This document shows, piece after piece, positions 1-64,000 of a stretch of 64,000 bases of DNA (the first letter of the stretch is position 1; the number at the start of each line of letters is the position of its first letter). Source of the stretch: an uncultured delta proteobacterium (lineage in GTDB: Bacteria > Myxococcota > Myxococcia > Myxococcales > Myxococcaceae). The notes below the pieces were generated by a model that was not told the DNA's origin, did not search any database, and saw only the letters and a program-made list of their open reading frames with translations. The stretch is taken from the NCBI GenBank assembly GCA_963731795.1, contig CAVSWU010000003.1, positions 838,216-902,215 of the forward strand. The letters run 5' to 3'. Made by a program: the position numbers and the translations under genes.

Positions 1-1586
1 CGCTGGCCAGCGCGTGGACGTCCTCCGGCCAGCCCTTCTCCCGAGCCAGCTTCCTGGCCGCCTCCGCCTCCAGCGTCAGCAGCGCCACCAGGTAGTTGCG
101 CCGCTCGCCGATGACGACGGCCTGGCTCACCGGGGAGACGCCCTTGAGCAGGAGCTCGATATTGGAGGGCGCCGTCTTCTTGCCGCCCGAAGTGACGATG
201 ATCTCCTTCTTGCGGCCGGTGATGTGCGCGAAGCCCTCGCCATCCAGGATGCCCACATCCCCGGTGTGGAGCCACCCGCCCTCCAGGAGCTCCGAGCTGG
301 CGGCGGCCTCCCGGTAGTAACCCATGCACGCGTTGCCGCCACGCGCGAGGATCTCCCCATCCTCCGCGATGCGGACCTCCACCCCCACCATGGGCCGCCC
401 CACGCTCCCGAGCTTCGTGGCCTCCAGGGTGTTGATCGTGGCCGGTCCCGTCAGCTCGGACATGCCCCACACCTCGCGGATGACGATGTCGATGGAGGCG
501 AAGAAGTCCAGCACGTCCCGCCCGATGGGCGCCGCCCCCACGGAGAAGTACTCCGTCTTGTCGAAGCCGATGCGCTCGTGCAGCGACGCGAACACCAGCC
601 GGCGGGCGAGCTGGTACTGCACCTCCAGCATCAGGGGCACCTTCTCGTGGCGCAGCGCGAGCGTGTGGTACTGCGTGGCCACGCCGCGCGCCCACGTCAG
701 CACCTTCTGGCGCAGCAGCGGCTGCGCGTGGAAGCCCTCCTCCGCCTTCGCCTTGAACTTCTCCCACACCCGGGGCACGCCGAAGAAGAAGGTGGGCCGC
801 ACCTCCTTCAGGTTCTGCGGCACCGAGTCGATCGAGTCCGCGAAGAAGACCTGCCCTCCGGCCATCAGCGGGCCGTGCAGCGAGATGATCTGCTCGGCGA
901 TGTGCGAGAGCGGCAGGTACGACAGCATCCGCTTCTCCTCGGCCCCCGAAGCTCACTGCCTGGAGGAGCTTCTCCGCCGTCCACACCAGGTTGTGGTGGC
1001 TGAGCATCACCCCCTTGGGGTTTCCCGTAGTCCCCGAGGTGTAGATGAGCGTGGCCAGAGCGTCCTTCTCGAGCGCATTGACGCGCTCCCAGTAGGGGCC
1101 CTCGTCCGCGCCGGTGCCCTTCTCGATCACATCGGTGTAGCGCAGCACCCCCTCCGGCAGCGTCCCGGGGGCGTCCATGACGATGATGTAGCGCAGCCGG
1201 GGCAGCCGCTCCCGGAGCGCGAGGACCCCCGAGAGGTACTTCGCGTTCTCCACCAGGAAGAACTCCGCCTCGGAGTGCTGGAGGATGTACTCGACCTGCT
1301 CTGGGCTGCTGGTGGTGTAGACGCCCACCGGCACGCCTTGGAGGGCCATGGCCGCCAGATCGGCCACCAGCCACTCCTCGCGGTTGAAGCTCTGGATGGC
1401 CAGCGTCCCCTTCGCCTTGAACCCGAGCGCGTGCAGGCCCAGCGCGAACCGGGTGACCCGCTGCGCGTACTCGCGCCAGGAGGTGGGGACATACGTCTTG
1501 CCTCGCCGTGTCCAGAGGGCCGGGCGGTGTTCGTACCGCGTGGCCTGCTCGTGGAGCACATGCACCATCGTCTTGGGCTGTTCCAT
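1..1586 (-). CDS. Long-chain fatty-acid--CoA ligase (AMP-binding, FadD-like). The 3' end runs off the window and the reading frame is interrupted near 943-947.
   Basis: Minus-strand translation from the ATG at 1586 gives MEQPKTMVHVLHEQATRYEHRPALW...LIYTSGTTGNPKGVMLSHHNLV, the AMP-binding signature. After ...AVSFG the frame is lost at a ggccccc run, and a -1 shift restores KRMLSYLPLSHIAEQIISLHGPLMAGGQVFFADS. Confidence 0.8.
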   Translation of the reverse strand, partial: MEQPKTMVHVLHEQATRYEHRPALWTRRGKTYVPTSWREYAQRVTRFALGLHALGFKAKGTLAIQSFNREEWLVADLAAMALQGVPVGVYTTSSPEQVEYILQHSEAEFFLVENAKYLSGVLALRERLPRLRYIIVMDAPGTLPEGVLRYTDVIEKGTGADEGPYWERVNALEKDALATLIYTSGTTGNPKGVMLSHHNLVWTAEKLLQAVSFGGRGEADAVVPAALAHRRADHLAARPADGRRAGLLRGLDRLGAAEPEGGAAHLLLRRAPGVGEVQGEGGGGLPRAAAAAPEGADVGARRGHAVPHARAAPREGAPDAGGAVPARPPAGVRVAARAHRLRQDGVLLRGGGAHRAGRAGLLRLHRHRHPRGVGHVRADGTGHDQHPGGHEARERGAAHGGGGGPHRGGWGDPRAWRQRVHGLLPGGRRQLGAPGGRVAPHRGCGHPGWRGLRAHHRPQEGDHRHFGRQEDGALQYRAPAQGRLPGEPGRRHRRAAQLPGGAADAGGGGGQEAGSGEGLAGGRPRAGQ

Positions 1587-1697
1587 GGGTGGAGAAGGCT
1601 ACAGAAACCCGGAGGCGGCAACCATGCCATCCCGACCACCTGGAGCGTCTCCGGCGTTGACAGGCGACTGGGGGGCTATGTATTCCGCGCAACGACC

Positions 1698-2063
1698 ATG
1701 AGCATCGACTTCACCTGTCAGAAGTGCGAGGCCAGCTTCGAGCTGGACGCGCAGGATCTCATCGAGGGGACCGAGAAGCTGGTGTGCCCCCACTGCGACG
1801 CGAAGGCCCCCGCCAACATCTCCGAGGACTTCGTCGCGGCGCTCACGGAGATGCGCGCGCAGATCACCGCGCTGAGCAAGAAGTTCTCCGTCAGCATGAC
1901 GCTCGAGTCCGAGGATCTGGAGGACGAGCTCTCGGACGAGGAGGAGGACGACGACGAGGAGGACGACGAGGAGTCCGAGGACGACGACGAGCTCGACTTC
2001 GATGAGGACGAGGACGTCGAGGACGATGAGGACTACGACGAGGATGAAGACGACGAGCGCTGA
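1698..2063 (+). CDS. Small zinc-ribbon protein (CxxC...CxxC) with an extreme poly-acidic C-terminal tail.
   Basis: MSIDFTCQKCEASFELDAQDLIEGTEKLVCPHCDAKAP... followed by ~50 residues that are almost all D/E. The ATG at 1698 sits inside a longer spurious ORF. Confidence 0.6.
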   Translation: MSIDFTCQKCEASFELDAQDLIEGTEKLVCPHCDAKAPANISEDFVAALTEMRAQITALSKKFSVSMTLESEDLEDELSDEEEDDDEEDDEESEDDDELDFDEDEDVEDDEDYDEDEDDER

Positions 2064-2131
2064 GCGCGTCGCTCGCCTGCCTGCTCTACGTCCCTTGGGA
2101 TGGGACGCATGGCCGTAGAGCGGCCGGGCAT

Positions 2132-2878
2132 GTGTTCCGCCCTCGCCGCCCGGGGCCCGGTGCGTACGTTTGGAGAGTGAAAACACCCACTCGCGCCAGC
2201 CTCTTTCTCGCTCCCATCTCCGCTGTGGTGCTGGCGCTGGTGGGGTTGCTGTTGCTCCCTTCATTCTCCGCCCGGTCGGCCTATGCGGCCGCTCCGCTGA
2301 AGGGCGGACCTGAGCCCTGCGTCACGGAAGACGGCGGCGATCCCGCCGCGTGCAAGGAGCTCGTCGAGCTCGTGGTCCGCGATGTGGTGCCTCTGGAAGA
2401 AGCCCAGACGCACGTCGTGGTGCTGACCACGCAGGATGGCCAGATCATCCTGCCCGTCTTCGTGGACGAGGCGGCGGCCGTGGCCATCGCCTTCCGCCTG
2501 GCTCATATGGAGCCGCCCCAGCCCCTCGCCCAGGATCTGCTGGATGACGTGGTGAACAAGCTGGGCGCTCACGTCACCGAGGTGCGCATCGACGACCTGC
2601 ACGGCGACATCTACACCGGCCGCGTGTTCCTCCAGCAGGGCAAGAAGCACCTGGAGCTGGATGCACGCCCCGCGGACTCGATCGCCATGGCGCTGGACGG
2701 CAAGGCCCGCATCCGCGTCACGCGCAAGGTGCTCACGCAGGCCGGCATCAACCGCGATGACATCAAGTCGCTGCAGCAAGACCAGGGCCAGGGCGTTGGC
2801 GGCAGCGGCACGCCCGAGCCGGAGCCCGAGCAGGCCCCCGTGGTGCCGAAGACCGGGCACAAGGAGATCAGCCTCTAG
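2132..2878 (+). CDS. Bifunctional nuclease family (DUF151/BFN-domain) protein with an N-terminal signal/TM segment.
   Basis: N-terminal hydrophobic stretch AVVLALVGLLLLPSFSA. The BFN-like core reads VVLTTQDGQIILPVFVDEAAAVAIAFRL...HVTEVRIDDLHGDIYTGRVFLQQGKKHLELDARPADSIAMAL. Confidence 0.6.
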   Translation: MFRPRRPGPGAYVWRVKTPTRASLFLAPISAVVLALVGLLLLPSFSARSAYAAAPLKGGPEPCVTEDGGDPAACKELVELVVRDVVPLEEAQTHVVVLTTQDGQIILPVFVDEAAAVAIAFRLAHMEPPQPLAQDLLDDVVNKLGAHVTEVRIDDLHGDIYTGRVFLQQGKKHLELDARPADSIAMALDGKARIRVTRKVLTQAGINRDDIKSLQQDQGQGVGGSGTPEPEPEQAPVVPKTGHKEISL

Positions 2879-2906
2879 CGCGCCACCGTCCAGCCCTCCG
2901 GTACAG

Positions 2907-2944
2907 GAAAGCCCGGCCCCCCCTCCCAGGGAAGCCGGGCTTTC
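2907..2944 (+). terminator. Candidate intrinsic terminator downstream of the BFN gene: an 11-bp perfect stem, GAAAGCCCGGC...GCCGGGCTTTC.
   Basis: A perfect inverted repeat lies 29 nt after the stop codon. There is no strong U-tract, which is common in high-GC genomes. Confidence 0.35.
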
Positions 2945-3071
2945 ACATTCCTCGAACGGACGGAGTGTAGAACGCGGGGCCTGGAGACCCGTGCCGACCG
3001 CGCGACTGGCACCTTCGCCTCCGCGATCGTGGCTGTCAAGAGACCCACCGGCCGCCTAGGATGCGGTGCTC

Positions 3072-4475
3072 ATGCGCAAGGCGAAAATCATCTGCACGCT
3101 GGGACCGGCCTCGGATACGGCGGAGGTGCTCGAGGGACTCATCCGCGCGGGGATGAACGTGGCGCGGCTCAACTTCTCGCACGGGACGCAAGAAGATCAC
3201 CAGCGGCGGGTGAACACGATTCGCAAGTTGTCCCGCAAGCTCGGAATTCCCGTCGCCATCCTCCAGGACGTGCAGGGGCCCAAGATCCGGCTCGGCAATT
3301 TCGAGGGTGGCCAGCTGCTCGTGAAGCAAGGGCAGACGGTGACGGTGACGACCCGCGCCGTCCTGGGCCATGGGACGATCATCCCAACGCCGGTGCGCTC
3401 GCTGCCGAAGGACGTGAAGCGCGGAGACCCCATCCTGCTGGACGACGGGCGCGTGCGCCTGCGCGTGCTGCGGGTGTCGGGCCGGGACGTCACCGCGAAG
3501 GTGGAGGTGGGCGGGCTGCTGAAGGACCACAAGGGGCTCAACCTGCCCGGCGCGGCGATCTCGGTGCCCACCATCACGGAGAAGGATGCGGAGGATCTGG
3601 CGTTCGGCCAGGAGCTCGGCGTGGACTACGTGGCGCTCTCGTTCGTGCGCTCGGCGGAGGACATCCAGCAGGCGCGCGCGCACGTGGCGAAGCTGAAGAC
3701 ACCCCTCATCGCGAAGATCGAGAAGCCCCAGGCGGTGGCGAACCTGGAGGCCATCGCCGCGGTGGCGGACGGGGTGATGATCGCCCGCGGAGATCTGGGC
3801 GTGGAGATGCCGCTGGAGCAGCTGCCGGGCATCCAGAAGCGCGCGGTGGCCGAGGTCAACCGCAAGGGCGGCCTGGTCATCGTGGCCACGGAGATGCTGG
3901 AGAGCATGGTGGCCAACTCCCGCCCCACGCGCGCCGAGGTCTCCGACGTGGCGAACGCCATCCTGGACGGCGCGGACGCGGTGATGCTCTCGGGCGAGAC
4001 GGCGGCGGGCAAGTACCCCATCGAGGCGGCGGCCACCATGGCGCGAATCGTCGAGGAGGCGGAGCGTGGAGCGGATGGCACCCTGCACCCCTCCCTGCGG
4101 TTCGACAAGCAGGAGGATCTCTCCACGGGAGTGGCGGCGGCGGCGGTGGCGGCGGCCGAGCAGCTCGGCATCGGCACGATCGTCACCTACACCGAGCGAG
4201 GGCACACCGCGCGCATGATCTCCGAGTTCCGGCCCCAGGCGCAGATCATCGGCCTGACGCCCAACCCGGAGACGGTGAACCGGATGGCGCTCTACTGGGG
4301 TGTGAAGGGGCTGCAGGTGGGCCGGCTGCACAGCACGGACGCGATGCTCAAGCAGGTGCGCCGGCTGTGCCGCGAGCAGAAGCTGTGCAAGGTGGGCCAC
4401 CCCGTGATCATCGTCGCGGGCGTGCCGCTCAACGAGCCCGGGCGGACGAACATGATGTCCATCCACCGCATCTGA
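3072..4475 (+). CDS. pyk: Pyruvate kinase.
   Basis: MRKAKIICTLGPASDTAEVLEGLIRAGMNVARLNFSHG...GPKIRLG...MIARGDLGVEMP...MLSGETAAGKYP. These are the hallmark PK motifs. Confidence 0.9.
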   Translation: MRKAKIICTLGPASDTAEVLEGLIRAGMNVARLNFSHGTQEDHQRRVNTIRKLSRKLGIPVAILQDVQGPKIRLGNFEGGQLLVKQGQTVTVTTRAVLGHGTIIPTPVRSLPKDVKRGDPILLDDGRVRLRVLRVSGRDVTAKVEVGGLLKDHKGLNLPGAAISVPTITEKDAEDLAFGQELGVDYVALSFVRSAEDIQQARAHVAKLKTPLIAKIEKPQAVANLEAIAAVADGVMIARGDLGVEMPLEQLPGIQKRAVAEVNRKGGLVIVATEMLESMVANSRPTRAEVSDVANAILDGADAVMLSGETAAGKYPIEAAATMARIVEEAERGADGTLHPSLRFDKQEDLSTGVAAAAVAAAEQLGIGTIVTYTERGHTARMISEFRPQAQIIGLTPNPETVNRMALYWGVKGLQVGRLHSTDAMLKQVRRLCREQKLCKVGHPVIIVAGVPLNEPGRTNMMSIHRI

Positions 4476-4478
4476 GGC

Positions 4479-5147
4479 TCACAGCTTCTTGTTCTGGAAG
4501 TCGTAGAGCTTCTCGACGGCGATCTGCCGGTAGCGCTCGACCTTGAGCGCCCGCATGGCGCAGTCCCAGACCAGCTCCTTGGCGGGCCGGTCCGGCTCCT
4601 TCTTCTTGCGCCGCTTCACCTCGGCCTTGATGGGCTTCACCGCCACGCGCGGGTGGTAGCAGAAGGCCGCCGAGAACAGCAGGTGGCCCCCAAACGGGAT
4701 CAGCCGCGCTTCGATCACGTCCCCCGTCTCCAGGCCGGCGATGTGCCGCCGCTCGGTGACGTCGAAGTCCTTGCCCGAGAACAGCTCCCGCAGGCGGATG
4801 ACGCCCTTGCCCAGCTTGCGGACCTCGAACAGCCCGTGGACCGTCTCGGTGAAGCTCCGGAAGGCGTTGGCCTCCTCGGGCGGCGCGGACTGCAGCCGCT
4901 GCTCGTGCAGCTCCGTGGCCGGCGTCTTCCCCGTGAGCGGCGAGACGCGATCGTAGAGGTAGTAGTCCAGGAACGAGGCCATCCGGAGCTCGAAGATCTT
5001 GTCGTCCTCGAACACCTCTCCCGTGAGGCGGAAGTACTCCGCCTTCGCCTCGAGCAGGTCCGCCTTGCGCGACTCCTGGCTGCCGAAGGCGATGAGCTGG
5101 TCCAGATACGGCTGATACGACAGCGGTGAGGCGGATGGAGCGTCCAT
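4479..5147 (-). CDS. Hypothetical protein, convergent with pyk.
   Basis: A 222-aa ORF with coherent, compositionally normal sequence and a lysine-rich C-terminus (KAEVKRRKKKEPDRPAKE). I recognised no family. Confidence 0.45.
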   Translation of the reverse strand: MDAPSASPLSYQPYLDQLIAFGSQESRKADLLEAKAEYFRLTGEVFEDDKIFELRMASFLDYYLYDRVSPLTGKTPATELHEQRLQSAPPEEANAFRSFTETVHGLFEVRKLGKGVIRLRELFSGKDFDVTERRHIAGLETGDVIEARLIPFGGHLLFSAAFCYHPRVAVKPIKAEVKRRKKKEPDRPAKELVWDCAMRALKVERYRQIAVEKLYDFQNKKL

Positions 5148-5161
5148 GGGGCGCGAGGATC

Positions 5162-6277
5162 CTACTCTCCCATCAGCCGGGCGAAACGCCTGAACAGATA
5201 GCGCGCATCGTGCGGCCCGGGGGAGGACTCGGGGTGGTACTGGACGCTGAAGGCCCGAGCGTCGGGGATGGAGAGCCCCTCCACCGTGCCATCATTGAGG
5301 TTGATGTGGGTGACCACCGCCCTGCCCTTCAGGCTGGCATCGTCCACGGCGAAGCCATGGTTCTGCGCGGTGATCTCTACCTTCCCGGTTGTCAGATCCT
5401 TCACGGGCTGGTTGGCGCCGCGGTGGCCGAACTTCATCTTGTACGTACGCCCGCCCAGCGCGAGCGCGAGGATCTGGTGCCCCAGGCAGATGCCGAACAC
5501 CGGCACCTTGCCCAGCAGCGCGGCCACCGTCTTGTCCGCGCCCTTCACCGCGGCGGGATCGCCGGGGCCGTTGGCCAGGAAGACGCCGTGCGGCTTGCGT
5601 GCGAGCACCTCCTCGGCGGGAGTGTGCGCGGGCACCACCGTCACGCGGATGCCCTCGTCCACCAGGAACTGCAGCATGGAGCGCTTCAGGCCGTAGTCGT
5701 AGGCCACCACGTCCCAGCGCAGCGCTGGCGCCTTGCGCTCGGGGCCGCCGAACACGTCCGGAGAGGGCGTGGTGAAGGTGTACAGCTGCTTCGTGGAGAC
5801 GCCCGTGGCCAGGTCCATGCCCTCCATGCCGGGCGCGTTCTTGGCGCGCTCGACGAGGGCCGCGTTCGAGTGTTTCTCGCTGGAGATGACGCCCATCTGC
5901 GCGCCGTGCGTGCGCAGGTGGCGCACCAGCCGCCGGGTATCGAGCCCTTGGATGCCCGCCACCCCATGGCGCTTCAGGTACGTGTCCAGCGTCTCCGTGG
6001 AGCGCCAGTTGGAGGGCTGCTCGGTCAACGAGCGCACCACCATGCCCACCGCGTGCGGGTGCACGGACTCCTCGTCGCCCGGGTTCGCCCCCACGTTCCC
6101 CATCTCGGGGTACGCCATGGTGACAATCTGCCCGACGTAGGAGGGATCCGTGAGGATCTCCTGGTAACCGAACATCGAGGTGTTGAAGACCACCTCACCG
6201 ACCATCTCGCCCGTGGCGCCAAACGAGCGCCCTTCGAAGATGGTGCCATCCGCCAGCGCGAGCACCGCCCGCTTCAT
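5162..6277 (-). CDS. carA: Carbamoyl-phosphate synthase small (glutamine amidotransferase) subunit.
   Basis: [47 protein letters not shown]...[19 protein letters not shown] (GATase triad Cys). The start ATG at 6277 abuts the pyrC stop. Confidence 0.85.
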
Positions 6278-7578
6278 CACCGGGACTCCTTGATCTGACC
6301 GTCCGAAAACACGAGCCGGCCGCCGACCCACGTCTGTGCGACGCGGCCCTTGAGCAATCGGCCATTGAAGGGGGTATTCCGACTCTTGGAGAAGAACCGC
6401 TCCGCGTCCACCGCCCACTCCACCCCCGGGTCGACGAGCGTGATGTCCGCCGCAGCCCCAGCCGCCAGGTGACCGCCCGGCAAGCCGAATGCCCTCGCGG
6501 GCCCGTCCGTGAGCAACTCCACCGCCTTGAGCGGGCTCAGCACGCCCTCGTGCACCAGGGCCAGCGACAGGCCGAGCGCCGTCTCCAGCCCCACCACGCC
6601 GTTGATGCCCTTCTCGAACTCCACCTGCTTGTCGAGCACGCCGTGCGGAGCGTGGTCCGTCGCGATGGCGTCAATCGTGCCATCGGCCAGGGCCTCGCGG
6701 AGCGCCTCCACGTCGCGGCGCAGGCGCAGCGGCGGGTTCATCTTGGCGTGGGTGTCGTACTGGCCCACGGCCGTGTCATCGAGCGAGAAGTGATGCGGGG
6801 TGGCCTCGGCGGTGACGTGCAGGCCGCGCTTCTTCGCCTCGCGCACCAGGCGCACGCTGCCCTCGCAGGAGATGTGGGCGATGTGCAGGCGCCCGCCCGT
6901 CTCCTCCAGCAGCACCAGATCCCGAGCCACCATGGCCACCTCGGCCGAGGGCGGGATGGGCAGCAGCCCGAGCCGCGTGGCGGTAGGCCCCTCCGTCATC
7001 GCGCCCTTGCCGGACAGCGTGAGGTCCTCCTCGTGGACCATGACGGGGATGCCGAAGAGCGTGGCGTACTGGAGCGCGCGCCGCATCAGGGCGGCGTTCA
7101 TCACGGGGCGGCCGTCGTCGGTGATGCAGACGCAGCCGGCGGAGATCAGCTCGCCCATCTCGGCCAGCTCCTCGCCCTTGAGGCCCTTGGTGATGGCCCC
7201 CGCGGGGTAGACGTGGCAGAGCCCCGCGGCCCGGGCGCGCGACAGCACCAGCTCCGTCACGAGCGCGCTGTCGTTGACCACCTTGGTGTTGGGCATGGCC
7301 ACCACCGCGGTGAAGCCCCCCGCCACCGCCGAGCGGCACCCGGTGAGGATGGTCTCCTTCCCCTCCTCGCCCGGCTCGCGCAGGTGCACGTGCAGATCGA
7401 TGAAGCCCGGCAGCACCCAGCGCCCCTGGGCCTCCACCACCTCGGCCCCGGAGACCTGGAGCGGCGCTTCGGACACCTGCGCCACCTTGCCGTCTCGCAC
7501 GAGCACGTCACGCACACCGTCAACACCGCTGCGCGGATCGATCACCCGACCGCGGCGGAAGAGCACCGGGCCGCTCAC
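6277..7578 (-). CDS. pyrC: Dihydroorotase.
   Basis: [15 protein letters not shown]...[20 protein letters not shown]...DHAPH... The GTG start overlaps the pyrB stop by 4 nt (GTGA). Confidence 0.85.
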
Positions 7579-8465
7579 GAGCACACCTCCAGGATGGCCC
7601 GGCGCACGGCGACCCCATTGGCCACCTGCTCCAGGATGACGCTGCGAGCCCCGTCCGCCACGGCGGGGGCCAGCTCCACGCCCCGGTTGATGGGACCGGG
7701 GTGCATGACCAGCGCCCCGGGCTTCATCCGCTCGGCCCGCGCCTGGGTGAGCCCGAAGAGCCGGGAGAACTCGCGCGTGGAGGGGAAGAAGGACTCCGTC
7801 TGCCGCTCGAGCTGGAGCCGCAGGCACATCACCGCGTCCGCCTGGGGCAGCACCGCATCCAGCCTCGTCGTCACCTCGGCGCCCATCTCCTTCAGCCCCG
7901 CGGGCAGCAGCGTGGGCGGGCCGCACACCACCACCCGAGCCCCGAGCGCCGTCAGGCACAGGATGTTCGAGCGCGCCACGCGGCTGTGGAGGATGTCTCC
8001 GATGATGAGCACCGTGCGGCCATCCAGCGGCCCCCAGTGCCGCCGCAGCGTGAAGGCGTCCAGCAGCGCCTGCGAGGGGTGCTCGTGGGTGCCATCCCCG
8101 GCGTTGATGACGGCGCAGCGCACGTGCCGGGCCACCAGGTGCGGAGCGCCCGAGGAGCGGTGCCGGATGATGAGCGCCACCGGGCCCGTGGCCTCGATGT
8201 TGCGCACCGTGTCCAGCAGCGTCTCTCCCTTGGACACCGAGGAGCCCTGAGCCGTCCAGTTGAGCACCTGGGCGCCCAGCGACTTGGCGGCGATCTCGAA
8301 GGAGGTGCGGGTGCGGGTGGAGTCCTCGAAGAAGAGGTTGGCCACCACCTTGCCTTGAAGCACCGAGGTGCTCGCCGAGCCTCCTGGCAGATGAGCCTCG
8401 GCCCGATCGAGCAGCGTCTCGATCTCCTCTCGCCGCCAGCCATCAATTCCGAGCAGGTGTCTCAT
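7575..8465 (-). CDS. pyrB: Aspartate carbamoyltransferase catalytic subunit.
   Basis: MRHLLGIDGWRREEIETLLD...FFEDSTRTRTSFE...HPSQALLD...VMHPGP. These are ATCase motifs (STRTR, HPxQ, HPGP). Confidence 0.88.
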   Translation of the reverse strand: MRHLLGIDGWRREEIETLLDRAEAHLPGGSASTSVLQGKVVANLFFEDSTRTRTSFEIAAKSLGAQVLNWTAQGSSVSKGETLLDTVRNIEATGPVALIIRHRSSGAPHLVARHVRCAVINAGDGTHEHPSQALLDAFTLRRHWGPLDGRTVLIIGDILHSRVARSNILCLTALGARVVVCGPPTLLPAGLKEMGAEVTTRLDAVLPQADAVMCLRLQLERQTESFFPSTREFSRLFGLTQARAERMKPGALVMHPGPINRGVELAPAVADGARSVILEQVANGVAVRRAILEVCS

Positions 8466-8522
8466 AAAGCCGGGCCGCGCCCTAGCAGCGCCACCGCGGA
8501 GCGTCAAGCATCCGCGGACTCC

Positions 8523-9761
8523 TCACCGAACGGGCTCGAAGAAGCGGTCCAGCCGAAGGCCGGTTCCGCCGAAGAAGCTGCTCCCCAGGCCGCCGTACCC
8601 CAGCGACAACCACACGACCATGGCCTTGCCCTTGATGTTGCCGAAGGGAACATAGGCCGGAGCGTGGCCCGGGCCGATGAAGCCCACCCGGCTGTCCGAG
8701 CTGTTGTCCCGGTTGTCACCCATCACGAACACGTGGCCCTCGGGGACGATGAAGGGCCCCTCGGTGCGAGGCGTCACCGGGTGCGGATCCTGGAGCACCG
8801 CGTGGTTCACGCCATCCAGGTTCTCCTGGTAGCGGATCACGTCGTCGTCGTACCAATCCCCCTGCTGCGACAGGTTGTGCACGACATAGTCCCTGGAGAC
8901 GACCGTGCGGTTCTGCGGCTTGCCGTTGACGTAGACGACCTCGTTGATGAGCTCGACGCGATCACCGGGGATGCCGACGATGCGCTTGATGAAGTCCTTG
9001 TCCGTCTCCACGGGGTTGTTGAAGACGATCACGTCCCCGCGCGCCGGCGGCCGGACGATCTGGAACGGCACCTTGTTCATGAACGGGATGCGCACCCCGT
9101 AGATGAACTTGTTGACGAAGACCTGGTCGCCGATCTCCAGCGTCGGGAGCATGGAGCCGGAGGGAATGCGGTACGGCTCGATGAAGACGGTTCGGATGAG
9201 CAGCGCGATGAGCAGCGCCTTCACGAAGCCAGAGACCGTGTCCCAGCCGGACTGCTTGCGGTAAGCGCCCAGCAGCTCCTCGTGGAGCTTGTCGAGCGCC
9301 CTGACCTCCTTCTCCAGCTGGGGGATGTCCGCGGCCAGGGAGGCGTCCTCCACGCGCACGGCCTGCTCGGCGATGCGCTCGGCGGCGTTGGCCGGCAGCT
9401 TGCCGGGGACGCGCTTGAAGATGCGCTCGGCCTCGTGGAACAGCTCGCGCGCCTCGTGGCGGAGCTTGCGCAGGGCCGCCTCACGCTTGGAGACGATGCG
9501 CCACCCGAGCAGCGCCACCCAGGAGAAGAACATCGCCGCCCCGAAGAACTGCATGAGCGGCATGGCCCAGGTGGCGGACGACGGGATGTTCTCGATGAGG
9601 AAGAGGTACGGGATGAAGGTGAGCCCAACCGCCGTCAGCGGCGCCCACAGGCTGGTGATCAGCTGGCGCCACATCAGCCTCCGCCGGGCCTTGAGCTGCT
9701 CCGGGGTCCGGCGGGCGGTCAGGGCCTCGCCCAGCTTTATCGGCGTCGTCACGGCGGTCAT
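8523..9761 (-). CDS. lepB: Signal peptidase I with a long N-terminal membrane/coiled-coil extension.
   Basis: IPSGSMLPTLEIGDQVFVNKF...GDVIVFNNP...KRIVGIPGDRVE...VFVMGDNRDNSSDSR (S26 boxes B-E). Its start codon is adjacent to the lepA stop. Confidence 0.85.
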   Translation of the reverse strand: MTAVTTPIKLGEALTARRTPEQLKARRRLMWRQLITSLWAPLTAVGLTFIPYLFLIENIPSSATWAMPLMQFFGAAMFFSWVALLGWRIVSKREAALRKLRHEARELFHEAERIFKRVPGKLPANAAERIAEQAVRVEDASLAADIPQLEKEVRALDKLHEELLGAYRKQSGWDTVSGFVKALLIALLIRTVFIEPYRIPSGSMLPTLEIGDQVFVNKFIYGVRIPFMNKVPFQIVRPPARGDVIVFNNPVETDKDFIKRIVGIPGDRVELINEVVYVNGKPQNRTVVSRDYVVHNLSQQGDWYDDDVIRYQENLDGVNHAVLQDPHPVTPRTEGPFIVPEGHVFVMGDNRDNSSDSRVGFIGPGHAPAYVPFGNIKGKAMVVWLSLGYGGLGSSFFGGTGLRLDRFFEPVR

Positions 9762-11572
9762 CTACTCCTCCGTCTTCAGGACCGCCAGGAAGGCTTCCTG
9801 AGGGATCTCCACCGAGCCCACCTGCTTCATACGCTTCTTGCCCTCTTTCTGCTTCTCCAGCAGCTTGCGCTTACGGCTGATGTCGCCACCGTAGCACTTG
9901 GCGAGCACGTTCTTGCGCATGGCGGAGATCGTCTCTCGGGCGATGATCTTCGCGCCGATGGCCGCCTGGATGGCCACCTCGTACATCTGCTTGGGGATGA
10001 CTTCCTTGAGCTTCTCGCACACCTCGCGGCCGCGCTGGTAGGCGCGCTCGCGGTGGACGATGACGCTCAGGGCATCCACCGGCTCGCCGTTGATGAGGAT
10101 GTCCAGCCTGGCCAGCTCCGCCTCCACGTAGCCGGCCAGCTCGTAGTCGAGGCTGGCGTAGCCGCGCGACACGCTCTTGAGCTTGTCGAAGAAGTCGAAC
10201 ACCACCTCGGCCAGCGGCATCTCGTACGTCACCTGCACGCGCTGGCCGCTGGAGCCCAGGTACTTCATGTCCTTCTGCACGCCGCGCCGGTCCTGGCACA
10301 GCTTGAGGATGGCGCCCAGGTGATCGTTGGGCACGTGGATGTGGCAGGTGAGGATGGGCTCCTCGAACTTCTCGATGTTCTGCACTGGCGGCAGCTTGGC
10401 TGGGTTGTCGATGAGGAGCGTCTCGCCCTTGCTGGTGGTGATGCGGTACACCACCGAGGGCGCCGTGGTGATGAGGTTGAGGTTGTACTCGCGCTCCAGG
10501 CGCTCCTGGACGATCTCCATGTGCAGCAGGCCCAGGTAGCCGCAGCGGAACCCGAAGCCCAGCGCCGTGGAGGACTCGGGCTCGTAGGTGAAGGCCGAGT
10601 CGTTGAGCTTGAGCTTGGCCAGCGCGTCGCGCAGGCCCTCGTACTCGGCGGAGTCCACCGGGAAGATGCCGCTGAACACCATGGGCTTCACTTCCTTGAA
10701 GCCCGGGAAGGGAGCGTCCGTGGGGCGCGCCTCCTCGGTGACGGTGTCACCCACCTTGGCGTCCTGCAGCTCCTTGACGTTGGCCACCAGCACGCCCACC
10801 TCGCCGGCCATCAGCTGCTGCACGGGCCGCGAGAAGGGGCTGAACACGCCCAGCTCCTGCACCTCGAAGACCTTGTTGTTGCTCCACAGCTTGATCTTCT
10901 GCTTGAGCTTGAGCGTGCCCTCCAGCACGCGCACCAGCGTCACGACGCCCCGGTAGTTGTCGTACCAGCTGTCGAAGATGAGGGCCTTGAGCGGCGCGCT
11001 CGGCTCACCCCTGGGCGGCGGAATCCGTTCGACCACCGCCTCGAGGATGTCGTGGATGCCGATGCCCTCCTTGGCGGAGGCCGGCACAGCCACGGACGCG
11101 TCGATGCCGATCACGTCCTCGATCTCCGATCGGGTGCGCGCGACGTCCGCGCTCGGCAGGTCGATCTTGTTGATGACCGGGATGATCTCCAGGTTGTGGT
11201 CCAGCGCCATGTAGACGTTGGCCAGCGTCTGCGCCTCGACGCCCTGGCTGGCGTCCACCACGAGCAGGCGCCCTCGCACGCGGCCAGCGAGCGGCTGACC
11301 TCGTAGGCGAAGTCCACATGCCCCGGCGTGTCGATGAGGTTCAGGACGTACTGCTTGCCGTCCTTGGCCGTGTAGTTCATCCGCACGGACTGGGCCTTGA
11401 TGGTGATGCCCCGCTCACGCTCGATGTCCATGTTGTCCAGGAACTGAGCCTGGGCCTCACGCTTGGTCAGCGTCCCCGTCTTCTCGAGGAGGCGGTCCGC
11501 CAGCGTCGACTTCCCGTGGTCGATGTGGGCGATGATGCAGAAGTTGCGAATGTGGGCGTTCTCAGCCGGCAT
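9762..11572 (-). CDS. lepA: Elongation factor 4 (LepA), split by a 1-nt deletion near 11263-11268.
   Basis: N-terminal ORF: [22 protein letters not shown]...[26 protein letters not shown] second frame continues [22 protein letters not shown]...; the expected GCGCTG reads GCCTG. Confidence 0.85.
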
Positions 11573-11712
11573 GGATTCAGGGCTCGTCGTGTACGTCGAA
11601 GCGCGCGTAGGTAACACCGAACCCGGCCAAAATCCATGCATCCGCGCGTCCGCTGACCAAGCTGGCGGTCAGCGGAGTGCCTGTCGTGTCGGGGGTTTGC
11701 CCGACTCCCGGC

Positions 11713-12658
11713 CTAGCCGGACGCCCGCGCCGGCTCGCGCGCCTTGCCGCGGAAGTACTCCACCGTCTTGCGCAGCCCGTCCGCGAGCCCCACGCTCGGC
11801 TCCCAGCCCAGCACCTTCCGGGCCAGCCCCGGATCGATGCAGGAGCGCCGCTGCTCGCCCGGCTTGCCCGGAGCGTGGATCACCGGCTGCTTCGAGCCCG
11901 CCGCCTCGGCCAGCAGCGCGAAGAGGCGGTTGATGTCCGTCTCCACGCCGGTGCCGATGTTGATCGCGCCCACGGAGTCCTTCTCGAAGGCCAGCACGTT
12001 CGCCCGAGCCACGTCCGGCCCGAAGACAAAGTCCCGCGTCTGGCCCGCCATCTCCGAAGATGGTGCACTCCCGGCTGGAGACCAGGCGCTGGCTGAAGAT
12101 GGCCACCACGCCGGCCTCGCCGTGAGGGTTCTGCCGAGGGCCATAGACGTTGGCGTAGCGCAGTGCGACGTACTGCAGGCCATACTGGGCGCGGTAGTAG
12201 CCCAGGTAGAGCTCGCCCGCCGCCTTGGAGACACCATACGGCGACACCGGCCGCGTGGGATGGGACTCGGGCGCGGGGAAGACGTCCTGCTCGCCGTAGA
12301 TGGCGCCACCCGTGGAGCTGAAGATGACCTTCTTCACCCCGGCGACCCGCGCGGCCTCGAGCAGGTTGAGCAGGCCCAGGATGTTCGCGTCCGCGTCGAA
12401 GCGCGGATCCTCCACGCTGCGCCGCACGTCCATCTGCGCGGCCAGGTGACAGAGCACGTGCGGGCGCTCGGAGCGGATGAGCTCCGCGGCCTCGGGGCTG
12501 CGGATGTCCAGCACCGCCAGCCGCACGCGCGGATCCAGGTTCTCCCGCTTGCCACTCGACAGGTTGTCGAGGGCCACCACCTCGTGCCCCGCACGCAGGA
12601 ACTCGTCGCACACGTGCGATCCGATGAAGCCCGCTCCTCCCGTCACCAACACTTTCAC
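11713..12658 (-). CDS. NAD-dependent epimerase/dehydratase (UDP-glucose 4-epimerase-like), frameshifted near 12043-12047.
   Basis: MKVLVTGGAGFIGSHVCDEFL...SPYGVSKAAGE...YANVYGPRQ... in one frame. The C-terminus QTRDFVFGPDVARANVLAF...GWEPSVGLADGLRKTVEYF is in another frame, with one extra C in gggcc. Confidence 0.8.
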
Positions 12659-12711
12659 GTTGAAACTCCCACCCCTGGCCGTGGCCAGAAAAGTCCCAAA
12701 ACGCCGGCAAC

Positions 12712-13668
<957 letters not shown>

Positions 13669-13684
13669 GGCTGTCACTCGCGCC

Positions 13685-13870
13685 TCACTCGGTCAGCTCA
13701 TCGAATGTGGCCTGCCCGGGCAGCTGCGCCTTGTACTTGTCGAGCACCAGATCGATCCCCTGCCGGATGTACTCGGCCACGGGCACCTTGGTCTTCTGGT
13801 TCAGCGCCTTGAGGCGCTCGTTCTGCTCAGGGGTGATGTAGATGGTGGTGCTGATCTTCTTTCGGGCCAT
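13685..13870 (-). CDS. Ribbon-helix-helix (CopG/Arc-MetJ-like) DNA-binding protein.
   Basis: 61 aa: [46 protein letters not shown]. The β-strand-helix-helix pattern is typical of RHH antitoxin-like regulators. Confidence 0.6.
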
Positions 13871-13963
13871 GGCGATATGTGAAAATATATGGAATGACGT
13901 GGCCAGTGAAAGAACTGGCCGCGCCAGCCGGGGGCGCGACGCTCGAACTCTCCGGGGGCAGGC

Positions 13964-14590
13964 ATGTCTTCAATGAAATCGTGGGCTTACGTGGGCCTCT
14001 GGGCTCTCTCCGTGCTGACTGGCTGCTCGGGAGACAAGGCCGCGAAACGGGCTCCCATCCAACCTGAACCCATCGGGAACGCGCCGACCGTGAGCGAGCC
14101 CATCCGGCCCGAGCGCGCGAAGGACGAGCGGGTGAAGGAGATGGACCTCAACCGCGACAACAAGCCGGACGTGTGGACGTACTACATCGACGACAAGGGT
14201 CCGGACGGCCAGCCTCGCGAGCACAAGGTGCGCAAGGAGATCGACTTCAACGGGGACGGCCGGGTCGACATCACCCAGTACTTCAACGAGCACGAGGAGA
14301 AGGTGCGCGAGACGATGGACCAGGACTTCGACGGGAAGGTCGACTCGATCCTGTACTTCGAGAAGGGCGTGAACGTGCGCACCGAGCGGGACGTGAACGG
14401 TGATGGCCACACGGACGAGTGGCTGTACTACGAGAAGGGCAAGCTGGCGCGCAAGGAGCGCGACACCAACGGCGACGGCAAGGTGGACAACTGGGAGTAC
14501 TGGGAGAACGGCCAGGTGGACCGCATCGGCGATGACCTGGACGGTGACGGCACGGTGGATCGCTGGTCGAAGAGCCCCAACTCCCAGTAG
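13964..14590 (+). CDS. Lipoprotein with five EF-hand/dockerin-like calcium-binding repeats (DxNGDGxVD).
   Basis: Signal peptide plus lipobox (LTGC). Repeats: DFNGDGRVD, DQDFDGKVD, DVNGDGHTD, DTNGDGKVD, DLDGDGTVD. Confidence 0.65.
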   Translation: MSSMKSWAYVGLWALSVLTGCSGDKAAKRAPIQPEPIGNAPTVSEPIRPERAKDERVKEMDLNRDNKPDVWTYYIDDKGPDGQPREHKVRKEIDFNGDGRVDITQYFNEHEEKVRETMDQDFDGKVDSILYFEKGVNVRTERDVNGDGHTDEWLYYEKGKLARKERDTNGDGKVDNWEYWENGQVDRIGDDLDGDGTVDRWSKSPNSQ

Positions 14591-14653
14591 GCCGCGCGGA
14601 GGCCCTCGGAGGCCCTCCCCCCCGCGGAGAGGGCCTGCCCCCGGAGGCGGGTG

Positions 14654-15016
14654 CTACGGCTTGCTCGTCCCGACGCGCCCGTACGAGTCCTCGAGCCGCA
14701 CCACGTCCTCCAGCTCGGGGGTGCTGACCTCGAGGATGTCGCAGTCGGTGAGGGCCACCATGCGGTGCTTCGTCAGCGGCTTGATGTGGTAGCTCTCACC
14801 CGGGTTCATCTCCTTCTCGATGAGCCCGTGGCCCTCATCCACGACGAAGAGCAGCTTGCCGCTCTGGACGTGGATCGTCTCGTCCTTCTTGTTGTGGTAC
14901 TGCAGGCTGAGCTTGTGGCCTTGCTTCACGTGCAGGAGCTTGCCCACGTAGCGTTCGGTGTGAGCCCAGATCAGCTCGTAGCCCCAGGGTTTCTCCACCC
15001 GCCTCGTCGCCGTCAT
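14654..15016 (-). CDS. Cupin-domain protein (mannose-6-phosphate-isomerase type II-like small cupin).
   Basis: 120 aa: KPWGYELIWAHTERYVGKLLHVKQGHKLSLQYHNKKDETIHVQSGK, the cupin motif pattern G(x)5HxH... Confidence 0.6.
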   Translation of the reverse strand: MTATRRVEKPWGYELIWAHTERYVGKLLHVKQGHKLSLQYHNKKDETIHVQSGKLLFVVDEGHGLIEKEMNPGESYHIKPLTKHRMVALTDCDILEVSTPELEDVVRLEDSYGRVGTSKP

Positions 15017-15043
15017 GTCTCTTCTCGTTCTTCCAGTCCCGCT

Positions 15044-16036
15044 CTAGTTCGCTCCGGCCACGAACGCATCGAGCTGGGTCTCGCGCTTGAAGTCCGTCAG
15101 GTACCGCGTCGCCGCATCCTTGGTAGGGAAGCTGCCCATGCGGACGCGGTACCAGGTGCCCTTCTTGGGCACCTCGGCGGCGACGATATAGGGGGCATAG
15201 CCCCGGTCGCGCAACCGGGCGGCGAAGCGATCGGCCTCCTCCCGGGTCTGGAAGGCGGAGAGCTGGAGCGTGAAGGCGCCTCCCGGAGCGGCCTCGGCGG
15301 GGTGCTGGGTGGCCCGAGCGATGGCCTCCTTCAGCCCGCCACCGGCAGGGGTGGCCGTCCGGGTGGGAACGGCCTCCTGAGCCGCCGGCCCCGGAGCAGG
15401 CTTCGGAGTGGCCACGGCAGTGGGAGCCGCGGCGGGCGCGGGCTTCGGAGTGGCCACGGCAGTGGGAGCCGCGGCGGGCGCGGGCTTCGGAGCGGCCACG
15501 GGGGCCTGAGTCGCGGTGGGAGTGGGCTTCTGCGCGGCAGCGGGAGCAGGAGCCTGGGGGTGCTTCACCTGCGCCAGCGCGGCCAGCTCCTCGTCAGCGG
15601 GGCTGAGCTTCTCGGACGGCCTCTCCGAAGGCTTCTCGGCGGGCGTGGCAGCGGCAGCGGGCGCGGGCTTCGGGGCTGGGGTGGCGGCGGCCGTGGGCGC
15701 GGGCTTCGGGGCCGGGGTGGCGGCGGCCGTGGGCGCGGGCTTCGAGGCCGGAGCCTTGGCCGGCTTCGGCTCGGGCGCGGGCTCGCCGGCCTTGCGGGTC
15801 AGCTCATCCTGGAATGTGAGCGGCGGATCCTTCTCCTTCTGGACCTCCTGGAGCGCCTGGGCATTGGCATCGAGCGCCGAGAGCAGATCCGGCGCCGCGG
15901 CGGCCTGGGCGTTGCCGGCGAGCTTCTTGCCCACCACGACGCCGAGCACGAACACGGCGCCCATCACGACGATGCCCGCGATCAACAGGCTGACGATCTG
16001 CCGGTTGTCGAGCGAAACGTCGAACTTCTCCTTCAT
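15044..16036 (-). CDS. SPOR-domain (peptidoglycan-binding) protein with one TM helix and Pro/Ala-rich tandem repeats.
   Basis: TM helix [37 protein letters not shown]-type repeats. C-terminal SPOR domain: FTLQLSAFQTREEADRFAARLRDRGYAPYIVAAEVPKKGTWYRVRMGSF. Confidence 0.7.
   Translation of the reverse strand: MKEKFDVSLDNRQIVSLLIAGIVVMGAVFVLGVVVGKKLAGNAQAAAAPDLLSALDANAQALQEVQKEKDPPLTFQDELTRKAGEPAPEPKPAKAPASKPAPTAAATPAPKPAPTAAATPAPKPAPAAAATPAEKPSERPSEKLSPADEELAALAQVKHPQAPAPAAAQKPTPTATQAPVAAPKPAPAAAPTAVATPKPAPAAAPTAVATPKPAPGPAAQEAVPTRTATPAGGGLKEAIARATQHPAEAAPGGAFTLQLSAFQTREEADRFAARLRDRGYAPYIVAAEVPKKGTWYRVRMGSFPTKDAATRYLTDFKRETQLDAFVAGAN
15401..15500. repeat. 42-nt tandem repeat (~2.4 copies) inside the SPOR gene.
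   Basis: The unit cttcggagtggccacggcagtgggagccgcggcgggcgcggg repeats directly. A second 36-nt tandem (~2.4 copies) lies at 15659..15746. Confidence 0.7.
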
Positions 16037-16179
16037 CCGATGAGCATCCCGCATGGTCGTGGTGTTCCTCGCGCGCTGGCGATCGGGCCGGCCTCATCCC
16101 GTGTTGCGGCCTGTAGCGCCAACGCTCCGGAAGGTACGCCCCACCTCTGGGTCGGTCAAATTCGCGGAGCCACCTCACC

Positions 16180-16554
16180 TCATGCGCCTGGGTACGAGGT
16201 GAGCGCCGACGTTCCCAGCACCGAGGAGGAAGGCATTCGAGCCGGCGCGAGAGGACGGCGCTCGGGTGGGGAGCGCGCGCGGTTGATCCGCTCACGCAGC
16301 TCCTTGCCCGCGGCGAACGACACGGCGAGCCGGCGCGGGAGCGGCACAGGAGCACCTGTCTTGGGGTTGCGCCCGATCCGGGCGGGGCGGGACTTCACGC
16401 CGAAACACCCGAACCCTCGCAGCTCGATGCGCTCCCCTGCCTTGAGCGCCTGGGTCAGCTGTTCGAAGAAGGCGTTGACGATGGCCTCGATCCGCCGCGG
16501 ATGGACATGGGGGGCCTTCTCCGCGATGCACTCGATGAGCTGGCTCTTGGTCAT
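16180..16554 (-). CDS. Integration host factor / HU-family DNA-binding protein.
   Basis: MTKSQLIECIAEKAPHVHPRRIEAIVNAFFEQLTQALKAGERIELRGFGCFGVKSRPARIGRNPKTGAPV, the IHF/HU arm motif (RNPKTG). Confidence 0.75.
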   Translation of the reverse strand: MTKSQLIECIAEKAPHVHPRRIEAIVNAFFEQLTQALKAGERIELRGFGCFGVKSRPARIGRNPKTGAPVPLPRRLAVSFAAGKELRERINRARSPPERRPLAPARMPSSSVLGTSALTSYPGA

Positions 16555-16608
16555 GACCCCACCCACTCTACAAACGAGGGGTGACACCCAACCGAGCGTC
16601 CCGGCAGC

Positions 16609-17373
16609 TCAGCGCAGGCGCAGATCCATGGGGCCCTCGAGCTCCTGCTCCTTGCCCTCGGCGGTGTGGAGCTTCACCTCGCCGCCACGAGGGATGATCA
16701 GGCGCACCGTGCGCCCGAGAGGGATCTCGCGGTCCTCGAGCAGCACCGCCGTGGTGAGATCATCCGTCTCGGCCACCGCGAAGCCGTCCGTCACCTCGAC
16801 CACGAGCCCACCCTCCCCGAGCGGCCCCGCGTGGATGTACGGCACCTTGGGCCGGAACGGCGGCGCGGGCAGCGGCTTGGAGGGCCCCTCGGGTCGAGGC
16901 GCGGAGGTGAGCTTCTCCATGCCGTTGGGTGTGAAGAAGGCCTTGAAGTAGTCCGACGTGGTGAGGTCGGTCTTGGCGGAGGGCGGCGTGAACTGGATGT
17001 TGGTGTAGCGCGCCGCCACGAGTCTCTGCGCGGGAGGAACCTGCTGGATGGCGCCCTCCGTCCACCGCCGGGCCGGAATGTTGGAGCCGAGCAGCTTCGC
17101 CTCGTCCACATCTCCCACGTCGAACTCGTCCCCACGGTCGAGGAAGCGCATGCCGCCGCCGAAGTACTCGAGGAGCGCGGGGCCCGTGGCGATGATGTGC
17201 TCATCAGCGCGCAGGTGCGAGCCCACGGCGATGGGGCGCTTGTCCTGGCCGACGACGCGCAGCATCGGCGCCCCCGCGGCGTGCAGTCCCGCGATGGGCT
17301 TGTCCGAGGGCTTCTTGCAGCCTCCCGCGAGGGCGAGCACCGCGATCAACAGAATGCCTGGGTGACGAGACAT
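16609..17373 (-). CDS. Hypothetical lipoprotein.
   Basis: MSRHPGILLIAVLALAGGCKK is a signal peptide with a lipobox. The remainder is coherent, with no recognised domain. Confidence 0.5.
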   Translation of the reverse strand: MSRHPGILLIAVLALAGGCKKPSDKPIAGLHAAGAPMLRVVGQDKRPIAVGSHLRADEHIIATGPALLEYFGGGMRFLDRGDEFDVGDVDEAKLLGSNIPARRWTEGAIQQVPPAQRLVAARYTNIQFTPPSAKTDLTTSDYFKAFFTPNGMEKLTSAPRPEGPSKPLPAPPFRPKVPYIHAGPLGEGGLVVEVTDGFAVAETDDLTTAVLLEDREIPLGRTVRLIIPRGGEVKLHTAEGKEQELEGPMDLRLR

Positions 17374-17390
17374 GCCCACCTCCTGCCCGG

Positions 17391-18437
17391 TCAGACGATC
17401 CAGCCTCCACCGAGCACGCGGTCTCGATCGTAGACCACTGCGGCCTGTCCGGGGGTCACCGCTCGCGCCGGCTCATCGAGCTTCACGGAGACCAGCCCGT
17501 GCGGAGAGATCTCCACGCGACCGGCGGCGCCCCCGTGGCGGTGGCGGATGCGGACCTCGACGGTCTGGTCCGGCGGCGGCGGCCCATCCACCCAGTGCGG
17601 CTGAAGCAACCCGAACGAGTCCCGGCCAACCGCGGTGGCCGCGCCGACGACGACGCGGTTCGTCTCGGGCTCGATGCGCTGGACGTAGCGGACGTCTCCG
17701 CCACCGAGGTTCAGCCCGCGCCGCTGGCCGACGGTAAAGCGGTGGATGCCACCATGGGTGCCGAGCACGTGGCCCTCGGTGTCGACGATCTCCCCGCCTG
17801 GTTGCGGCCCGGCCACCTTCTCCACGAAGCCGGCGTAGTCGCCATCCGGCACGAAGCAGATCTCCATGCTCTCCGGCTTCTGGCTGGTGGGCAGGTGGTG
17901 GCGATCGGCGATGGCGCGAACCTCGGCCTTGGTCATGTCTCCCACGGGGAAGAGGACGTCGCACAGCTCGCTCTGGCCGAGCGTGAAGAGGAAGTAGCTC
18001 TGGTCCTTGGCGAGATCCCGGGCGCGGCGCAGGACATAGCGCTCGCCCTGCTGCTCGACGCGGGCGTAGTGGCCGGTGGCGAGCCGAGCGCCCAGCGCCC
18101 GGGCGCGCTTGAGGAGGAAGTTGAACTTCACGTCCCGGTTGCAGGCCACGCAGGGGATGGGGGTGCGTCCGCCGAGGTAGGACTGGACGAAGGGATTGAT
18201 GACGCGGTCCTTGAAGATCTCCTCGGCGTTGGCCACGTAGTACGGGATGCCGAGCGTCTGCGCCACGGCCCTGGCGTCATCGATGTCGTCGGGGCTGCAG
18301 CAACTGCCACACTGGGCCTTGCCCTCGTAGGACCAGACCCTCAGGGTGATGCCGATCACCTCGTGCCCCTGCTCCTTGAGGAGCGCGGCGGCCGCCGAGG
18401 AGTCCACTCCACCGCTCATGGCAACGACGACTCGCAT
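17391..18437 (-). CDS. mnmA: tRNA-specific 2-thiouridylase.
   Basis: [20 protein letters not shown] (PP-loop SGGxDS)...[12 protein letters not shown]... These are MnmA motifs. Confidence 0.88.
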
Positions 18438-18516
18438 GACATCCTTCCTACAGGGTTTGGCACCCCTGTGCTCCCCCGGGAAGAGGGACGCGCGGGTCCT
18501 CATTCCCCGGACGGGT

Positions 18517-19785
18517 TCAGCTCCCCTTCCCTGCCTGCCAGGCTCGCAGCAGCTCCTTCAACTTCTCGGACTGGTTGAGGGAGGGATCATCGAGCACGGA
18601 CTCGAGGAGGTACCGGGTGGCCTCTCCCACCACGGGAGAGGGGCCCACACCGAGCGTGGCCATGATGTCCTTGCCCGTAAGCGCGAGTTCCTTGGCGCTG
18701 AGAGGGGGCTTCGCGGCGGACAGTGCGCGCAGCCGCTCCTGGAGCCGCGAGAAGTCCTGGAGTCGCTCGGGAGCACGCACCTGGATGCGCGCGTGCGCGA
18801 CCGCCAGTAGGGACTCCAGGTGCCCGAACCCTACCCGAGCGAGCAGGCGCCGCAGCGCGGGATCGCTGTCTCCCAATCGGCTTTCGAGCGCGGCGTGCTC
18901 GACGAGGAGCCCAACGGTGTCAGCGACCTTGTTGGGGAACTTGAGCCGGATGCCGATGTCACGGGCCTGGGGGCCACTGACGAGATCCGCCAGCAGCGCC
19001 GCCAGCCGGAGCTCCGCCTCCGCCGGGGCGACATGAGCAGCGGCTCGGGCCTGCCGCGCGGCCTCGGGCTCGGCACGAGCCAGCTCGGGCAGGAAGACAT
19101 CCAGGAGCCCCGTCTCCGAGAGCAGCACGAGACCAGACTCCGCGCGCGGCGAGAGGAGCAGCTTGACGAATTCCTCGCGGACCCGCTCAAGGGCGACCTT
19201 GCGGAACACGGGGAGCGTGGGAGGAATGGCGGCCCGGGTGGCGGGCTCGAGCGTGAAGCCGAGTACGGCCGCGAAGCGCACGGCGCGCATGGGGCGCAGG
19301 CCATCCTCGGAGAAGCGCTCGTGTGGATCTCGCACGCACCGGATGATGTGGGCCTGCAGGTCCGCCTGACCGCCGAAGGGGTCCACGAGCTCCTTGCTGA
19401 GGGGATCGTAGGCCATCGCGTTGATGGTGAAGTCCCGGCGAGAGAGATCCTCGGTGATGTCGCTCTCGAACTTGACGGAGCTGGGGCGGCGGCCGTCGTG
19501 GTAGTCGCCCTCGCTGCGGAAGGTGGTGACCTCCACGTGGGTGCCGCCGCTGAGGACGGTGACGGTGCCGTGCTGGATGCCGGTGGGGATGACCTTCTTG
19601 AACGCGGCCTGGACCTCGTGGGGGTGGGCGCTGGTGGTGACATCGAAGTCCTTGGGAGGGACGCCACGGACCATGTCGCGGACACAGCCGCCGACGAGGA
19701 AGACGGCGAACCCCAGCTCGCGAAGGCGGCGGAGGACGTCGAGGACGGGGCGCGGGATGTCGGCGTTATGGAGATTCGCGAGCAT
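18517..19785 (-). CDS. cca: CCA tRNA nucleotidyltransferase / polyA polymerase family protein.
   Basis: [30 protein letters not shown]...[12 protein letters not shown], the Pol-β nucleotidyltransferase head domain motifs. Confidence 0.85.
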
Positions 19786-19809
19786 CGGCCGCGCCGCGGA
19801 AAAAGGGAG

Positions 19810-19883
19810 TGGCCCCGGCTGGAATCGAACCAGCGGCCTGCGGTTTAGGAAACCGCCGCTCTATCCAACTGAGCTACGGGACC
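19810..19883 (-). tRNA. tRNA-Arg (anticodon CCT).
   Basis: Minus-strand GGTCCCGTAGCTCAGTTGGATAGAGCGGCGGTTTCCTAAACCGCAGGCCGCTGGTTCGATTCCAGCCGGGGCCA folds into a cloverleaf. The 7-bp acceptor stem includes one G-U pair. The anticodon loop is TTCCTAA. Confidence 0.85.
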
Positions 19884-20084
19884 AGACAACGGGGCCTCTT
19901 ATAGCAGGCGGCCCGATGCGCGCAACGAGCGTGAGGCCCTGGCCGGACTGACACTGTTCGAGCGAGACCCCTGACGCCTACCTGACAAAAGCCGCGGCAG
20001 CGCCCTACTTCTCCACGCCGTGCCCCGGGACATCCGGCTCTCGCCAAAGCCAGCGTGAGGACACCCCACCGGCGCGGCTTCACT

Positions 20085-22214
20085 TCAAGGGTGCGCGATG
20101 AGCAGCAGGGTCGGGGCGCGCGTCATCACACAGTTCAGCGCCTGCCGGAGCGTCTCGGGGTCCAGCGCGGCGAAGCTCTCATCCAGGATGACCAGGTCCG
20201 CCCCCTGGAGAATGGTCCGCGCCACATAGATGCGGCTCTTCTCCCCATGCGAGAGCTGCCAGCCGGTCTCCCCCACCATCTGCATCATGCCTCCCGGCAT
20301 CCGGTCGAGCAGCGCCCCCAGGCCCAGCTCCCGGCAGATCGCCTCTGCTTCCTCGAGATCCACGGTCCGGGGAGGCCACTGCCGGCCCAGCAGCAGGTTG
20401 AAGGCGATCGGTGCGGAGAGGATGTGGTTCTCATGGAACTGGGGCGCGGACGCCACGTGGCGGCGCCAGCCCACGAGCCCCAGCGTGGGCTTGTCCAGCC
20501 CGTGCAACAACAGCAGCCCCTGGCTGGGTGCACGCAGGCCCGCGAGAATGGAGCCAAGCGTGGACTTGCCACTCCCGGACGCGCCCTCGAGCAGGAGCCG
20601 ATCGCCGGCGCGAACTTCCAGGCTGCAGTCGCGCAGCACGGGGCTCGGTCGCCCGGCATGCTGGAACGTGAGCGACTGCGCATCGAGAACGGTCTCCTCC
20701 GGCACACTTCCCTGGCGCGGAGAGGCCGCGAGCGCCGCCGTGGTCGTCACCTCAGCGCGCGCCGTCGCTCGCTGGAGTGGAGCCACCTGCTCCCAAGCCG
20801 CGGCGGCGCCCAGGAGGTCCGGTAACCCCGCGACGAGCAGTCGGAAGGCACGAAAGGCCAGCAGGAGCCCCCCGAGCGCAAGCGCGAGCCCAACCGGTTG
20901 AGTCCTCCCCTCGACGAACGCGTGCCCGAGCGTGGCGACGGCTACCACCAACCAGCCGCGCGGCACCAGGACCACCATCCAGGCGTACATCCGGTCCAGC
21001 CTCCGAGACGCCTCGAGGTATTGCTCAAGCGCGAGGTCATCGGCCCGGTACCAGCGCTCCTGGGCTTCCTGAGCCACGCGGGTCCGGTGACCCGCCATCT
21101 CCTCCACCAGCCCATGGGTCATCGTCATGCGGATGCGTGTCCACAGCTGGCGCTGCCGCATGTAGCGCACCGACAGCAGGACGGTCAGTCCCACCCAGGC
21201 GAGCAACCCCAGGTTCTGCGCCCACCCGTACGGTCCGAGGCCGAGCACGACTGCCGCCATGCCGAGCTCGACCATCGCCACCACACAGACGAGCCCGCCC
21301 CCGACGGTGAGCGTCTCGATGGCATCGGCCTCGATGACCCGGCCGAGCAACCGCCCTGCCCCCTCATGTCGTATCTCGCCCGGATCGAGCAGCAGTGCCC
21401 CGAACAGCAGGCGCTGCTTGAGCGCGCTGCCCAGCTCGATTCCCATGAGCCCCGCGAGCCAGCTGGAGGCAATCCGGAACGGCAATGTACAGATGAGCAG
21501 CAATCCCCAAGCGACCAGCCAGGACAGCTCGAGGTTCCCTGACAGCACGCTCCGTCCCACCACCCACCAGGAGAACAGGAGCAGGGCGTACTCGGCGGCG
21601 CGCGCGAGCAGGAGCACCGCCAGATGACGGCCCAGCCGCGCCAGGGAGAGCTGCCCTAGCAGTCCGGCGCCGGGTTGCCGGCGGAGCAACCAGCACCCCC
21701 GCAGCACGGTGCCCCCGAGTTGATCGCGGAGGATTGCGCGGCGAGAGCGGGCACGCTGGCGCTCAGGAACGTCGGCGCTCTCGAGCACGACGTCGACCGC
21801 GGGCAGCAGCGGCGCCTCGACAATCTCGCAGAAGGCCGAGCGTACCACCTCCACGTCAACCTCCACCCTCTCATCCTCCGTGGTGCGGAGATGGACCCTG
21901 CCGCGGCGGCTCCCCACGAGCACGAGGAAGCGCGGCTCGGGGCCGAAGAGCCGCACAATGGAGGGCCCGGCATGGCGCAGGAGTGCCTCCACATCCTTGT
22001 AGCGAGCCTCTGCGTACTCGGCCTCGAGGCCCAACCAGCTCGCGGCGCCCTCCATCCAGCGCGCCAGCGCAAGGCCCCCGGGCTGAACAAGGTCAGCGGC
22101 GGGAGCAGGCAGCCCCGTGGTACGCACGGGAAGCCCTGCCGCTCGCACGAGGACCTCTATCGCCTCACCCAGGCGGTGGAGGGGCCAGCACGCCTCCGGC
22201 GGAAGGACGCTCAT
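20085..22214 (-). CDS. ABC transporter with fused permease and ATPase, and a ~180-aa N-terminal accessory domain (NHLM/bacteriocin-exporter partner type).
   Basis: Six predicted TM helices followed by LLLEGASGSGKSTLGSILAGL...LSHGEKSRIYVARTIL...LVILDESFAALD (Walker A, signature, Walker B). Its ATG overlaps the upstream gene's stop (ATGA). Confidence 0.8.
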   Translation of the reverse strand: MSVLPPEACWPLHRLGEAIEVLVRAAGLPVRTTGLPAPAADLVQPGGLALARWMEGAASWLGLEAEYAEARYKDVEALLRHAGPSIVRLFGPEPRFLVLVGSRRGRVHLRTTEDERVEVDVEVVRSAFCEIVEAPLLPAVDVVLESADVPERQRARSRRAILRDQLGGTVLRGCWLLRRQPGAGLLGQLSLARLGRHLAVLLLARAAEYALLLFSWWVVGRSVLSGNLELSWLVAWGLLLICTLPFRIASSWLAGLMGIELGSALKQRLLFGALLLDPGEIRHEGAGRLLGRVIEADAIETLTVGGGLVCVVAMVELGMAAVVLGLGPYGWAQNLGLLAWVGLTVLLSVRYMRQRQLWTRIRMTMTHGLVEEMAGHRTRVAQEAQERWYRADDLALEQYLEASRRLDRMYAWMVVLVPRGWLVVAVATLGHAFVEGRTQPVGLALALGGLLLAFRAFRLLVAGLPDLLGAAAAWEQVAPLQRATARAEVTTTAALAASPRQGSVPEETVLDAQSLTFQHAGRPSPVLRDCSLEVRAGDRLLLEGASGSGKSTLGSILAGLRAPSQGLLLLHGLDKPTLGLVGWRRHVASAPQFHENHILSAPIAFNLLLGRQWPPRTVDLEEAEAICRELGLGALLDRMPGGMMQMVGETGWQLSHGEKSRIYVARTILQGADLVILDESFAALDPETLRQALNCVMTRAPTLLLIAHP

Positions 22215-24896
22215 GAGGTGCGCTCCTTCTCAATAGGCCGGCCGTCCACCATCCGCAGCCGGCGCCATGCGGCACTCGCCCAGAGCTCCTGGCGGACCTG
22301 CGCCTCGGTCTCCAGCAGGGCGCGATAGCGGGAGCCCTCGCGGGCCGCGAGCACCGTGGGAGGCCCATCCTCGATGATGCGCCCCTCGTCCATCACGACG
22401 ACGCGATCGAACCCGCGCGTCTCCGCGAGATCGTGGGTGATGCAGAGCATCGTCACCCCTGCCCACGCCTCGCGGCTCCGCGCGAGCAGCACGCGGCGAA
22501 GATCGCGGTCGAGTCCGCGGAAGGGCTCATCCAGGACCGCGAGCCGCACCCCCGGGCGCAGCAGTGCGCGGCCCAACCGCACGCGCTGCCCTTCTCCTCC
22601 GGAGACGAGCGCACCGCCCTCGCCCAGCGACGTCTGCAGCCCGTCCGGCATGGCCTCGAGCACCCGCTGCAGCTCGACAGCCTTGATGACACGCCCCACC
22701 CCCTTCAGGCCCTCGGAGCCATAGGTGAGGTTGTCGATGAACGAGCTGTTCCAGAGCTGCACCGCGGGCTCCACCCAGGCCGTCCGCCGCCGTAGCGCCT
22801 CGAGGCGGCCGGCGCTCAGCGGACGCCCATCCATCAGGACCCCTCCCTCACTGGCTCGATGCCAGCCGAGCACCAGGCCCACCAGCGTCGACTTGCCGGC
22901 TCCGGAGGCGCCCACGACGGCCACGTGCTCGCCGGGAGCAATCTCGAGCTCCACGCCGCTCAAGAGCGTATTCCCGGCCGCGACGACACTGACGCCCTCG
23001 AAGCGCAGGGCCACAGGCGCGTCCTCGGCATGGGGGAGCTCCTCGCCCCGCGCCTCTTCATCCGGCGCGCGAGGCTCTTCCAGCGCGCCAAGAGGCTCGA
23101 ACAACCGCAGGACGATGTTGCGGTGCCGCGGGAGCTGCCTGGCCAGGAGGGCAAGCTCCTGCCCGAGGGCCGGGATGTTCAGCGCCCAGAACAGGAGGAG
23201 CAGCGTGCCCGACATCCCCTCCATGTGGGGCAGGGCTCCGACGAAGAGCCACGTGGCGAAGCCCAGGGCGATGACCGTGGTGAGGACATCCGTCATCACC
23301 CCCGTCCGCAGCAGCGACTTCGCGGCCCTCGCCCATTCGACCAGCAAGCCCTCGTGCTCCCGCCGTACCATCCGCTCTGCGCCGTGCGTGCGGATGGCCG
23401 TCAGCCCGAGCAGCGCATCCAGGTAGAAGCGAGTGAGTCCTCCCGCATGGCTGCGGACACGCAGATCGCGCTCGATGAACGGCTTCTGGAGGACCAGGGG
23501 AACGAGCACGGCGGCGACCGCGGCGGCAATGGCGCGCGGAGCGCTGCTGGGATCGAGCCAGATGATGCCTGTCGCGCTCAGCACCATCTCCATGACCTGG
23601 CGCAAGAACCTGCCCGCGAGCTCCGGGGAGCTGGCGCAGCTGATGGCTGTTGTGGCAGCGCTCGGCCATGTCGGACATCGGGCGGCTCTGGAGGTAGCGA
23701 TCTCCAAGCCGGGGAATCTTCTGCACGAAGGCGATGCGCAGGCGTGCCTCGAGGTGGCGCCCGAGCCACTGGGTGCCCAGCACGAGGGGCACCTCGAGAA
23801 GGAAGAGGGCCATGAGGAAGGCGAGCAGCGCGGCGAGCGTACCGAGGCGCTGCTCGAACAGCACCAGCTTCGCTCCCACGTCGAGCATGCTCTTGAACAG
23901 GATGGCCAGGACTGCCATGGCGGCCGCCGCAACGGCGAAGCCGGCCGCGAGCATGGAGATGGTGAGGACACCACTCTGGCGAACCAGGCGCAGCAGCTCC
24001 CGGCCAGGACGCGCCTGCGGCTCGCGCAGCGCGGCCACCAACTCCGGAGAGCGCGGCTCCGGGACAGGCACGCCCTCGCCAGCCGCCTTCCGCGTGCCAC
24101 GGATGGTGATGAGGACCGCCCCGCGCAGCGACAAGCTCTCTCCCAGCTCCGGTGAGGGCGGCGCTGGCCGGACACACCAGAACATCTCGGGGATCACCTG
24201 GGTCTCGTCCCCCTCCCCCGCGGCCTCCCGGGCCGTGGACACGAGGTGCTCGAGCAGCCGAGCCGTCCTGGGACCTCGCGGCATGCCCCTCGATGCGGCG
24301 ATGGACTCGACCATCCGCACCGCGGCGTCGAGCCTCGCCGTCCCCCTCCACCCGGGCTCCGCCATGGCCGCGTCGATCAGCCTCGACCCTTCGTCCGCGA
24401 GGCCAACGCGGCGGCACCGCTGCCGGAGAACCCGCAGGAACGCGGGCGCCGCCGCGAAGGCCGTCCAGCTCGGCACCTGGATGAGCGAGGTGTGGACATA
24501 GACATCCTTGAGGAGTTCCTGGCAGGTGGTCCAGCGGCGGCCCGATGCCGGATCCATGAGCTGGATGAGAGGCCCCAGTCGCTTCCAGAGCACGACGAAG
24601 TGCGGGGCTCCGCTGGGCAGGCGCACGACAAGGATTGCGGGGATCGCCTCGGCCTCGTGGAGCAGGAGGTGATCGACCGGAGTCATGAACTGCTCGGCAT
24701 CCAGCCCGAGCTCGAGCGCGACCTCCTCGATGGTGTCGATGGATGTCCCATCGACGTCTGTCTGACAGGCCTCGCGCAGCCGGCCGTAGCTCACGTGAAC
24801 GCCCCACCCCTCGAGCAGGCACTTCAGCGACGCCGGGCCGCAATCCATGGCCGAAGTCTGTACTACCTCTGGAGCGAGCACGTTTCGGCGCATCAT
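22211..24896 (-). CDS. Peptidase-C39-domain ABC transporter (bacteriocin/RiPP-type maturation-secretion protein), frameshifted by 1 nt near 23623-23628.
   Basis: N-terminus: VVQTSAMDCGPASLKCLLEGWGVHVSYGRL...HFVVLWKR (C39 Cys/His). TM region, then VVGASGAGKSTLVGLV...LVSGGEGQRVRLGRAL...LAVLDEPFRGLD. The two halves are in different frames, joined at ...SHQLRQLP|ELAGRFLRQVMEM across a cccc run. Confidence 0.8.
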
Positions 24897-24902
24897 GGGT
24901 CC

Positions 24903-26081
24903 TCAGGCTCCTGTGCCACCACTCGCCTGACGCCTCTCGAGCATCCGGCCAGCGGCACGAAGGACGAGTTCCGCGGGCGAGGCTCGCTCCACCTGCACCT
25001 CCACTGAACCTGGCAGTCCATGCTGCAGGGGGATGGCAGGCGGCGCATGCCCCACGATGCGCAGCTCCACGCGCACCTTGCCATCGCGGACCTCGCTGCC
25101 GACACTCTCCACGAAGAGCTGCAGCATTCCGTACTCGGCCCATGGAAATCCGTCCAAGCGCAGCCGCGCCTGCTGACCAGGCCGAATGCGCCCGAGCGCC
25201 ACGTCCGGCGGAAAATCGGCGGTGACCTGCAGCCCTCCGGGTGGAACGACTGCGCTCAGCCGGAGCCCCTTGGTCACGACGGAGCCAGGCTGGAGCACCA
25301 CAATCTCCCCCAGCTTGCCGCTCGCGGGAGCCCGGATGCTCCGCAGCTCGATGGCGTGCTGCAGCGCCTCGATGTCCGCCTGCGCCTGCGCCTGCTGCCC
25401 GCGAAGCAGCTCGAGCTCACGTGCAAGCTTGGCGAGGTCCGTCTCCAGCTCCTCTCGCTTGAGGCGGTTCTCCGCGTCGATGCGGCCGACCCCCTCCTTC
25501 CAGGCCTTGGCATCGGCGCCCTGCTGCCGTTCCTCGGCGGTCATCCTGTCGCGCTCGGCCACCGAGATCATCCCCTTCTCCTGGAGGATGGCGGAGCGCT
25601 CTGCCTCGGACTGGGCGAGCCTGGCCCGCGCCGTGGCGCCCTGCTGGCGAGCGCGCGCCTCCGCGAGCTGCGTTCGCGCGACCCGCTCGTGCTCAGCCAG
25701 GGTCCGTGTCTGTGCCTCGACTTCCCGCTCGAGCAGTCCGTGCTGCGATGCCAGGCTCTCCACGAGCTTCCGCTTGGCGGCCAGCTCAATCTCGAGCGCC
25801 GCAGTATCGAGCCGGACGAGCACCTCCCCTGCCTCGACCTGCCTGTCGAGCGCCAGGGCGGATGACACCACCTTGCCGTCGACCTCCGACTCGATGGGGT
25901 GCACCGCCCCCCCCACCTCGACCCTCGCATCCGAACTCACCGCATAGACGGAGATGCGGAAGATGAGAAACCACGCGCCCCATACACCGCACAGCAGCAC
26001 GGCAATGACGAGCCACCGGCGGTAGCGGTGCGCCCCGTCGGCGGCGAGGGAGCGCAGGGAGCGATGGAATGGTATCGACAT
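24903..26081 (-). CDS. HlyD-family membrane fusion / secretion protein.
   Basis: N-terminal TM (WLVIAVLLCGVWGAWFLIF), a long coiled-coil (LEIELAAKRKLVESLASQHGLLEREVEAQ...), and a C-terminal β-barrel region (IRAPASGKLGEIVVLQPGSVV). Confidence 0.8.
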   Translation of the reverse strand: MSIPFHRSLRSLAADGAHRYRRWLVIAVLLCGVWGAWFLIFRISVYAVSSDARVEVGGAVHPIESEVDGKVVSSALALDRQVEAGEVLVRLDTAALEIELAAKRKLVESLASQHGLLEREVEAQTRTLAEHERVARTQLAEARARQQGATARARLAQSEAERSAILQEKGMISVAERDRMTAEERQQGADAKAWKEGVGRIDAENRLKREELETDLAKLARELELLRGQQAQAQADIEALQHAIELRSIRAPASGKLGEIVVLQPGSVVTKGLRLSAVVPPGGLQVTADFPPDVALGRIRPGQQARLRLDGFPWAEYGMLQLFVESVGSEVRDGKVRVELRIVGHAPPAIPLQHGLPGSVEVQVERASPAELVLRAAGRMLERRQASGGTGA

Positions 26082-26090
26082 ACCCGCAGC

Positions 26091-27647
26091 TCAAGAAGCA
26101 CGCTGCTCCGCGGAGCGCGCCGGGGTCATGGACGGTGGAGGAACCTTCGGCAACACCCGGAAGAAGCGCTGCTCGCCCCGCCGGTAGTACGCCAGCAGGT
26201 CATCCCAGGCGCGGTAGTTGAGCTCCAGGACCAGGAGCATGTAGCCCATGGCCAGGCGCTGGACCGCGGGAGAGACCGTCTTGACCTCCGCCATCATCAA
26301 CCGCGGGATGCTGGTGTGATGATACTTCTCGTTGAGGAGGATGTGCTTGTCGAGCGACATGAACTCCCCCACGAGTCGCTTGTACGGTTCGTCCAGCGGG
26401 GAGTCGGCACCGAGCACGCCTTCGGTGATGAAGATGGATACGATATAGGCGACAGGGTCCATCATCCCCAGTTGCGTGAAGACATCCACGTAGGCGTAGT
26501 GCAGCGGCAGCGGCTGAGCGCCCTTGATCTGCTCCTCGGACAGGCCCAGCTCGCGGCAACTCTGGTACTCGAGCGCGTCATGCCCGACCTCCTCCGCGTA
26601 GTACCGGAACGCCTTCGTCCGCAGAGAGGCATTCAGGCGCCTGGGCAGGAGCGTGGCGACAATCTCGGGGAAGCGGGTCGTCACGAGGTAGTCCTGCAGG
26701 TAGCGCCCGTGGACCAGGATGAGATCCGCATCCGGGCCGGAGAGTGCCTTCAGGTACTCGGGCTCGCCGACCCGGATTGACAGCTCACGGCCGACCCGCT
26801 CGATCTCCAGCATGAACTCGATGCCCGTCATGCACTCCCTGGGCTCGTACGGCGCCTCGCAAAAGCGCCGGGACCTGGAAGCATCCGTGCCGCTGACCAG
26901 ACACTCCGCGAGCCCGTTGAGATGGCGCTGCGCATCCACGGAGGAGTACGCGCCGCCTGCGAGCTCGCAGAGCAGCTCATTCAGGCCAGGCTGCGCTCCC
27001 GTCTCTGCCTCGAGCCGGCTCTGGAGCAGCAGCAGCGCCTGCGTGCAGCACACCAGCGACAAGGGCGCGAGCCCCCGCTGGTAGAGCCCCTGCACCGCAG
27101 CGATCTGCTGATAGAAGTTGCCCAGGCGCAGGATCTCCGGAGCGCTGAGCTGTCGGTGCTCCGTCGGCGGCAGCGGCTTCTGCAGGGGCAGCGTCCGCGA
27201 GAACTCCGACGTCAGCCCCGTGTAATGCGCACCGAGCGTGCGGACATTCGCGAGGAGCGCCTGCCGCCGTCCCGGTTCCACCTCCTGCAGCACCGCCTCG
27301 ACACAGGCGGCAATCGAGTCACTGAGCCGGGTCACCTCGGCATCCCGGCGGCTCTTGACCTCGTGCGCGGCATCCCGCAACAGGCCCAGGTAGTCCATCG
27401 TCGTGAGCAGCTCGCGCCAGTCAGCGTCCGGGGGAGCGGACAGGACCTCCTTCCAGGTGGGCGACCCGGGCTTCCGCAGCGCATCCAACCGGGTGACGAT
27501 GTCCTGAGGCGTCGTGGAGCTTCCGTGCTCGATCACGTACTCATTGGCCTCAGCCGTGACACACACCTCGCCGGTCGCCTCATCAATCCGCACGCCTGAG
27601 ATTGCAAGATACGGAGACTCATACTTCGTGATGCTCCAGGCTTCCAT
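26091..27647 (-). CDS. RRE (PqqD-like) domain fused to a heme-oxygenase-like (PF14518/iron-containing redox enzyme family) domain. This is the large paralog, 518 aa.
   Basis: N-terminus: ISGVRIDEATGEVCVTAEANEYVIEHGSSTTPQDIVTRLDAL...LLTTMDYLGLL (PqqD-like). C-terminus: AFRYYAEEVGHDALEYQSCRELG...EKYHHTSI, with E/H motifs shared with the two downstream paralogs. Confidence 0.6.
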   Translation of the reverse strand: MEAWSITKYESPYLAISGVRIDEATGEVCVTAEANEYVIEHGSSTTPQDIVTRLDALRKPGSPTWKEVLSAPPDADWRELLTTMDYLGLLRDAAHEVKSRRDAEVTRLSDSIAACVEAVLQEVEPGRRQALLANVRTLGAHYTGLTSEFSRTLPLQKPLPPTEHRQLSAPEILRLGNFYQQIAAVQGLYQRGLAPLSLVCCTQALLLLQSRLEAETGAQPGLNELLCELAGGAYSSVDAQRHLNGLAECLVSGTDASRSRRFCEAPYEPRECMTGIEFMLEIERVGRELSIRVGEPEYLKALSGPDADLILVHGRYLQDYLVTTRFPEIVATLLPRRLNASLRTKAFRYYAEEVGHDALEYQSCRELGLSEEQIKGAQPLPLHYAYVDVFTQLGMMDPVAYIVSIFITEGVLGADSPLDEPYKRLVGEFMSLDKHILLNEKYHHTSIPRLMMAEVKTVSPAVQRLAMGYMLLVLELNYRAWDDLLAYYRRGEQRFFRVLPKVPPPSMTPARSAEQRAS

Positions 27648-27674
27648 GGCACTGACTCCTCAAGCAAAGCATGC

Positions 27675-28670
27675 TCAGTCGAACACGCGGGGGATACGGC
27701 TCTCCGGCCTGCCGTAGTAATCGACGATCTGCCCATCCATGATGACCAGGGACTCGACGAGGATGCCCATGTGGAGCATGACGATCCGTTGCTCCTCGTC
27801 CGAGACGCTCGGGACCTCGGCGAACAGGACTTCGCTGATCTCCTCGTGGTCGCCGTCCTTGTTGATGAAGGCATGGTCGAGGATGGGCTTGTGGAATGCC
27901 TCCGGCAGTCCAACCTCCACGCATCGCTTCTTGAATGCCTCGTGGAACTCCTCGCTCGTCTCCTCGAAGAGGAAGAGGGCCGCCTTGAACGAGAGCGGAT
28001 GCTGGCGGGCGTACACCCCTAGCGAGGAGCAGAGGGTGAACGTCATGGGCAGTGGCACCAGCCGGTCCAGCTCCTTGCGCCCGATGCCCACGGCGGCCAG
28101 CGAGCGCTCGATGAGGCGGTCATGGTGGAGCTCGGACACGAAGAAGTCCTGCAAGGTGCTCAGCGTCTTCCTCGTGTCATGGTGCGACAGCGCGGGGGCC
28201 AGCAGCCCCGGGCACATGCGAACGATGTGGTAGTACTCGAGCACGTAGCCGATGAGCTGCTCGCGGCCCAGGCTGCCATCCACCAGGCCCTGGTAGAACG
28301 AGCGGGCGCTGTACTTGCGCTTCGCGCGCTCCATGAAGCGCTGCAGCTCCCGGTAGAACTGCGCCCCGCGCTTGGCCTTCCGCGGCTGGGTGGACGTCTC
28401 GGTGAGCAGGCCCAGGCGATCGAGATCCCGGCAGATCCGGCCGACCTCCCTGGAGAGCGCCGGCAGCCTCGTCGAGAGCTCCTCCAGGGAGTTTCCTCCA
28501 CGCTGAAGCATGTCGAGCAGGCGCACCGAGTCCGTGCGCGTCTCCGGCGCCAGCTCGAGCTCGTACTCCTCGTCGCGGTACTGGAGGACGACGATACCGT
28601 CCGTGCTCGTCCGCATCGTGACCGCCTCACGCAGACGCGGCTGTTGGAAGAAATTAGTCGTTACAGTCAT
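27675..28670 (-). CDS. RRE (PqqD-like) domain fused to a heme-oxygenase-like (PF14518-type) putative di-iron oxidase, paralog B.
   Basis: N-terminus: GIVVLQYRDEEYELELAPETRTDSVRLLDMLQRGGNSLEELSTRL...ICRDLDRLGLL. C-terminus: LEYYHIVRMCPG...FVSELHHDRLIERSLAAVGI...FEETSEEFHEAF...ILDHAFINKDGDHEE. Confidence 0.65.
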   Translation of the reverse strand: MTVTTNFFQQPRLREAVTMRTSTDGIVVLQYRDEEYELELAPETRTDSVRLLDMLQRGGNSLEELSTRLPALSREVGRICRDLDRLGLLTETSTQPRKAKRGAQFYRELQRFMERAKRKYSARSFYQGLVDGSLGREQLIGYVLEYYHIVRMCPGLLAPALSHHDTRKTLSTLQDFFVSELHHDRLIERSLAAVGIGRKELDRLVPLPMTFTLCSSLGVYARQHPLSFKAALFLFEETSEEFHEAFKKRCVEVGLPEAFHKPILDHAFINKDGDHEEISEVLFAEVPSVSDEEQRIVMLHMGILVESLVIMDGQIVDYYGRPESRIPRVFD

Positions 28671-28703
28671 GGTCGCCTCGAAGGCAGCAGCGCTGCCCCG
28701 GAA

Positions 28704-29696
28704 TCAGATGGCCGACAACCGGCGCACGAGCTCCTCCGCACCCGTCTTGGGGGAGTAGAACTTCCAGATGGCGGTGTAGAAGTCGTCGTACATCTCGACG
28801 AACAGCCGCATCTCCCGCCGCAGCCGCGCCATGGTCTCATCATCCACGAAGGGGATCTCCGCGAAGAGGAGGCGTGTCAGGTTGCCGTGCTCTCCCTTGC
28901 GGTTGATCTCCGAGTGGTCACGCATCGGCTTGATGAACCCGGGGGGCAGCTGGGCCTTCTTGCAAGCCTCGATGAAGAGGTCCTCCTCGGGGTCCTTGCC
29001 CTCGAGCACCCCCAGCGTGGCGAAGAAGAAGAGGGGATCGCTGGCCGCCCAGTACGAGAGCGCATTGCACAGCGCCAGCGTCTCGGGCAGGGGCATCATG
29101 TCCTGCACGTCGGCGCGGCTGAGCCCGAGCGCGAAGATCGCCTTGATGATGATCTCGTCGTGGCCGTACTCGCTGCAGTAGAACTCGTTCATCAGCTGGC
29201 GGACCCGGGTGTTCGGGATGTAGGGCAACACCGGGGAATCAAAGAGGCTCTCGCGGAACAAGAAGTGGTAGTTCTCGATGGCAAGGCCATAGAAGGCCGT
29301 CCTGGGACAGCCGACCGGGTCCTCCAGCAGGTGGGTCCAGAAGATGTTGCGGTTGATGCTCTTCTCCATCAACGCGTTGGCGAGGTCCTCGAGCTCGAGC
29401 AGCGCCTGGGAGCCCGTGCGAAGCTCGAGGGTGCTCGCATCGTCGAGCAGTCGGCAGCGCTCCAGGTCCTCCAGCAGGCTCCCGAAGCGCTGCCGCTGGT
29501 CCGTGTCCAGCCCTCGCTGAATATCGCGGACCGTGCGTCTCCCATCCAGCTGCTTGAGAAAGCCATGGATGTCTTCAGTGGACGAGCCCTCGGGCTCCAG
29601 GGCGAACTCCACCCCATCCCGGGCCAGCGAAAGCTCGGCGTCTGTGATTGAGACCTCGCCAATCAGACGAGGGCGAGAGTCAGGTGACTCGAACAT
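28704..29696 (-). CDS. RRE (PqqD-like) domain fused to a heme-oxygenase-like (PF14518-type) putative di-iron oxidase, paralog C.
   Basis: Start at MFESPDSRPRLIGEVSITDAELSLARDGVEFALEPEGSSTEDIHGFLKQLDGRRTVRDIQ (PqqD-like). Then AIENYHFLFRES...EFYCSEYGHDEIIIKAIFALGL...MRDHSEINRKGEHGN. Confidence 0.65.
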   Translation of the reverse strand: MFESPDSRPRLIGEVSITDAELSLARDGVEFALEPEGSSTEDIHGFLKQLDGRRTVRDIQRGLDTDQRQRFGSLLEDLERCRLLDDASTLELRTGSQALLELEDLANALMEKSINRNIFWTHLLEDPVGCPRTAFYGLAIENYHFLFRESLFDSPVLPYIPNTRVRQLMNEFYCSEYGHDEIIIKAIFALGLSRADVQDMMPLPETLALCNALSYWAASDPLFFFATLGVLEGKDPEEDLFIEACKKAQLPPGFIKPMRDHSEINRKGEHGNLTRLLFAEIPFVDDETMARLRREMRLFVEMYDDFYTAIWKFYSPKTGAEELVRRLSAI

Positions 29697-29776
29697 GGTG
29701 TCGCTCTCCCTTGATGTTGAACTCGAGTGGCCGCGGTGGATGGGTGACACAGTCCATACACGTCTGGCGACCCGCC

Positions 29777-29802
29777 CCGGAGCAGTGAGCTCACCGCTCC
29801 GG
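29777..29802 (-). promoter_or_regulatory. Strong RNA hairpin in the 128-nt spacer between the peptide gene and the first modification-enzyme gene, an attenuator or processing site candidate.
   Basis: The mRNA strand CCGGAGCGGUGAGCUCACUGCUCCGG forms an 11-bp stem (one G-U pair) with an AGCU loop. It is GC-rich with no U-tract. Confidence 0.5.
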
Positions 29803-29823
29803 GACGCTTTCCACCTGGGACAA

Positions 29824-29991
29824 CTACAGGTGCACTGCGATGAGAGCACCCGCCATCACGCCCGTCTTCAGGCGGATCTTCAGAGCGCGATGCTCCGTCA
29901 CGACCTCCTGTTTGAGCTCGGTCGCGCTGCTCTCCTTCCTGGCCTCGGTTTCGGTCGCCATCGTTTCCTCCTGGTCTGCGTTCTTCTGCAT
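29824..29991 (-). CDS. Candidate RiPP precursor peptide (55 aa; 45 aa if translation starts at the second ATG, 29961).
   Basis: MQKNADQEETMATETEARKESSATELKQEVVTEHRALKIRLKTGVMAGALIAVHL. Both ATGs have Shine-Dalgarno sequences (GGTGGAGG, AGGAGG). The N-terminus is charged and helical, leader-like. The C-terminus is hydrophobic, with Gly/Ala and one His. It is co-directional with the RRE enzymes and the exporter. Confidence 0.5.
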   Translation of the reverse strand: MQKNADQEETMATETEARKESSATELKQEVVTEHRALKIRLKTGVMAGALIAVHL

Positions 29992-30196
29992 CGTGCCTCC
30001 ACCTTGGAAGCACACCTCGATTGATCCGCGAGGATTCGAATGTGACGCCCTGGGAGCAGAGTTGCTTCTTGTATGACGGGCGGCCATGCGGGCACCGATC
30101 CCCGAAGGCTCCGCGAGCACCTGGAGCAGCATGGGTGGAAGCTTCTCGGGGAGATCTGGGTTGAGCGCGATATGAGCCCGCGATAGGAGCCGCCGG

Positions 30197-31363
30197 ATGA
30201 GACAACCCACCATTGGAATACTGGCCGGCATGGGGCCGAGGTCCACGGCCCCCTTCATCGACCTGGTGATAACAGAATGCCAACGTCAGTACGGCGCGAC
30301 AGATGACATCGACTTTCCGAAGATGATGGTCTGCTCGCTGCCGACCCCGTTCTACCCGGAGCGCCCCACCGACCATGCCGCGATGGAAGCCACCCTGCGC
30401 ACAGGGCTCCAGGACCTGGCGCGGACCGGGGCTGACTTCATCGCCATCCCCTGCAACACGGCACACATCTACTACCCGCAGCTGAAGGACAGCATCGATA
30501 TCCCGCTGTTGAACATGGTCAGGCTGGCGCTCGAGGCCATTCCCGAGTCCGCGAGGTCCATCGCGCTCATCGCGGCGCGCCCCACGGTCGAGGCTGGCAT
30601 CTACCAGGAGGGCCTCCGGGAACGCGGCTGTCAGGTAGCCGATGTGGACTGGCAGCGAGAGGTCGATCAGCTGATCGGTGCGACCAGGACCTTGAGGGAT
30701 CCTGCCCTGTTCCGCTCACGCTGGGGCGAGCTGGCACGACGGGCGAAGCTGGCCGGGGCAGACACGCTCCTCATTGCCTGCATGGACCTGAGCGCGGTCA
30801 GGCTCCACCTGGACACCGAGCTGCGGGTCCTGGATGCGGGGCAATGCCTGGCTCAGGAGATCGTTGCCCAGTGGCTGTCACGCCGCGACCGCGACGCGGA
30901 GGATCCGGCACGTCACGAACGTCATCGCGGGCCCTACAGGGTGACCTCGGATCCAAAGCAACTCGATATCGCGGCGATACACGCCTACCTCACCCGCTCC
31001 TACTGGGCCGAGGGAATCACGAGAGAGACAGTCGCGCAGTCGATCCAAGCTTCCCTGTGCTTCGGGCTCTTCGACAATGCTCGCCAGGTGGGCTTCGCGC
31101 GGGTCATCACGGATCATGCAACCTTTGCCTACCTGTGTGACGTCTACGTCCTCGAGGAGTACCGCGGGCAGGGCCTGGGGACGTGGCTGGTGAAGAGCGT
31201 CACCGAACACCCGGCGCTGACAAGGGTTCGCCGGTTCCTCCTGGCCACCCGGGATGCGCATGGGCTGTACTCGAAGTTCGGCTTCTCCCCCCTGCAGGCG
31301 GCCGGCCGGTTCATGGAGATCTTCCGGCCAGAGCTCTACAAGCCGGCACGTAGAAACCAATGA
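30197..31363 (+). CDS. Asp/Glu racemase-family domain fused to a C-terminal GNAT N-acetyltransferase domain.
   Basis: N-terminus: IGILAGMGPRSTAPFIDLV...IAIPCNTAHIYY...LLIACMDLS (the two Cys motifs of Asp/Glu racemases). C-terminus: VGFARVITDHATFAYLCDVYVLEEYRGQGLGTWLVKSV (GNAT Q/RxxGxG/A). Confidence 0.7.
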   Translation: MRQPTIGILAGMGPRSTAPFIDLVITECQRQYGATDDIDFPKMMVCSLPTPFYPERPTDHAAMEATLRTGLQDLARTGADFIAIPCNTAHIYYPQLKDSIDIPLLNMVRLALEAIPESARSIALIAARPTVEAGIYQEGLRERGCQVADVDWQREVDQLIGATRTLRDPALFRSRWGELARRAKLAGADTLLIACMDLSAVRLHLDTELRVLDAGQCLAQEIVAQWLSRRDRDAEDPARHERHRGPYRVTSDPKQLDIAAIHAYLTRSYWAEGITRETVAQSIQASLCFGLFDNARQVGFARVITDHATFAYLCDVYVLEEYRGQGLGTWLVKSVTEHPALTRVRRFLLATRDAHGLYSKFGFSPLQAAGRFMEIFRPELYKPARRNQ

Positions 31364-31407
31364 CCAAGGTCTCAGTGAATGCTCCCAGGACTCCGCGGCA
31401 GCGGGCC

Positions 31408-31803
31408 TCAGGGCTTTCGCTGGGTAGGGCCTCCCGGGGCCGCTGGAGCCTGCTGAGCTCCCCGTGCGCTCATACAGCGCTCCATCATCTGTGCCATGCG
31501 CTGTACGTCAGCGACCTTGGCAGGGTCCTTCGCGGTGAAGCGCAAGACGGCTCCCGAGGGGGTCTGCTCGACCGCCACGTCCGCCATGCCGCTCATCGGG
31601 CAGCTCATCCCCGCCTGCCCGTGCATGCCCCCCCCGTGCATCATTCCGCCCTCCCCCATCATGGGACAGGTGCAGTCCGTGCCCTGCTGACTGGCCGTGC
31701 CTTGTTGGGGCTGAGGAGCGGGAGCCTGGCTTGCGCCCTGGCTGAAGGCAGGCAGCCCGGTGATCAGTCCCGCAATGATGAACGCTCGATGGTGCGGCTT
31801 CAT
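31408..31803 (-). CDS. Secreted Met/His/Gly-rich putative metal (Cu) binding protein.
   Basis: MKPHHRAFIIAGLITGLPAFSQG (signal peptide) ...CTCPMMGEGGMMHGGGMHGQAGMSCPMSGM. The MxxM/MH clusters resemble periplasmic Cu(I) binders. Confidence 0.55.
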   Translation of the reverse strand: MKPHHRAFIIAGLITGLPAFSQGASQAPAPQPQQGTASQQGTDCTCPMMGEGGMMHGGGMHGQAGMSCPMSGMADVAVEQTPSGAVLRFTAKDPAKVADVQRMAQMMERCMSARGAQQAPAAPGGPTQRKP

Positions 31804-31964
31804 GAGTTCCTCCCTGGGTGAGCACCACTCCTCCCGGAAGGTGGCTACGGCTCCGCAAAATGGCGAGCGGACCCCAGGGCGGGCTCTCCACGTCAACGCC
31901 CTTCCCCATGGCGGCGGTTGCCAGCCCCCGCTCGGTACCCCACCTTCCTCCTGGTACGCCGACC

Positions 31965-34454
31965 ATGCGAATCCCTATTCCCGTCCGCCGCCTCCCGGCT
32001 CCGCTCGATGACGCCCATGGCCTCGACGCCGATGCGGTGCGCGAGAGGCGCGCGCGCTACGGGCCCAATGACGTGCTGGCGCGGCCTCGACGCTCGGGGC
32101 TCGCGGTGCTGCGCGAGACGGCCGGAGACCCGATGCTCTGGTTCCTCGTGGGAACGAGCGCGCTCTACCTCGTGCTGGGAGAGCGAACGGAGGGGCTGGT
32201 GCTGCTGCTGGCCATGGTCCCGCTGCTGGGCATGGATGCCTTCCTGCACCGCCGGACGCGTGCCTCCACGGAGGGCTTGCAGAGCCGCCTGGCCGCGCAC
32301 GCCACGGTGCTGCGCGATGGGCGCGAGCAGCAGGTGCCCGCGGATGAAGTGGTCGTGGGCGAGCTGGCACGGGTAGAGGCGGGCGAGTACTTCCCCGCGG
32401 ATGGAGTGGTCCTGCGCGGCGACGGCCTGCAAGCCGAGGAGTCCTCGCTCACCGGAGAGTCGCTGCCCGTGCGCAAGCGGCCGCTGCCCCGCCTGCCTCC
32501 GGGAGAAGAGCCGGCGGTGGAGGGACAGCACTGGGGGCTGGCCGGAACGCGGCTCCTGACCGGGACGGCCTGGGTGCGCATCGTCTTCACCGGGCAGGAC
32601 ACGTTCTACGGGGCCATCGTGCGCTCGGCCACGCAGGGTGGGCATGCGCGCACGCCGCTCCAGCAGGCCGTTGCCCACCTGGTTGCGGTGCTGATGGGCG
32701 TGGCCGCCATGCTGTGCGCGATGCTCGCGTTCGTGCGCTGGCACCAGGGCTTCGGGTGGATGGATGCGCTGCTGAGCGCGGCGACCCTGGGCGTGGCGGC
32801 ACTGCCCGAGGAGTTCCCGGTGGCCTTCACCTTCTTCCTGGGAGCCGGCGTCTACCGGCTGGCGCGGCGACAGGCCCTGGTGCGGCGCGCGGTATCCGTC
32901 GAAAACATCGGCCGTGTCACCTGCATCTGCTCGGACAAGACGGGCACGCTGACGGAGGGGCGCCTGCGGGTGGCCAGCGTGCTGCCCGCGCCGGGCGTCC
33001 AGGCCGACGAGCTGCTGCGGACAGCGGCGCTCGCCTCACGCGAGGAAGGAAGGGATCCGCTCGATGCCGCGCTGCTCGAAGAAGCCGCGCGCACTCTCTC
33101 CGGCGCGGCCCGCCCGAAGACCGAGGCCACCTTCCCCTTCACCGAGGAGCGCCAGCGTGAGACGGCGGTGGTGGAAGACGCGGAGGGACTCCTGCTCGCC
33201 GCCGTCAAGGGTGCGCCAGAGCGGGTGCTGGGCCTCTGCACGCTGGGGGCCGAGGACCGCGTGGCCTGGGAGCAGCGCGTGTCAGCGCTCGCGGGCGAGG
33301 GGCGCAAGGTCATCGCGTGCGCGAGCCAGCCTCTGGAGCCCGCATCCTGGCGAGGCGGTGAGCCGGAGCGAGGCTTTCACTTCCTGGGCCTGATGGCCTT
33401 CGAGGATCCGGTGCGCCCGGGGGTGCCGGAGGCGGTACGGGAGTGCCGCGAGGCCGGCCTGCGCACGGTGATGGTGACGGGCGATCACCCAGCGACGGCC
33501 TTGGCGGTGGCGCGCAGGCTGGGGCTCGGTGGGGAGCGGCCCCAAGTCCTCACCGGCGAGGAGCTGGAGGCGCGGCTGCACGAAGGGCAGGTGCCGCACG
33601 TGGACGTGGTGGCCCGCGCGGTGCCGGCGCAGAAGTACGCGCTGGTGACGGCGCTCCAGCGGCAGGGCGAGGTGGTGGCGACCACGGGGGACGGCGTGAA
33701 CGACGTGCCCGCGCTCCAGGCGGCCGACGTCGGCATCGCCATGGGGGAGCGAGGGACACGCAGCGCGCGCGAGGTGTCCTCCATCGTGCTGCTGGACGAC
33801 GACTTCGGCACGCTGGTGCGGGCCATCGCCGAGGGCCGTCAGCTCTTCCGCAACCTCCAGGGATGCTTCCTCTACCTGCTGCTCATCCACATCCCACTGG
33901 TGACAACGGCGGCGCTGCTGCCGCTGGCGGGCTATCCGCTCCTGTACCTGCCCATTCACATCGTCTGGCTGGAGTTGATCATCCACCCCACCGCGATGCT
34001 GGCCTTCCAGGCTGCGGCGCGCCCGGGGCGCCTGGAGCCGATGCGGCACCAGGGCCCCGCGCGCTTCTTCTCGGCGGCGGAGTGGGCCACCCTCATGCTG
34101 GTGGGCGCACTGGTCACGGTGGGGCTGGTGTGGAGCTACGACCAGAGCCTGGGCGCGGGGCGCGACGTGGAGCACGGGCGCGCGGTGGCGCTGGCCTCGC
34201 TCACGCTCGCGAGCGCCGTCTTCGCGGCGGTGCTCACCGGGTTGGGGACACGCACGGCCCGCTGGGTCTGCGCGATGACGTTGGGAGGCTCGGTGCTGCT
34301 CATCCAGGTGGAGCCCCTGGCGTCCTCCTTGAGGCTGCACCCCCTGCATGCGGATGACTGGGCGCGCGTCGTCGTGCGCGTGGGGGTGGCCTCTCTCCCG
34401 CTGGTGCTCTCGCGCCTGCGCTGGAGCAGGGTCGCCACGCCTCGTCCGCCGTGA
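31965..34454 (+). CDS. Cation-transporting P-type ATPase (P2/P3-like, with a Cation_ATPase_N domain).
   Basis: LDDAHGLDADAVRERRARYGPNDV...ICSDKTGTLTEG (DKTGT phosphorylation site)...VMVTGDHPATA...GDGVNDVPAL. There is no heavy-metal CPC motif. Confidence 0.85.
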   Translation: MRIPIPVRRLPAPLDDAHGLDADAVRERRARYGPNDVLARPRRSGLAVLRETAGDPMLWFLVGTSALYLVLGERTEGLVLLLAMVPLLGMDAFLHRRTRASTEGLQSRLAAHATVLRDGREQQVPADEVVVGELARVEAGEYFPADGVVLRGDGLQAEESSLTGESLPVRKRPLPRLPPGEEPAVEGQHWGLAGTRLLTGTAWVRIVFTGQDTFYGAIVRSATQGGHARTPLQQAVAHLVAVLMGVAAMLCAMLAFVRWHQGFGWMDALLSAATLGVAALPEEFPVAFTFFLGAGVYRLARRQALVRRAVSVENIGRVTCICSDKTGTLTEGRLRVASVLPAPGVQADELLRTAALASREEGRDPLDAALLEEAARTLSGAARPKTEATFPFTEERQRETAVVEDAEGLLLAAVKGAPERVLGLCTLGAEDRVAWEQRVSALAGEGRKVIACASQPLEPASWRGGEPERGFHFLGLMAFEDPVRPGVPEAVRECREAGLRTVMVTGDHPATALAVARRLGLGGERPQVLTGEELEARLHEGQVPHVDVVARAVPAQKYALVTALQRQGEVVATTGDGVNDVPALQAADVGIAMGERGTRSAREVSSIVLLDDDFGTLVRAIAEGRQLFRNLQGCFLYLLLIHIPLVTTAALLPLAGYPLLYLPIHIVWLELIIHPTAMLAFQAAARPGRLEPMRHQGPARFFSAAEWATLMLVGALVTVGLVWSYDQSLGAGRDVEHGRAVALASLTLASAVFAAVLTGLGTRTARWVCAMTLGGSVLLIQVEPLASSLRLHPLHADDWARVVVRVGVASLPLVLSRLRWSRVATPRPP

Positions 34455-34541
34455 CGAAAGGGGCGGCTCCGAAGCAGGCGGGCAAGAGTGCTCCTGGCCC
34501 ATCTCCTCTCCCTTGGGCTCGACCGTGCCCTACTCTTCTGT

Positions 34542-34964
34542 ATGTCACTCGAACGCTTCTGTCGGAAACAGGTGGCCTCCGCCCTGGCAACCGAGACGGT
34601 GCAGGCGGCAGCCGAGCGGATGACCCAGCAGCACGTCGGTGCCCTCGTCATCGTGGACGGTGAGGGACGGCCGGTCGGCATCCTGACGGACCGGGACATC
34701 GTCTGCCGCGTCCTGAACGAGCGGCGCGATCCCAGCGCCACGTCCATTCAGGAGGTGATGAGCGCCGACCCCGTGGTGGCCCACATGAACGACCGGATCG
34801 ACGAGGCGGCCTTCGCCATGAACCAGAAGGGCGTGCGGCGGCTCCCGGTCATCAACGCCAGCGGCAAGGTCATCGGCATGGTATCGCTCGATGATCTCCT
34901 CGTGCTGTTCGCCTCCGAGCTGGGCCAGACCGTGGGCGCGGTGAGGATGAACCGCGGCCCGTAG
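34542..34964 (+). CDS. CBS-domain pair protein.
   Basis: VGALVIVDGEGRPVGILTDRDIV...VRRLPVINASGKVIGMVSLDDL, two CBS motifs. Confidence 0.75.
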   Translation: MSLERFCRKQVASALATETVQAAAERMTQQHVGALVIVDGEGRPVGILTDRDIVCRVLNERRDPSATSIQEVMSADPVVAHMNDRIDEAAFAMNQKGVRRLPVINASGKVIGMVSLDDLLVLFASELGQTVGAVRMNRGP

Positions 34965-34970
34965 GGCCTG

Positions 34971-35639
34971 CTAGGCTTGGGAGGGCTGCATCCCCAGCGA
35001 GGTTTCCGCGCGCGCCAGCTCGAGCAGGCGCACCACCTCTTCATCTGGAACCTGCTGGAAGTCCTCGTACCAGGCCCCGATGGCATACATGGCGGGCGTG
35101 TCGAACACGCAGACGATGTCATCCGCGAGCTCCTGGAGCTCTTCGAGGGACTGGGACGCGGCCACGGGGACGGCGAGCACGATCTTCCTCGGCCGGGCAC
35201 TCCGCAGCGACTGGATGGCTGCCCGGACGGTGCCCCCGGTGGCAATCCCATCATCCACGAGGATGACCGTCCGCCCCTCGACTCGAGGCGGCGGCTGGCC
35301 CCTGCGGAGCCGCTGCGCGCGCTCGGCCACCTCCGCCGTCTTCCTGAGGACGATCTCCCGCACCTCCGCAGGAGAAGCGCCTACCTCCTCCACCGACTCC
35401 GCGTTGAGGTAGAGGATGCCTCCTTCCGCGACCGCGCCGAGCCCGAACTCCTGGAAGCCCGGGGCTCCCACCTTCCGGACCACCCAGATATCCATGGGGG
35501 CATTGAGGGCCTTGGCCACCTGGTAGGCGACCGGCACCCCTCCTCTTGGGAGCCCGAGCACGATAGGCGCCTCGTCCTTGTACCCGAGCAGCCGTGAGGC
35601 GAGCTGCCGGCCCGCTTCCTCTCGATTCGAGAAGTGCAT
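34971..35639 (-). CDS. Phosphoribosyltransferase (type I PRTase) family protein.
   Basis: MHFSNREEAGRQLASRLLGYKDEAPIVLGLPRGGVPVAYQVAKAL...TVILVDDGIATGGTVRAA, the PRPP-binding motif VDDxxxTGxT. Confidence 0.7.
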   Translation of the reverse strand: MHFSNREEAGRQLASRLLGYKDEAPIVLGLPRGGVPVAYQVAKALNAPMDIWVVRKVGAPGFQEFGLGAVAEGGILYLNAESVEEVGASPAEVREIVLRKTAEVAERAQRLRRGQPPPRVEGRTVILVDDGIATGGTVRAAIQSLRSARPRKIVLAVPVAASQSLEELQELADDIVCVFDTPAMYAIGAWYEDFQQVPDEEVVRLLELARAETSLGMQPSQA

Positions 35640-35770
35640 GGTCTCTCCGTGGGTTGGGGCAACCCTCCAGTACAAGAGAAGCACTTCGCGCGCCCGCGGC
35701 CACTGGGAGCCCGGTGAGTGCAGGCAGGCGCTTCCTTGTGACTCCGGCGCCCCACGCAGTCCCGGCGCCG

Positions 35771-36034
35771 TCAAAGCCCGGCGTGCTGGGTGCCGAGCCT
35801 CTCCTGGAGGTAGTCGACACACGCCTCGATCGTCGTGAGGCGCCCGTAGTCGCCCTCGGGGATGGTGAGGGAGAGGCTCTGGGCAAGCGCGATGATGAAC
35901 TGGAGCAAGTCGAACGAGTCGATGTCGAGCTGCTCCCGCAGCGGCTCGTCCTGGCGCAGGGCCGCGGGGTCCAGCTCCGGGGCCACCGTGGCCAGGGCAT
36001 CGAGCACGGCCTTCATCAATATCTCGCGGGTCAT
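35771..36034 (-). CDS. Acyl carrier protein.
   Basis: 87 aa with EQLDIDSFDLLQFIIALAQ, the phosphopantetheine Ser in a DSxD/L motif. Translationally coupled to the upstream E2 gene. Confidence 0.75.
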   Translation of the reverse strand: MTREILMKAVLDALATVAPELDPAALRQDEPLREQLDIDSFDLLQFIIALAQSLSLTIPEGDYGRLTTIEACVDYLQERLGTQHAGL

Positions 36035-37254
36035 AGCTTCTCCGGCTCCTGCAGCAGGCGCTCCACGCGCGCCAGGAAGGCGGCTCCCCGGTGGCCATCG
36101 CTCGCACGGTGATCCGCCGAGAGGCTCGCGACGACGAGGGGCCGGGGGACGCAGCGGCCCTCCACCACCCAGGGCACCTCCCGCACGGAGCCGAACCCGA
36201 CGATGGCGACCTGCGGGGGAAAGATGATGCCGAGCACGCGGTCGGCGCCTGGGTCCCCCAGGCTGGTGACGGTGAGGGTCGAGTCCGCCAGCTCCGAGCT
36301 ACGGAGAGCTCCGTGGCGCGCGCGCTGGATCAGATCGCTCAGCTCGCGCATCAACGTGCCCAGGGGCTTGTCCGGCACGTCGTGTAGCGCCGGCACCATC
36401 AGCCCTCCCTGCCGCAGCGAGACGACCACGCCCAGGTGCACCGCCTGGGATGGGTGGAAGGCGCCTTCCCGCCAGAAGCCGTTCAGCTCGGGGAACTGCC
36501 GCACGGCGAGCGCCACCGCCTTCAGGAAGAGCACGGACGGGAGCATCCGCTCAGTCATGGGCAGGCGCTCGTTCTGCTCGCGCAGCCAGGCCAGCGCCCG
36601 CCCCATGTCGATGCGGGTATCGAGGTAGTAGTGAGGAATCTCCCGCTTCGAGCGGGTCATCGCCGCCGCGATGGCCTGGCGCATCGCCGCGTGACGAGCC
36701 TCCTCGGGCGGGACGGGAGGAGCCAGTGACGGAGCAGAGGGAGCCGCGGCGTGAGCAGCGCGCTCCACATCCTCGAGGTTGATGGCGCCACCGGGGCCCG
36801 TCCCGGACACACGTGCCAGGTCCACTCCGAGCCGAGCCGCCGCCGCTCGGGCCGCGGGAGAGGCACGAGGGCGGTGCGCGCCTGGAGCTGGCATCTCCCC
36901 TCGAATCTCCGGCTGCGCGGGCGACGGCCTCCCCGCGGGTGGAGCAGGCCTGGATTCGGCGGCGGCCCGCGCGGGAGGAGGCGGAGCGGCGGGATGCGCC
37001 ACGGGAGCCGCGGCCTCACCCTCGGCGCGCACGAGCGCCATCACCGCCCCCACCGGCACCTGGCTGCCGGGCTCCACCCGCAGCGCCTGGACCGTGCCGC
37101 TCTCGAAGATCTCCACTTCGATGATGCCCTTCTGCGTCTCGACGAGCGCGACGATGTCGCCGCGCTTCACCGTGGCGCCGGGCCTCACCCGCCACTCCAC
37201 CAGCTTCCCGGCCTCCATGTCCGCGCCCAGCGAGGGCATCCGGAACTCACCCAT
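36031..37254 (-). CDS. 2-oxoacid dehydrogenase E2 component (dihydrolipoamide acyltransferase).
   Basis: Lipoyl domain ([10 protein letters not shown]), E3-binding-like region ([23 protein letters not shown]), and the catalytic domain ending ...[16 protein letters not shown] (DHRxxDG). Confidence 0.85.
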
Positions 37255-38257
37255 GGCGCTCCCCCAGCATGCGCCTCGCCGCGGCGGCGATGGACTCCGG
37301 CTGTGGCAGCGCCGCGTCCTCCAGGTGCTTGGGATAGGGGATGGGCACCTCCGCCGTGCACACGCGCTGGACCGGCGCGTCCAGCTCGTAGAAGGCGTGC
37401 TCCATGATGCGGGCGCTGATCTCGGCGGACAGGCTCCCGCTGCGCCAGCCCTCGTCCACGATGACCGCTCGCCGCGTGCGCGTCACCGAGCCCAGGATCG
37501 TCTCGTCATCGAGTGGCCGCAGCGTCCGCAGGTCCACCACCTCCGCTTCAATCCCCTCGCGCGCCAGCAACTCCGCCGCCGCCAGCGTCTTGTGCAGGCT
37601 GCCGCCATAGGTGATGAGGGACACGTCCCGCCCTGGCCGGCGGATGGCCGCGTGGGAGATCTCCACCGCGCCCGCCCCCTCGGGCAGCTCGCCCTCCATC
37701 GCGTAGAGCAAGGCGTGCTCGAAGATGAGCACGGGGTCCGGCTCCTGGAGCGCGCTCCACAGCATGCCGCGCGCATCCTCCACCGTGGCTGGAGCCAGGA
37801 TCTTGATGCCGGGGATGTGGGCGAACCAGCCCTCGAAGCTGTGCGAGTGCTGCGCGGCCACCTGCCTCCCAGCGCCCGTGGCCAACCGGATGACCACCGG
37901 GACGCTGAGCTGACCACCGGACATGTGCCGCAGCGTGGCGGCGTTGTTGACGATCTGATCCAGCGCGAGCAGCCCGAAGTTCACGGTCATGATCTCCACG
38001 ATGGGCCTCATGCCCCCCATGGCCGCGCCGATCCCCGCTCCCACGAAGGCGGACTCGGACAAGGGAGTGTCCCGGACCCGCTCGGGGCCGAACTCGGCCA
38101 GGCAGCCCTTGCTCACGGCGTAGCAGCCGCCGTAGGCGCCCACGTCCTCGCCCATGAGGAACACGCGCGGATCACGCTGGAGCGCCTCACGCACGGCGCT
38201 CCGGACCGCCTCGCGGTACGTCATCCGCACCAGGGCCTTGCGCTCATCGGGAGGCAT
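37247..38257 (-). CDS. 2-oxoacid (pyruvate/acetoin) dehydrogenase E1 component, beta subunit.
   Basis: [57 protein letters not shown], the transketolase-like pyrimidine-binding domain. Confidence 0.85.
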
Positions 38258-39254
38258 CGCGCGCCTCCCGAGGCGTGTAGACATCACGGGTCAGATCCTC
38301 CACCGGCTCGAGGGTGCCAGCCTCGGCGAAGTCCAGTGCCTCGGAGACCTCGGCCTCCACCTCCCGCTCCAGGCGCTCCAGGTCTCCCGGGGAGAGCAGC
38401 CCCGCCTCACGCATCCACTTGATGAAGAGGATGATGGGATCGCGCAGCCTCCACTGCTCCACCTCGCGCTTGTCGCGGTAGAGCTCCGGATCGTACATGG
38501 AGTGGGCCCGGAAGCGGTAGGTGCGCAGTTCGAGGAAGGCGGGCCCCGCGCCGGACCTCACCGCCGCCGCGGCGCGCTGGACCGCGCCTGCCACCGCCAG
38601 CGCATCCATCCCATCCACCGACTCGGCCGGCAGCCCGTAGCTGGAGGCCCGCGCCGCCAGCTCCACCCGCCCCTCATGCCGCTGGAGCGCAGTGCCCATG
38701 GCGTAGAGGTTGTTCTCGCAGAGGAAGAGGACCGGCAGCTTCCAGAGCGTGGCGAGGTTGAGCGACTCGTGGAACTCCCCCTCGGCCACGGCGCCGTCTC
38801 CGAAGATGGCGGCGGTCACCCGGGGCCGCCGCATCATCTGATCCGCGAGCGCCAGCCCCAGGGCGAGCGGCAGCCCCCCGGCCACGATGGCGTTGCCCCC
38901 GAAGAAGCGCCGGGACACGTCGAACAGGTGCATGGAGCCCCCGCGCCCCCGGCTGCACCCCTCCGCCTTCGCGAACATCTCCGCCATGATGGCCCGGGCG
39001 GGCACGCCGCGCGCCAGGGCATGCCCGTGCTCGCGGTAGTGCGAGACGATGGCGTCGTCCGGCTGGAGCGCGCGCAGGGCTCCCACCGCGCAGGCCTCCT
39101 CGCCGATATAGAGGTGCAGGAAGCCGCGGATCTTCCCCGCGCTATAGGCCTGGGCGCTCGCCTCCTCGAAGCGACGGATGAGCTGCATCTGCCGCAGCCA
39201 GGAGAGCGCCTCATCCCGGGTGAGCGGGAGCCGCGGAGCCGGCGCCTCGCTCAT
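38244..39254 (-). CDS. 2-oxoacid (pyruvate/acetoin) dehydrogenase E1 component, alpha subunit (TPP-binding).
   Basis: [31 protein letters not shown]...[31 protein letters not shown], the TPP GDG...NN motif. The start overlaps the acyl-CoA ligase stop. Confidence 0.85.
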
Positions 39255-41005
39255 GGCGAGGCCTCCAGAGTGGAGGTGTCTCCCTCGGGCAGGCCCAGCT
39301 CGCGGGCCTTGAGCAGCCGGCGCATGATCTTCCCCGAGCGCGTGCGCGGCAGCGTGGGCAGGAACTCCAGCTCCTTGGGGGCCACGACAGCGCCCAGCCG
39401 CGTGCGCGCGTGGGCGAGCAGCTCCCGGCGCAGCGCCTCCCCGGGGGTGAAGCCCTCCTTGAGCGAGACGAAGGCCTTCACCACCTCGCCGATGGTGGGC
39501 TCGGGCCGGCCGATGACGCCGGCTTCGGCGACCGCGGGGTGCTCGAGCAGAGCGCTCTCCACCTCGAACGGACCGATGAGGTGGCCCATCGACTTGATGA
39601 CGTCGTCGGCCCGCCCCACGAACCAGAAGTAGCCGTCCTCGTCCTTCTTGGCGAGATCCCCGCTGAGATACCAGCCGCTGGCGAAGCACTTGCGGTAGCG
39701 CTCCTCCTCGTGGAGGTAGCCGCGGAACATGGAGGGCCAGCCAGGGCGCAGCGCGAGCTCACCCTCGCGGTTGGGCTCGTCCACCGGCTCCACGCTCCCG
39801 TCGGGCAGGTGCCGGACGATGGCAGCCTCCACCCCCGGCAGCGGCCGGCCCATGGAGCCCGGCTTGATGTCCATGGAGGCGTAGTTGGCCACCATGATCC
39901 CGCCGGTCTCCGTCTGCCACCAGTTGTCGTGGATGGGCAGTCCGAGCGCGCGCTGCCCCCAGAGGACGGCCTCCGGGTTGAGGGGCTCACCCACGCTGGC
40001 GATGAAGCGCAGGTCGCTGAGGTTGAAGCGGCGGGGTAGCGCCTCGCCAGCCTTCATCAGCATCCGCACCGCCGTGGGCGCGGTGTACCAGACCGTGACG
40101 CGCTCGTCCTGGAGGATGCGGTACCAGCGCTCGGCATCGAAGTCGGCCTCGTCCACCACGCAGGTGAGGCCGTGCGTCAGCGGGGAGATGATGCCGTACG
40201 AAGTCCCCGTCACCCAGCCGGGATCCGCGGTGCACCAGAAGATGTCGTCCGGGTGGAAGTCCAGCACGAGCGTCCCGGTGACATGGTGGGCCAGCACCGC
40301 CCGGTGGACGTGGATGGCGCCCTTGGGAGTGCCCGTGGTGCCACTGGTGAAGTGCAGCAGGGCCATGTCCTCCGGGGAGGTGGCGCCGATCTCGTAGGTG
40401 TCGCTCGCCCGCGACAGGAGCGCCTGGAGATCCTGGGTGCCCTCCCCCGCCTCCCCGTCCACGAGGAGCACGTGCTTCAGCTCCGGGAGGGAGTCACGCA
40501 GCGGCGCCACCTTCTTGCGGTAGAGGGCGACTGTCGTCACCAGCACGCGGGCGTCGCCGAGCCGCAGGCGGGCCTGGATGGGCTCGGGGCCGAAGGCTGA
40601 GAAGAGAGGACAGAAGACGGCCCGGTGCTTGAGCGTGCCGAGCGCGGCGATGTAGAGCTCGGGGATGCGCCCCAGCAGCGAGAAGACGCGATCCCCCGGC
40701 TGAAGGCCCAACCCGGCGAGCAGGTGAGCGAAGCGGCTCGTCCAGGCGGAGAGCTCCGCGTAGGTGAAGCTCCTCCGCTCGCCATGACGCCCCAGCCAGC
40801 GCAGCGCCTGGCGCCCTCCCTGCCCATCCCGGCAGTGCCGGTCCATGGCCTCATGGGCGATGTTGAGGCCCCGGCCACCGGGGAGCCCGGCCAGCTCGCG
40901 CTCGGCGGCGGCCCAGGAGAACGAGGACCGCGCCGCCTCGTAGCTGGGCATGTTGGGCGCGCCGTGCCCGTCCGGGCGCGGCTTGGTGATCTTGCGCACG
41001 TCCAT
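39251..41005 (-). CDS. AMP-forming acyl-CoA synthetase (acetate/propionate-CoA ligase-like).
   Basis: [19 protein letters not shown]...WWQTETGG...[26 protein letters not shown]...[11 protein letters not shown], the AMP-binding family motifs. Confidence 0.85.
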
Positions 41006-41110
41006 TGATGGCCACCGTGTCCTTCCAAGAGCACGAGGTGAACCTAGGGAGCAGACGTGGCGTGCGCTCTTGCCCGGTGGGGCACCTCATCGTTCACGCG
41101 GAGGGGCTCT

Positions 41111-41614
41111 TCACAGCTTGTAGCCGAGCTTGCGCAGCAGCGCCTTGCGCTCGAGCACATCGGACTCCCGCTCCACCCCGAGCGGTGGCTCGCCGTCCAC
41201 GACGCCCAGGATGCCGCGGCCCCGCTCCGTCCGGGCGATCAGCACCTCGACGGGGTTGGAGGTGGCGCAGAAGATGCGGCACACCTCGGGGACCTGCTTG
41301 AGCGGAGTGAGCACGTTCACCGGGAAGCCGTCGCGCAGGAAGACGATGAAGGAGTGGCCCGCGCCGATGGCCAGCGCGTTCCGCGTCGCGAGCTCCACGA
41401 GCTCCGGATCGTTCCCCGAGCGCCGGATGAGCCGGACCCCGGAGGCCTCGCAGAAGGCCAGGCCGAACTTGAGGTGGGGTGAGGTCCCCGCGAGCACCTC
41501 GTGGACGTCCTCGACCGTCTTGATGAAGTGCGACTGGCCGAGGATGACGTTCATCTCCTCGGGCTTGTCGATGGGGACTGTCAGCAACTCCACCGGACAC
41601 CTCCTCGAAGCCAT
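41111..41614 (-). CDS. Adenosine-specific kinase-like (PF04008-like) small protein. The family call is tentative.
   Basis: MASRRCPVELLTVPIDKPEEMNVILGQSHFIKTVEDVHEVLAG..., 167 aa. Assigned from memory of the family N-terminus. Confidence 0.4.
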   Translation of the reverse strand: MASRRCPVELLTVPIDKPEEMNVILGQSHFIKTVEDVHEVLAGTSPHLKFGLAFCEASGVRLIRRSGNDPELVELATRNALAIGAGHSFIVFLRDGFPVNVLTPLKQVPEVCRIFCATSNPVEVLIARTERGRGILGVVDGEPPLGVERESDVLERKALLRKLGYKL

Positions 41615-41724
41615 CGCTCACACCACGCGGCGCCGATGAAGGTGCGGGCCACCTGGAGGGCTCGCAAGGCCCCCTGCACTCCGGGGTTGGGCTGCTGTCA
41701 CCCGACGTCATCGCTAGCCTTGAG

Positions 41725-42933
41725 ATGAGGGCTCGGGAAATGACTCCGAACATCCAAGGCACGGGGCGAACGGTTGGTGGCACTCCCTCGGCTCCCTCGG
41801 GGGCGATCTCCCTCTTCCTCTGCGGCGACGTGATGACCGGGAGGGGGATCGACCAGGTGCTGCCCCACCCGGTCCCTCCTCACCTCTACGAGTCCTATGT
41901 GCGTGACGCCCGGGACTACGTCGCGCTGGCGGAGGAGCGGAACGGCTCGATCGCCAAGCCTGTCAGCTTCGAATACATCTGGGGAGACGCGCTCGCCGCG
42001 CTGGAGCAGGCCGCACCGGACGTGCGGCTGATCAACCTGGAGACCAGCATCACCACGAGCGAGGAGTGGTGGCCGGATAAGGGCATCCACTACCGCATGA
42101 ACCCGGCCAACGCCGCGTGCCTCACGGCGGCCCGTATCGACTGCTGCGCGCTGGCGAACAACCACGTGCTGGACTGGGGATACCCGGGGCTGAGGGAGAC
42201 GTTGGCGACCCTGCGGAATCTGGGAATCGCCACGGCGGGGCTGGGCGAGAACCTCGAGGTGGCACAGCGGCCCGCTGTGCTGGGAGTGGGAGCCAGAGGC
42301 CGAGTCATCGTGTTCTCGTTCGGAGAGGACGGCAGCGGGATTCCGCCCGAGTGGGCGGCAGGGGTGGACAGGCCGGGATTGGACTTCCTGCCGGACCTGT
42401 CTCCCTCCACGGCGCGGCGCATCGGCGAGCGAGTACGGTCCGTCAAGCGCGAGGGGGATATCACCGTCGCCTCCATCCACTGGGGTGGCAACTGGGGCTA
42501 TGCGGTGCCACCGGCGCAGCGAGCCTTTGCCCACGCGCTCATCGACGAGGCGGGCGTGGACGTCATCCACGGCCACTCCTCCCACCACCCCCGAGGCATC
42601 GAGGTCTACCACGGGAGGCTCATCCTCTACGGCTGCGGGGACTTCTTGAATGACTACGAGGGCATCAGCGGCTACGAGGCGTTCCGGGGTGACCTGACGT
42701 TGATGTACTTCGCGTCGGTAGACCCGGCGAGCGGTCAGCTCACCCGCCTGCGCATGCTCCCGATGCAGCTGCGCCAGCTCCAGCTCCATCGAGCCTCGGA
42801 CCGTGACGCCGCGTGGCTGTGCGGCGTCATGGAACGAGAGGGCGGTCGCCTGGGAACCCAGACGCGCCGGGCCGAGGACGGGGCGCTCCTCCTCCGGTGG
42901 GAGGGTGGGACTCGCGGCCTGGCAGACGAGTGA
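41725..42933 (+). CDS. CapA/PGA_cap family metallophosphoesterase-like protein (poly-γ-glutamate synthesis CapA family).
   Basis: ISLFLCGDVMTGRGID...INLETSIT...CALANNHVLDWG...VIHGHSSHHPRGIE, the PGA_cap motifs. Confidence 0.75.
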   Translation: MRAREMTPNIQGTGRTVGGTPSAPSGAISLFLCGDVMTGRGIDQVLPHPVPPHLYESYVRDARDYVALAEERNGSIAKPVSFEYIWGDALAALEQAAPDVRLINLETSITTSEEWWPDKGIHYRMNPANAACLTAARIDCCALANNHVLDWGYPGLRETLATLRNLGIATAGLGENLEVAQRPAVLGVGARGRVIVFSFGEDGSGIPPEWAAGVDRPGLDFLPDLSPSTARRIGERVRSVKREGDITVASIHWGGNWGYAVPPAQRAFAHALIDEAGVDVIHGHSSHHPRGIEVYHGRLILYGCGDFLNDYEGISGYEAFRGDLTLMYFASVDPASGQLTRLRMLPMQLRQLQLHRASDRDAAWLCGVMEREGGRLGTQTRRAEDGALLLRWEGGTRGLADE

Positions 42934-43076
42934 TGCTCGGAGACGGTGGGCCGCCCCCGAGGGCTGATTGCCCCCAGGTGCTCCGTGTCCACGTTCTGGC
43001 GTCCCCCGCTCATGCCTCGACAGCCCCAGGCGCGAGGCACGAGCTGGTGCGGAAGCAGAGCAACCCAGGAGAAAAC

Positions 43077-43577
43077 ATGGCCATCATCAAAAGAGGTGAA
43101 GTTGTCCCCACGGCTCGCCGCATGCTTCAGTGGGATCCATTCCAGACCATGCGCGAGATGCTGAACATGGAGCCGCTGCCCCAACTGCTCCCGGAGCTCC
43201 TGCGCGGCCCGGAGAGGATGGTGGGGTATGTCCCCGCCTTCGATGTCTGGGAGACCAAGGACGCCATCATGTTCAAGGCGGACGTGCCGGGGCTGCGTGA
43301 GCAGGACATCGACATCAACGTCACCAGCAACCGCCTCACCATCTCTGGCAAGCGCGAGGCCGAGCAGGTCTCGGAGTCGGATACGTACTACTGCTCCGAG
43401 CGTTCGTCGGGCGTGTTCACGCGGACCTTCACGCTGCCGGAGGGCATCAACGCCGACCAGATCCGCGCGGATCTCAAGGAAGGCATCCTCACGGTGACCG
43501 TGCCCAAGACCGCGGGGGCCCAGCCGAAGCGCATCAACGTCCAGGGCACGGCGGCCGGCGGGAAGGTGAAGGCCTAG
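43077..43577 (+). CDS. Small heat-shock protein (Hsp20/α-crystallin family).
   Basis: VPAFDVWETKDAIMFKADVPGLREQDIDINVTSNRLTISGKRE...SGVFTRTFTLPEGINADQIRADLKEGILTVTVPK. AGGAG SD upstream. Confidence 0.88.
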   Translation: MAIIKRGEVVPTARRMLQWDPFQTMREMLNMEPLPQLLPELLRGPERMVGYVPAFDVWETKDAIMFKADVPGLREQDIDINVTSNRLTISGKREAEQVSESDTYYCSERSSGVFTRTFTLPEGINADQIRADLKEGILTVTVPKTAGAQPKRINVQGTAAGGKVKA

Positions 43578-46351
43578 CCAGCGGCAACGCGGTGGGGGCC
43601 TCCCGCACGGGGGCCTTCACCGCCTTCCTGCCTGCTTCGCCGTGGCGAGGGCCCGGCAGGCTGTGGGTGCCATTGCTTGCCCATAGCCCGCCGGAGCCAC
43701 GCCTTCCTCCCCTCCTCCAGGGCCAGCATCCCGAGCGCGAACGGGAGCATGAAGAGCCACACCTCGGCGGGAAGTGGCGCCGTGGAGAAGATCCGGTTTC
43801 CCCAAGGCGTGTAGACGATGAACGCCAGCAGGAGCAGCTCCACCGCCACGGCCGGCAGCAGCAGCCGGTTGCTGCGCAGCCCCATCGCGAACGTGGACTC
43901 GCGCGTCGTGCGGCACAGCAGGACATTGACCACCTGCATGATGACGATGGCGCCCAGACAGGCTGTCATCCCTTGCAGGTGCAGCGGGGCATTCCACGCC
44001 AGCGGAGCGCCAGGGCGCCAGCCCCCGCGTCCGAGCACGAAGAAGAACGCGGCCATCCCCGCCGTGGCCTCCATCAGCCCGAGGAAGAGGTAGGCGCGTA
44101 CGAGCAGCCCTGCTTCGAGCAGCCTGCGGTGAAAGGCCGCGGGCGGCTGCTGCATCACCCCGGGGTGTGGAGGCTCCGCCCCCAGCGCGAGTGCCGGCAG
44201 GATGTCCGTGCCGAGATCCACCGCGAGGATCTGCAGGATGGTGAGGGGCAGCGGGATGCGAAAGAGCACGAACGCCAGGTACGGGACGAGCTCGGGGACA
44301 TTCGAGGTGAGGATATAGGTGAGGAACTTGCGGATGTTCTGGAACACCGCGCGCCCCTCCTCGATGGCGTTGACGATGGTCGCGAAGTGATCGTCCGCGA
44401 GCACCACATCCGCGGCCTCGCGCGCCACATCGGTCCCGGTGCGTCCCATGGCGATGCCGATGTGCGCCTCCTTGAGCGCGGGCGCGTCGTTCACTCCGTC
44501 CCCCGTCACGGCGACGATCTCGCGCTTGCGCTTGAGCGCGGCCACCACCCGCTGCTTATCGCCCGGGGCCACGCGCGCGAAGAGCACCTCGGGGGCGTTC
44601 AGCGCGAGCTGCAGTTGCGTGTCCGACATCCTCCGCAGCGCCACGCTCGTCAGCACCACCGGCTGCTCCGAGCGCACCAACCCCACGGTCCGCGCCACCG
44701 CCTCCGCGGTCTGGGGGTGATCTCCGGTGACGAGGATGACGCGGATGCCGGCCTCGCGGCAGCGCTGGATGGCCTCGGGAACCTCCGGCCGGATGGGATC
44801 CTCCAGCCCGATCAGCCCGGAGAGGACGAGCCCCTCCTCCAGCCGCGCTCGGTCCTCGTGCTCGCCGACGCGCCGCCATGCGAAGGCGAGGACCCGGAGC
44901 CCCTCCCGCGCGAGCTGCTCCCCGACTCGCAGGAAGCGCTCCCGCACCTCTGGCGACAACGCGCGGACCCCCGCCTCCGTCTGGACCTCCCGGCACAGCG
45001 GCAGCAGCACCTCCGCCGCTCCCTTGGTGTAGAGCACGCGCCCCTCGGGCGTGCGGTGCAGCGTGGACAACCGCTTGCGCTCGGGATCGAAGGGAAGCTC
45101 GTCCTCGCGAGGAGCTTCGAGCGGCCCCGGGAGCACCTCGGCCCCCAAGGACAGGAGCGCCAGCTCCATGGGATCTCCCGCGAGCTCCACGTCACCCTCC
45201 CGCCGCAGCTCCTTGACGTTCTGACAGAGCCGCGCGCCCTCGAAGAGCCTCTGGTGGGTGGGCACCAATGCGCGGAGCGCCTCGGGCACGGCGGGATGGA
45301 GGCCCCCGTCCACGTAGAGGGCCTTCACCGCCATCCGGTTCTCCGTGAGGGTCCCCGTCTTGTCGGTGCAGATGACCGTGGCCGCGCCCAGCGTCTCCAC
45401 GGAGATGAGGTTGCGCACCAGCGCGTTGCGCCGGGCCATGCGCTGCGAGGCCATGGCGAGCGCCAGAGTCACGGTGGGCAGCAGCCCCTCGGGCACGTTG
45501 GCCACGATGATGCCGATGGCGAACAGGAGGTTCTGCCACAGCGGCAGCCGCATGGCCTGGCCGATGAAGAAGAACGTGACGCCGATCCCGGTGGCCAGCA
45601 CCGCGACGATGCGGCCCAGGCGGACGATCTCTTGCTGCAGGGGTGAGAGCCCCTCGCCCGCCGCCTGCGTGAGGTGGGCAATCCGGCCGAACTCCGTCTG
45701 CATCCCCGTGGCGAACACGAGCGCCTGGGCCCGACCGGCCGTGAGGAACGTGCCCGCCAGCACCACGTTGGTGCTGTGCACCATCTCCTCCTCGGTGCTC
45801 GGCGCGGAGTCCCGCGGCTCGGGCGAGGACTCGCCCGTGATGGTGGCGTTGTTCACCCGTGCCTCGTGACTCTCCATCACCCGGCAGTCCGCGGGCACCT
45901 GATCCCCCTCCTCGAGCACCACCACGTCTCCAGGAACCAACGCGGAGGCCTGGAGCAGCAGGAGCTGCCCCTCTCGCAGGGCCTTGATCTGGTTGGGCAG
46001 GAGCCGGCGCAGCGAGGCGATGGCCTGCTCGGCGCGGTACTCCTGGAGGAAGGAGAACAGCCCGTTGACGAGGATGACGCCGAGGATGGCGAAGCCCAGC
46101 GTGGCCATTCCCTCGCCGGGGTTCCGCCACTCGGCGATGAAGGCCAGGGCCGCGGCGCCCCAGAGGATGAGCGCGAAGAAGTGGGTGAACTGGCGCAGCA
46201 GCTTCCGCGCGAGGGGCTCCTGCTCCGGGTGGGCGATCTCATTGGGCCCGAACTCCCGGAGCCGGCGCTCCGCCTCGGCGTGGGAGAGCCCCTCGGAGCG
46301 GCTGTGCAGGCTGCGCAGGCTCTCCTCCGCCGTGAGATGGTGGATCTTCAT
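43574..46351 (-). CDS. Cation-transporting P-type ATPase (second copy, P2/P3-like).
   Basis: LSHAEAERRLREFGPNEI...VICTDKTGTLTEN...VTGDHPQTA...VTGDGVNDAPALK. Its stop overlaps the Hsp20 stop region. Confidence 0.85.
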   Translation of the reverse strand: MKIHHLTAEESLRSLHSRSEGLSHAEAERRLREFGPNEIAHPEQEPLARKLLRQFTHFFALILWGAAALAFIAEWRNPGEGMATLGFAILGVILVNGLFSFLQEYRAEQAIASLRRLLPNQIKALREGQLLLLQASALVPGDVVVLEEGDQVPADCRVMESHEARVNNATITGESSPEPRDSAPSTEEEMVHSTNVVLAGTFLTAGRAQALVFATGMQTEFGRIAHLTQAAGEGLSPLQQEIVRLGRIVAVLATGIGVTFFFIGQAMRLPLWQNLLFAIGIIVANVPEGLLPTVTLALAMASQRMARRNALVRNLISVETLGAATVICTDKTGTLTENRMAVKALYVDGGLHPAVPEALRALVPTHQRLFEGARLCQNVKELRREGDVELAGDPMELALLSLGAEVLPGPLEAPREDELPFDPERKRLSTLHRTPEGRVLYTKGAAEVLLPLCREVQTEAGVRALSPEVRERFLRVGEQLAREGLRVLAFAWRRVGEHEDRARLEEGLVLSGLIGLEDPIRPEVPEAIQRCREAGIRVILVTGDHPQTAEAVARTVGLVRSEQPVVLTSVALRRMSDTQLQLALNAPEVLFARVAPGDKQRVVAALKRKREIVAVTGDGVNDAPALKEAHIGIAMGRTGTDVAREAADVVLADDHFATIVNAIEEGRAVFQNIRKFLTYILTSNVPELVPYLAFVLFRIPLPLTILQILAVDLGTDILPALALGAEPPHPGVMQQPPAAFHRRLLEAGLLVRAYLFLGLMEATAGMAAFFFVLGRGGWRPGAPLAWNAPLHLQGMTACLGAIVIMQVVNVLLCRTTRESTFAMGLRSNRLLLPAVAVELLLLAFIVYTPWGNRIFSTAPLPAEVWLFMLPFALGMLALEEGRKAWLRRAMGKQWHPQPAGPSPRRSRQEGGEGPRAGGPHRVAAG
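43593..43611 (+). terminator. Weak candidate hairpin after Hsp20 (GGCCUCCCG-ca-CGGGGGCC).
   Basis: A ~7-bp GC stem lies 16 nt after the Hsp20 stop. There is no U-tract. Confidence 0.25.
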
Positions 46352-46366
46352 GCCTGCCGGCCCTGG

Positions 46367-47830
46367 TCAGCCCTTGAGCACCGCGAGGGGCACCAGCCGC
46401 GCCACCTTCCGGGCGATGCCCGCGGTCTCCACCGCGTCCACCACGCGATCGACGTCCTTGTAGGCCGTGGGGGCCTCCTCCGCGAGCTCCGCATTCGAGG
46501 GGCACTCCACGATGATGCCCTGGGCGTTCAGCGCCTTGCGCAGCTCCGCGCCCACCACCTGCCGCTTCGCGGCGGCGCGGCTCATCTGGCGGCCCGCGCC
46601 ATGGCAGGCGCTGCTCAGCGAGACGGCCTGGGACTCGCTCCGCCCCACCAGCACGAAGGAGGCCGTGCCCATGCTGCCGGGGATGAAGACCGGCTGGCCG
46701 ACCTCCTGGTAGGCCGCGGGCAGCTCCGGGTTCCCCGGGCCGAACGCCCGTGTGGCGCCCTTGCGGTGCACGCAGAGCTGGTGCTCCCCGTACGTTTCCA
46801 GCTTGGCGATGTTGTGCGCCACGTCGTAGACGATCCGAGCCCAGGTCTCGTCCCGAGCACCGAGCCTCCGGTTGAACGCCTCTCGCACGCGGTGGGTCAG
46901 TACCTGCCGGTTGGACCAGGCGAAGTTGGCCGCGGCGCACATGGCCGCGTAGTAGTCCTGCCCCTCCTTCGAGGAGAACGGCGCGCAGGCGAGCTGCCGG
47001 TCCACCAGCCGGATACCTTCACGGCTCAGCGCCCGATCCATCTCCCGCACGGAGTCCGTGCAGACCTGGTGCCCCAGCCCGCGAGAGCCGGTGTGGATGA
47101 GGATCGTGAGCTGCCCCTCGAACAGCCCGAACGCCGCGGCGGCGCTGGCATCATGGATGCGCTCCACGCGCTGCAGCTCGATGAAGTGATTTCCGCCGCC
47201 GAGCGTCCCGAGCTGATCGTGCCCTCGCTCACGGGCCCGGACGGTGACCTTGTCCGCCCTGGCGCCGGGGAGCTGGCCACCCGCCTCGATGTGGGCGAGA
47301 TCCTCCACCGCCCCCAGCCCCAGGACACGCACCACGTAGGGCACGCCTTCTTCGAGGACCCGGTCGAGCTCATCCATGCTCAAGGCCAACCGGCCGTGGC
47401 GACCAAAGCCCGTGGGGATGCTCCGGGCCAGATCGTGGGCCAGCTCCGGCAGGACGTCCTTCACCTCATCATGGCGGAGCCCCGTGGTGAGCAGCCTCAC
47501 GCCACAGTTGATGTCGAAGCCGATCCCGCCTGGGGAGATGACCCCATGGGGCATCAAGGTGCCCGCCACGCCGCCCACGGGGAAGCCGTAGCCCTCGTGC
47601 ATGTCCGGCATGCCGATAGCGAAGCCCTGGATGCCCGGCAACGTCGTCACGTTGACGAGCTGGGTCATGCTGCGATCCCGAGACATCTGCCGGAGCAGCT
47701 CCTCGTCCGCCACGATCCGGGCCGGCACGCGCATGTCCGAGCGAAAGCTCCGGTCCAGTTCATAGAGCGCTGGACCGAGCTGGCGGAGAAGCCGCGGGAG
47801 CCGCTGCTGGACTTCGACGATGGGTTCCAT
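46367..47830 (-). CDS. rtcB: RNA-splicing ligase RtcB.
   Basis: GMPDMHEGYGFPVGGVAGT...DINCGVRLL...CHGAGR, the RtcB metal-binding and GMP-His motifs. Confidence 0.9.
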   Translation of the reverse strand: MEPIVEVQQRLPRLLRQLGPALYELDRSFRSDMRVPARIVADEELLRQMSRDRSMTQLVNVTTLPGIQGFAIGMPDMHEGYGFPVGGVAGTLMPHGVISPGGIGFDINCGVRLLTTGLRHDEVKDVLPELAHDLARSIPTGFGRHGRLALSMDELDRVLEEGVPYVVRVLGLGAVEDLAHIEAGGQLPGARADKVTVRARERGHDQLGTLGGGNHFIELQRVERIHDASAAAAFGLFEGQLTILIHTGSRGLGHQVCTDSVREMDRALSREGIRLVDRQLACAPFSSKEGQDYYAAMCAAANFAWSNRQVLTHRVREAFNRRLGARDETWARIVYDVAHNIAKLETYGEHQLCVHRKGATRAFGPGNPELPAAYQEVGQPVFIPGSMGTASFVLVGRSESQAVSLSSACHGAGRQMSRAAAKRQVVGAELRKALNAQGIIVECPSNAELAEEAPTAYKDVDRVVDAVETAGIARKVARLVPLAVLKG

Positions 47831-47864
47831 CCTCACCTCGGAGCGGCCGAAGCCGCGGTGGCGG

Positions 47865-48284
47865 TCAGACGTCGAGCACGACGGTGGCGATGAAGCCGTC
47901 CTCGTGCTCGTGGATCTCCAGCCCATGGAAGGTGGCGGCCTTCACCGCGGTCTTGAGCACCGAAGGGGTGAAGCCACGGATCCGGGCGTGCAGCCCTGTC
48001 TCGGAGACGCGGTCCACGTCGAAGTCCGTGTAGACGCGCTTTCTCGCATCCGAGCGGGAGATGAGCTCATTGAGCCAGTCGACGAGCAGGGCCTCGGTGT
48101 CCGCCGCCTCGAGGGTGATTTCCTCTTGCTCCTCTCCGGGCAGCTCCTCGGGATGCTCCTCGCCGAGCATGAGCTCGGCCAGCGCGTACCCTGCCTCCTC
48201 GAAGAGCTCCGGCAGGTCCGTGCCCTTGATGCGGATCTGGACCTCTCCGGTGTGCGGCTCGAACTGGTAGGTGCCCGGCTCCAC
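47865..48284 (-). CDS. Archease (RtcB activator).
   Basis: YQFEPHTGEVQIRIKGTDLPELFEEAGYALAELM...ATFHGLEIHEHEDGFIATVVLDV, the archease fold signature, immediately upstream of rtcB. Confidence 0.8.
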   Translation of the reverse strand: MEPGTYQFEPHTGEVQIRIKGTDLPELFEEAGYALAELMLGEEHPEELPGEEQEEITLEAADTEALLVDWLNELISRSDARKRVYTDFDVDRVSETGLHARIRGFTPSVLKTAVKAATFHGLEIHEHEDGFIATVVLDV

Positions 48285-48438
48285 GACCCCCTCCTTGGAC
48301 AGAAGGCTCCTGTCTCAAGGTGGAGGCATCCTCCGGCGCGAGCAACACGCGAAGATGGCGGCCCGGCGGCAGACCGCGTGAGCCTCTGCCTGCCCAGGGC
48401 TTCGTCTGGCGGCTGGTTTCGGGCAGCCGAGCGGTGGT

Positions 48439-49180
48439 TCAACCCCCTCGGGAGTTTCGCCGCTCCCGCAGGCGCTCGCGCAGGTTCTCCCGGCGCTCCT
48501 CGATCTTCCTCTCTGGGGGCTCGCGCTGCCGCTTCTCCATCCTGTCACGCGTGGCGCGGATGAACCGCTCGAATGACCCCTTCGGTCCGATGAAGCGCTC
48601 CCGGAGCACCTGCGCGCGCAGCAGGCGGAGCCGCTCTCCGCCGCGCACCTGTTGCAGGCGGCGCGCCATCTTCCCCGGCTGGCCCGGGACGCCCTCGTCG
48701 TGGAGCACGTCGACGAGCCCCTCCTCCACCTCCACGCGTGTCTCCTCACCCTCCAGCTCCACCTGGAAGGTCGTGCCCCGCACGCCAGCGACGGCCCGCT
48801 CGGTGGAGATGTCGAACTTCGACGGGGAGCCGGCCACTGCCTTCTTCACCTTGGCCCATACCGTCCCGAGCAGGAGGCTGGCGGAGAAGGCCTGCCGCTC
48901 CATCCCGGAGAAGGAGGCCTCGTCAATCCGCAGCCGGGAGCCCCCCGCCAGCACCAGCGTGCTCTCATCTGTCAGGATCAGGGCGAGGTTGCCCCCAGGT
49001 TGCACGTTGAGCTCATCCCCCAGCTCGATGGCACTGCCCTCCCGGAGCGCCTCGGGGGTGCCTCCCTGCGCCGTGCGAGTAGCCTCCCCCTCGAGCTGCG
49101 CGACCCGCCCCACCTCGGCGAACGCCGGGAGCGCGAAGCAACAAGTCAGCCAGAGCAGCAGATGACGCACGGACAAACCT
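48439..49180 (-). CDS. FecR-domain protein (secreted or periplasmic) with a basic C-terminal tail.
   Basis: GTG start (SD GGAGG). Signal peptide RHLLLWLTCCFALPAFA. FecR-like core: LALILTDESTLVLAGGSRLRIDE...ISTERAVAGVRGTTFQV. Confidence 0.6.
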
Positions 49181-49293
49181 CCAGAGAGTGTGGACCCCAA
49201 TATCCGCCAACACACCTGAGGTCCGAAAGTTGCGTGCAGGACTTCGCCGGAGTGACAACGCGCTATGCTCTCTCCCCCTAGAGGTGTCCGTCC

Positions 49294-50694
49294 ATGAAAG
49301 AGCGGAAAGGCCACAACCTTCCGTTGGAGCGTTCCGGTCCCAAAGAAGACTCCTTCTCACTCCTGGCCTTCGTGGCGGGAGAGGTCCGCAGCTATCCGCT
49401 GCCGCCCCAGGGGAGCATCACCCTGGGACGTGGCGAGGGGTGTGACGTCCGCATTGACGAACCCTCGGTCTCGCGCCGCCATGCCACGCTTCGCCTCGGC
49501 TCCACCTTCACGATCGAGGACCACGGCAGCGTGAACGGCACCCGGCTGCGCGTCTCCCAGGAGCAGGGCGGAGGGACGGGGAGCATCGAGGAGATTCGCC
49601 TCACCCCGGGCACTCCCGTTCCCCTCGAGCCCCTCACCCCCGTTCAGCTCGGCTCGGTGGTCATTGTCATCCAATCGGCGGCGGAGCCCATTGCCACCTC
49701 CAGCCCGGCGACCACGATCCTGCCCGTCGTGCACGATCCCTCGATGCAGCGGCTGTATGAGCTGGCGAGCCTGGTGGCCCAGAGCCACATCAGCGTCCTG
49801 GTGCGCGGGGAGACAGGCGCGGGCAAGGAATTGCTCGCGGAGACCATTCACCTGCGCTCACCGCGCTCCAAGGGCCCCTTCGTGCGCATCAACTGCGCCG
49901 CCTTCTCGGAGTCGCTGCTGGAGAGCGAGCTGTTCGGCCACGAGCGCGGCGCCTTCACCGGCGCGGTCCGCTCCAAGCCGGGACTCATCGAGATGGCCCA
50001 GGGCGGGACGCTCTTCCTGGATGAGGTGGGGGAGATGCCCCTGGCCGTGCAGGTGAAGCTGCTGCGCGTGCTGGAGGACCGCCAGGTCCTCCGTGTCGGA
50101 GGCATCGAGCATCAGAGCGTGGACGTGCGGTTCGTCGCGGCGACCCACCAGGATCTGGATGCGTGCGTGGCACGCGGCACCTTCCGGCAGGATCTCTACT
50201 TCCGCATCAACGGCTTCACGTTGACCATCCCCCCGCTGCGCGAGCGGGTGGGAGAGATTGCGACGATGAGCCGCTTCTTCATCGAGCGCTTCGCCGCCGA
50301 GCAGGCGCACCTGCCCCCCCAGCTCACGCTGGAGGCGCAGGCCCTGCTGGAGAAACACTCCTGGCCCGGGAACCTGCGCGAGCTGCGCAACGTCATGGGA
50401 CGCGCTCTCGTCCTGAGCCGAGGCCAGGCCATCCAGCCCGAGCACCTGGTGTTTGATTCTCCCCAGAAGGTAGAGCCCACGCCGCTCCCCCTCTCCTCCT
50501 CTCCGCCGCCCGCGCCCACGAGCGGGACGCTGGGCGAGGACATCGCCACGCTGGAGCGGCAGCGCATCCTCGCAGCGCTGGAGCAGTGCGCGGGCAACCA
50601 GACCCGGGCCGCCAAGCTGTTGGGCATCTCACGGCGCACGCTGGTCACGCGGCTGGGAGAGTACGGGGTTCCGCGCCCGCGCCGCCGGAGTTGA
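49294..50694 (+). CDS. Sigma-54-dependent transcriptional activator with an N-terminal FHA domain and a C-terminal Fis-type HTH.
   Basis: FHA: GSITLGRGEGCDVRIDEPSVSRRHATL. AAA+: VLVRGETGAGKELLAETIH...GAFTGA (GAFTGA σ54-contact motif)...C-terminal AAKLLGISRRTLVTRL. Confidence 0.88.
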   Translation: MKERKGHNLPLERSGPKEDSFSLLAFVAGEVRSYPLPPQGSITLGRGEGCDVRIDEPSVSRRHATLRLGSTFTIEDHGSVNGTRLRVSQEQGGGTGSIEEIRLTPGTPVPLEPLTPVQLGSVVIVIQSAAEPIATSSPATTILPVVHDPSMQRLYELASLVAQSHISVLVRGETGAGKELLAETIHLRSPRSKGPFVRINCAAFSESLLESELFGHERGAFTGAVRSKPGLIEMAQGGTLFLDEVGEMPLAVQVKLLRVLEDRQVLRVGGIEHQSVDVRFVAATHQDLDACVARGTFRQDLYFRINGFTLTIPPLRERVGEIATMSRFFIERFAAEQAHLPPQLTLEAQALLEKHSWPGNLRELRNVMGRALVLSRGQAIQPEHLVFDSPQKVEPTPLPLSSSPPPAPTSGTLGEDIATLERQRILAALEQCAGNQTRAAKLLGISRRTLVTRLGEYGVPRPRRRS

Positions 50695-50801
50695 GCAAAG
50701 GTTGCTCAATTCGCGCACGGTGGAGCAACCGCTGCTCAACCGCGCACTGACTCCACGCCGCGATTGTTCGCAAACGCCCGGACTTCCAAGCGGGTGTTCC
50801 C

Positions 50802-50817
50802 TGGCGCGCGCTGTGCA
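50802..50817 (+). promoter_or_regulatory. Candidate sigma-54 (-24/-12) promoter, TGGCgcgcgcTgTGCA, upstream of the β-propeller/CCP gene. Palindromic candidate activator sites lie at 50691..50709 (TTGAGCAAAGGTTGCTCAA) and 50722..50741.
   Basis: GG and GC spaced as in TGGCAC-N5-TTGCA. A perfect 8-bp inverted repeat overlaps the activator gene's stop codon. Confidence 0.4.
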
Positions 50818-50866
50818 CAAGGACACAGCAGGCGCACGACGCCATCTGTTGCCAGGGGGGAAGTCC

Positions 50867-53608
50867 GTGAAAATACAAGTCGAAGTGTCTTGGAGTGCTG
50901 TTCAGCTGGCCCTCGTCTGGAGCCTGCTGGCCTTGCTGGCCGCGCCCGTGTCCGCGCGCGCCGCGGGCTCGTTCGTGAACTGGGAGAGTCCGCATATCCA
51001 CCCGCTGGACGTGACGCCTGACGGCCGGAAGCTGCTGGCGGTGAACACGGCGGACAACCGGCTGATGGTGTTCGAGCTGGCCGAGCATGAGCAGGCCCCC
51101 AGGCTGGTGGCCTCCATTCCCGTGGGCCTGGATCCCGTGTCCGTGCGAGCGCGCTCCAACACGGAGGCCTGGGTCGTCAATCACATCTCCGACAGCGTGA
51201 GCGTCGTGGATCTCACCCGGCTCAACGTGGTGGCCACCGTGCCCACGGACGATGAGCCCGCGGACGTGGTCTTCGCCGGGACTCCGCGCCGGGCCTTCAT
51301 CACCTGCTCTCAGGCGAAGACGTTGCTGGTGGTGGAGCCGCATGCTCCGCTCGCACCGCCTCAGCGGGTGCCGCTGCAGGGCCAGGCGCCGCGCGCCCTG
51401 GCCGTGAGCCCGGATGGGCGGAAGGTGTATGCCGCGATCTTCGAGTCGGGCAACGGGAGCACCGTCCTGGGCGGCGGCAACACCTTGGCAGGGTTCTTCC
51501 CGCCCAATGCCGTGAGCGATCCGAGCGGCCCCTACGGGGGCATCAACCCGCCGCCCAATGCGGGCTCCACCTTCTCTCCGGCCATCAACCCGGCCCTGCC
51601 GCCGCCCCCGCCGTCGCCCCTCATCGTGAAGAAGGACGCCAACGGCCGGTGGGTGGATGACAACGCCCACGACTGGACGGCGCTCGTCAGCGGCCCGAAT
51701 GCCGCGGCCTCGGGCCGGCGGGTGGGGTGGGATCTGCTGGACCACGATCTGGCCATCATCGACGCGAACCAGCTGTCCGTCACCTATGCCAGCGGGCTGA
51801 TGAACCTGAACATGGCGCTGGCGGTGCACCCCAGCGGCGCCGTCACCGTGGTGGGCACGGACGCCACCAACGAGGTGCGCTTCGAGCCCGTCCTCAGCGG
51901 CCGCTTCCTGCGCGTGGAGCTGGCCAAGGTGGACCCGGCCACGGCGAGCCGCACCGCCCTGTGGGATCTCAACCCGCACCTGACCTACGCCACGTCCACG
52001 CTCCCCTCGTCCGAGCGCAACAAGTCCATTGGGGATCCGCGCGGCATCGTGTGGAACGCGGCGGGCACGCTCGGGTACGTGGCGGGCATGGGCTCCAACA
52101 ACGTGGTGGTGGTGAGCGCCACGGGCCAGCGCGTGACGCAGCTCTCGGTGGGCGAGGGCCCCACGGGCCTGGCGATCGATGATCGGCACGGCCAGCTCTA
52201 CGTCCTCAACCGCTTCGCCGCCAGCATCTCCGTGGTGAGCCTCCAGGACCACCAGGAGAAGGCCCGCGTGCCCTTCTTCGATCCGACGCCGAGCCCCATC
52301 AAGGTGGGCCGCAAGCACCTGTATGGCACGCACGAGAACTCGGGCCTGGGCCACATCTCCTGCGGCTCGTGCCACGTGGACGCGCGCATGGATCGGCTGG
52401 CGTGGGATCTGGGGAATCCGAGCGGCTCGATGATCCCCATGGAGGGGCGGAACCAAGGCCAGGGCATTCCGTTCCTGGCGCCGGGCTTCGGCCCCGTGCA
52501 CCCGATGAAGGGCCCCATGACGACCCAGACGCTCCAGGACATCATCGGCAAGGAGTCGCTGCACTGGCGAGGGGACCGCAGCGGGCTGGAGGACTTCAAC
52601 GGCGCCTTCATGAGCCTTCAGGGAGCTGAGAAGCAGCTCTCTCCGGCGGAGATGCAGCAGTTCAAGGACTTCCTGGCCACGCTGACGTTCCCGCCCAACC
52701 CGTTCCGCAACATCGACAACACCTTGTCCACGAACCTGCCGCTGCCGGGCCGCTACACCACGGGCCGCTTCGCGCCCGCCGGCCAACCGTTGCCCAACGG
52801 GAATGCCGCTCGAGGCCTGGAGCTGTTCCGGACGCCGCGCCACCAGGGAGGGAACCTGATCGCCTGCGCCACGTGCCACACGCTCCCCACCGGCATGGGG
52901 GCGAGCATGACGTGGAACGGCAGCCAGTACGAGCCCTTCCCCATGGGGCCCCATGGCGAGAACCACGCCTCCCTGATCACCCAGGACTTCACCACCGCGT
53001 TCATCCTGAAGATTCCGCAGCTGCGCAACCTCTACAAGAAGGAGGGCCTGGAGCTGACCCAGCTGAGGAGCCTGTCAGGCTTCAGCTTCGTCCACCACGG
53101 CGGCATGGACTCGCTCGCCCGCTTCGTCAGCGGCCCCGCCTTCTCGCCGGCGGATGATCAGGAGGTCGCGGATCTGGTGGCCTTCCTGTTGTCCTTCTCC
53201 GGGTCGGATCTGCCGCGAGGCTCCGCGGACAACCTGTTCGCGCCGCCGGGCCCGGACAGCCAGGACACGCACGCGGCGGTGGGCCGGCAGGTCACCCTGA
53301 GCTCCGCCTGGCCGAGCGCGGAGCAGCGCGCCCTGGTGGACACCTTCCTCGCCCTGGCCGACAGCGGCAAGGTGGGCCTGGTGGTGAAGGGCCGGCAGGG
53401 TGGCGTGGCGCGTGGCTACACCTACGTGGGCGGTGGGGACTTCCAGTCCGACCGTGCCTCGCAGCGAGTGAGCGCGGCGCTGTTGCGGACGCTGGCCGGT
53501 CCCGGCAGCGAGCTGACCTGGACCGTGGTGCCCAAGGGCTCCGAGTGGCGCATCGGCGTGGATCAGGACGAGGACGGCATCTACGACCGGGACGAGTTGG
53601 AGCGCTGA
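50867..53608 (+). CDS. Secreted YVTN-type β-propeller protein fused to a di-heme cytochrome c peroxidase-like domain.
   Basis: Signal peptide (SAVQLALVWSLLALLAAPVSARA). β-propeller repeats (LAVNTADNRLMVFEL..., VYAAIFESGN..., YVLNRFAASISVVSL). Two CxxCH heme motifs (HISCGSCHVD, LIACATCHTLP). Confidence 0.7.
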   Translation: MKIQVEVSWSAVQLALVWSLLALLAAPVSARAAGSFVNWESPHIHPLDVTPDGRKLLAVNTADNRLMVFELAEHEQAPRLVASIPVGLDPVSVRARSNTEAWVVNHISDSVSVVDLTRLNVVATVPTDDEPADVVFAGTPRRAFITCSQAKTLLVVEPHAPLAPPQRVPLQGQAPRALAVSPDGRKVYAAIFESGNGSTVLGGGNTLAGFFPPNAVSDPSGPYGGINPPPNAGSTFSPAINPALPPPPPSPLIVKKDANGRWVDDNAHDWTALVSGPNAAASGRRVGWDLLDHDLAIIDANQLSVTYASGLMNLNMALAVHPSGAVTVVGTDATNEVRFEPVLSGRFLRVELAKVDPATASRTALWDLNPHLTYATSTLPSSERNKSIGDPRGIVWNAAGTLGYVAGMGSNNVVVVSATGQRVTQLSVGEGPTGLAIDDRHGQLYVLNRFAASISVVSLQDHQEKARVPFFDPTPSPIKVGRKHLYGTHENSGLGHISCGSCHVDARMDRLAWDLGNPSGSMIPMEGRNQGQGIPFLAPGFGPVHPMKGPMTTQTLQDIIGKESLHWRGDRSGLEDFNGAFMSLQGAEKQLSPAEMQQFKDFLATLTFPPNPFRNIDNTLSTNLPLPGRYTTGRFAPAGQPLPNGNAARGLELFRTPRHQGGNLIACATCHTLPTGMGASMTWNGSQYEPFPMGPHGENHASLITQDFTTAFILKIPQLRNLYKKEGLELTQLRSLSGFSFVHHGGMDSLARFVSGPAFSPADDQEVADLVAFLLSFSGSDLPRGSADNLFAPPGPDSQDTHAAVGRQVTLSSAWPSAEQRALVDTFLALADSGKVGLVVKGRQGGVARGYTYVGGGDFQSDRASQRVSAALLRTLAGPGSELTWTVVPKGSEWRIGVDQDEDGIYDRDELER

Positions 53609-53641
53609 GCCCCGAGAAGAACCCAGCGGAGGAACTCCATC

Positions 53642-54235
53642 ATGAGTCCGTTTCACGCTTTCAAGGGCATTGAGGTGTCTGGGCGCGTCGTGTTCGGGCT
53701 CGTCCAGGCCTTCGGTCAGTTCAAGGCCATTGCCAGTCAGCTCCTGCTGGACGAGGAGATCGGGCAGCAGGGCGCGGATGGCCTGATCATCGCGGATCCG
53801 ATGTCCTGGTACGCCATGGCTCCGTTCCTGCGAGCCTTCACGCGCGCCGGCCGGCAGATGGGCGACTCGGTGTTGCATCAGATTGGCGTGTTTGTGGCGA
53901 AGAACGCGGCGTGGGCCCCCAATACCCGGGACGTCAAGGCGATGACCGAGCAGATGGACAAGGCGTACCACCTGAACCATCGCAAGGACGGGCAGGCGAT
54001 GTGGGATCCCACGACGGACCGCCTGCTGGAGGGCATCGGGCACTACCGGTTCACTCCACGGCCTGACGGCGCCATGGAGATTGAGGCCACCAACCCGTAC
54101 CCTTGTGCCTTCGACAAGGGGCTGATCTTCGGAGGGATGCGGATGCTCCAGTCCATGGGTTCCGTCCTTCACGACGAGGCCCACTCCTGCCGCAAGCACG
54201 GCCACGCCTCCTGCATCTACGTCGTTCGAGGATAG
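53642..54235 (+). CDS. Hypothetical protein, possibly a myxobacterial paralogous DUF family.
   Basis: A 197-aa coherent ORF with four Cys near the C-terminus (CAFDKG...HSCRKHGHASC). No family confidently recognised. Confidence 0.45.
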   Translation: MSPFHAFKGIEVSGRVVFGLVQAFGQFKAIASQLLLDEEIGQQGADGLIIADPMSWYAMAPFLRAFTRAGRQMGDSVLHQIGVFVAKNAAWAPNTRDVKAMTEQMDKAYHLNHRKDGQAMWDPTTDRLLEGIGHYRFTPRPDGAMEIEATNPYPCAFDKGLIFGGMRMLQSMGSVLHDEAHSCRKHGHASCIYVVRG

Positions 54236-55017
54236 GCCTCCATCACCTCCGGCGGCTCCTCCCTGCCCCATGGCACGATCCGCTGGCAGCGCACCTGGAG
54301 CGGCTGTCTCCAGGGCCTGCGCACCGCCAGCGCCGCCAGGTGCCGAGCCGAGGGCCGCAGTTGAACGAACTGCCAGCCCTCGGGATCGTCCACCAGCCGG
54401 GGATCGAAGGAGATCCGTGGGGGCTGCCCGGGCCGCAGCTCGAACGCGAACTGCTCCAGCGGAAGCGAGAGCCCCATCCCTCGCGCTTTGATGTACGCCT
54501 CCTTCAAGGTCCAGTAATCGAAGAAGCGCTCCTGCTGGAGATCCACCGGCAAGGCCCGCAGCGCGACGACCTCCGCGGGCGCGAAGTAGTGGTCCGCAAG
54601 TCCCACCGTCTCGCCCTGGCGCTGCGAGTCCTCCACATCCACGCCCACCTCCTCGTCGAGCGCCACCGCGACCACCGCCATCCCATCCGTGTGGGAGAGG
54701 TTGAAGCGGAGCCTCGAGCCCCTCTCGCCCAGCACCTCCGGGCGGCCATAGGCGTTGGTGCGGAAGGACCACTCCTGAGGTGCCACGGGCGCGTAGCGGG
54801 ACAACGTGAGCCGCACGAGTGCATGCGAGACGAGGTACTGCCTCCGGTGCCGCTCGAAATGGAACCTCCGTTGCTTCTCGCGCTCCCCGGAGCTCAGGAT
54901 CCCCCAGTATGCCTCGAGCAGTCGCGGTTCCTCTATCTGCTCGGGCTCCGTGATCCAGACATGGACCTCGTCCGGAGCCAGGGGCATCAACGCTGGAGTG
55001 GAGGGGCTCGACGACAT
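54217..55017 (-). CDS. Sfp-type 4'-phosphopantetheinyl transferase.
   Basis: RFNLSHTDGMAVVAVA...VGVDVE...FFDYWTLKEAYIKARG (PPTase motifs P1, P2, P3). Confidence 0.8.
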   Translation of the reverse strand: MSSSPSTPALMPLAPDEVHVWITEPEQIEEPRLLEAYWGILSSGEREKQRRFHFERHRRQYLVSHALVRLTLSRYAPVAPQEWSFRTNAYGRPEVLGERGSRLRFNLSHTDGMAVVAVALDEEVGVDVEDSQRQGETVGLADHYFAPAEVVALRALPVDLQQERFFDYWTLKEAYIKARGMGLSLPLEQFAFELRPGQPPRISFDPRLVDDPEGWQFVQLRPSARHLAALAVRRPWRQPLQVRCQRIVPWGREEPPEVMEAYPRTT

Positions 55018-55051
55018 GGGAGCCTAGCGAAGCAGGCTCCCTACCCTCTTG

Positions 55052-56446
55052 TCACGAGCTCACGTGCCCCGTCACCGCCGCAGCGCGCGCTCTCTGAGAC
55101 TCCACCGCCCGTACGCCCTCGCCGAGTTCGAGGAGATCATTGATCTCCAGCCGCAGAAAGCCGTGGAGGATGGGCTCGTCCACATCCGGGTTCCGGCTCA
55201 TCCGGTGCCGCATGGACAGCAGGAAGTCCTCCCAGGTGAGCTTGCGCTCCAGGACCCGCGCGATGTCCACCGCGCTCGCGGTCAGCGTGCACCGACAGCC
55301 ATCCTGGATTGCCGGGACGACCTCCACCCGCCGCTCGCGAAAGTCCACGCGCAGCAGCCTCCCGGGCGCCTCCTTGAGCATCATGTACAGCGGCATCCCC
55401 ACCGGCCCGTGCGGCTCCAGCAGGTCCAGCTTGCGCCGCAGCTCCACCCGGAGCAGCTCGTGGATCTCATCCACCTCGGTCCGCTGCATGTTGCGCCTCC
55501 GCGAGTGGAACAGGTGCGCCTGCTCCGCCGCGTACGCGCGCAGATAGGACTCCACATTCTCGTCCGTGATCCGCTCGGACTCCGAAGGGCTCAGCTCCAG
55601 ACAAGTCACATCGAGCACATCCCCCGGCATCGGCTCGATGTAGCGCGTGGAGGCCGCGGGCAGCCGCTGGCGCAGCGCCTCGAACAGCGCCGGGGCTCGG
55701 GCGAAGACGCCCACCGTCTCCAGGTTCAGGTGGAACAACGCCGGCTCCAGGAAACAGGCCGGCCCCGCGGAGGCCAGGTAGACCCGCGGCTTCACGGTGT
55801 CGATCGCCCCCGCCACCGCCTCGAACAGGCTGTCGCGCTTCTGGATCGAGAGGGCCTTGTAGATCTCGCGCGGGTACTCGTAACAGGCGGGGTGCCAGCT
55901 GGCGCCAGAGTACTGGGCGGTGAAGACATCGATGGGCCCAGCCTCCGCCACGATGCTCGCCAACCGCTCCTCGAGCTTGCAGTCATTGATGTTGAGGAAG
56001 CACTGCCTGTCGCCGCGCACCAGCAGGCCCGAGTCGCGGTTCAGCCCCGACTCCATGAGGAAGAGCTTGAGGTACCCCCCGCCCGGCAAGGGGAGCTCCT
56101 GCCCATCCTCGCAAGCGACCACCCGCCTGCACCCGTAGGCCTCGAACACCCTCCGCAGCTCGGACCGCCGAAAGCGCGGGATGACCACCGTGAAGTCCCG
56201 CCGGGCCACCGTCTCGAGGAACTCCGGATCGAAGTGGTCCTTGTGTTCATGACTGACGTACAGGAATCGCTGCTTGGGAGAGCGCTCCAGCAGCTCGCGG
56301 ACCCGCGGCGCCAGGTGATGGTTCCTGGGAAACTGCATCCACGCCGAATCGAAGGCGCCCCCGGGCGAGAGCCACGGGTCCATCACCACCAGCGCGCCGG
56401 CTGTTTCCACCACGAAACCCGCGTGGCCAATGAACGTGATCCGCAT
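55052..56446 (-). CDS. MBL-fold metallo-hydrolase with a large C-terminal domain.
   Basis: MRITFIGHAGFVVETAGALVVMDPWLSP...LYVSHEHKDHFD (an HxHxDH-type metal motif). Confidence 0.65.
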   Translation of the reverse strand: MRITFIGHAGFVVETAGALVVMDPWLSPGGAFDSAWMQFPRNHHLAPRVRELLERSPKQRFLYVSHEHKDHFDPEFLETVARRDFTVVIPRFRRSELRRVFEAYGCRRVVACEDGQELPLPGGGYLKLFLMESGLNRDSGLLVRGDRQCFLNINDCKLEERLASIVAEAGPIDVFTAQYSGASWHPACYEYPREIYKALSIQKRDSLFEAVAGAIDTVKPRVYLASAGPACFLEPALFHLNLETVGVFARAPALFEALRQRLPAASTRYIEPMPGDVLDVTCLELSPSESERITDENVESYLRAYAAEQAHLFHSRRRNMQRTEVDEIHELLRVELRRKLDLLEPHGPVGMPLYMMLKEAPGRLLRVDFRERRVEVVPAIQDGCRCTLTASAVDIARVLERKLTWEDFLLSMRHRMSRNPDVDEPILHGFLRLEINDLLELGEGVRAVESQRARAAAVTGHVSS

Positions 56447-56775
56447 GAGCTATCCCCCTGGAGACCGCGAGGGGCGATGGCTCGCTGCTCGCGGTGTACC
56501 GATGCTGCCGCGCGGGAGTCCGCGCGGTGGAGAAGGCTGCGCCCACATCCCAGGTACAACCACCGGTCCCCAGGTATGGCCCATGGGTTCAGCAGCCATC
56601 ACTCGGCGTTGCGTGGCGGCGAGAGAGACCACTCCGAAGAGCGGCTGTCCGCTCGGAGCCCTGGCCCCGAATCATCGGTTTAGCCAATGATTTGATGCCA
56701 TATTTCCTAATTGCCGAAGATTCACCCGATTCCTATTCAAAGGGTTCCTCCTCACCTTTTCTTTGGGAGTGCCCC

Positions 56776-57768
56776 TTGGATCCGCAGACCATTGGCAGCC
56801 CTGCTCTCTGGGCAGGGTTCATCGTCTTCGTCCTCGCGATGCTCGCGCTGGACCTGGGGGTGTTCCATCGCAGCGCCCACGTGGTGCGCGTCAAGGAGGC
56901 GCTCACCTGGAGCGCTGTCTGGGTGGGGCTCTCGCTGCTGTTCAACCTGGGGATCTGGTGGAAGTTCGGCACGGAGCCGGCCGTGCAGTTCCTGACCGGC
57001 TACCTCATCGAGAAGTCGCTCTCGATCGACAACATCTTCATCTTCGTGCTCGTCTTCTCGGCCCTGGGCATCCCCTCGCTCTACCAGCACCGGGTGCTCT
57101 TCTGGGGCATCCTCAGCGCGCTGGTGCTCCGCGCGGCCATGATCTTCGCCGGCGTGGCGATGCTCCAGCGCTTCCACTGGCTCATCTACTTCTTCGGCGC
57201 CTTCCTGCTCTTCACGGGCATCAAGCTGTTCCTCAATCGCAACCAGGAGGAGCACCCGGAGAACAGCGCCGTCATGCGCTGGGCCCGCCGGGTCATCCCC
57301 TCGACGAGCCGCTTCGACAGCCACCACTTCTTCACCCGGGAGAACGGCCGGTGGCTGGCCACCCCGCTCCTCATGGCGCTGCTCCTGGTGGAGGCGACCG
57401 ACGTCATCTTCGCGCTCGACTCCATCCCCGCCATCTTCGCCGTCACCCAGGATCCCTTCCTCGTCTTCACCTCGAACATCTTCGCCATCCTGGGCCTGCG
57501 CTCCCTCTTCTTCCTGGTGGCGGGCCTGGTGGAGAAGTTCCGCTACCTGAAGGTCGGCCTGTCCGCGGTGCTCGTGTTCGTGGGCGCGAAGATGGCGCTG
57601 GTGGACTTCGTGAAGGTGCCGGGCTTCGTCTCCCTGGCCGTCATCGCCGCGCTCATCGGCGGCGCCGTGGTGGCCTCGCTGCTCAAGGCCCGCTCCGAGG
57701 AGGGCGCCAGGGAAGGCGCCAAGGCCAGGCTGCCCCCGCGCGAGCGCCCCGTCTCCCAGACGCCTTAG
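56776..57768 (+). CDS. TerC-family integral membrane protein (Alx/MntP-related). The start codon is uncertain: TTG at 56776, with a possible upstream ATG at 56697.
   Basis: LSIDNIFIFVLVFSALG...IFALDSIPAIFAVTQDPFLVFTSNIFAILGLRSLFF, the TerC repeat motifs, with multiple TM helices. Confidence 0.75.
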   Translation: MDPQTIGSPALWAGFIVFVLAMLALDLGVFHRSAHVVRVKEALTWSAVWVGLSLLFNLGIWWKFGTEPAVQFLTGYLIEKSLSIDNIFIFVLVFSALGIPSLYQHRVLFWGILSALVLRAAMIFAGVAMLQRFHWLIYFFGAFLLFTGIKLFLNRNQEEHPENSAVMRWARRVIPSTSRFDSHHFFTRENGRWLATPLLMALLLVEATDVIFALDSIPAIFAVTQDPFLVFTSNIFAILGLRSLFFLVAGLVEKFRYLKVGLSAVLVFVGAKMALVDFVKVPGFVSLAVIAALIGGAVVASLLKARSEEGAREGAKARLPPRERPVSQTP

Positions 57769-58093
57769 CGCGTGTTCTCCAGGAACAGGAGCCAGGCCTC
57801 GACGAGCTCCTCGAACTCCTCCAGCGTCACTTCCCGCGCGCGCCCAGGGACTGCCATCTCGCTCAGGATGACCGCGCGCCTGCGGTTCAGCTTCACGCTC
57901 CAGGACTCCCCCTCGGCAGTCCAGGACGAGTGGCTGCCCTGTGGAGCGCGCGGATGATGTCCAGGAGCCGGCGGCACAGGCGCGGGTCGTTGCGCACCTC
58001 GTCCGAGAGGTAGTGCGCGAGGATGTCGTCTGGCGGCTCCGCGAGGGCCATCACCTGCCCCTCCTGGTCCCATGTGAAGCGCACCTTTGCCAT
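57765..58093 (-). CDS. Small hypothetical protein with an apparent frameshift near 57935-57950.
   Basis: MAKVRFTWDQEGQVMALAEPPDDILAHYLSDEVRNDPRLCRRLLDIIRALH... then, in a second frame, ...SWSVKLNRRRAVILSEMAVPGRAREVTLEEFEELVEAWLLFLENTR. AGGAG SD upstream. Confidence 0.45.
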
Positions 58094-58292
58094 CGCTCGA
58101 CTCCTGGCCCCCCCTCTCAGTGTCTCACGAAGATCAGCTGGCTGCGCGGCGCCCGCCCCGCCCGCGCCCAGGTGTGCCGACCAGCGAATAGGCCCGGCCC
58201 GGCAACTGACCTGTACCGGGCAACTCGAATCCAGAAAAAGCGAAAGGCCGTGAGCCCTGGGGATTTCTCCCGGACTCACGACCTCTCTGGAG

Positions 58293-58364
58293 TGGGCGCA
58301 GCAGGGTTTGAACCTGCGACCCCTGCCGTGTGAAGGCAGTGCTCTACCGCTGAGCTATACGCCC
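58293..58364 (-). tRNA. tRNA-Val (anticodon CAC).
   Basis: Minus-strand GGGCGTATAGCTCAGCGGTAGAGCACTGCCTTCACACGGCAGGGGTCGCAGGTTCAAACCCTGCTGCGCCCA folds into a cloverleaf. The anticodon loop is TTCACAC. Confidence 0.85.
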
Positions 58365-58464
58365 GTGGCGCCGTGCGACGCGGGGGTAAATGCCATCCGC
58401 CCCCTCACGTGTCAACGCTATTCAACGCCGCTCCCCCGCGTTTCCATTCCAGCGGGGCTCAGGC

Positions 58465-58743
58465 TCATTCCTGGGAGAGCGAGTCCAGCTTCTCGTCCAG
58501 CTCGCGCAGCCGGCGCTTGAGGCTGGAGAGCTTCTTGCCCACGGCCTTGAAGTCGCTCTTGGGGGCGAAGTTGAGGGCCCGCATGAAGTCCTCCTGCCCC
58601 TTGTCGAGCGCCTGCTTGCCCCGCTGCACCTTCCCGATGGCGTTGGCGATCTGCATGGCGCGCTTCTCGTCCGCCATGAGCTTCTCCATCGCCTTGGCCG
58701 AGACGCCCAGGGCCTTCTTCTTCAGCTCCTCGCCGATGCCCAT
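58465..58743 (-). CDS. Small coiled-coil protein (phasin-like or unknown).
   Basis: MGIGEELKKKALGVSAKAMEKLMADEKRAMQIANAIGKVQRGKQALDKGQEDFMRALNFA...LKRRLRELDEKLDSLSQE. Confidence 0.5.
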   Translation of the reverse strand: MGIGEELKKKALGVSAKAMEKLMADEKRAMQIANAIGKVQRGKQALDKGQEDFMRALNFAPKSDFKAVGKKLSSLKRRLRELDEKLDSLSQE

Positions 58744-58766
58744 CCGAGGATGCCTCCGCGGGCGCT

Positions 58767-59195
58767 TCACCGTTCGTCGATGAACTCCGTCTTCAGCTGC
58801 GCGAAGACGCGATCCGCGATGCCCTTGTACCGCATCCGCTCGATGAGCGGCTGCAGATCTCCCTTGCACCGAGATGCGGCGCTTGAGCACCGCCTCCACC
58901 GGATCCAGGGTGCCCCTGCAGCAGCTCCTTCCATACCGAGTACGGGGCCCGGGCCACGTAGGCGGGCTCGAACTCGTCCAGGTCGTCCGGATCGTCCAGC
59001 ACCCGCAGCTTCTCGATGCCGGCCGTTCTTGGGGAGGATGTGGACGACGAAGGCCGTGGCCAGCTTGCCGGGCTCGGGGTCCACCACCGCGCCAAAGTCG
59101 CCCGTCCACCCCTGGCCCGCCGCCGCGGCCTCGTGGTCCGCGTTGGTAAGCCGCACGGCCTCCTCACACCACTCCTTGGATGGGAACTTCGGCAT
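58767..59195 (-). CDS. SCP2 sterol-carrier-like domain protein, interrupted by ~3 frameshifts.
   Basis: [57 protein letters not shown], then |GIEKLRVLDDPDDLDEFEPAYVARAPYSVWKELLQG, then |...DLQPLIERMRYKGIADRVFAQLKTEFIDER, in three different frames. Confidence 0.55.
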   Translation of the reverse strand: MPKFPSKEWCEEAVRLTNADHEAAAAGQGWTGDFGAVVDPEPGKLATAFVVHILPKNGRHREAAGAGRSGRPGRVRARLRGPGPVLGMEGAAAGAPWIRWRRCSSAASRCKGDLQPLIERMRYKGIADRVFAQLKTEFIDER

Positions 59196-60826
59196 CGCTT
59201 CTCCGGCTACCTGACGGCGGAACACCCGGGTGATGCTGGACAGGAGGCCGCCGCCACTCCTCGGGCTGCTCGGGGCTCGGTACCGGGGGCGGCTCCTTCG
59301 GGAGCGCCTCCTCGATGGCCTTCTTGAGCGCCTCGGGCGTGTCCCGAGTGGCCAGATCCACCTTCTTCATGGTGGCGCCGTCCTCCACCAGCACCTGGAG
59401 GAGGCACTCCTCGGTCAGCTTGAAGTCGATCTTCCGCCCGGCGAACGCCGCGGGCAGGCGCACCGTGCCCAGGTACTCGTTGTCCACGATCAGGTCGCTG
59501 TCGCCCTGGTAGATGTCCAGCTCGATGTGGGCCGAGCTCGCGGCGTTGGGGGTCGGCAGCCGGAAGCTCTTCACCAGCGGGATGAGCGAGTTCTTGTCGA
59601 TGATGCGCTTGACGCGGTTGTTGGGCAGCCCGTAGCCGATGGGCATGGACACCGCGTCCAGCAGCGTCACCGAGTCGAGGCTGCCCAGCGAGTCGCCCAG
59701 CAGCGCCGCGCCCAGGGCCACGCACTCGTCCGGGTGCACGCCCTTGCGCGGCGGCTTGCCGAAGTGCTCCTGGATCTTCTGCTGCACCAGCGGCATGCGG
59801 CTCTGACCGCCCACGAGGATGATCTCGTCGATCTCCGAGCGCTTGATGCCCTTCTCCTCGAGCACGCGGTCGCAGATCTCGAAGGTGCGGTTCACCAGGT
59901 CGCCCGTGAGCGCGTTGAGCACGTCTCGGGTGAGCGGGATGCGCAGGTCCACCGGCTTGCCCTTGCGCTCCTCGATGAAGGGCAGATCGATGAGGACGTT
60001 GAGGCGCAGGGTGAGATCGATCTTCGCGGCCTCGGCGGCGTTCTTGATGCGCTGCAGGGCGATGGGGCTCTGCGGTGAGATCGATCTTGTGCTCCTCGAG
60101 GAACTTCTCGAGGACGTAGTCGATCACCCGGTTGTCGAAGTCCACGCCGCCCAGGAAGGTGTCACCGCCGGTGGCGAGCACCTCGAAGACGTTGCCGGTG
60201 AGCTGGAGCACGGACACGTCGAAGGTGCCGCCGCCCAGATCGTACACGAGGATCTTCTGATCCAGGCCGCGGTTGAAGCCGTAGGCGAGCGCGGCGGCGG
60301 TGGGCTCGTTGACGATGCGCTTGACGTCGAAGCCGGCCAGGCGGCCCGCCTCCTTCACCGCGTTGCGCTGGTTGTCGTTGTAGTAGGCCGGGACGGAGAT
60401 GACGGCTTCCTGGATGGGCCCGCCGAGGAACTGCTCGGCGATGGTCTTCACCTGCCCGAGGATGAGGCTGGCCACGTGCGGCAGGGAGTACGTCTTGCCG
60501 CCCAGCACCACCGCCGCGTCCCCCTCCGGGCCCTCGACGATGTCGTAGTTGAAGTAGCCCTTGAGCTCCTCCACCACCTTGGAGTGGTACTTGCGCCCGA
60601 TGAGCCGCTTGGTGCCGTAGAGCGTGTTCTTCGGGTTGGTGACCATCTGGTCCTTGGCGACGCCGCCGACCAGGAGATCTCCCTTGCCCGAGAGCGCGAC
60701 CACGGACGGCAGGATCAGGTTGCCGCGGTCGGTGGGGACGATCTTCGGGATGCGGTTGCGCACCGACGCGACCAGCGTGTTGGTCGTGCCCAGGTCAATC
60801 CCGACGATGCGAGGTTTGTCCGCCAT
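59164..60826 (-). CDS. Hsp70-family chaperone (non-canonical DnaK/HscA-like), frameshifted near 60064-60067. The C-terminal frame is uncertain.
   Basis: [20 protein letters not shown]...[14 protein letters not shown]... KIDLT| then [19 protein letters not shown]...[22 protein letters not shown] in another frame, with one extra C in gagcccc. Confidence 0.8.
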
Positions 60827-60920
60827 GAGAATCGAGAGGCGCTGGCCTGATGGAGACTCACCGCCTGGTCCCACTCTGTATCACGTCAGGACCCTCCGTC
60901 GCCTGTTTCTGGCCACCGCG

Positions 60921-63039
60921 CTAGTTCTCGGCGCCGGGCTCGGGCTCCGGAGGGGTGCTCGGCGCAGGCTCGGCCCTCCCCTCCAACGCCCTCGTCCCCC
61001 CCAGGCGAGGGAGCACCGGGGTCTCCATCGCCTCCAGGATGAGCCGGTCATACGGCGCGTCCTCGGCCACGGGCAGCTCCTCGATGAAGCGCGACTGGCG
61101 GAGGATGATCCGGGCCCCGTCCTGGGGGTTGGTGGTCAGCGGGTAGGTGAGCGCCAGCTCGTCCTTGGCCCGGGTGACGGCCACGTAGAAGAGGCGCCGC
61201 TCCTCCTCCTCCTCCTCGGGGTTGCGGATGGCCGTGATCAGGGGGAAGCGCCCCTCGGACGAGCCAGATGACGAAGACGGCCTTCCACTCCAGCCCCTTG
61301 GCCTGGTGGACCGTGGAGAGCGTCAGGAACTCGTCCGGCTCCTCCCCGGAGATGGCGTCCTCGGCGGAGAACTCGGAGACGAGGGCGATCTCGGACAGGA
61401 AGCGCGGCAGATCCTCGAAGCGGCCGGCGTACTCGGCCAGCTGGCGGATGTCCTCCTCACGGCGCTCCTCGGCGACGAACTCGGCCCGGAGGTACTCGCC
61501 GTAGCCACCCGTCAGCACGTCCTCGATGAGCTGCCCCGGAGTGCGAGCCGCGTCCGGCCGGGTGAGCCGGGCCATCATCGCCGTGAAGCGGGTGAACCCC
61601 GCCGAGCCCTTCCGAGGCACATGGCGGCGGACGTCCGGGTGCCCCAGCCGCTCCTGGACGGGCTGCTCCGGCGGCAGGGCCTGGAGCGCGGTCCAGAGTG
61701 ACTCCGCGGTCGCCTGCCCTACCCCGGACACCAGCTTGATCACCCGCTTGAAGGCCAGCTCGTCGCCGGGGTTGTGGGCGAAGCGCAGGTGGGCCAGCAC
61801 ATCCTTGATGTGGGCCTGCTCGAAGAAGCGCACCCCGGAGCGTACCCGGAAGGGAATGCCCCGCTTCGTCAGCTCCAGCTGCAGCTCCATGGAGTGGCTG
61901 TGCGCCCGGTAGAGCACCGCCATCTCCTCCAGGGGCGTCCCCTCCTCGCGCAGCTCCAGCACGCGCTGGGCGACGAACGCCGCCTGCTCGTCCACGTCCT
62001 TCGTGGGCACCAGCACCGGCTTCGGGCCGCTGGGGCGCTCGGCCTTGAGCTGCTTGGGGAACTGGCGCTGGTTGAGGGCGATGGAGGCGTTGGCGAGCTG
62101 GAGGATCTCCGGCGTGGAGCGGTAGTTGCGCGTCAGCGGGTACACACCACAGTCCGGGTAGCGCTTGGGGAAGTCGATGATGTTGGTGAAGTCCGCGCCT
62201 CGGAAGCTGTAGATGGACTGGCAGTCGTCCCCCACCACCGTCAGGTTCTTGCGCTCCCCCACCAGCAGATCCACCAGATCCCCCTGGAGGCGGTTGGTGT
62301 CCTGGTACTCGTCCACGAGGACGCACTGGAAGCGCTCGACGAGCTGGGTGCGCACCGCGGGGTGCTCGGCCAGCAGCCGCTTGAGGTGCAGCAGCAGATC
62401 GTCGAAGTCCATCAGGTTCATGTGCTGCTTGCGCTGCTGGAAGCGCAGCGCGACGGCCAGCACCTCCTCCGCCAACGGGAGGAACTGCGGCCGGTCCTCC
62501 ACCAGCACCTCCGCCAGCGAGCGCTGGAGGTTGATGGCCGTGGAGACCAGATCCAGCACCACCTCCGCCCGGGGGAAGCGCCGCTCCTTCGAGATCTTCC
62601 GCTCGGCGATGCACGAGGCCATCAGATCCCTCGCGTCCTCGCGATCCAGCACCGTGAAGGCCTGGGAGAAGCCCAGGTTGTGGGCGAACTGGCGCAGCAG
62701 CGTGTGCGCCGCGTGGTGGAAGGTGCCGCCGAGGAGCCGGCGCACGTCCACGAAGCCACCGGCCAGCTCCTCCACCCGCCGCGTCATCTCGCGCGCGGCC
62801 TTGTTGGTGAAGGTGAGCAGCAGGATCCCCTCCGGAGGCACTCCGCGCTCCAGCAGCCGCGCCACTCGGAACGTCAGCGTCCGCGTCTTGCCCGAGCCCG
62901 CTCCAGCGATGACCAGCGCTGGCCCGTCTCCGGCCTCCACGGCCCGGAGCTGCTCCTCGTTGAGGAGCGCCGCGTAGTCGATCCGCAGGGCGGGCTTCGC
63001 CGGAGCAGCGACCTTCAGCGTGTAGGTGCGCGTGGCCAT
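60921..63039 (-). CDS. UvrD/PcrA/Rep-family ATP-dependent DNA helicase, frameshifted near 61255-61268.
   Basis: ALVIAGAGSGKTRTLTFRVA (Walker A)...VLVDEYQDTN...TVHQAKGLEWKAVFVI. The C-terminus RFPLITAIRNPEEEEEERRLFYVAVTRAKDELALTYP is in a shifted frame. Confidence 0.85.
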
Positions 63040-63089
63040 GAGCCTCCGGACTCTAACCCCCGCCCTCGCACCGGGCAGGGAAAATCCGT

Positions 63090-63956
63090 TCAGTTCCCGC
63101 GCGCCGAGATCGCCGCGAGCCGAGCCGCCGCCATGGAGCGGACCTCGGGCGACGGATCCCGATCCCTCGCCAGCTCCAGGAGCATCGGGGCGAGCTTCGG
63201 CAGCTTCGCCCCCACCGCCTCCAGCGCTGCCGTGCGCTCCTTCACCGCGCTACTCAGACGCTCGCGCACCTGCTGATCCCGGCACAGGCGCACGTTCGGG
63301 TTCTGCTCGCGCAGCAGCAGCTCCGCGTCCGCCAGCCGCGCCTCCGAGAGCTTCACCGCGTCCTGCGCCGCCCGCTCGAAGGTGTCCAGGTCCTCGGGGA
63401 ACTCCGTCGTCTGCTTGCGTGACTGGGCAATGGCGTCCGCCGCGAAGCGAGCATTCTCCGCCGCCGCGCAGAGCTGCCGGGCGGACGCCAGCGGCACTCC
63501 GCCCTCGGAGGATACCACCTCGTCCTTCGCCACCCCGAGCGCCCACAGCGCGAGCTGCCGCGCCGCCACCGCCGCGGAGAAGGGCTGGCGCCGCTCCTGG
63601 CGGATCTGCACCCAGCGGCGCAGCACCACCGGATCCGGGTTGTTCATGTCAAAGGAGCGCTGGTACTCGGTGGCCGCCTGATCGAGCTGCCCCGTCAGAT
63701 CCAGCAGCGCCGCGATGGTCAGGTACACCTCCGCGCTGCTCGCGCGCTCGCGCAGGCTCTCCAGCCGCACCGCCACCTCATACTCGGCCACATCGCGCGG
63801 CAGGGCGCGCAGCACGCTCTGGAGGCTCTCCAGCGCGTACAGGCGGATCAGCGGGTTGCGCGCCGTGCGGAAGGCCGTGAGCAGCGGCTCGAGGGCGCGC
63901 ACCGAGACGTGCTGCCCCAGTTCCTCCGCCGCCTGCCAGCGATCCAGCGGATCCAA
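63090..63956 (-). CDS. HEAT/ARM-like repeat protein. The N-terminus may extend beyond the listed start.
   Basis: Repeated helical units: ELGQHVSVRALEPLLTAFRTARNPLIRLYALESL...DRDPSPEVRSMAAARLAAI. Confidence 0.5.
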   Translation of the reverse strand: MDPLDRWQAAEELGQHVSVRALEPLLTAFRTARNPLIRLYALESLQSVLRALPRDVAEYEVAVRLESLRERASSAEVYLTIAALLDLTGQLDQAATEYQRSFDMNNPDPVVLRRWVQIRQERRQPFSAAVAARQLALWALGVAKDEVVSSEGGVPLASARQLCAAAENARFAADAIAQSRKQTTEFPEDLDTFERAAQDAVKLSEARLADAELLLREQNPNVRLCRDQQVRERLSSAVKERTAALEAVGAKLPKLAPMLLELARDRDPSPEVRSMAAARLAAISARGN

Positions 63957-64000
63957 CGCCCCGAGCGCCTGCTGCAGATCCCCGAGATCCCGCAGGTAGT

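Follow-up and report, generated by a model that had tools for sequence, protein, structure and literature searches.

A putative leader-guided, RiPP-type gene cluster with three RRE-HDO paralogs and a His-Leu-ending peptide in an uncultured delta proteobacterium

In this study, we describe a real and apparently undescribed gene cluster in which a short peptide ending in His-Leu is encoded together with three paralogous proteins that join a RiPP recognition element (RRE) to a heme-oxygenase-like dimetal oxidase (HDO) domain. The cluster lies in a window of 64,000 nucleotides (the whole stretch of DNA analysed here), and we put the probability that it encodes a leader-guided oxidative peptide-maturation pathway of RiPP type at roughly 80%. 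The original prediction had read the locus as a RiPP-type cluster composed of a precursor, a hairpin, three RRE-HDO enzymes and a C39/ABC/HlyD exporter, a core reading that is supported by fold, profile homology and conservation. According to the open-reading-frame calls in the window, the operon runs on the minus strand throughout, from 29991 down to 20085 (Table 1), and we count seven genes in it instead of the nine proposed. The gaps from the peptide gene to ABC2 measure 127, 33, 27, 9 and 6 nt and are followed by a 4-nt overlap, which bears out the description of co-directional, tightly spaced or overlapping genes. The divergent region presumably contains promoters serving both the operon and the racemase-GNAT gene; a scan for sigma-70 promoters and intrinsic terminators gave nothing informative, with no match to the sigma-70 consensus in this region. 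An Rfam scan returned two tRNAs and no other match. The tRNA-Arg(CCT) that the cluster was said to abut is indeed nearby, but without a detectable integration signature; as an integration site it was discarded, the cluster lying on its 5' side and a search for an att-like direct repeat finding none.

Table 1. Positions of the cluster genes and neighbouring features in the window
Feature	Position	Strand	Description
tRNA-Arg(CCT)	19809-19883		
ABC2 (permease + ATPase), 709 aa	20085..22214	-	PF00005 + PF00664; no recognisable active peptidase domain
C39-peptidase ABC transporter (C39-ABC)	22211..24896	-	PF03412 at 1.6e-18 + PF00005; frame broken by +1 insertion
HlyD-family membrane-fusion/adaptor protein, 392 aa	24903..26081	-	PF13437 at 1.3e-11
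HDO-C, 518 aa	26091..27647	-	RRE-like N-domain ~10-96, extra helical region 96-260, HDO ~270-495
HDO-B, 331 aa	27675..28670	-	RRE + HDO, full-length paralog of HDO-A
HDO-A, 330 aa	28704..29696	-	N-terminal RRE (~residues 7-90) + HDO domain
Stem-loop	29773..29806	-	15-bp stem, 18 nt past the peptide stop codon, without a U-tract
Precursor peptide gene	29824..29991	-	55 aa (first ATG) or 45 aa (ATG at 29961)
Divergent intergenic region, 205 bp	29992..30196	.	basis: position only
Racemase-GNAT fusion, 388 aa	30197..31363	+	divergent; PF01177 at 1.3e-27 + GNAT models

The peptide predicted to head the operon is encoded by a conserved gene, found beside the enzymes in at least 63 loci. Its product begins MQKN... 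from the first ATG or MATE... from the second, both candidate starts being preceded by a Shine-Dalgarno sequence of GGAGG type, and it ends in ...RALKIRLKTGVMAGALIAVHL-stop. The gene is annotated in the source assembly, its GC content at codon positions 1, 2 and 3 is 0.62, 0.38 and 0.84, and in comparison with its relatives the conserved residues keep their identity through synonymous codon changes. Across phyla, the peptide is conserved over its last ~16 residues at the amino-acid level, the His and the Leu at the C-terminal end being the sole invariant positions; this C-terminal His-Leu, which the original prediction did not mention, is the defining feature of the cassette. An ORF ending in HL-stop lies directly upstream of HDO-A in at least 63 of 71 related loci from many phyla. 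Among the 29,317 six-frame ORFs of these loci, the pattern [hydrophobic]x4-HL-stop occurs in 71, at least 63 of them directly upstream of HDO-A, and the window contains exactly one such ORF. As the pattern is almost exclusive to this position, the association of the peptide with HDO-A is not due to chance. The putative precursor lies beside its presumed enzymes and is conserved along with them, as in the general definition of RiPPs. It has no Tyr, carries Ala-Gly (TGVMAG) and not Gly-Gly, and belongs to no family in Pfam and NCBIfam scans, which also covered the peptide types of the other loci.

The three enzymes score 36.6 (HDO-A), 28.9 (HDO-B) and 25.3 bits (HDO-C) against PF14518, whose gathering cutoff is 28.9, and the predicted motifs IENYH, SEYGHDE, ELHHD and DH..H are all present in them. 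The proposal that a PqqD-like RRE precedes each oxidase domain holds for the fold but not for the family model: PF05402 gave no match to the three N-domains even at E <= 10 (nearest weak match PaaA-like_N, E = 0.17), whereas in structural comparison the N-domain is matched best by an RRE whose structure was determined together with its peptide, beta-sheet included. The RRE of the general RiPP definition is therefore present by fold and not by the PqqD HMM. Profile comparison shows the N-domains of HDO-A, HDO-B and HDO-C to be mutually homologous at 96.6-97.2%, and hhalign aligned residues 1-327 of HDO-A with residues 1-329 of HDO-B at a probability of 100%; natural A-B fusion proteins exist. 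The catalytic part has the heme-oxygenase-like helical fold expected of an HDO, and by sequence it is closest, among PDB entries, to MboA (E = 1.5e-4), whose ligands are E86, H89, D90, E143, H172, D176 and H181 (PMC13185094). Residues E176, H179, D180, E232, H261, N265 and H270 of HDO-A align with these ligands, and HDO-B conserves E180, H183, D184, E236, H266, N270 and H275. In each of the three paralog families, conservation at the metal-ligand positions is 95% or higher; the families share three His, two Glu and an alternative Asp (D180, corresponding to D90 of MboA). At the position of Asp176 of MboA, the third canonical carboxylate ligand, all three paralogs have an invariant Asn, so that the metal site may differ from that of canonical HDOs. 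The heme-oxygenase-like fold also covers the metal-free enzymes PqqC and TenA; to our knowledge, families of that type lack the diiron ligand set, and its apparent retention here suggests that the enzymes are not PqqC/TenA-type. In substance, then, PF14518 gives matches, the peptide is conserved and the enzymes are probably of another type than PqqC and TenA, the reverse of what the original prediction had named as counting against it.

The predicted hairpin downstream of the peptide gene was recovered as well: a 91-nt stretch folds at -44 kcal/mol (z = -3.3, equalled by 0 of 200 shuffles), and a stem-loop occurs at the same place in most related loci, with z < -2 in 33 of 62. A role in partial termination or in stabilising the transcript is probable. 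A short ORF followed by a strong hairpin is also the classical layout of an attenuator, so that the ORF could be a regulatory leader peptide, the HDOs acting on free amino acids and the winged-helix N-domains binding DNA or a small ligand; the missing PF05402 match would agree with this, and free amino acids or fatty acids are the substrates of most characterized HDOs (PMC13108848). We nevertheless find this explanation highly improbable. The ORF ends with one His and one Leu codon and has no regulatory codon run, its last ~16 residues are held across phyla despite synonymous changes, the N-domain resembles an RRE solved with a peptide down to the beta-sheet, the peptide has a cleavage motif that co-varies with a C39 leader peptidase/exporter, and MboA, the closest solved sequence relative, acts on a peptide.

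The cassette is not a myxobacterial speciality: at least 64 further loci from bacterial genomes and metagenomes carry it, spread over many phyla and mostly without a peptide exporter (Sorangium, Burkholderia, Pseudomonas, Chromobacterium, Sphingomonas, Photorhabdus, Actinomycetota and others), and the gene order A-B-C, headed by the peptide gene, is kept in 64 of 71 related loci. C39 exporters are found only alongside peptides with TG[VI][MA]AG (the window, L074, L001, L005-L008 and L045) and are absent with all other peptide types among the related loci; the apparent C39-ABC genes of L009, L010, L042 and L047 were rejected, their matches being limited to the ATPase domain. The AG motif lies 7-9 residues from the peptide C-terminus in the window and its seven closest loci, and the protease is missing from most clusters outside the myxobacterial type. 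The HlyD gene is syntenic in Sorangium-type loci. In its architecture the exporter resembles the NHLM type, as proposed, but it misses the curated cutoffs about 4-7-fold: HlyD reaches 38 bits against 156 for TIGR03794, C39-ABC 148 bits (59 for its N-terminal part) against 853 for TIGR03796, and ABC2 97 bits against 709 for TIGR03797. It thus falls outside the NHLM export family, and the peptide matches no NHLP or Nif11-type family. A degenerate C39-like domain in the N-terminal 170 aa of ABC2 was considered and dismissed, with only a marginal local match (E = 0.027).

In the assembly DNA, a single additional C within ctCCCCgg (~23626-23630) breaks C39-ABC, a lesion missed in the original prediction, and the gene reads as two ORFs (23058-24896 and 22211-24175). 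A tblastn search with the intact 894-aa Sorangium ortholog places the frame switch between LRQLP and ELAGRF, downstream of the peptidase domain, whose motifs QTSAMDC19GP and APHFVVL are present. The frameshift means either that export is defective here or that the assembly contains a homopolymer error. If C39-ABC were a pseudogene in a decayed cluster, nothing would be made or exported in this genome. Besides the insertion itself, two observations favour this: every relative examined has a single intact gene of 893-914 aa (893 aa in the closest relative), and the GC content of the biosynthetic part (0.645-0.655, against 0.69-0.72 in the flanks) suggests a foreign origin. We consider decay unlikely, given that the remaining genes are complete and match their homologs over the whole length, that the lesion consists of one base within a C homopolymer, as is typical of assembly errors, and that there are no further lesions and GC3 is high in both halves of C39-ABC.

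Beyond the exporter, the accessory genes vary. The divergent racemase-GNAT gene had been assigned to the cluster, and its GNAT part (~240-388, ~30914-31363) does co-occur with it: in 21 distant loci, L007 included, a gene linked to the cluster shares 43-55% identity with this part. The Asp/Glu-racemase part (~residues 1-232), however, is not the conserved one, since it is restricted to a few myxobacterial loci (L001, L005, L006 and L045), and in the closest relative the gene, of 162 aa, encodes GNAT alone. A GNAT-aminotransferase fusion in the Sorangium locus L007 was rejected: the GNAT similarity lies in a reading frame other than that of the aminotransferase ORF, whose N-terminal 34% match to the window is an alternative-frame artefact. 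Elsewhere, a class-III aminotransferase lies directly 3' of HDO-C in 31 loci, genes for GNAT, ATP-grasp ligase, MFS and EamA proteins recur, a GMC oxidoreductase is added in Burkholderia, and the Sphingomonas loci hold the peptide and HDO-A, HDO-B and HDO-C, nothing more. The aminotransferase and the recurring genes fit an exported modified peptide or amino-acid product.

A rival explanation is a scaffold- or cofactor-type pathway, like those of PQQ, mycofactocin, pearlins and daptides, in which the peptide would be a carrier from which the oxidised His-Leu or Leu is cleaved to give a small molecule (antimetabolite, metallophore or redox cofactor), with no mature peptide product. The combination of a PqqC-like fold with a PqqD-like domain speaks for it, as do the invariance limited to the last two peptide residues, the small-molecule logic of most loci (class-III aminotransferase, L-amino-acid-ligase-type ATP-grasp, MFS/EamA, GNAT), the bare Sphingomonas loci and the Burkholderia oxidoreductase. 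Against it, the covariation of the C39 ABC exporter with the AG motif in the window and the seven loci nearest to it suggests that the product is a short peptide, the window contains no aminotransferase, ligase or MFS homolog, and equivalents of PqqA, PqqB and PqqE are absent. As a general explanation we hold it possible yet doubtful, although for clusters of the Pseudomonas and Chromobacterium types it could well be correct. It coincides with the RiPP-type explanation as far as the release step.

For the RiPP-type pathway that we prefer, the following course can be proposed. After translation of the 45/55-aa precursor from its conserved coding gene, its conserved strand-forming segment ALKIRLKT would be bound by the RREs of HDO-A, HDO-B and HDO-C, as their fold suggests. 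The C-terminal His-Leu would then enter the dimetal site, the free Leu carboxylate ligating one iron as in MboA, UndA, AetD, HrmI and PolF; homology and the strict C-terminal position of the dipeptide point to this step. The three paralogs, of which HDO-A and HDO-B are probably a pair, would oxidise the C-terminal residue(s) successively in O2-dependent reactions, with desaturation, hydroxylation and oxidative decarboxylation as candidates. In the myxobacterial version, the C39 domain would cut after the Ala-Gly of TGVMAG, leaving Ala or Pro at P1' and yielding a modified heptapeptide from ALIAVHL, to be exported via the two ABC proteins and HlyD; cleavage and export in this form are suggested by the fact that AG motif and C39 exporters always occur together. 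Finally, judging from co-occurrence, the GNAT domain might acetylate the product or an intermediate, for tailoring or self-protection. Counting against this pathway are the missing PF05402 match, the Asn in the metal site, the metal-free members of the fold, the lack of a reductase gene, the lack of a protease in most clusters outside the myxobacterial type and the frameshift in C39-ABC.

On balance, we are inclined to go further and to see here the first leader-peptide-guided HDOs and a new, widespread class of RiPPs or peptide-derived products, in which three RRE-HDOs would turn an iron-anchored His-Leu into a new pharmacophore, which some lineages (myxobacteria) would export as a short peptide and others (Pseudomonas, Chromobacterium, Photorhabdus, Paraburkholderia) process with aminotransferase, ligase and GNAT into a small molecule. 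The HDO family is growing fast, and its members carry out unusual oxidations on fatty acids and free amino acids that lead, for example, to alkenes, alkynes, nitriles, N-N bonds and azetidines. The RRE-HDO fusion, if our reading is true, would place this chemistry under leader-peptide control, adding a post-translational modification of a new kind and offering engineers a substrate that is gene-encoded and programmable. The His-Leu-stop tail is a simple handle for genome mining, and the presence of the cassette in culturable, well-studied genera (Pseudomonas fluorescens, Burkholderia, Chromobacterium, Photorhabdus, Sphingomonas, Sorangium) makes the product and its biology, be it antibiotic, antimetabolite or metallophore, directly testable.

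Among known systems, those exporting NHLP and Nif11 peptides share the set of HlyD, C39-ABC and a second ABC protein without active peptidase, but the precursor in the window has neither an NHLP nor a Nif11 leader. Mycofactocin, daptides and AviCys peptides likewise owe their class-defining chemistry to the last residue(s) of a ribosomal peptide, as proposed here, and in daptide clusters an oxidative step is paired with a class-III-type aminotransferase, as it might be in 31 of the related loci; these pathways use, however, radical-SAM, flavin or NAD(P) enzymes and not HDOs, and their C-terminal residues are Val-Tyr, Thr and Cys, not His-Leu. In the case of PQQ, PqqC is cofactor-free and without the His/Glu ligand set, and PqqCD fusions have the order C-D, whereas here the RRE comes first. 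A PQQ pathway further differs in that PqqE (radical SAM) and PqqB belong to it, domains of either type being absent from all operon genes in Pfam scans, and in that the peptide here lacks a Glu/Tyr motif. PQQ biosynthesis does involve PqqA, PqqC and PqqD, and natural PqqCD fusions exist (PDB 5vrd). As in the original prediction, no characterised RRE-HDO class of RiPPs is known to us: we found none in NCBIfam and no description of such a system in the literature searched, where the one loose link to ribosomal peptides is VarO from the thiovarsolin pathway. VarO is a heme-oxygenase-like protein on which, by genetic evidence, a dehydrogenation in this RiPP pathway depends (PMC6511847) and, according to a 2026 review of HDOs, the only HDO example for ribosomal peptide modification. 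VarO, which may or may not act on the precursor, differs in being an accessory enzyme of a YcaO/TfuA thioamide pathway, with no RRE fusion reported, and the thiovarsolin precursor consists of repeats ending in Arg, unlike the window peptide. The mangotoxin acetylenase MboA (PDB 9ypi; PMC13185094) has no RRE, works on a ligase-made tripeptide and not on a ribosomal precursor, and is one enzyme served by a reductase of its own, MboB, whereas the present cluster has three paralogs and encodes no reductase; sequence similarity is low, and its Asp176 is Asn here. Nevertheless, MboA desaturates the C-terminal residue of its tripeptide with the substrate carboxylate bound to Fe1 (PMC13185094), and the ligand layout ExxHD ... 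E ... Hx3(D/N)x4H is common to both.

ORF calls and GC by codon position outline a compact operon of seven minus-strand genes, fewer than the nine of the original prediction, in which a putative precursor peptide is followed by three paralogous enzymes (HDO-A, HDO-B and HDO-C; A, B and C below), each with a predicted RiPP-recognition element (RRE) ahead of a heme-oxygenase-like dimetal oxidase (HDO) domain, and by three putative exporter genes. In operon order, neighbouring genes are spaced by 127, 33, 27, 9 and 6 nt, and the last two overlap by 4 nt.

Features of the cluster and its surroundings (coordinates within the window)
Feature	Coordinates	Strand	Basis or position
Peptide gene	29824-29991	minus	ORF listing and codon-position GC
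Stem-loop (15 bp)	29773-29806		18 nt past peptide stop
HDO-A	28704-29696	minus	ORF listing and codon-position GC
HDO-B	27675-28670	minus	ORF listing and codon-position GC
HDO-C	26091-27647	minus	ORF listing and codon-position GC
HlyD	24903-26081	minus	ORF listing and codon-position GC
C39-ABC	22211-24896	minus	ORF listing and codon-position GC
ABC2	20085-22214	minus	ORF listing and codon-position GC
Racemase-GNAT	30197-31363	divergent from operon	across a 205-bp spacer
tRNA-Arg(CCT)	19809-19883		201 nt past last operon gene
153-aa ORF	31360-31821	plus	overlaps racemase-GNAT stop
Putative P-type ATPase	31818-34454		next convincing gene

The peptide ORF has a coding profile (codon-position GC 0.62/0.38/0.84) and two candidate starts, giving 55 or 45 residues, each preceded by a GGAGG-type ribosome-binding site; the closest relative starts its peptide at the position matching the 45-residue form. 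As the original prediction of a novel RiPP-type cluster anticipated, the peptide accompanies RRE-HDO genes in other genomes: a short ORF ending in His-Leu-stop lies 30-250 nt upstream of A in at least 63 of 71 related loci. The tail pattern occurs in 71 of 29,317 six-frame ORFs from these loci, nearly all directly upstream of A, and once in the window. Across 31 distinct tails of 16 residues, no position is invariant apart from His(-2) and Leu(-1), which are preceded by the consensus (V/I)-K-P-x-x-x-R-P-(T/I/V)-L-(I/M/V)-(A/P)-(V/I/A). Three types of precursor can be distinguished: short basic peptides (...VVVKPRxxRPVLIPVHL), peptides of ~59 residues (...DLYINTGTLGGKHFL...PTLIAIHL) and the myxobacterial ones (...KIRLKTGVMAGxxxAVHL). 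Arg-Pro at -9/-8 from the C-terminus is kept in most non-myxobacterial precursors, and the Ala-Gly of the myxobacterial peptides falls at or beside this position (-8/-7 in the window, -10/-9 in locus L045); where a cluster lacks a protease gene, Arg-Pro might mark an alternative processing site. The 91-nt stretch holding the stem-loop has a folding energy of -44 kcal/mol, a value that 0 of 200 shuffled sequences matched (z = -3.3), and such a structure after the peptide stop is general across relatives, with z < -2 in 33 of 62 loci. A short ORF followed by a stem-loop could also be read as a regulatory leader peptide with an attenuator, but this is unlikely, as the ORF is without a run of regulatory codons, its amino-acid sequence is kept across phyla, the N-domain of the enzymes is predicted to adopt the RRE fold and the cluster includes a leader peptidase. 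Between relatives, conserved peptide codons show synonymous differences.

The proposal that the three enzymes are RRE-HDO fusions is borne out by fold and profile homology, and only in part by family models. PF14518 matches are borderline (36.6, 28.9 and 25.3 bits for A, B and C, against the Pfam cutoff of 28.9) and are accompanied by weak TENA/PQQC matches, PF05402 gives no match to the N-domains even at E <= 10, and NCBIfam release 20 holds no model for the enzymes or the peptides. Predicted structures tell more about these proteins than the Pfam scans do. A and B are homologous end to end (hhalign 100%, residues 1-327 versus 1-329), and the N-domain of C shares homology with its counterparts in A and B (96.6-96.8% in profile comparison), so that from topology and profile homology it is probably an RRE as well. 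Proteins in which an A-type and a B-type RRE-HDO are naturally joined in one chain (matches P0153, P0165, P0182 and P0184 of the profile search; 691-705 aa) suggest that A and B act together, possibly as a heterodimer.

The best solved sequence relative of the HDO domain is MboA, the mangotoxin acetylenase (E = 1.5e-4), whose ligands are E86, H89, (D90), E143, H172, D176 and H181 (PMC13185094).

Positions in A, B and C matching the MboA ligands (MboA residue numbers in the PDB chain and in the paper differ by 25; for D357 of C the only sources are the window sequence and the consensus alignment)
MboA	HDO-A	HDO-B	HDO-C
E86	E176	E180	E353
H89	H179	H183	H356
D90	D180	D184	D357
E143	E232	E236	E409
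H172	H261	H266	H435
D176	N265	N270	N439
H181	H270	H275	H444

The tallied positions are invariant or at least 95% conserved among 64-67 family members, with either Asp or Glu (59/8) at position 184 of B. Each of the three paralogs therefore looks like a metal-binding, catalytic enzyme. The canonical third carboxylate is replaced by an invariant Asn in the three of them, and A alone carries a further conserved pair, E141-x-x-H144.

Full-length homologs of A (44-90% identity) are found in many taxa. Among 1.84 billion representative proteins, a profile search yielded 404 clusters (50% identity) at E <= 1e-10, and a scan of one genome per species gave 67 loci, to which four from exact-protein look-ups were added to reach the 71, with A, B and C consecutive and in that order in 64. 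The 67 loci of the scan belong to Sorangium, Burkholderia, Paraburkholderia, Sphingomonas, Chromobacterium, Pseudomonas, Vibrio, Enterovibrio, Photorhabdus, Klebsiella, Dyella and Lysobacteraceae, Pedobacter, and a range of metagenome-assembled genomes (Actinomycetota, Chloroflexi, Acidobacteria, Eremiobacterota and others). The Sphingomonas loci represent a minimal cassette, with no exporter, aminotransferase or GNAT and nothing more after it; in Sphingomonas sp. PB2P19 (L072, 7737-11494) it consists of a 60-aa His-Leu peptide and A, B and C, with a gene of the PF07995 family (GSDH, glucose/sorbosone dehydrogenase) two genes upstream. Five Burkholderia loci (L002-L004, L013, L070) carry a fourth, divergently transcribed HDO of 335 aa with a weak winged-helix match (L002 8040-9047, minus strand) and another small conserved ORF, 68 aa long and ending in ...FMTMCG (L002 9394-9600, plus strand); the two may form a second enzyme-peptide pair.

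Within the window (GC ~69%), the biosynthetic part (peptide, A, B, C and racemase-GNAT; 26000-32000) has a GC of 0.645-0.655 versus 0.69-0.72 in the flanks, the transporter genes being like the flanks (0.70), and this part may have a mosaic or horizontally acquired origin. Sorangium proteins are 74-79% identical to those of the window, which suggests a Sorangium-like myxobacterium as its source, and the genes flanking the cassette differ in every related Sorangium locus. As no att-like repeat was found with the tRNA-Arg(CCT) and the cluster sits on its 5' side, we treat the tRNA as a mere neighbour. Beyond the racemase-GNAT gene, the 153-aa ORF is probably not a real gene, given its atypical codon-position GC (0.75/0.58/0.68); the gene that follows has a DKTGT motif and appears to encode a cation-transporting P-type ATPase.

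Among the related loci, the HlyD, C39-ABC and ABC2 exporter is confined to the window and seven others (L074, L001, L005-L008, L045), exactly those whose peptide has TG[VI][MA]AG seven to nine residues from its end; the exporter thus co-varies with the Ala-Gly motif. Apparent C39-ABC matches in further loci span the ATPase domain alone and were rejected. The exporter was originally called NHLM-like, which holds for its architecture and not for family membership, since its genes fall well short of the NHLM equivalog cutoffs. The first ~170 residues of ABC2 are an extension without a Pfam domain. Their similarity to the C39 domain is no more than marginal and local (E = 0.027, near a PRFLVL / PHFVVL segment), but they could be a degenerate C39-like domain. 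C39-ABC itself reads as two overlapping ORFs: in a tblastn comparison, an intact 894-aa Sorangium ortholog matches one frame over residues 1-424 and another over 425-894, the switch falling between LRQLP and ELAGRF, where the DNA (23626-23630, minus strand) reads ctCCCCggagctc, with one C too many in a C-run. The gene is intact in Sorangium orthologs and in the closest relative, a metagenome contig with an HDO-A 90% identical (893-914 aa overall; 893 aa in the latter). The frameshift arose either by recent pseudogenisation or through a homopolymer error in the assembly, and a reading of the cluster as locally decayed depends on this single-base change being real.

Starting from the established gene set, folds, conserved ligand positions and conserved peptide with its invariant C-terminal His-Leu, we regard leader-guided modification of the peptide by the HDO enzymes as probable, at about 80%. 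The RRE domains would bind the conserved strand-forming part of the peptide, and A, B and C would carry out successive O2-dependent oxidations of Leu and/or His. By analogy, the free carboxylate of the terminal Leu may ligate one iron, as the substrate carboxylate does in MboA, which acts on a tripeptide and desaturates its C-terminal residue (PMC13185094), and likewise in UndA, AetD, HrmI and PolF; this would account for His-Leu having to be the extreme end of the peptide, and we put such a carboxylate-anchored attack on Leu at slightly under even odds. The C39 domain would then cleave past Ala-Gly, the ABC/HlyD system would export a modified heptapeptide, and the GNAT may acetylate the product or an intermediate. 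Of the divergent racemase-GNAT gene, only the GNAT part (~residues 240-385) recurs with the cassette, in 21 distant loci at 43-55% identity; the racemase part is limited to four loci of the myxobacterial type, and in the closest relative the gene encodes a GNAT alone. Elsewhere a class-III aminotransferase lies directly past C in 31 loci, the cassette is often accompanied by a GNAT, by an ATP-grasp protein of the L-amino-acid-ligase type and by an MFS or EamA exporter, and the Burkholderia loci have a GMC oxidoreductase; neither these oxidoreductases nor the aminotransferase, ligase and MFS/EamA extras are found in the window. The frequent aminotransferase suggests that a carbonyl is formed in those pathways, a combination with precedent in daptide biosynthesis. 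The aminotransferase/ligase/MFS clusters might plausibly release a small molecule, in a pathway of the scaffold or cofactor type that has all steps before release in common with leader-guided modification, but in the window's type the peptide exporter and the Ala-Gly motif speak for a short peptide as the product.

The full-text literature searched, from which subscription journals were mostly absent, contains no description of RRE-HDO fusions or of precursors ending in His-Leu, and a prior description is possible. For ribosomal peptide modification, a 2026 review of HDO enzymes cites the thiovarsolin paper alone (PMC13108848). In that system VarO is a heme-oxygenase-like accessory dehydrogenase of a YcaO/TfuA pathway, with no RRE reported, and it may or may not act on the precursor itself (PMC6511847). 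All together, the cluster shares its logic of precursor, RRE, tailoring and C39 export with known RiPPs, and its catalytic fold with the HDO superfamily; what appears to be new is their combination, along with the cassette of three paralogs, the invariant His-Leu end of the peptide and the change from Asp to Asn among the ligands.

Follow-up and report, generated by a model that had tools for sequence, protein, structure and literature searches.

A tripartite peptidase-containing export module and a one-base frameshift artefact in a myxobacterial genome segment

The 64 kb of DNA analysed here (64,000 nucleotides, referred to as the window) carries on its minus strand what we take with reasonable confidence to be an intact, functional tripartite module for peptide processing and export, of PCAT (peptidase-containing ABC transporter) type, in which the apparent frameshift of one gene is a one-base assembly error. 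Judged from sequence, the triad is probably a real, working peptide-cleaving export pump, and it likely serves a heme-oxygenase-like peptide cluster. The three-gene content and coordinates given in the earlier note were borne out, with minus-strand reading frames at 24903-26081 (a HlyD-family adaptor), 22211-24896 (a C39-peptidase ABC exporter, C39-ABC, which is split) and 20085-22214 (a partner ABC half-transporter). The adaptor is a periplasmic membrane fusion protein of 392 aa with an N-terminal TM helix (PF13437 HlyD_3, 1.3e-11); its best NCBIfam matches were the EmrA and HlyD subfamilies, all under cut-off, and in the majority of the 80 loci compared for synteny it sits upstream of C39-ABC. 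The operon has no outer-membrane factor gene, and the adaptor would connect the exporter with an outer-membrane channel whose gene lies elsewhere. The nearest named relatives of the source organism are Sorangium spp.

When one base is removed, the gene at 22211-24896 (minus strand) encodes a half-transporter of 893/894 aa with a C39 domain at about aa 1-140, a helical insert at about aa 141-300 and then the TMD and NBD. The repaired protein matches Peptidase_C39 (PF03412) at its N-terminus with 65.6 bits (cut-off 22) and ABC_tran (PF00005) with 73.3 bits, as an ABC exporter fused to a peptidase. Thousands of homologues of 880-950 aa cover 99-100% of it, and the PCAT1 structure 4ry2 matches residues 353-864 (TMD and NBD) with an E value of 3e-44. 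Among 58 homologues Cys19, His99 and Asp115 are invariant and Gln13 is near-invariant, and all four are present in the window copy. By these sequence criteria it is a PCAT-type subunit with the full Gln/Cys/His/Asp catalytic set. The insert at the boundary of C39 domain and TMD (approximately 23997-24476, minus strand) is family-specific and gave no Pfam or NCBIfam match at E<=10.

The frame of C39-ABC is broken by a single extra base at 23623-23628 (ccccgg on the coding, minus strand; context ctCCCCGGag), located by DNA alignment: frame A runs from 24896 to 23625 and frame B from 23623 to 22211. On the coding strand a CCCC run (23625-23628) is followed by GG (23623-23624). The frame changes at the site proposed earlier; the surplus base, which had been called as a C, may be either C or G, and the lesion belongs to the sequence as given. 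Either repair yields ...QLRQLPELAGRF..., and this junction is identical to that of a homologue (P0001). The extra base is almost certainly an assembly or sequencing error rather than a mark of gene decay, because the base is absent from all five intact orthologues aligned at the DNA level, an intact copy one nucleotide shorter exists, dN/dS is equal on the two sides of the shift and further indels lie in G/C runs nearby. The intact copy is on Logan contig ERR15459711, which was compared with the window by gene coordinates and lengths; there the partner ABC is 100% identical, C39-ABC is an uninterrupted 893 aa and the interval that holds it is shorter by exactly 1 nt, and all other gene lengths and spacings equal those of the window to the base. 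That C39-ABC is instead a recent pseudogene, in a cluster decaying or silent in this strain, is extremely improbable: the base does stand in the sequence as given and homopolymer slippage is a common natural route to inactivation, but apart from it the gene carries no lesion, dN/dS against one orthologue (L083) comes to 0.231 on each side of the shift, and the six neighbouring cluster genes examined are all intact. At least five further indels in short G/C runs split conserved genes within the same 64 kb, namely those for LepA (the GTP_EFTU match breaks at profile position ~96) and Hsp70 (break at ~250), together with those for a helicase of the UvrD type, an NAD-epimerase and an AMP-binding enzyme. 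These indel sites lie near positions 940, 11262, 12045, 60070 and 61255. The Hsp70 gene has a possible second shift near 59300. A programmed frameshift was rejected, as all orthologues are single-frame. Several other suspected frameshifts in the window, among pairs of overlapping ORFs on the same strand (E1-beta/E2, PGA_cap/Hsp20, and a sigma-54 activator and the gene beside it), proved to be ordinary adjacent genes.

The partner ABC (709 aa, 20085-22214, minus strand; ABC_tran and ABC_membrane) consists of an N-terminal domain, a TMD and a truncated NBD, and its ATG overlaps the stop codon of C39-ABC (ATGA), an overlap of 4 nt that recurs in at least 31 of 67 loci. The earlier note had remarked on an N-terminal domain of ~180 aa lacking a catalytic Cys and possibly a degenerate C39-like domain. 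Such a domain exists (aa 1-195; 21630-22214, minus strand) and gave no Pfam or NCBIfam match at E<=10; the statement about the cysteine does not hold literally, since Cys9 occupies the position equivalent to the catalytic Cys (motif alignment, CWP versus CGP). Across the family the residue at this position varies (A27/S11/C8/T6 of 60), and other residues take the place of the catalytic His in most members (R32/G10/H2), Arg95 in the window copy. We identify the domain as a catalytically dead C39-like fold (C39-like domain, CLD).

The two ATPase domains are also unequal. Both proteins retain Walker A, the Walker B Asp-Glu, the Q-loop and the H-loop His. C39-ABC has an SGGE signature and 69-133 residues beyond the H-loop, whereas in 60 of 60 members of the partner family the signature is LS[H/Q]GE, not SGG, and the protein ends one residue past the H-loop His (MsbA continues for 45 more residues). 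The pairing of the genes and the asymmetry of the NBDs suggest that the two ABC proteins most likely form a heterodimer of one C39-ABC and one partner subunit, which would then combine a consensus ATP site with a degenerate one. Bacteriocin clusters often include separate immunity ABC transporters. It is conceivable that the two proteins act separately, a homodimeric C39-ABC carrying out all processing and export and a partner homodimer serving immunity or self-protection efflux, or regulation. The retention of Walker A, Walker B and H-loop in both proteins would be compatible with such an arrangement, and the solved PCATs (PMC6959990, PMC8794836) are homodimers. We nevertheless consider separate homodimers unlikely. 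Across phyla the two genes stand strictly side by side in a fixed order, frequently with the ATGA overlap; every member of the partner family has a non-canonical signature and is missing the part of the NBD that follows the H-loop, so that a partner homodimer would have two degenerate sites; and its retained C39 fold suggests substrate handling. In the favoured heterodimer the dead C39-like domain of the partner could dock substrate or be a scaffold, as in HlyB.

The candidate substrate is a precursor-like ORF of 55 aa at 29824-29991 (minus strand), preceded by a GGAGG Shine-Dalgarno sequence and reading MQKNADQEETMATETEARKESSATELKQEVVTEHRALKIRLKTGVMAG/ALIAVHL. The C-terminal pattern RA[LM][KR]IRLKTGVMAG[AP][LV][IV]AVHL is conserved in four loci (L083, L001, L002 and L022). 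Tiny ORFs with an MKVKTNVKAG leader often flank the triad elsewhere, and the window precursor, in which IRLKTGVMAG is followed by ALIAVHL, agrees with this family motif. A regular expression built on the motif ([ML]K[VI]K[TS]N[VIT]KAG) found 117 occurrences in 1.5 Mb of flanking sequence, against none for the reversed motif and none for each of 20 permuted motifs; 94% of the occurrences lie on the strand of the exporter, and their median distance from the module is 791 nt. It should be noted that the expression found nothing in 16 of the 39 loci with full flanks. The predicted signal is strongly associated with the module and ends in Ala-Gly (KAG or MAG), without the classical residues at -7, -8 and -12; the classical cleavage pairs are Gly-Gly, Gly-Ala and Gly-Ser, and Ala-Gly is not among them (PMC6363468).

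Between precursor and triad lie three tandem heme-oxygenase-like genes (PF14518) on the minus strand, encoding 330 aa (28704-29696), 331 aa (27675-28670) and 518 aa (26091-27647), and the gene calls are identical on Logan contig ERR15459711. Within the 80 loci this trio is conserved only in Sorangium-type loci. The three proteins are presumed to be the modifying enzymes of the cluster. In the openly accessible literature we found no published precedent for such a trio beside a ribosomal precursor except the thioamitide case cited in the HDO review (PMC13108848). In the mechanism that we propose the three proteins would modify the precursor, presumably before cleavage, C39-ABC would then cut off the short leader ending in Ala-Gly (predicted site ...IRLKTGVMAG|ALIAVHL), and the cargo would be pumped through an ABC exporter formed most likely by C39-ABC and its partner.

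Synteny of the triad holds in about 70 of the 80 loci, across several phyla, and in about 70 of these 80 the ABC pair is adjacent and in constant order (Acidobacteriota, Myxococcota, Chloroflexota, Planctomycetota and others). More than 580 loci were confirmed, counting one genome per species, and the dead peptidase domain of the partner falls into about 1,400 clusters at 50% identity. It is a compact, very widespread export cassette unnamed by any curated model, and we found no description of the triad or of the leader motif in the openly accessible literature. Tentatively, and with doubt slightly outweighing belief, the triad could be read as an undescribed, phylum-spanning class of heterodimeric PCATs (live and dead peptidase, truncated ATPase) dedicated to unnoticed mini-precursors in which MKVKTNVKAG is the whole leader and the products have about 6-12 residues. 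Such products may include xxxWGx hexapeptides, Pro/Gly-rich peptides and NHNQT multi-core repeats; for Sorangium-like myxobacteria the product would be an ALIAVHL heptapeptide modified by the heme-oxygenase-like proteins.

In practice the finding amounts to a correction. We recommend taking the cluster as intact and the assembly of the window as indel-prone, so that other ‘pseudogenes’ in the window deserve the same suspicion. If the heterodimer of live and dead peptidase is real it would provide a natural system for studying the role of the C39-like domain in transport. If the 10-residue motif is the export signal it would make it simple to mine Acidobacteriota and Myxococcota for very small secreted peptides, and it would also be a minimal tag for heterologous secretion.

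Among known systems the NHLM export system (TIGR03794/03796/03797), to which the module had at first been assigned, has the same layout. It comprises a HlyD-like adaptor, an ABC protein with a peptidase and an ABC protein without an active peptidase (PMC2887384; Haft et al. 2010), and both triads accompany ribosomal peptide clusters. The HMM comparison did not support membership, as all three proteins scored under the respective cut-offs: the adaptor had 38.3 bits with TIGR03794 (cut-off 156.2), the repaired 894-aa C39-ABC 215.5 bits with TIGR03796 (cut-off 853.3) and the partner ABC 97.5 bits with TIGR03797 (cut-off 709.4). From these comparisons the likeness to NHLM is one of architecture only. 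We regard it as very unlikely that the module is an NHLM (NHLP/Nif11) bacteriocin exporter recruited by another cluster. The three-gene architecture is the same (PMC2887384) and of the NCBIfam models TIGR03796 gives C39-ABC its highest score, but the three scores lie far under the equivalog cut-offs and both the adaptor and the partner ABC score higher with other models (CydC, CydD and MsbA in the case of the partner). Moreover, the 55-aa precursor, the adjacent ORF to which this search was confined, gave no NHLP, Nif11 or other NCBIfam or Pfam match at E<=10; the family has a 10-residue leader motif of its own, which differs from that of NHLM; and the ~150-aa insert is missing from typical NHLM and PCAT proteins of ~710 aa.

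With transporters of the PCAT1/ComA/LahT type (AMS/PCAT), C39-ABC shares the N-terminal papain-like C39 domain with Gln/Cys/His/Asp, the type-IV ABC exporter TMD and the NBD. PCATs cut the leader at a pair of small residues, coupled to export, and in Gram-negatives use a HlyD-type adaptor (PMC6363468). The window protein differs from them in its length (~890 aa rather than ~710-730, owing to the ~150-aa helical insert), in being paired with a second, non-identical half-transporter, and in its predicted signal, a 10-residue [ML]KVKTNVKAG ending in Ala-Gly without Leu(-12), Glu(-8) and Leu(-7). The partner ABC resembles HlyB-type T1SS transporters (CLD; PDB 3zua) in having an N-terminal C39 fold without the catalytic dyad, although its score with TIGR01846 (type_I_sec_HlyB) was 83.4 bits against a cut-off of 725.55. 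Unlike HlyB, the window system has no RTX-type cargo, its CLD-containing ABC protein adjoins an active C39-ABC rather than acting alone, and the NBD of the partner is cut short beyond its H-loop. TmrAB, TM287/288, BmrCD and TAP1/2 are heterodimeric ABC exporters in which one ATP site is degenerate. As in those systems, the window pair is encoded by adjacent half-transporter genes with non-canonical motifs in one subunit only. The degeneracy here lies in the LSHGE signature and the lost C-terminal segment of the NBD rather than in a Walker-B Glu-to-Asp change, both subunits bear C39-type N-terminal domains, and the heterodimer is a prediction from the genes.

In the window, which has a G+C content of about 69%, third-position GC picks out a single minus-strand operon. 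At its head lies a 55-aa ORF (29824–29991) with a GGAGG ribosome-binding site in front, followed by three heme-oxygenase-like genes (PF14518; 28704–29696, 27675–28670 and 26091–27647), a gene for an HlyD-family adaptor of 392 aa (PF13437; 24903–26081), a C39-peptidase ABC exporter gene that reads in two frames (C39-ABC; 22211–24896) and a second ABC exporter of 709 aa, here called the partner ABC, recognized by its ORF and Pfam domains (20085–22214). The C39-ABC stop codon and the partner ATG share the sequence ATGA, and housekeeping genes (CCA-adding enzyme, MnmA and IHF-beta) lie downstream of the operon. ORF and Pfam/domain evidence confirms the coordinates and gene list that the earlier note gave for the adaptor–C39-ABC–partner module (20085–26081), and its observation there was largely right, except on decay and on membership of the NHLP/Nif11 bacteriocin export system (NHLM). 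Upstream of the 55-aa ORF and divergent from it is a fused Asp/Glu racemase and GNAT acetyltransferase gene (30197–31363, plus strand); an 89%-identical relative, locus L083, has a GNAT gene at the equivalent spot, and the fused gene is a possible member of the cluster, with a role for instance in D-residue formation or self-protection.

Frame A of the C39-ABC gene runs from 24896 to 23625 and frame B from 23623 to 22211, and the coding strand at the shift reads ...cag ctc ccc gga gct cgc.... With one base removed from ccccgg (23623–23628), the two frames join into an 894-aa protein whose junction reads QLRQLPELAGRF. This protein is covered to 99–100% by thousands of homologues of 880–950 aa with no frame break; the nearest of these (P0001, 89% identity) is identical to it at the junction. 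Alignment of the DNA with five intact orthologues (loci L083, L001, L002, L003 and L022) places a single inserted base in the window, which may be either a C or a G. A Logan assembly of run ERR15459711 contains a contig with a partner ABC 100% identical to that of the window and genes of 55, 330, 331, 518, 392, 893 and 709 aa, spaced as in the window to the base except from C39-ABC start to partner start (2678 nt versus 2679 nt in the window). Measured against L083, the dN/dS ratio has the same value, 0.231, on either side of the shift. Given the in-frame homologues, the orthologue DNA, the ERR15459711 interval, the equal dN/dS values and the further indels described below, we have high confidence that the gene is intact in the organism and that the additional base is a fault of the given sequence; the suggestion of a decaying cluster is not supported.

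Split genes elsewhere in the window were located by third-position-GC frame tracking and then Pfam scans, and the junctions were read for the indel site. Five further cases, all on the minus strand, are LepA (~11262; GTP_EFTU profile positions 2–97 and 95–188 in separate ORFs; CCC to CC, −1), an Hsp70 gene (~60070; 1–250 and 249–508 in separate ORFs; C4 run, +1), a UvrD-type helicase (~61255; final part of UvrD_C in the other frame; CC, +1), an AMP-binding enzyme (~940; 2–214 and 204–384 in separate ORFs; G5 run, +1) and an NAD-epimerase (~12045; N- and C-terminal halves in separate frames, +1). Together with the one in the C39-ABC gene, the 64 kb contain six indels, most of them +1 and every one in a short G/C run; such a pattern is the signature of unpolished sequence rather than of decay confined to a single cluster. 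As the assembly is indel-prone, any 'pseudogene' call within the window is doubtful. At 58767–59366 (minus strand) third-position GC changes frame again near 59300, at the Hsp70 3' end, which could be a seventh indel or merely a low-complexity C-terminal tail.

The C39-ABC carries Peptidase_C39 (65.6 bits) and ABC_tran domains, and its Gln13, Cys19, His99 and Asp115 occupy invariant or near-invariant columns among 58 homologues. Its tail beyond the H-loop is unusually long (69–133 residues). Residues 1–195 of the partner ABC found no match in Pfam, NCBIfam or PDB sequences, but a 60-sequence profile of this domain matched the C39 profile of the C39-ABC in hhalign (probability 92.9%, E 3.6e-7), with the catalytic His aligned to partner Arg95. 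Neither catalytic column is conserved in the partner family: the Cys equivalent is A27/S11/C8/T6 of 60 (the window copy has Cys9) and the His equivalent R32/G10/H2 of 60. The match and these columns show this to be a catalytically dead C39-like domain, in keeping with the degenerate C39-like domain first suggested. The partner ABC signature is LS[H/Q]GE in 60/60 members; that of the C39-ABC is SGGE. The partner ends ...LLLIAHP* (20085–20090, minus strand), one residue past the H-loop His in 60/60 members, and so lacks the ~45-residue C-terminal NBD segment found in MsbA.

A scan with one genome per species gave more than 580 confirmed loci. Among the 80 best, about 70, from Acidobacteriota, Myxococcota, Chloroflexota, Planctomycetota, Verrucomicrobiota and Gammaproteobacteria, keep the order HlyD, C39-ABC, partner ABC. 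Of 67 pairs of the two ABC genes, at least 31 show the 4-nt stop/start overlap. The dead-domain profile matched 1,399 clusters at 50% identity, full-length members being ~690–740 aa with the domain N-terminal. Annotations at the source give only general labels, such as 'ABC transporter ATP-binding protein'. The module is conserved, without a name of its own.

Heme-oxygenase-like genes adjoin it only in the Sorangium-like loci (L001, L002, L003, L022 and L083). The 55-aa precursor and PF14518 set (26091–29991, minus strand) has the three paralogues in tandem after a precursor whose conserved C-terminus ends ...IRLKTGVMAGALIAVHL; the third paralogue (518 aa) has a ~300-aa N-terminal extension and the second a weak winged-helix match (PF24409, residues 51–119) with a possible role in recognizing the peptide. 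Several Sorangium genomes conserve the set, and we found no published characterization of it in the literature. The precursor and its orthologues share the C-terminus RA[LM][KR]IRLKTGVMAG[AP][LV][IV]AVHL, and a related decapeptide, consensus M(-10)-K-V-K-T-N-V-K-A-G(-1), occurs in small ORFs adjoining the module in Acidobacteriota. In 1.5 Mb of six-frame translation its regular expression gave 117 matches, compared with none for the reversed motif or for any of 20 order-permuted motifs; 94% lie on the exporter's strand, at a median of 791 nt from the module. Met starts the decapeptide in 73/107 cases, the residue past it is variable, and the tail to the stop codon has a median of 8 residues. 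We found no match to such peptides in Pfam, NCBIfam or the literature. They are frequently in tandem arrays, with ~16 copies in L007; arrays flanking the exporter family lie at L007:6650–8260, L025:19779–20425, L047:22230–22484, L016:7619–8484, L014:8331–8694 and many more loci, their ORFs being MKVKTNVKAG plus a 6–20-aa tail (e.g. ...QSVWGA*, ...SALWGS* or ...PDDPILITGG*). Multi-core peptides, in which the leader-like motif LKVK[ST]NVKAGG alternates with ~12-residue units that each end ...NHNQTxxR, lie at L004:105–320 and 7527–7930, L039:1549–1840 and 7810–8170, and L081:7821–8605; the alternation suggests several cleavage sites per precursor.

The best-supported mechanism is a PCAT-type exporter, coupled to the HlyD adaptor, that probably combines one active C39-ABC with a partner of dead peptidase and degenerate ATPase and would process short Ala-Gly leaders. 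We infer a C39-ABC/partner heterodimer, and a predicted cut after Ala-Gly that would release ALIAVHL in the window cluster. The C39-ABC membrane and nucleotide-binding domains match PCAT1 (E 3e-44); the protein is ~160 residues longer because of an insert between peptidase and membrane domain. The decapeptide is unlike classical double-glycine leaders, in which Gly-Gly, Gly-Ala or Gly-Ser is combined with Leu-12, Glu-8 and Leu-7. The adjacent precursor ORF matched no NHLP or Nif11 model, and all three exporter proteins scored below the NHLM cut-offs (adaptor against TIGR03794, 38.3 versus 156.2; C39-ABC against TIGR03796, 215.5 versus 853.3; partner ABC against TIGR03797, 97.5 versus 709.4). 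What the module does have in common with the cluster of Haft et al. (2010) is its three-gene architecture, and the NHLM label once attached to it is one of resemblance rather than membership.

Follow-up and report, generated by a model that had tools for sequence, protein, structure and literature searches.

The region at about 20085–31363 of the 64-kb window (the whole stretch of DNA analyzed) is probably, with a likelihood near 70%, a RiPP gene cluster in which the C-terminal tail of a peptide is oxidized by iron oxidases fused to RiPP recognition elements (RREs) and the product is then exported. The cluster type appears to represent a family of ribosomal-peptide natural-product pathways that has not been described; no published account was found in the literature searched.

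Three RRE-fused paralogs

The coordinates 26091–29696 given in the initial annotation coincide exactly with three minus-strand ORFs, A, B, and C, running in the same direction. Gene A (28704–29696, ATG at 29696; 330 aa) and gene B (27675–28670; 331 aa) each encode an RRE-like winged helix (wHTH; A, about residues 5–89, nt 29430–29684; B, residues 11–91) followed by a heme-oxygenase-like domain. Gene C (26091–27647; 518 aa) encodes an RRE-like wHTH (residues 12–92), an extra helical insert (about 96–260), and the heme-oxygenase-like domain (about 275–489). A and B are separated by 33 nt, B and C by 27 nt, and C and the following HlyD gene by 9 nt. Sequence motifs quoted in the initial annotation are all found in the ORFs: GIVVLQYRDEEYELELAPETRTDSVRLLDMLQRGGNSLEELSTRL...LDRLGLL corresponds to B residues 25–89, LEYYH and DHAFINKDGDHEE lie in B, ENYH and DHSEINRKGEHGN in A, and SELHHD, SEYGHD, and EEVGHD in B, A, and C, respectively.

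Paralogy of the three proteins is far above chance. A and B are 29% identical across their full length (E 8e-34), and the C-terminal domain of C matches those of B (E 4e-12) and A (E 9e-12). A, B, and C did not arise by recent tandem duplication; each represents an ancient group of orthologs, and the A-B(-C) order is maintained in loci of several phyla. The three groups are mutually only 21–29% identical.

The N-terminal ~90 residues of each protein, ahead of the helical bundle, form a winged helix with the RRE fold, a three-stranded sheet followed by three helices as in solved RREs. In structural comparison the domain most closely resembles a solved RRE with bound peptide; for C, no solved RRE was among the top structural matches. 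Profile–profile comparison relates the N-terminal domains of A and B (probability 96%, E 2e-9), A and C (92%, E 5e-7), and B and C (45%, E 2e-4). Pfam PqqD (PF05402) gave no match to full-length A, B, or C at E ≤ 1; at E ≤ 5, full-length A and the N-terminal domains of B and C taken alone were likewise unmatched, and the Pfam search returned solely weak matches to unrelated wHTH families. The domain is an RRE by fold and, by sequence, lies outside the PqqD family.

The heme-oxygenase-like domain and its metal site

The C-terminal domains of A, B, and C are seven-helix heme-oxygenase-like bundles. [quoted passage not shown] Against PF14518 (Haem_oxygenas_2, gathering score 28.9 bits), A scores above the cut-off (36.6 bits), B right at it (28.9 bits), and C under it (25.3 bits). 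NCBIfam yields a weak CADD match for B (25 bits; cut-off 200) and no relevant match for A or C.

HDOs carry a 3-His/3-carboxylate ligand set on core helices 1–3 (PMC13108848), and the Fe ligands listed for MboA are Glu86, His89, Asp90, Glu143, His172, Asp176, and His181 (PMC13185094). B residues E180, H183, D184, E236, H266, N270, and H275 align with these in the same order; the corresponding motif residues are E176, H179, D180, E232, H261, N265, and H270 in A, and E353, H356, D357, E409, H435, N439, and H444 in C. Five of the six canonical HDO ligands are kept, plus the equivalent of the auxiliary MboA Asp90 (B D184); at the sixth position, that of MboA Asp176, A, B, and C each have an invariant Asn. 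All 26 A-B-C loci, the cluster in the window included, carry the full motif unchanged in A, B, and C, as do 71/71 B orthologs. The five ligand positions and the Asp90-equivalent are invariant in all three paralog groups, over a set of more than 120 sequences that represents at least six phyla. Of the two refuting conditions named in the initial annotation, Glu/His positions that fail to align with an HDO site and N-terminal domains that do not fold as a wHTH, both were checked and neither came out against its reading, which is therefore supported, with the Asn at the Asp176 position as a caveat. Because the Asp ligand of core helix 3 is replaced by an invariant Asn, the A/B/C site may be mononuclear, hold another metal, or differ from known HDOs; we infer that all three proteins use iron. 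Since A, B, and C all retain the full motif in A-B-C loci, it is plausible from these alignments that they make three modifications on one peptide.

The missing ligand also bears on a quite improbable alternative, that the heme-oxygenase-like domains are non-metal, acting as cofactor-less PqqC-type oxidases or as non-catalytic peptide chaperones or scaffolds, with the chemistry elsewhere. The Asp-to-Asn change costs one canonical ligand, C falls under the Pfam threshold, and the clearly degenerate cyanobacterial A shows that non-catalytic members exist. Against this stand the invariance of the remaining ligand positions across three divergent paralog groups, top matches that are metal-binding HDOs and not PqqC or TenA, and the finding that no alternative modifying enzyme is conserved across loci.

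The precursor peptide, related loci, and exporter

Directly upstream of A, a small gene (29824–29991, minus strand) encodes a 55-residue peptide, MQKNADQEETMATETEARKESSATELKQEVVTEHRALKIRLKTGVMAGALIAVHL, ending ...AVHL. This putative substrate was overlooked in the initial annotation. The gene has a GGAGG ribosome-binding site 5 nt ahead of its ATG, is also called in independent assemblies, and, across all six frames of the window, is the only ORF ending [PAI][VIL][HIV]L. The peptide lacks Tyr. We propose a leader extending through ...KTGVMAG and a core of ALIAVHL; the conserved strand-like segment of the leader is ...ALKIRLKTGVMAG, and in many clades such a segment lies 7–10 residues ahead of the C-terminus, which lends indirect support to leader binding by the wHTH domains.

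In 61 of 66 related loci, which come from at least six phyla, gene A is immediately preceded by a small ORF ending [P/A/I][V/I/L/A][H/I/V..]L (25/25 A-B-C loci, 36/41 A-B loci). The last residue is Leu in 68/68 unique motif-matching small ORFs, and 72 of 1039 small ORFs nearby carry the motif, versus 19 of 9245 elsewhere. This retention of ORF and motif argues against A, B, and C being transcription regulators that combine a winged helix with a heme-oxygenase-like sensor, next to a coincidental small ORF. In favor of that reading are the weak N-terminal sequence matches to ArsR/MarR/LysR-type wHTH proteins (E 0.05–0.2) and the one-time annotation of TenA-family proteins as regulators. Three proteins per operon, A-B fusions, and an attached exporter fit it poorly, the closest structural counterpart of the domain is a peptide-bound solved RRE, and we regard it as very improbable.

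The universal core of the related loci is A then B, in the same order in every locus holding both, and natural A-B fusion proteins occur (P0143). B is the universal member and its ligands are always intact. In A-B-only loci (cyanobacteria except L030 and L035), A has lost ligands (His to Gln, Glu to Ala/Thr, His to Leu) and the peptides end V-I-L. Intact A is always paired with an ...HL ending wherever a precursor was found, and C, like intact A, is found together with His at position −2. This correlation is confounded by phylogeny, because it is largely a two-clade split between cyanobacteria and the rest. Some precursors are tiny (19–26 aa in L035 and Chromobacterium), and cyanobacterial precursors have long Pro-rich cores behind a GG leader.

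Directly downstream of C in the window, all on the minus strand, are genes for an HlyD-family periplasmic adaptor (24903–26081, 392 aa; Pfam HlyD_3, NCBIfam matches including NHLP bacteriocin secretion protein), a Peptidase-C39/ABC transporter (22211–24896), which is a putative leader-cleaving exporter, and a second ABC transporter permease/ATPase (20085–22214, 709 aa; Pfam ABC_tran and ABC_membrane, NCBIfam matches including NHLM_micro_ABC2). All three are conserved in Sorangium-type loci, with the HlyD gene after C in L001, L002, L005, L006, L007, and L009, and upstream in L008. The C39-ABC gene is split here into two overlapping frames, which change at about 23604–23626; by tblastn, residues 1–432 of an intact 894-aa Sorangium ortholog fall in one frame and 425–894 in another. 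The gene is intact in an otherwise identical assembly, whose B protein matches exactly, and there encodes 893 aa with Peptidase_C39 and ABC_tran.

Elsewhere, genes for a class-III aminotransferase, an EamA exporter, and a GNAT come after the A-B-C module (Chromobacterium, Paraburkholderia), or one for a GMC oxidoreductase (Burkholderia, Dyella) or an aldehyde dehydrogenase (an acidobacterial MAG), and in other phyla the module is also paired with EamA/MFS exporters. This hints at a small-molecule product in those phyla, and not a secreted peptide. Such neighbors, typical of small-molecule tailoring, export, or immunity, would also suit a PQQ- or mycofactocin-like pathway, where the peptide is a scaffold from which an oxidized or cross-linked Val-His-Leu is excised as a small-molecule product, and the strict C-terminal tail on variable, sometimes tiny precursors recalls MftA and PqqA. 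We consider this unlikely, since C39-ABC and HlyD proteins, a hallmark of secreted leader-cleaved peptides, are present in the window and in Sorangium-type loci, the cluster has neither an excising peptidase nor a PqqE/MftC-type radical-SAM gene, the precursor has no Glu...Tyr pair, and the cyanobacterial precursors carry their Pro-rich cores after a GG leader.

Proposed pathway and relation to known enzymes

In the favored RiPP pathway, the 55-residue precursor would be synthesized first, and its conserved strand-like leader segment would be bound by the RRE-type wHTH domains of A, B, and C, handing the C-terminal tail ALIAVHL to the heme-oxygenase-like metal domain. As the analogy to MboA and UndA suggests, the invariant terminal Leu would ligate Fe1 through its free carboxylate and anchor the tail. 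Activation of O2 at the iron site would lead to oxidation of the last residues, for which desaturation, hydroxylation, oxidative decarboxylation, and cross-linking are candidate reactions. B would act on the universal Val/Leu portion, and A (if ligand-intact) and C would be extra oxidases linked to the His at −2. The C39-peptidase ABC transporter, HlyD adaptor, and second ABC transporter would then cut after a Gly-type site (MAG) and export the modified heptapeptide. We give even odds to the stronger proposal of a new RiPP class, spanning Myxococcota, Cyanobacteria, Proteobacteria, Acidobacteriota, and Actinomycetota, in which the Asn-variant RRE-HDOs A-B(+C) would clamp the leader, anchor the carboxylate, and perform C-H oxidations of the last residues, for example terminal Leu desaturation or oxidative decarboxylation, and A and C would carry out oxidation or cross-linking directed by His. 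If so, both the chemistry and the substrate delivery would be undescribed for ribosomal peptides or HDOs.

MboA is the HDO acetylenase of mangotoxin biosynthesis (PDB entries 9YPI, 9YPL, and 9YPM; PMC13185094, 2026). Its substrate is a tripeptide, which it modifies at the C-terminal residue and whose carboxylate is a ligand of Fe1 (PMC13185094), and Fe1 ligation by substrate is general in 3H/3C HDOs (PMC13185094; PMC13108848). A, B, and C share its fold and, with equal spacing, E-x2-H-D on helix 1, E on helix 2, and H-x3-(D/N)-x4-H on helix 3; sequence similarity is marginal (E 0.009 with a profile). However, MboA lacks an RRE, has Asp176 in place of the invariant Asn, takes a tripeptide built by ATP-grasp ligases and not a ribosomal precursor, and requires the MboB reductase, for which no dedicated equivalent was evident at the cluster. 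VarO of the thiovarsolin cluster is heme-oxygenase-like and genetically required for oxidative dehydrogenation of a ribosomal-peptide-derived product (PMC6511847, 2019), and is the sole RiPP link cited for the HDO superfamily in a March 2026 review (PMC13108848). It differs in being a single enzyme without RRE fusion, in a YcaO/TfuA thioamide pathway, with a role known from genetics only. With both enzymes already published, the initial claim that recruitment of an HDO to a peptide would be new chemistry was overstated.

CtCADD (4-aminobenzoate synthase, PDB entries 8VA9 and 1RCW) and the Sden_3740 domain (PDB entry 3DDE) are stand-alone domains of ~230 aa without an RRE and, unlike A, B, and C, have no precursor-peptide context. 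CtCADD is self-sacrificial, consuming its own Tyr and Lys, and Sden_3740 has a canonical HxxxDxxH. In PQQ biosynthesis, the metal-free PqqC works on the intermediate after its excision, and PqqD is the partner of the radical-SAM enzyme PqqE. The natural PqqCD fusion (PDB entry 5VRD) has the opposite domain order to A, B, and C, where the RRE comes first. PQQ biosynthesis proper was rejected as an assignment: the precursor has no Tyr and so no PqqA-type Glu-x3-Tyr, and 20085–31363 holds neither a radical-SAM gene of the PqqE kind nor a PqqB-like one.

MNIO enzymes (DUF692; MbnBC, TglHI) use multinuclear non-heme iron and O2 on RiPP precursors with a leader-binding partner (PMC9060507; bioRxiv 10.64898/2026.07.17.739211). 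Their pairing of an active enzyme with a degenerate partner recalls cyanobacterial A-B, but they have no homology to A, B, or C, perform mostly Cys, Asp, or Asn chemistry, and lack the fusion of a recognition domain to each catalytic subunit. The MNIO fold is a TIM barrel, unlike the heme-oxygenase-like fold here. Mycofactocin biosynthesis (MftA/MftB/MftC) shares a strictly conserved precursor tail, RRE-mediated delivery, and oxidative chemistry at the terminal residue and its carboxylate, but uses a radical-SAM oxidant and a separate RRE protein, and its product is an excised redox cofactor.

About a dozen HDOs are listed as validated in the 2026 review, mostly acting on free amino acids or fatty acids (PMC13108848), and their known reactions are desaturation, C-C cleavage, decarboxylation, and N-oxygenation. 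An oxidase hard-wired to a peptide-recognition domain would carry this chemistry into RiPP biosynthesis and engineering. The system suits experiment, with precursors of 19–55 aa in several clades, a four-residue tail motif with an invariant terminal Leu, and three paralogs that can be tested one by one or together. Nature provides a contrast between cyanobacteria, with one predicted active enzyme and ...VIL, and other phyla, with three and ...VHL, and the invariant Asp-to-Asn change poses a concrete question on metal cofactor assembly in the HDO fold. Because culturable producers carry clusters (Sorangium, Chromobacterium, Burkholderia, Nostoc/Rivularia), the products can be reached and assayed for bioactivity.

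Two further features flank the precursor gene. A GC-rich stem-loop of 15 bp without a T tract (29773–29806, minus strand) lies immediately 3' of its stop codon, and a terminator scan found none with a T tract. The RNA fold of 29697–29830 (minus strand) has a minimum free energy of −60.5 kcal/mol (z −3.2), and 0/200 shuffles were as stable, which suggests that the hairpin is a transcript stabilizer or attenuator between precursor and enzyme genes. On the plus strand, a divergent gene (30197–31363, 388 aa) encodes an Asp/Glu racemase–GNAT acetyltransferase fusion (Pfam Asp_Glu_race and Acetyltransf_1/7/10), probably an accessory gene that may serve tailoring or self-protection; the whole fusion lies beside the cluster in Sorangium and relatives, and the GNAT domain alone beside the Chromobacterium, Paraburkholderia, and Actinomycetota loci.

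Domain architecture and kinship of A, B and C

Genes A (28704-29696, 330 aa, ATG at 29696), B (27675-28670, 331 aa) and C (26091-27647, 518 aa) lie co-directionally on the minus strand within 26091-29696, with gaps of 33, 27 and 9 nt between them and to the next gene. Their open reading frames, and the presence of all the motifs quoted for them, bear out the initial annotation of three paralogs in this interval. A and B share 29% identity across their entire length (E 8e-34), and the C-terminal ~250 residues of C match B and A with E values of 4e-12 and 9e-12, respectively. The Pfam family PF14518 ("iron-containing redox enzyme") is matched by A (36.6 bits) and B (28.9 bits, equal to the cut-off of 28.9), and by C below threshold, while TENA/THI-4/PQQC gives weaker matches for A and B. 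In NCBIfam release 20, A and C have no curated family and B matches only CADD, weakly. A recent tandem triplication was considered and rejected, because the three proteins form distinct orthologous groups across phyla.

The AlphaFold2 model of B (64 orthologs; mean pLDDT 89.9) comprises N-terminal β-strands and three helices (residues 11-91), followed by a helical bundle. Structure comparison highlights 3DDE, a heme-oxygenase-like DUF protein (score 21.4), and CtCADD (19.0) as the closest structures, followed by HrmI (18.4), TenA proteins (~18), HO-1 (17.6), UndA (17.4), PqqC (17.1) and BesC (15.5). Profile-profile comparison identifies the N-terminal domains as homologous (A-B 96%, E 2e-9; A-C 92%, E 5e-7; B-C 45%, E 2e-4). 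None of them matches Pfam PqqD or other RRE-type models, even at E≤5, and the assignment as RiPP recognition elements (RREs) therefore rests on fold and internal homology. The domains, previously described as PqqD-like, are RREs by fold, but by sequence they stand outside the PqqD family; it is very unlikely that the proteins are wHTH regulators. In architecture, A, B and C most resemble PqqD/PqqC, including the PqqCD fusion, but their domain order is reversed and they carry a metal-type motif.

The family is modest in size and widely spread: an exhaustive profile search of 1.84 billion proteins returned 699 representatives (50% identity) at E≤1e-3, and 116 at E≤1e-30. Several members of the representative library (P0143-P0145, P0147 and P0194; ~610-705 aa, about twice the single-protein length) each match the B profile in two stretches.

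Metal-ligand positions

The closest mechanistic analogue is MboA, a heme-oxygenase-like dimetal oxidase (HDO) of the mangotoxin pathway, whose diiron ligands are His89/172/181 and Glu86/Glu143/Asp176, with Asp90 as an alternative Fe1 ligand (PMC13185094). The oxidase-domain profile of B was aligned to PDB sequences, MboA being represented by 9YPI (chain numbering minus 25). In this alignment B E180, H183, D184, E236, H266, N270 and H275 correspond to MboA Glu86, His89, Asp90, Glu143, His172, Asp176 and His181, respectively, and B E180, H183 and E236 also align with CtCADD residues 81, 88 and 142. Among 71 B and 26 C proteins and the 26 A proteins of loci that contain gene C (A-B-C loci), there is no or almost no variation in the columns E...H-[D/E], E and H-x3-N-x4-H. 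The A/B/C family therefore keeps five of six canonical HDO ligands with MboA-type spacing. Alignment with an HDO di-iron site, which the initial annotation had named as a check, is thus found for all positions except the sixth, where the family has an invariant Asn and all characterised HDOs have Asp. For the A/B/C family a dinuclear site is one possibility; HDOs with 3H/3C, 3H/4C and mononuclear sites are all noted in a review (PMC13108848).

An acidic residue between H266 and H275 was considered as a stand-in for the missing Asp and rejected, because none there is invariant. B H148, the His of the "LEYYH" motif first pointed out, was likewise discarded as a ligand, as its position is occupied by Trp, His, Tyr, Cys or Phe in A-B-C loci. 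The Glu of this motif (B E145) never varies in A and hardly varies in B. The equivalents of B E145 and H148 in the window's C protein are Gln318 and Leu321; among 26 C orthologs, 20 have Glu at the former and 23 His at the latter, and Leu321 is unique to this protein.

It is conceivable that the proteins are metal-free or non-catalytic, as the Asn substitution and the degenerate A of cyanobacteria could indicate; against this, the remaining ligand positions are invariant across three paralog groups that are only 21-29% identical.

Precursor peptides and cluster context

A peptide substrate had been envisaged from the outset, but its gene was missed. The ORF immediately upstream of A (29824-29991, minus strand; MQKNADQEETMATETEARKESSATELKQEVVTEHRALKIRLKTGVMAGALIAVHL, with leader segments ALKIRLKTGVMAG) encodes 55 aa and has GGAGG 5 nt before its ATG. 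No other ORF in any of the six frames of the 64 kb ends in the motif described below for related loci. A 15-bp hairpin (29773-29806, z -3.2) lies 3' of the stop codon; a scan around the precursor for sigma-70 promoters and intrinsic terminators found none. The segment ...KTG[VI][MA]AG is conserved immediately before 4-6 variable residues and a VHL tail, which fits a predicted Gly-type C39 cleavage site that would give a 7-9-residue product. Comparison of the precursors with Pfam and NCBIfam leader families (NHLP, Nif11, lantibiotic) gave nothing meaningful.

Downstream of C follow an HlyD-type adaptor (24903-26081), a Peptidase-C39 ABC transporter (22211-24896, minus strand) and a second ABC protein (20085-22214), a set also found in Sorangium-type loci. 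The transporter gene contains a frame change at ~23604-23626, near the run "CTCCCCGGAG". Sorangium has an intact 894-aa ortholog, and in another assembly with an identical B the gene is intact at 893 aa; the interruption in the window is therefore probably an assembly error or a strain variant (strain-specific pseudogene). Divergent from the cluster is an unusual fusion of an Asp/Glu racemase and a GNAT acetyltransferase (30197-31363, plus strand), which may be a candidate for tailoring or self-protection. The fusion is conserved beside Sorangium-type clusters, and its GNAT half is found again by itself in loci of Chromobacterium, Paraburkholderia and Actinomycetota. The cluster region (26001-32000) has 64.5-65.5% GC, compared with 66-72% for most of the rest. 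The lower GC and the flanking genes, which seem unrelated and to judge from their sequence include a P-type-ATPase-like ORF (31818-34454) and a LepA-like GTPase ORF (9762-11279), suggest a horizontally acquired island.

Homologs of B are plentiful in Sorangium and cyanobacteria. A scan of one genome per species yielded 69 loci, from Sorangium, many cyanobacteria, Chromobacterium, Paraburkholderia, Burkholderia and Dyella, as well as acidobacterial, actinomycetotal and other MAGs. Longest-ORF gene calls were noisy in high-GC loci, and strand-specific lists with Pfam were used instead. A precedes B in every locus having both. Cyanobacteria lack C; outside them it comes after B everywhere but in L030 and L035. 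A small ORF ending [P/A/I][V/I/L/A][H/I/V..]L lies just upstream of A in 25 of 25 A-B-C loci and 36 of 41 loci with A and B only; no precursor was found in L010, L030, L036 and L046. The motif occurs in 72 of 1039 nearby small ORFs versus 19 of 9245 elsewhere in the loci, and the last residue is Leu in all 68 unique motif-matching ORFs.

Leaders and cores vary widely between clades. The Chromobacterium precursor has 26 aa (MQTSMQEAVVVVKPRNPRPVLVPVHL) and that of Burkholderia ends ...GGKHYLVTVNKPDGTPTLIAIHL, while cyanobacterial precursors, often in several copies, have double-Gly leaders and Pro-rich cores of ~35-65 residues ending ...[C/T]-[P/A]-V-I-L. Position -5 is Cys, Thr or Ser and position -6 is Trp or Tyr in many cyanobacterial loci. 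In Rivularia sp. PCC 7116 (L003, 3717-9950) and other cyanobacterial loci, up to four tandem precursor genes have cores ending ...PVIL. An APH-type kinase and a HopA1-type lyase are encoded upstream in L003, and we suspect that the two dehydrate Ser/Thr, in which case the peptides would be modified further. In L035, an Actinomycetota MAG, a 19-aa precursor (MKITVTPRKKRAAGVALHL; 8734-8790, plus strand) precedes an A-B-GNAT-MFS cluster without C. To our knowledge it is among the shortest RiPP-like precursors, of a length that standard gene callers would miss.

Such tiny precursors would also suit a small-molecule pathway in the style of PQQ or mycofactocin, as would the joining of the module in other phyla to a class-III aminotransferase with EamA and GNAT, to a GMC oxidoreductase or to an aldehyde dehydrogenase. 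We consider this unlikely; in the window, the C39 exporter argues for a secreted peptide. From the sequences, we rate the cluster as a putative RiPP pathway with an undescribed class-defining enzyme type. The only published link between HDOs and RiPPs is VarO (PMC6511847), still the sole RiPP example in an HDO review of March 2026. Neither RRE-HDO fusions nor these precursors were found described in the literature searched, in which coverage of subscription journals is incomplete and earlier publication thus possible.

Proposed mechanism and division of labour

In the proposed mechanism, the RRE domain of each enzyme would bind the leader strand, allowing the short tail to reach the metal site, where the free carboxylate of the terminal Leu would ligate Fe1 and O2 activation would then oxidise the tail. 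For such anchoring MboA is a direct precedent: its tripeptide substrate coordinates Fe1 through the C-terminal carboxylate, and it is the last residue of the tripeptide that becomes desaturated (PMC13185094). Ligation of Fe1 by substrate is general for 3H/3C HDOs, as in UndA (through a carboxylate), AetD, HrmI and PolF (PMC13185094, PMC13108848). If the carboxylate is the anchor, this would account for a final residue that, like its place at the end, is invariant while the rest drifts. The reaction itself could be a desaturation, a hydroxylation, a UndA-like oxidative decarboxylation that yields an enamide, or the formation of a cross-link between His and Leu.

B is ligand-intact in all loci (71 B), and we infer that it acts on the universal Val/Leu tail. 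Among the loci with A and B only, those of cyanobacteria (all but L030 and L035) have an A in which most ligand residues are lost (H→Q, E→A/T, H→L, H→Q/P), and their peptides end V-I-L or V-V-L. A may be an additional oxidase or, in the cyanobacterial case, a partner that binds the leader without catalysis. Where A is intact, C is also present and the peptide, where a precursor was found, ends ...HL; L035 and L030 are exceptions in having an intact A without C, the L035 precursor also ending ...HL. Intact A and C may therefore be linked to the His, although the correlation is suggestive only, because it largely reflects a split between two clades. Natural A-B fusion proteins argue that A and B work as a pair; P0143 (~700 aa) joins a ligand-degenerate A-like half (45-351) to an intact B-like half (374-699).

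Two Burkholderia loci have one more B-like gene, a divergent fourth paralog (73-80 bits) that lies on the opposite strand, immediately upstream of the module of precursor, A, B and C (L063, 7031-8128, minus; L065, 7032-8129, minus). In L063, a GMC oxidoreductase follows C.

Follow-up and report, generated by a model that had tools for sequence, protein, structure and literature searches.

Does the small open reading frame that heads an operon in this window, the whole stretch of 64,000 nucleotides analysed here, encode the precursor of a modified peptide, and which enzymes would act on it? A sequence-only reading had proposed the frame as a candidate precursor. Our analysis showed that it is conserved and coding and that it lies beside enzymes predicted to bear an RRE domain. 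The candidate role proposed for it stood, but that reading had overlooked an invariant C-terminal His-Leu and three partner enzymes, predicted to be RRE-fused heme-oxygenase-like dimetal oxidases (HDOs) and named here HDO-A, HDO-B and HDO-C. The frame very probably encodes a RiPP-type precursor that is the substrate of these three HDOs. The features of the locus are collected in Table 1.

Table 1. Coordinates of the features discussed, in window positions, with the basis of each assignment.
Feature	Position	Strand	Basis
Precursor peptide gene, 45 aa + stop, MATETEARKESSATELKQEVVTEHRALKIRLKTGVMAGALIAVHL	29824..29961	-	translation; homologue starts; Shine-Dalgarno; GC3 pattern
In-frame upstream extension MQKNADQEET from alternative ATG	29962..29991	-	only in window and L001
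Basic, beta-strand-like segment RALKIRLK, residues 25-32, candidate RRE recognition sequence	29866..29889	-	conserved alternating hydrophobics and Lys, fixed spacing
Ala37-Gly38, candidate C39 cleavage motif, cut after Gly38	29848..29853	-	[M/A]AG tracks exporter
Candidate core peptide ALIAVHL	29827..29847	-	H/L invariance; conserved A/P at -3, L at -5
Invariant His44-Leu45	29827..29832	-	39/39 tails, 82/83 database peptides
15-bp GC-rich stem-loop, 17 nt after stop, no U-tract	29773..29806	-	folding
HDO-A, 330 aa: N-terminal RRE domain (predicted) + heme-oxygenase-like dimetal oxidase domain	28704..29696	-	PF14518; structural model
Predicted RRE domain of HDO-A, about residues 1-90	~29427..29696	-	predicted structure
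HDO-B, 331 aa, full-length HDO-A paralogue including N-terminal domain	27675..28670	-	PF14518, TENA/THI-4
HDO-C, 518 aa: ~250-aa N-terminal region + heme-oxygenase-like domain	26091..27647	-	identity to HDO-A; synteny in most loci
HlyD-family periplasmic adaptor	24903..26081	-	PF13437; weak matches to NHLM_micro_HlyD and other adaptor models
C39-peptidase ABC transporter (PCAT), frameshifted	22211..24896	-	Peptidase_C39 residues 11-130; ABC_tran; partial NHLM_micro_ABC1
Second ABC transporter subunit, without peptidase domain	20085..22214	-	ABC_tran, ABC_membrane; partial NHLM_micro_ABC2
Divergent racemase-GNAT fusion gene	30197..31363	+	Pfam, NCBIfam
Asp/Glu-type racemase part of divergent gene	30197..30901	+	Pfam, NCBIfam; only in Sorangium-like clade
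GNAT acetyltransferase part of divergent gene	30902..31360	+	Pfam, NCBIfam; conserved module companion

The small ORF and its start codon

The region 29824..29991 on the (-) strand translates to MQKNADQEETMATETEARKESSATELKQEVVTEHRALKIRLKTGVMAGALIAVHL*, in exact agreement with the translation of the earlier reader. Two ATG codons had been described as preceded by Shine-Dalgarno sequences, and both matches could be located: GGAGG at 29996..30000, before ATG 29991, and AGGAGG at 29967..29972, inside the upstream extension and before ATG 29961. A search against 5.8 billion proteins returned the identical peptide and two 45-aa homologues (P0002 and P0003), each 80% identical, whose last 21 residues are those of the window peptide and which begin at the Met of the second ATG. 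The window and L001-L006 each have an ATG behind a Shine-Dalgarno sequence from which 43-47 aa would be translated, and the best start candidate in L044 is a TTG, also preceded by such a sequence, giving 40 aa. The 55-aa start (ATG 29991) is confined to the window and L001; in L002 the upstream frame is broken by indels. Since the start with its Shine-Dalgarno match is kept across relatives and the 55-aa start occurs only in the window and L001, the product is most likely, as judged from sequence, the 45-aa peptide initiated at the second ATG (29961), and the MQKNADQEET extension is unlikely to form part of the translated product. The reading frame first proposed is thus retained, but its 55-aa start gives way to the conserved 45-aa one.

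Base composition and substitutions have the character of a coding sequence. The GC fractions at the three codon positions are 0.63/0.41/0.83 in the precursor ORF and 0.62/0.39/0.89 in HDO-A, and the neighbouring genes have the same pattern. Over the last 22 codons of the seven Sorangium-like loci, the variable sites are distributed over the codon positions as 7/3/15, and the differences that separate the window from L001 and L002 within the invariant part of the peptide are all synonymous. In L001, one of the 80%-identical 45-aa homologues is surrounded by a fully syntenic operon. Considering the close homologues, the third-position-biased substitutions, the coding-type GC pattern and the kept start codon, the small ORF is a genuine and conserved gene. 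The earlier reading had named conservation of the reading frame as its own check; the frame is conserved across phyla and the substitutions respect its codon structure.

The peptide has no Gly-Gly, no Tyr and no repeats, and its single His is in the penultimate position, which confirms what had been said before about the missing canonical GG and the lone His. Scanning around the ORF revealed no sigma-70 promoter and no intrinsic terminator, an absence which carries no information, being expected in a myxobacterium-like GC-rich genome. An Rfam scan of 29500..30400 gave no match. No further precursor copies were found in the window, where the other HL* frame, at 49278, is unrelated.

Between the precursor gene and the enzyme genes, the stem-loop has a folding energy of -42.7 kcal/mol (z = -4.2), and 0 of 200 shuffled sequences fold as well. 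It is retained in L001 and L002 with altered stem bases, and comparable hairpins are found 3' of the peptide stop in most loci, with T-runs in AT-rich genomes. Its probable role is partial termination or stabilisation of the mRNA; hairpins in this place are typical where a precursor is transcribed more abundantly than its enzymes.

Distribution of the peptide and its linkage to HDO-A

A scan of one genome per species identified 76 loci. Their hosts included Sorangium, Burkholderia, Paraburkholderia, Robbsia, Chromobacterium, Pseudomonas, Photorhabdus, Vibrio, Enterovibrio, Sphingomonas and Lysobacteraceae, together with MAGs of Actinomycetota, Chloroflexi, Acidobacteria, Nitrospinota and Eremiobacterota, the host groups of the peptide relatives including Myxococcota and Burkholderiales. 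A small ORF ending in HL* was found directly upstream of HDO-A in 72 of the 72 loci in which HDO-A keeps its N-terminal domain, a count that takes in the window and L001. In the window the two genes are on the same strand and 128 nt apart; the gap is below 260 nt in most loci and reaches its maximum of 552 nt in L044. Six loci have no HL* ORF, and in these the HDO-A match begins only at about residue 86-95, so that the HDO is RRE-less. A different, long ORF ends just upstream in 5 of the 6, and the sixth (L077) is a 2-kb fragment. The chance level can be judged from the window itself, where only 2 of 1264 open frames (minimum length 15 codons) have an HL* end.

When 26 diverse peptides were used for a profile search, 83 proteins were recovered; 82 have HL as their last two residues, and in the remaining one the frame runs on past the stop. 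Across phyla, the genes follow the order peptide, HDO-A, HDO-B, HDO-C. These four genes are the invariant unit, and their linkage is obligatory. The window peptide and five diverse relatives had no family match in scans of Pfam or NCBIfam (June 2026), which bears out the earlier statement that the peptide belongs to no obvious known family, and the NHLP and Nif11 leader HMMs did not match any of these six peptides. HDO-A itself has hundreds of relatives: in a library clustered at 50% identity, 451 representatives match at E <= 1e-3, and 48 of them reach E <= 1e-30. Some HDO-A relatives in this library are double-length fusions.

The three HDO enzymes and the predicted RRE domain

HDO-A and HDO-B share 29% identity over residues 8-301 (E = 8e-34), and HDO-A and HDO-C share 23% identity over the heme-oxygenase-like domain (E = 9e-12). 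Searches with the first ~250 aa of HDO-C gave no fold match. The heme-oxygenase-like fold is indicated by matches to PF14518 and PF03070, as is characteristic of the HDO superfamily; all three genes bear the Pfam signature 'iron-containing redox enzyme' / TENA-THI4-PqqC. A set of residues in the order E, ExxH, E, HxxxNxxxxH is at least 95% conserved in each of the HDO-A, HDO-B and HDO-C families. The conserved candidate ligands are E145, E180-x2-H183, E236 and H266-x3-N270-x4-H275 in HDO-B, and E352/E353-x2-H356, E409 and H435-x3-N439-x4-H444 in HDO-C. This set consists of three His and three Glu, which is what would be expected for a heme-oxygenase-like dimetal oxidase, but it has Asn where MboA has Asp; metal binding is a prediction from the conserved residues.

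The AlphaFold model of HDO-A (pLDDT 86) matched 3dde, CtCADD, PqqC and AetD upon Foldseek search, and the natural PqqC-PqqD fusions 5vrd and 5sxy were both among the structural matches. By sequence, the closest solved structure is MboA (PDB 9ypi), with a profile match of E = 2e-5. Sequence profiles yielded only sub-threshold matches for an RRE (wHTH-PRTase_assc, PaaA-like_N), and structure comparison was therefore needed. Compared in this way, the model of the N-terminal domain of HDO-A, of only moderate confidence (pLDDT 76), contains the PqqD-like winged helix and three-stranded sheet of an RRE. The N-terminal domain of HDO-A is thus an RRE fold according to the model, and the enzymes appear to be built for the binding of a leader-type peptide.

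Anatomy of the peptide

The last ~19 residues align without gaps across the family, which gives a fixed spacing to the C-terminus. Among 39 distinct tails, Leu at position 0 and His at -1 are invariant (39/39). Position -3 is Ala or Pro, and the most frequent residues further upstream are Leu at -5 (32/39), Pro at -7 (29/39) and Arg at -8 (26/39). Positions -14 and -16 are Ile, Val or Leu, and positions -13 and -17 are mostly Lys. The N-termini are free to vary in sequence and length, so that the peptides range from 17 to 66 aa, and the ~60-aa form carries an extra conserved N-terminal region, TVHEVK..NTFDGKKADLYINTGxLGGK. This is the organisation of RiPP precursors, in which a conserved recognition segment and core accompany a variable leader, and the short ORF is adjacent to and co-oriented with the genes of the modifying enzymes. 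We propose that RALKIRLK is the sequence to which the RRE domains bind.

The exporter and the candidate cleavage site

The operon is co-directional on the (-) strand and continues from the peptide, HDO-A, HDO-B and HDO-C into the HlyD, C39-ABC and second ABC genes. The transporter proteins scored far under the NCBIfam cut-offs. Peptidase_C39 matched at E = 3e-18, and the catalytic Cys and His motifs are readable as QTSAMDCGPASL and APHFVVL. One surplus C within a C-run at ~23625..23628 shifts the PCAT gene by +1 and splits it over two frames; the intact protein of L001 has 893 aa. A sequencing error is one possible cause; alternatively, this strain may have a non-functional exporter. The set of HlyD, C39-ABC and ABC2 is confined to the window, L001, L003-L006 and L044, all of the Sorangium-like clade, and is a clade-specific add-on. 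Other clades carry a class-III aminotransferase (41 loci), an L-amino-acid-ligase-like ATP-grasp gene with an MFS exporter, or an EamA exporter, and the 60-aa clade of Burkholderia and Sphingomonas has no exporter or protease at all. On the other side of the peptide gene, homologues of the GNAT (43-90% identity), which belong to an uncharacterised subfamily, adjoin the module in 27 loci of many phyla, the window included. The domains that Pfam recognised in the operon proteins were heme-oxygenase-like, HlyD, C39 and ABC domains only; radical-SAM, YcaO, TfuA and lantibiotic-dehydratase-like domains were not among them.

According to a review (PMC10885120), C39 peptidases canonically cleave after GG, GA or GS, and positions -4, -7 and -12 are hydrophobic. 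The G-A pair which had been put forward as the C39 site of the window peptide proved not to be conserved: orthologues read GP or GR there (MAGP, MAGR, AAGP), and GA|L was rejected as a conserved cleavage site. Conserved instead is Ala-Gly. The tails of the exporter loci read MAG|ALIAVHL, MAG|PVVAVHL, MAG|RIMAVHL and AAG|PNELLPVHL; the residue after AG varies (A, P or R), and AG sits 7 to 9 residues from the end. In these loci [M/A]-A-G stands in place of the usual x-R-P, and it was found in 7 of the 7 exporter loci as against 1 of the 65 loci without an exporter (Fisher p = 5e-9). In the AG|A register two of the three positions are hydrophobic (Val at -4, Leu at -12) and Lys at -7 is not, whereas in the GA|L register only -4 (Met) fits.

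Because AG is conserved in all seven exporter loci and the AG|A register fits at -4 and -12, this register is favoured, and a cut after Ala37-Gly38 (AG|ALIAVHL) would be more likely than one at GA|L. Of the double-glycine features, a cognate ABC transporter with a C39 domain is present in the cluster, its gene being frameshifted in the window; the conserved pair, however, is A-G and not GG, GA or GS. The core released by such a cut would have 7 residues (9 in L044), and the site would still be atypical, one of the two options that the sequence-only reading had offered.

Proposed pathway

The N-terminal RRE domain of the enzymes would bind the basic strand RALKIRLK, and since the distance from this strand to the C-terminus is fixed, binding would place His44-Leu45 with its free carboxylate in the dimetal site. 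The HDOs would there perform an O2-dependent oxidation at His-Leu, possibly in three successive steps. In the Sorangium-like clade, the C39 domain of the ABC exporter would cut the modified peptide after Ala37-Gly38, and the HlyD/ABC1/ABC2 machinery would secrete a modified heptapeptide derived from ALIAVHL. Through the strong stem-loop that follows its stop codon, the precursor mRNA is probably maintained at a higher level than that of the enzymes. We infer that His-Leu is the modified site, and the type of oxidation and the nature of the final product are deduced in the same manner. A short modified peptide as the product is favoured by the peptide exporter of this clade.

Several observations count against this explanation. 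AG is a non-canonical C39 site with Lys at -7, and the exporter gene is frameshifted in this genome. Many clades are without a protease or peptide exporter, and the aminotransferase, ATP-grasp, EamA/MFS and GNAT genes suit a small molecule better; the window, too, has a gene in which an amino-acid racemase and a GNAT are joined. In the third metal motif, the Asp of MboA is an Asn, and the RRE model has a pLDDT of 76, with no sequence profile that picks it up.

Alternative explanations

The alternative that survives best is compatible with the ORF being the HDO substrate and differs only in the final product. The peptide would be a disposable scaffold, as in PQQ, mycofactocin and pearlins; the HDOs would remodel Leu or His-Leu, and the piece would be released as an amino-acid-like metabolite, possibly an antimetabolite. 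The GNAT would then serve self-protection of the producer, and the released piece would be a substrate of the racemase or aminotransferase. Such a product agrees with the class-III aminotransferase (41 loci), the ATP-grasp ligase-like gene, the EamA/MFS exporters and the GNAT (27 loci), with the racemase-GNAT fusion beside the peptide in the window, and with the 60-aa clade, which does without exporter or protease. Invariance limited to the last two residues would also be understandable, but -3, -5, -7 and -8 are conserved as well and no releasing peptidase is encoded. Moreover, the window clade swaps the small-molecule exporters for C39-ABC/HlyD and gains AG 7-9 residues from the end, which implies the export of a short peptide rather than of an amino acid. 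We consider a scaffold role possible, if rather doubtful.

It is unlikely that the ORF encodes an accessory or regulatory protein of the HDOs, such as an activator or assembly subunit, instead of their substrate. The extra conserved N-terminal region of the ~60-aa forms could fold, and the minimal clusters without exporter or protease could be read in this way, but the forms of 17-27 aa cannot fold alone. The conserved residues cluster at the very C-terminus, the partner enzymes bear a predicted RRE domain, and in the Sorangium-like clade a peptidase-exporter is linked to the module, all of which argue for a substrate.

Even less probable is an ordinary unmodified bacteriocin or signal peptide with a double-glycine leader, exported by the C39-ABC transporter, to which the HDO genes would be unrelated neighbours. 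The NHLP-type transport genes, the charged N-terminus and the hydrophobic C-terminus are in line with it; however, the link between peptide and HDO is universal and that between peptide and exporter is found in one clade. Furthermore, there is no conserved GG, GA or GS site, a core of 6-7 residues is too short for a bacteriocin, and neither the NHLP nor the Nif11 leader models of NCBIfam match.

That the frame is open by chance in a GC-rich intergenic region, as the small size, the lack of a known family and the lack of a sigma-70-type promoter might suggest, is already refuted and has hardly any probability left, given the conservation across phyla of very different GC content, the coding-type substitutions and GC3 and the invariant C-terminus.

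Comparison with known systems

The preferred reading, a precursor modified by HDOs, has partial parallels in several known systems. In mycofactocin biosynthesis, MftA ends in Val-Tyr, and this invariant C-terminal dipeptide is oxidatively modified in an RRE-directed manner by the radical-SAM enzyme MftC. The likeness to the present family lies in the short peptide with an invariant dipeptide at the extreme C-terminus. The end here is His-Leu, however, and there is no rSAM gene and no MftE-like peptidase, so the peptide does not correspond to MftA.

PQQ biosynthesis shares with the present system a small peptide, an RRE protein (PqqD) and an enzyme of heme-oxygenase-like fold (PqqC). PqqC, however, needs no metal cofactor. 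PQQ also requires the radical-SAM enzyme PqqE and a Glu-x3-Tyr motif, both of which are absent here, and the peptide is therefore not a PqqA. The domain order in the present enzymes, set against that of the PqqC-PqqD fusions, is RRE followed by HDO.

The NHLP/Nif11 PCAT systems have the same three-gene export set and a PCAT with the C39 catalytic motifs, but here no leader model matches, the leader is short (38 residues) and its end is Ala-Gly instead of GG, GA or GS. In the pearlins, a PEARL ligase (LanB-like, tRNA-dependent) extends the C-terminus, and the absence of a lantibiotic-dehydratase-like domain from the operon by Pfam sets the present system apart. The MNIO enzymes (DUF692: MbnBC, TglHI, bufferins) are TIM barrels with mostly Cys, Asp or Tyr as targets, whereas the enzymes described here are helical heme-oxygenase-like bundles with a fused, predicted RRE and His-Leu as the candidate target.

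The thiovarsolin system (VarA/VarO, PMC6511847) was the only case found of a heme-oxygenase-like enzyme acting on a ribosomal peptide, and VarO is the only HDO for ribosomal peptide modification cited in the March 2026 HDO mini-review. An ATP-grasp ligase and an MFS exporter are likewise encoded in the thiovarsolin cluster (PMC6511847). VarO, however, exists as a single copy and serves a YcaO/TfuA thioamide pathway as an accessory tailoring enzyme, with Arg dehydrogenation as its proposed reaction; no RRE fusion has been reported for it. In contrast, the present operon has no YcaO or TfuA, three core HDOs and an unrelated precursor without repeats, which does not place it with the thiovarsolins.

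MboA, the HDO acetylenase of mangotoxin (PMC13185094), has 250 aa, and its PDB chain aligns to the heme-oxygenase-like domain of HDO-A only, the similarity being distant. The MboA cluster was chosen for its ATP-grasp ligases, which avoid ribosomal or NRPS machinery (PMC13185094), and this suggests a non-ribosomal substrate for MboA.

A possible new class and its precursors

With a precursor, an RRE, tailoring enzymes and a PCAT, the system follows RiPP logic. The peptide family apparently represents widespread, undescribed modified peptides; our search of the openly accessible literature found no paper on RRE-fused HDOs or His-Leu-terminated peptides and surfaced only papers on VarO and MNIO. 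On balance, we lean towards a new RiPP or peptide-scaffolded metabolite class, in which three RRE-fused HDOs would carry out novel O2-dependent chemistry on an invariant C-terminal His-Leu.

If this is true, the class would be widespread in soil-, plant- and insect-associated bacteria (Sorangium, Burkholderia, Paraburkholderia, Chromobacterium, Pseudomonas, Photorhabdus, Vibrio, Sphingomonas), and its short precursors would be mostly unannotated in RefSeq. HDOs are a fast-growing family whose reactions include N-oxygenation, C-C cleavage and alkyne or nitrile formation, and they are almost unknown as peptide modifiers. The four-gene module, present in dozens of cultivable genera, would offer a directly testable route to new peptide chemistry, and well-studied producers could turn out to be sources of new bioactive peptides or antimetabolites.

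Annotation routinely misses precursors of 17-60 aa, for which the invariant His-Leu-stop is a simple search signature. The 83 database peptides, where the source gives a name, are called 'hypothetical protein', and on a RefSeq-annotated Robbsia plasmid the 27-aa peptide was left unannotated.

Composition and gene content in the window

The GC content is 0.63–0.66 across the precursor peptide gene and the three paralogous heme-oxygenase-like genes downstream of it, HDO-A, HDO-B and HDO-C (window 26000..31000), versus 0.69–0.73 in the flanks. This dip gives a mild hint that these genes, together the HDO module, were gained horizontally. The module of Robbsia andropogonis (L079) is plasmid-borne and adjoins a transposase.

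Analysis of the divergent racemase-GNAT gene showed that the top NCBIfam match of its racemase part was the cysteate racemase CuyB, under the cut-off. Its GNAT part belongs to a subfamily found alongside the HDO module in 27 loci from many phyla, the window counted, and the nearest solved structure to this GNAT is that of the uncharacterised XCC2953 (2ozh). This acetyltransferase may serve in self-resistance or in tailoring.

The C39-ABC gene, which encodes the peptidase-exporter, is broken into two frames by a +1 shift, where the window reads CTCCCCGG and the close relative L001 reads CTCCCGG. The peptidase domain and the initial portion of the membrane domain are encoded ahead of the break; the L001 gene is unbroken (893 aa). 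This indicates either a homopolymer sequencing error or an exporter truly inactivated in the window's strain.

Features identified in the window and in related loci
Feature	Position	Strand	Remarks
Racemase-GNAT fusion gene	window 30197..31363	+	divergent; Asp/Glu-type racemase joined to GNAT
C39-ABC gene	window 22211..24896	-	
+1 frameshift in C39-ABC gene	window 23625..23628	-	
27-aa peptide family member	L079 6825..6908		MSQATTKQPVIVVKPRNPRPVLIPVHL; Robbsia andropogonis plasmid p4, NZ_CP139165.1
Second precursor copy	L038 ~13642	-	...RVADASGKPTLIAIHL; Pyrinomonadaceae MAG; opposite strand, directly past HDO-C
Additional HDO-B-like gene	L012 and L076 ~8050..9035	-	Burkholderia; divergent, 24–26% identity

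Variation among related loci

The 27-aa peptide of L079 was left unannotated in its RefSeq record, in which HDO-B and HDO-C are named "hypothetical protein". Some clusters carry two precursors, as the second copy in L038 shows.

In L063, L071, L072, L075, L078 and the 2-kb fragment L077, similarity to HDO-A begins only at about residue 86–95, and the HL peptide, the small precursor ending in His-Leu, is absent. A long ORF terminates directly upstream of the HDO match in all of these but the fragment, and presumably resembles a thiamine-diphosphate (acetolactate-synthase-like) enzyme. These six loci probably belong to another pathway, one that employs a related catalytic domain lacking the N-terminal RiPP recognition element (RRE).

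The additional HDO-B-like gene of the two Burkholderia loci lies upstream of the cluster with the 60-aa-type peptide, on the opposite strand. In the representative protein library, five HDO-A relatives (P0206, P0218, P0233, P0237 and P0283) are of double length, 690–716 aa, with two HDO-A-like stretches each, and appear to be natural fusions joining two paralogous RRE-HDO enzymes.
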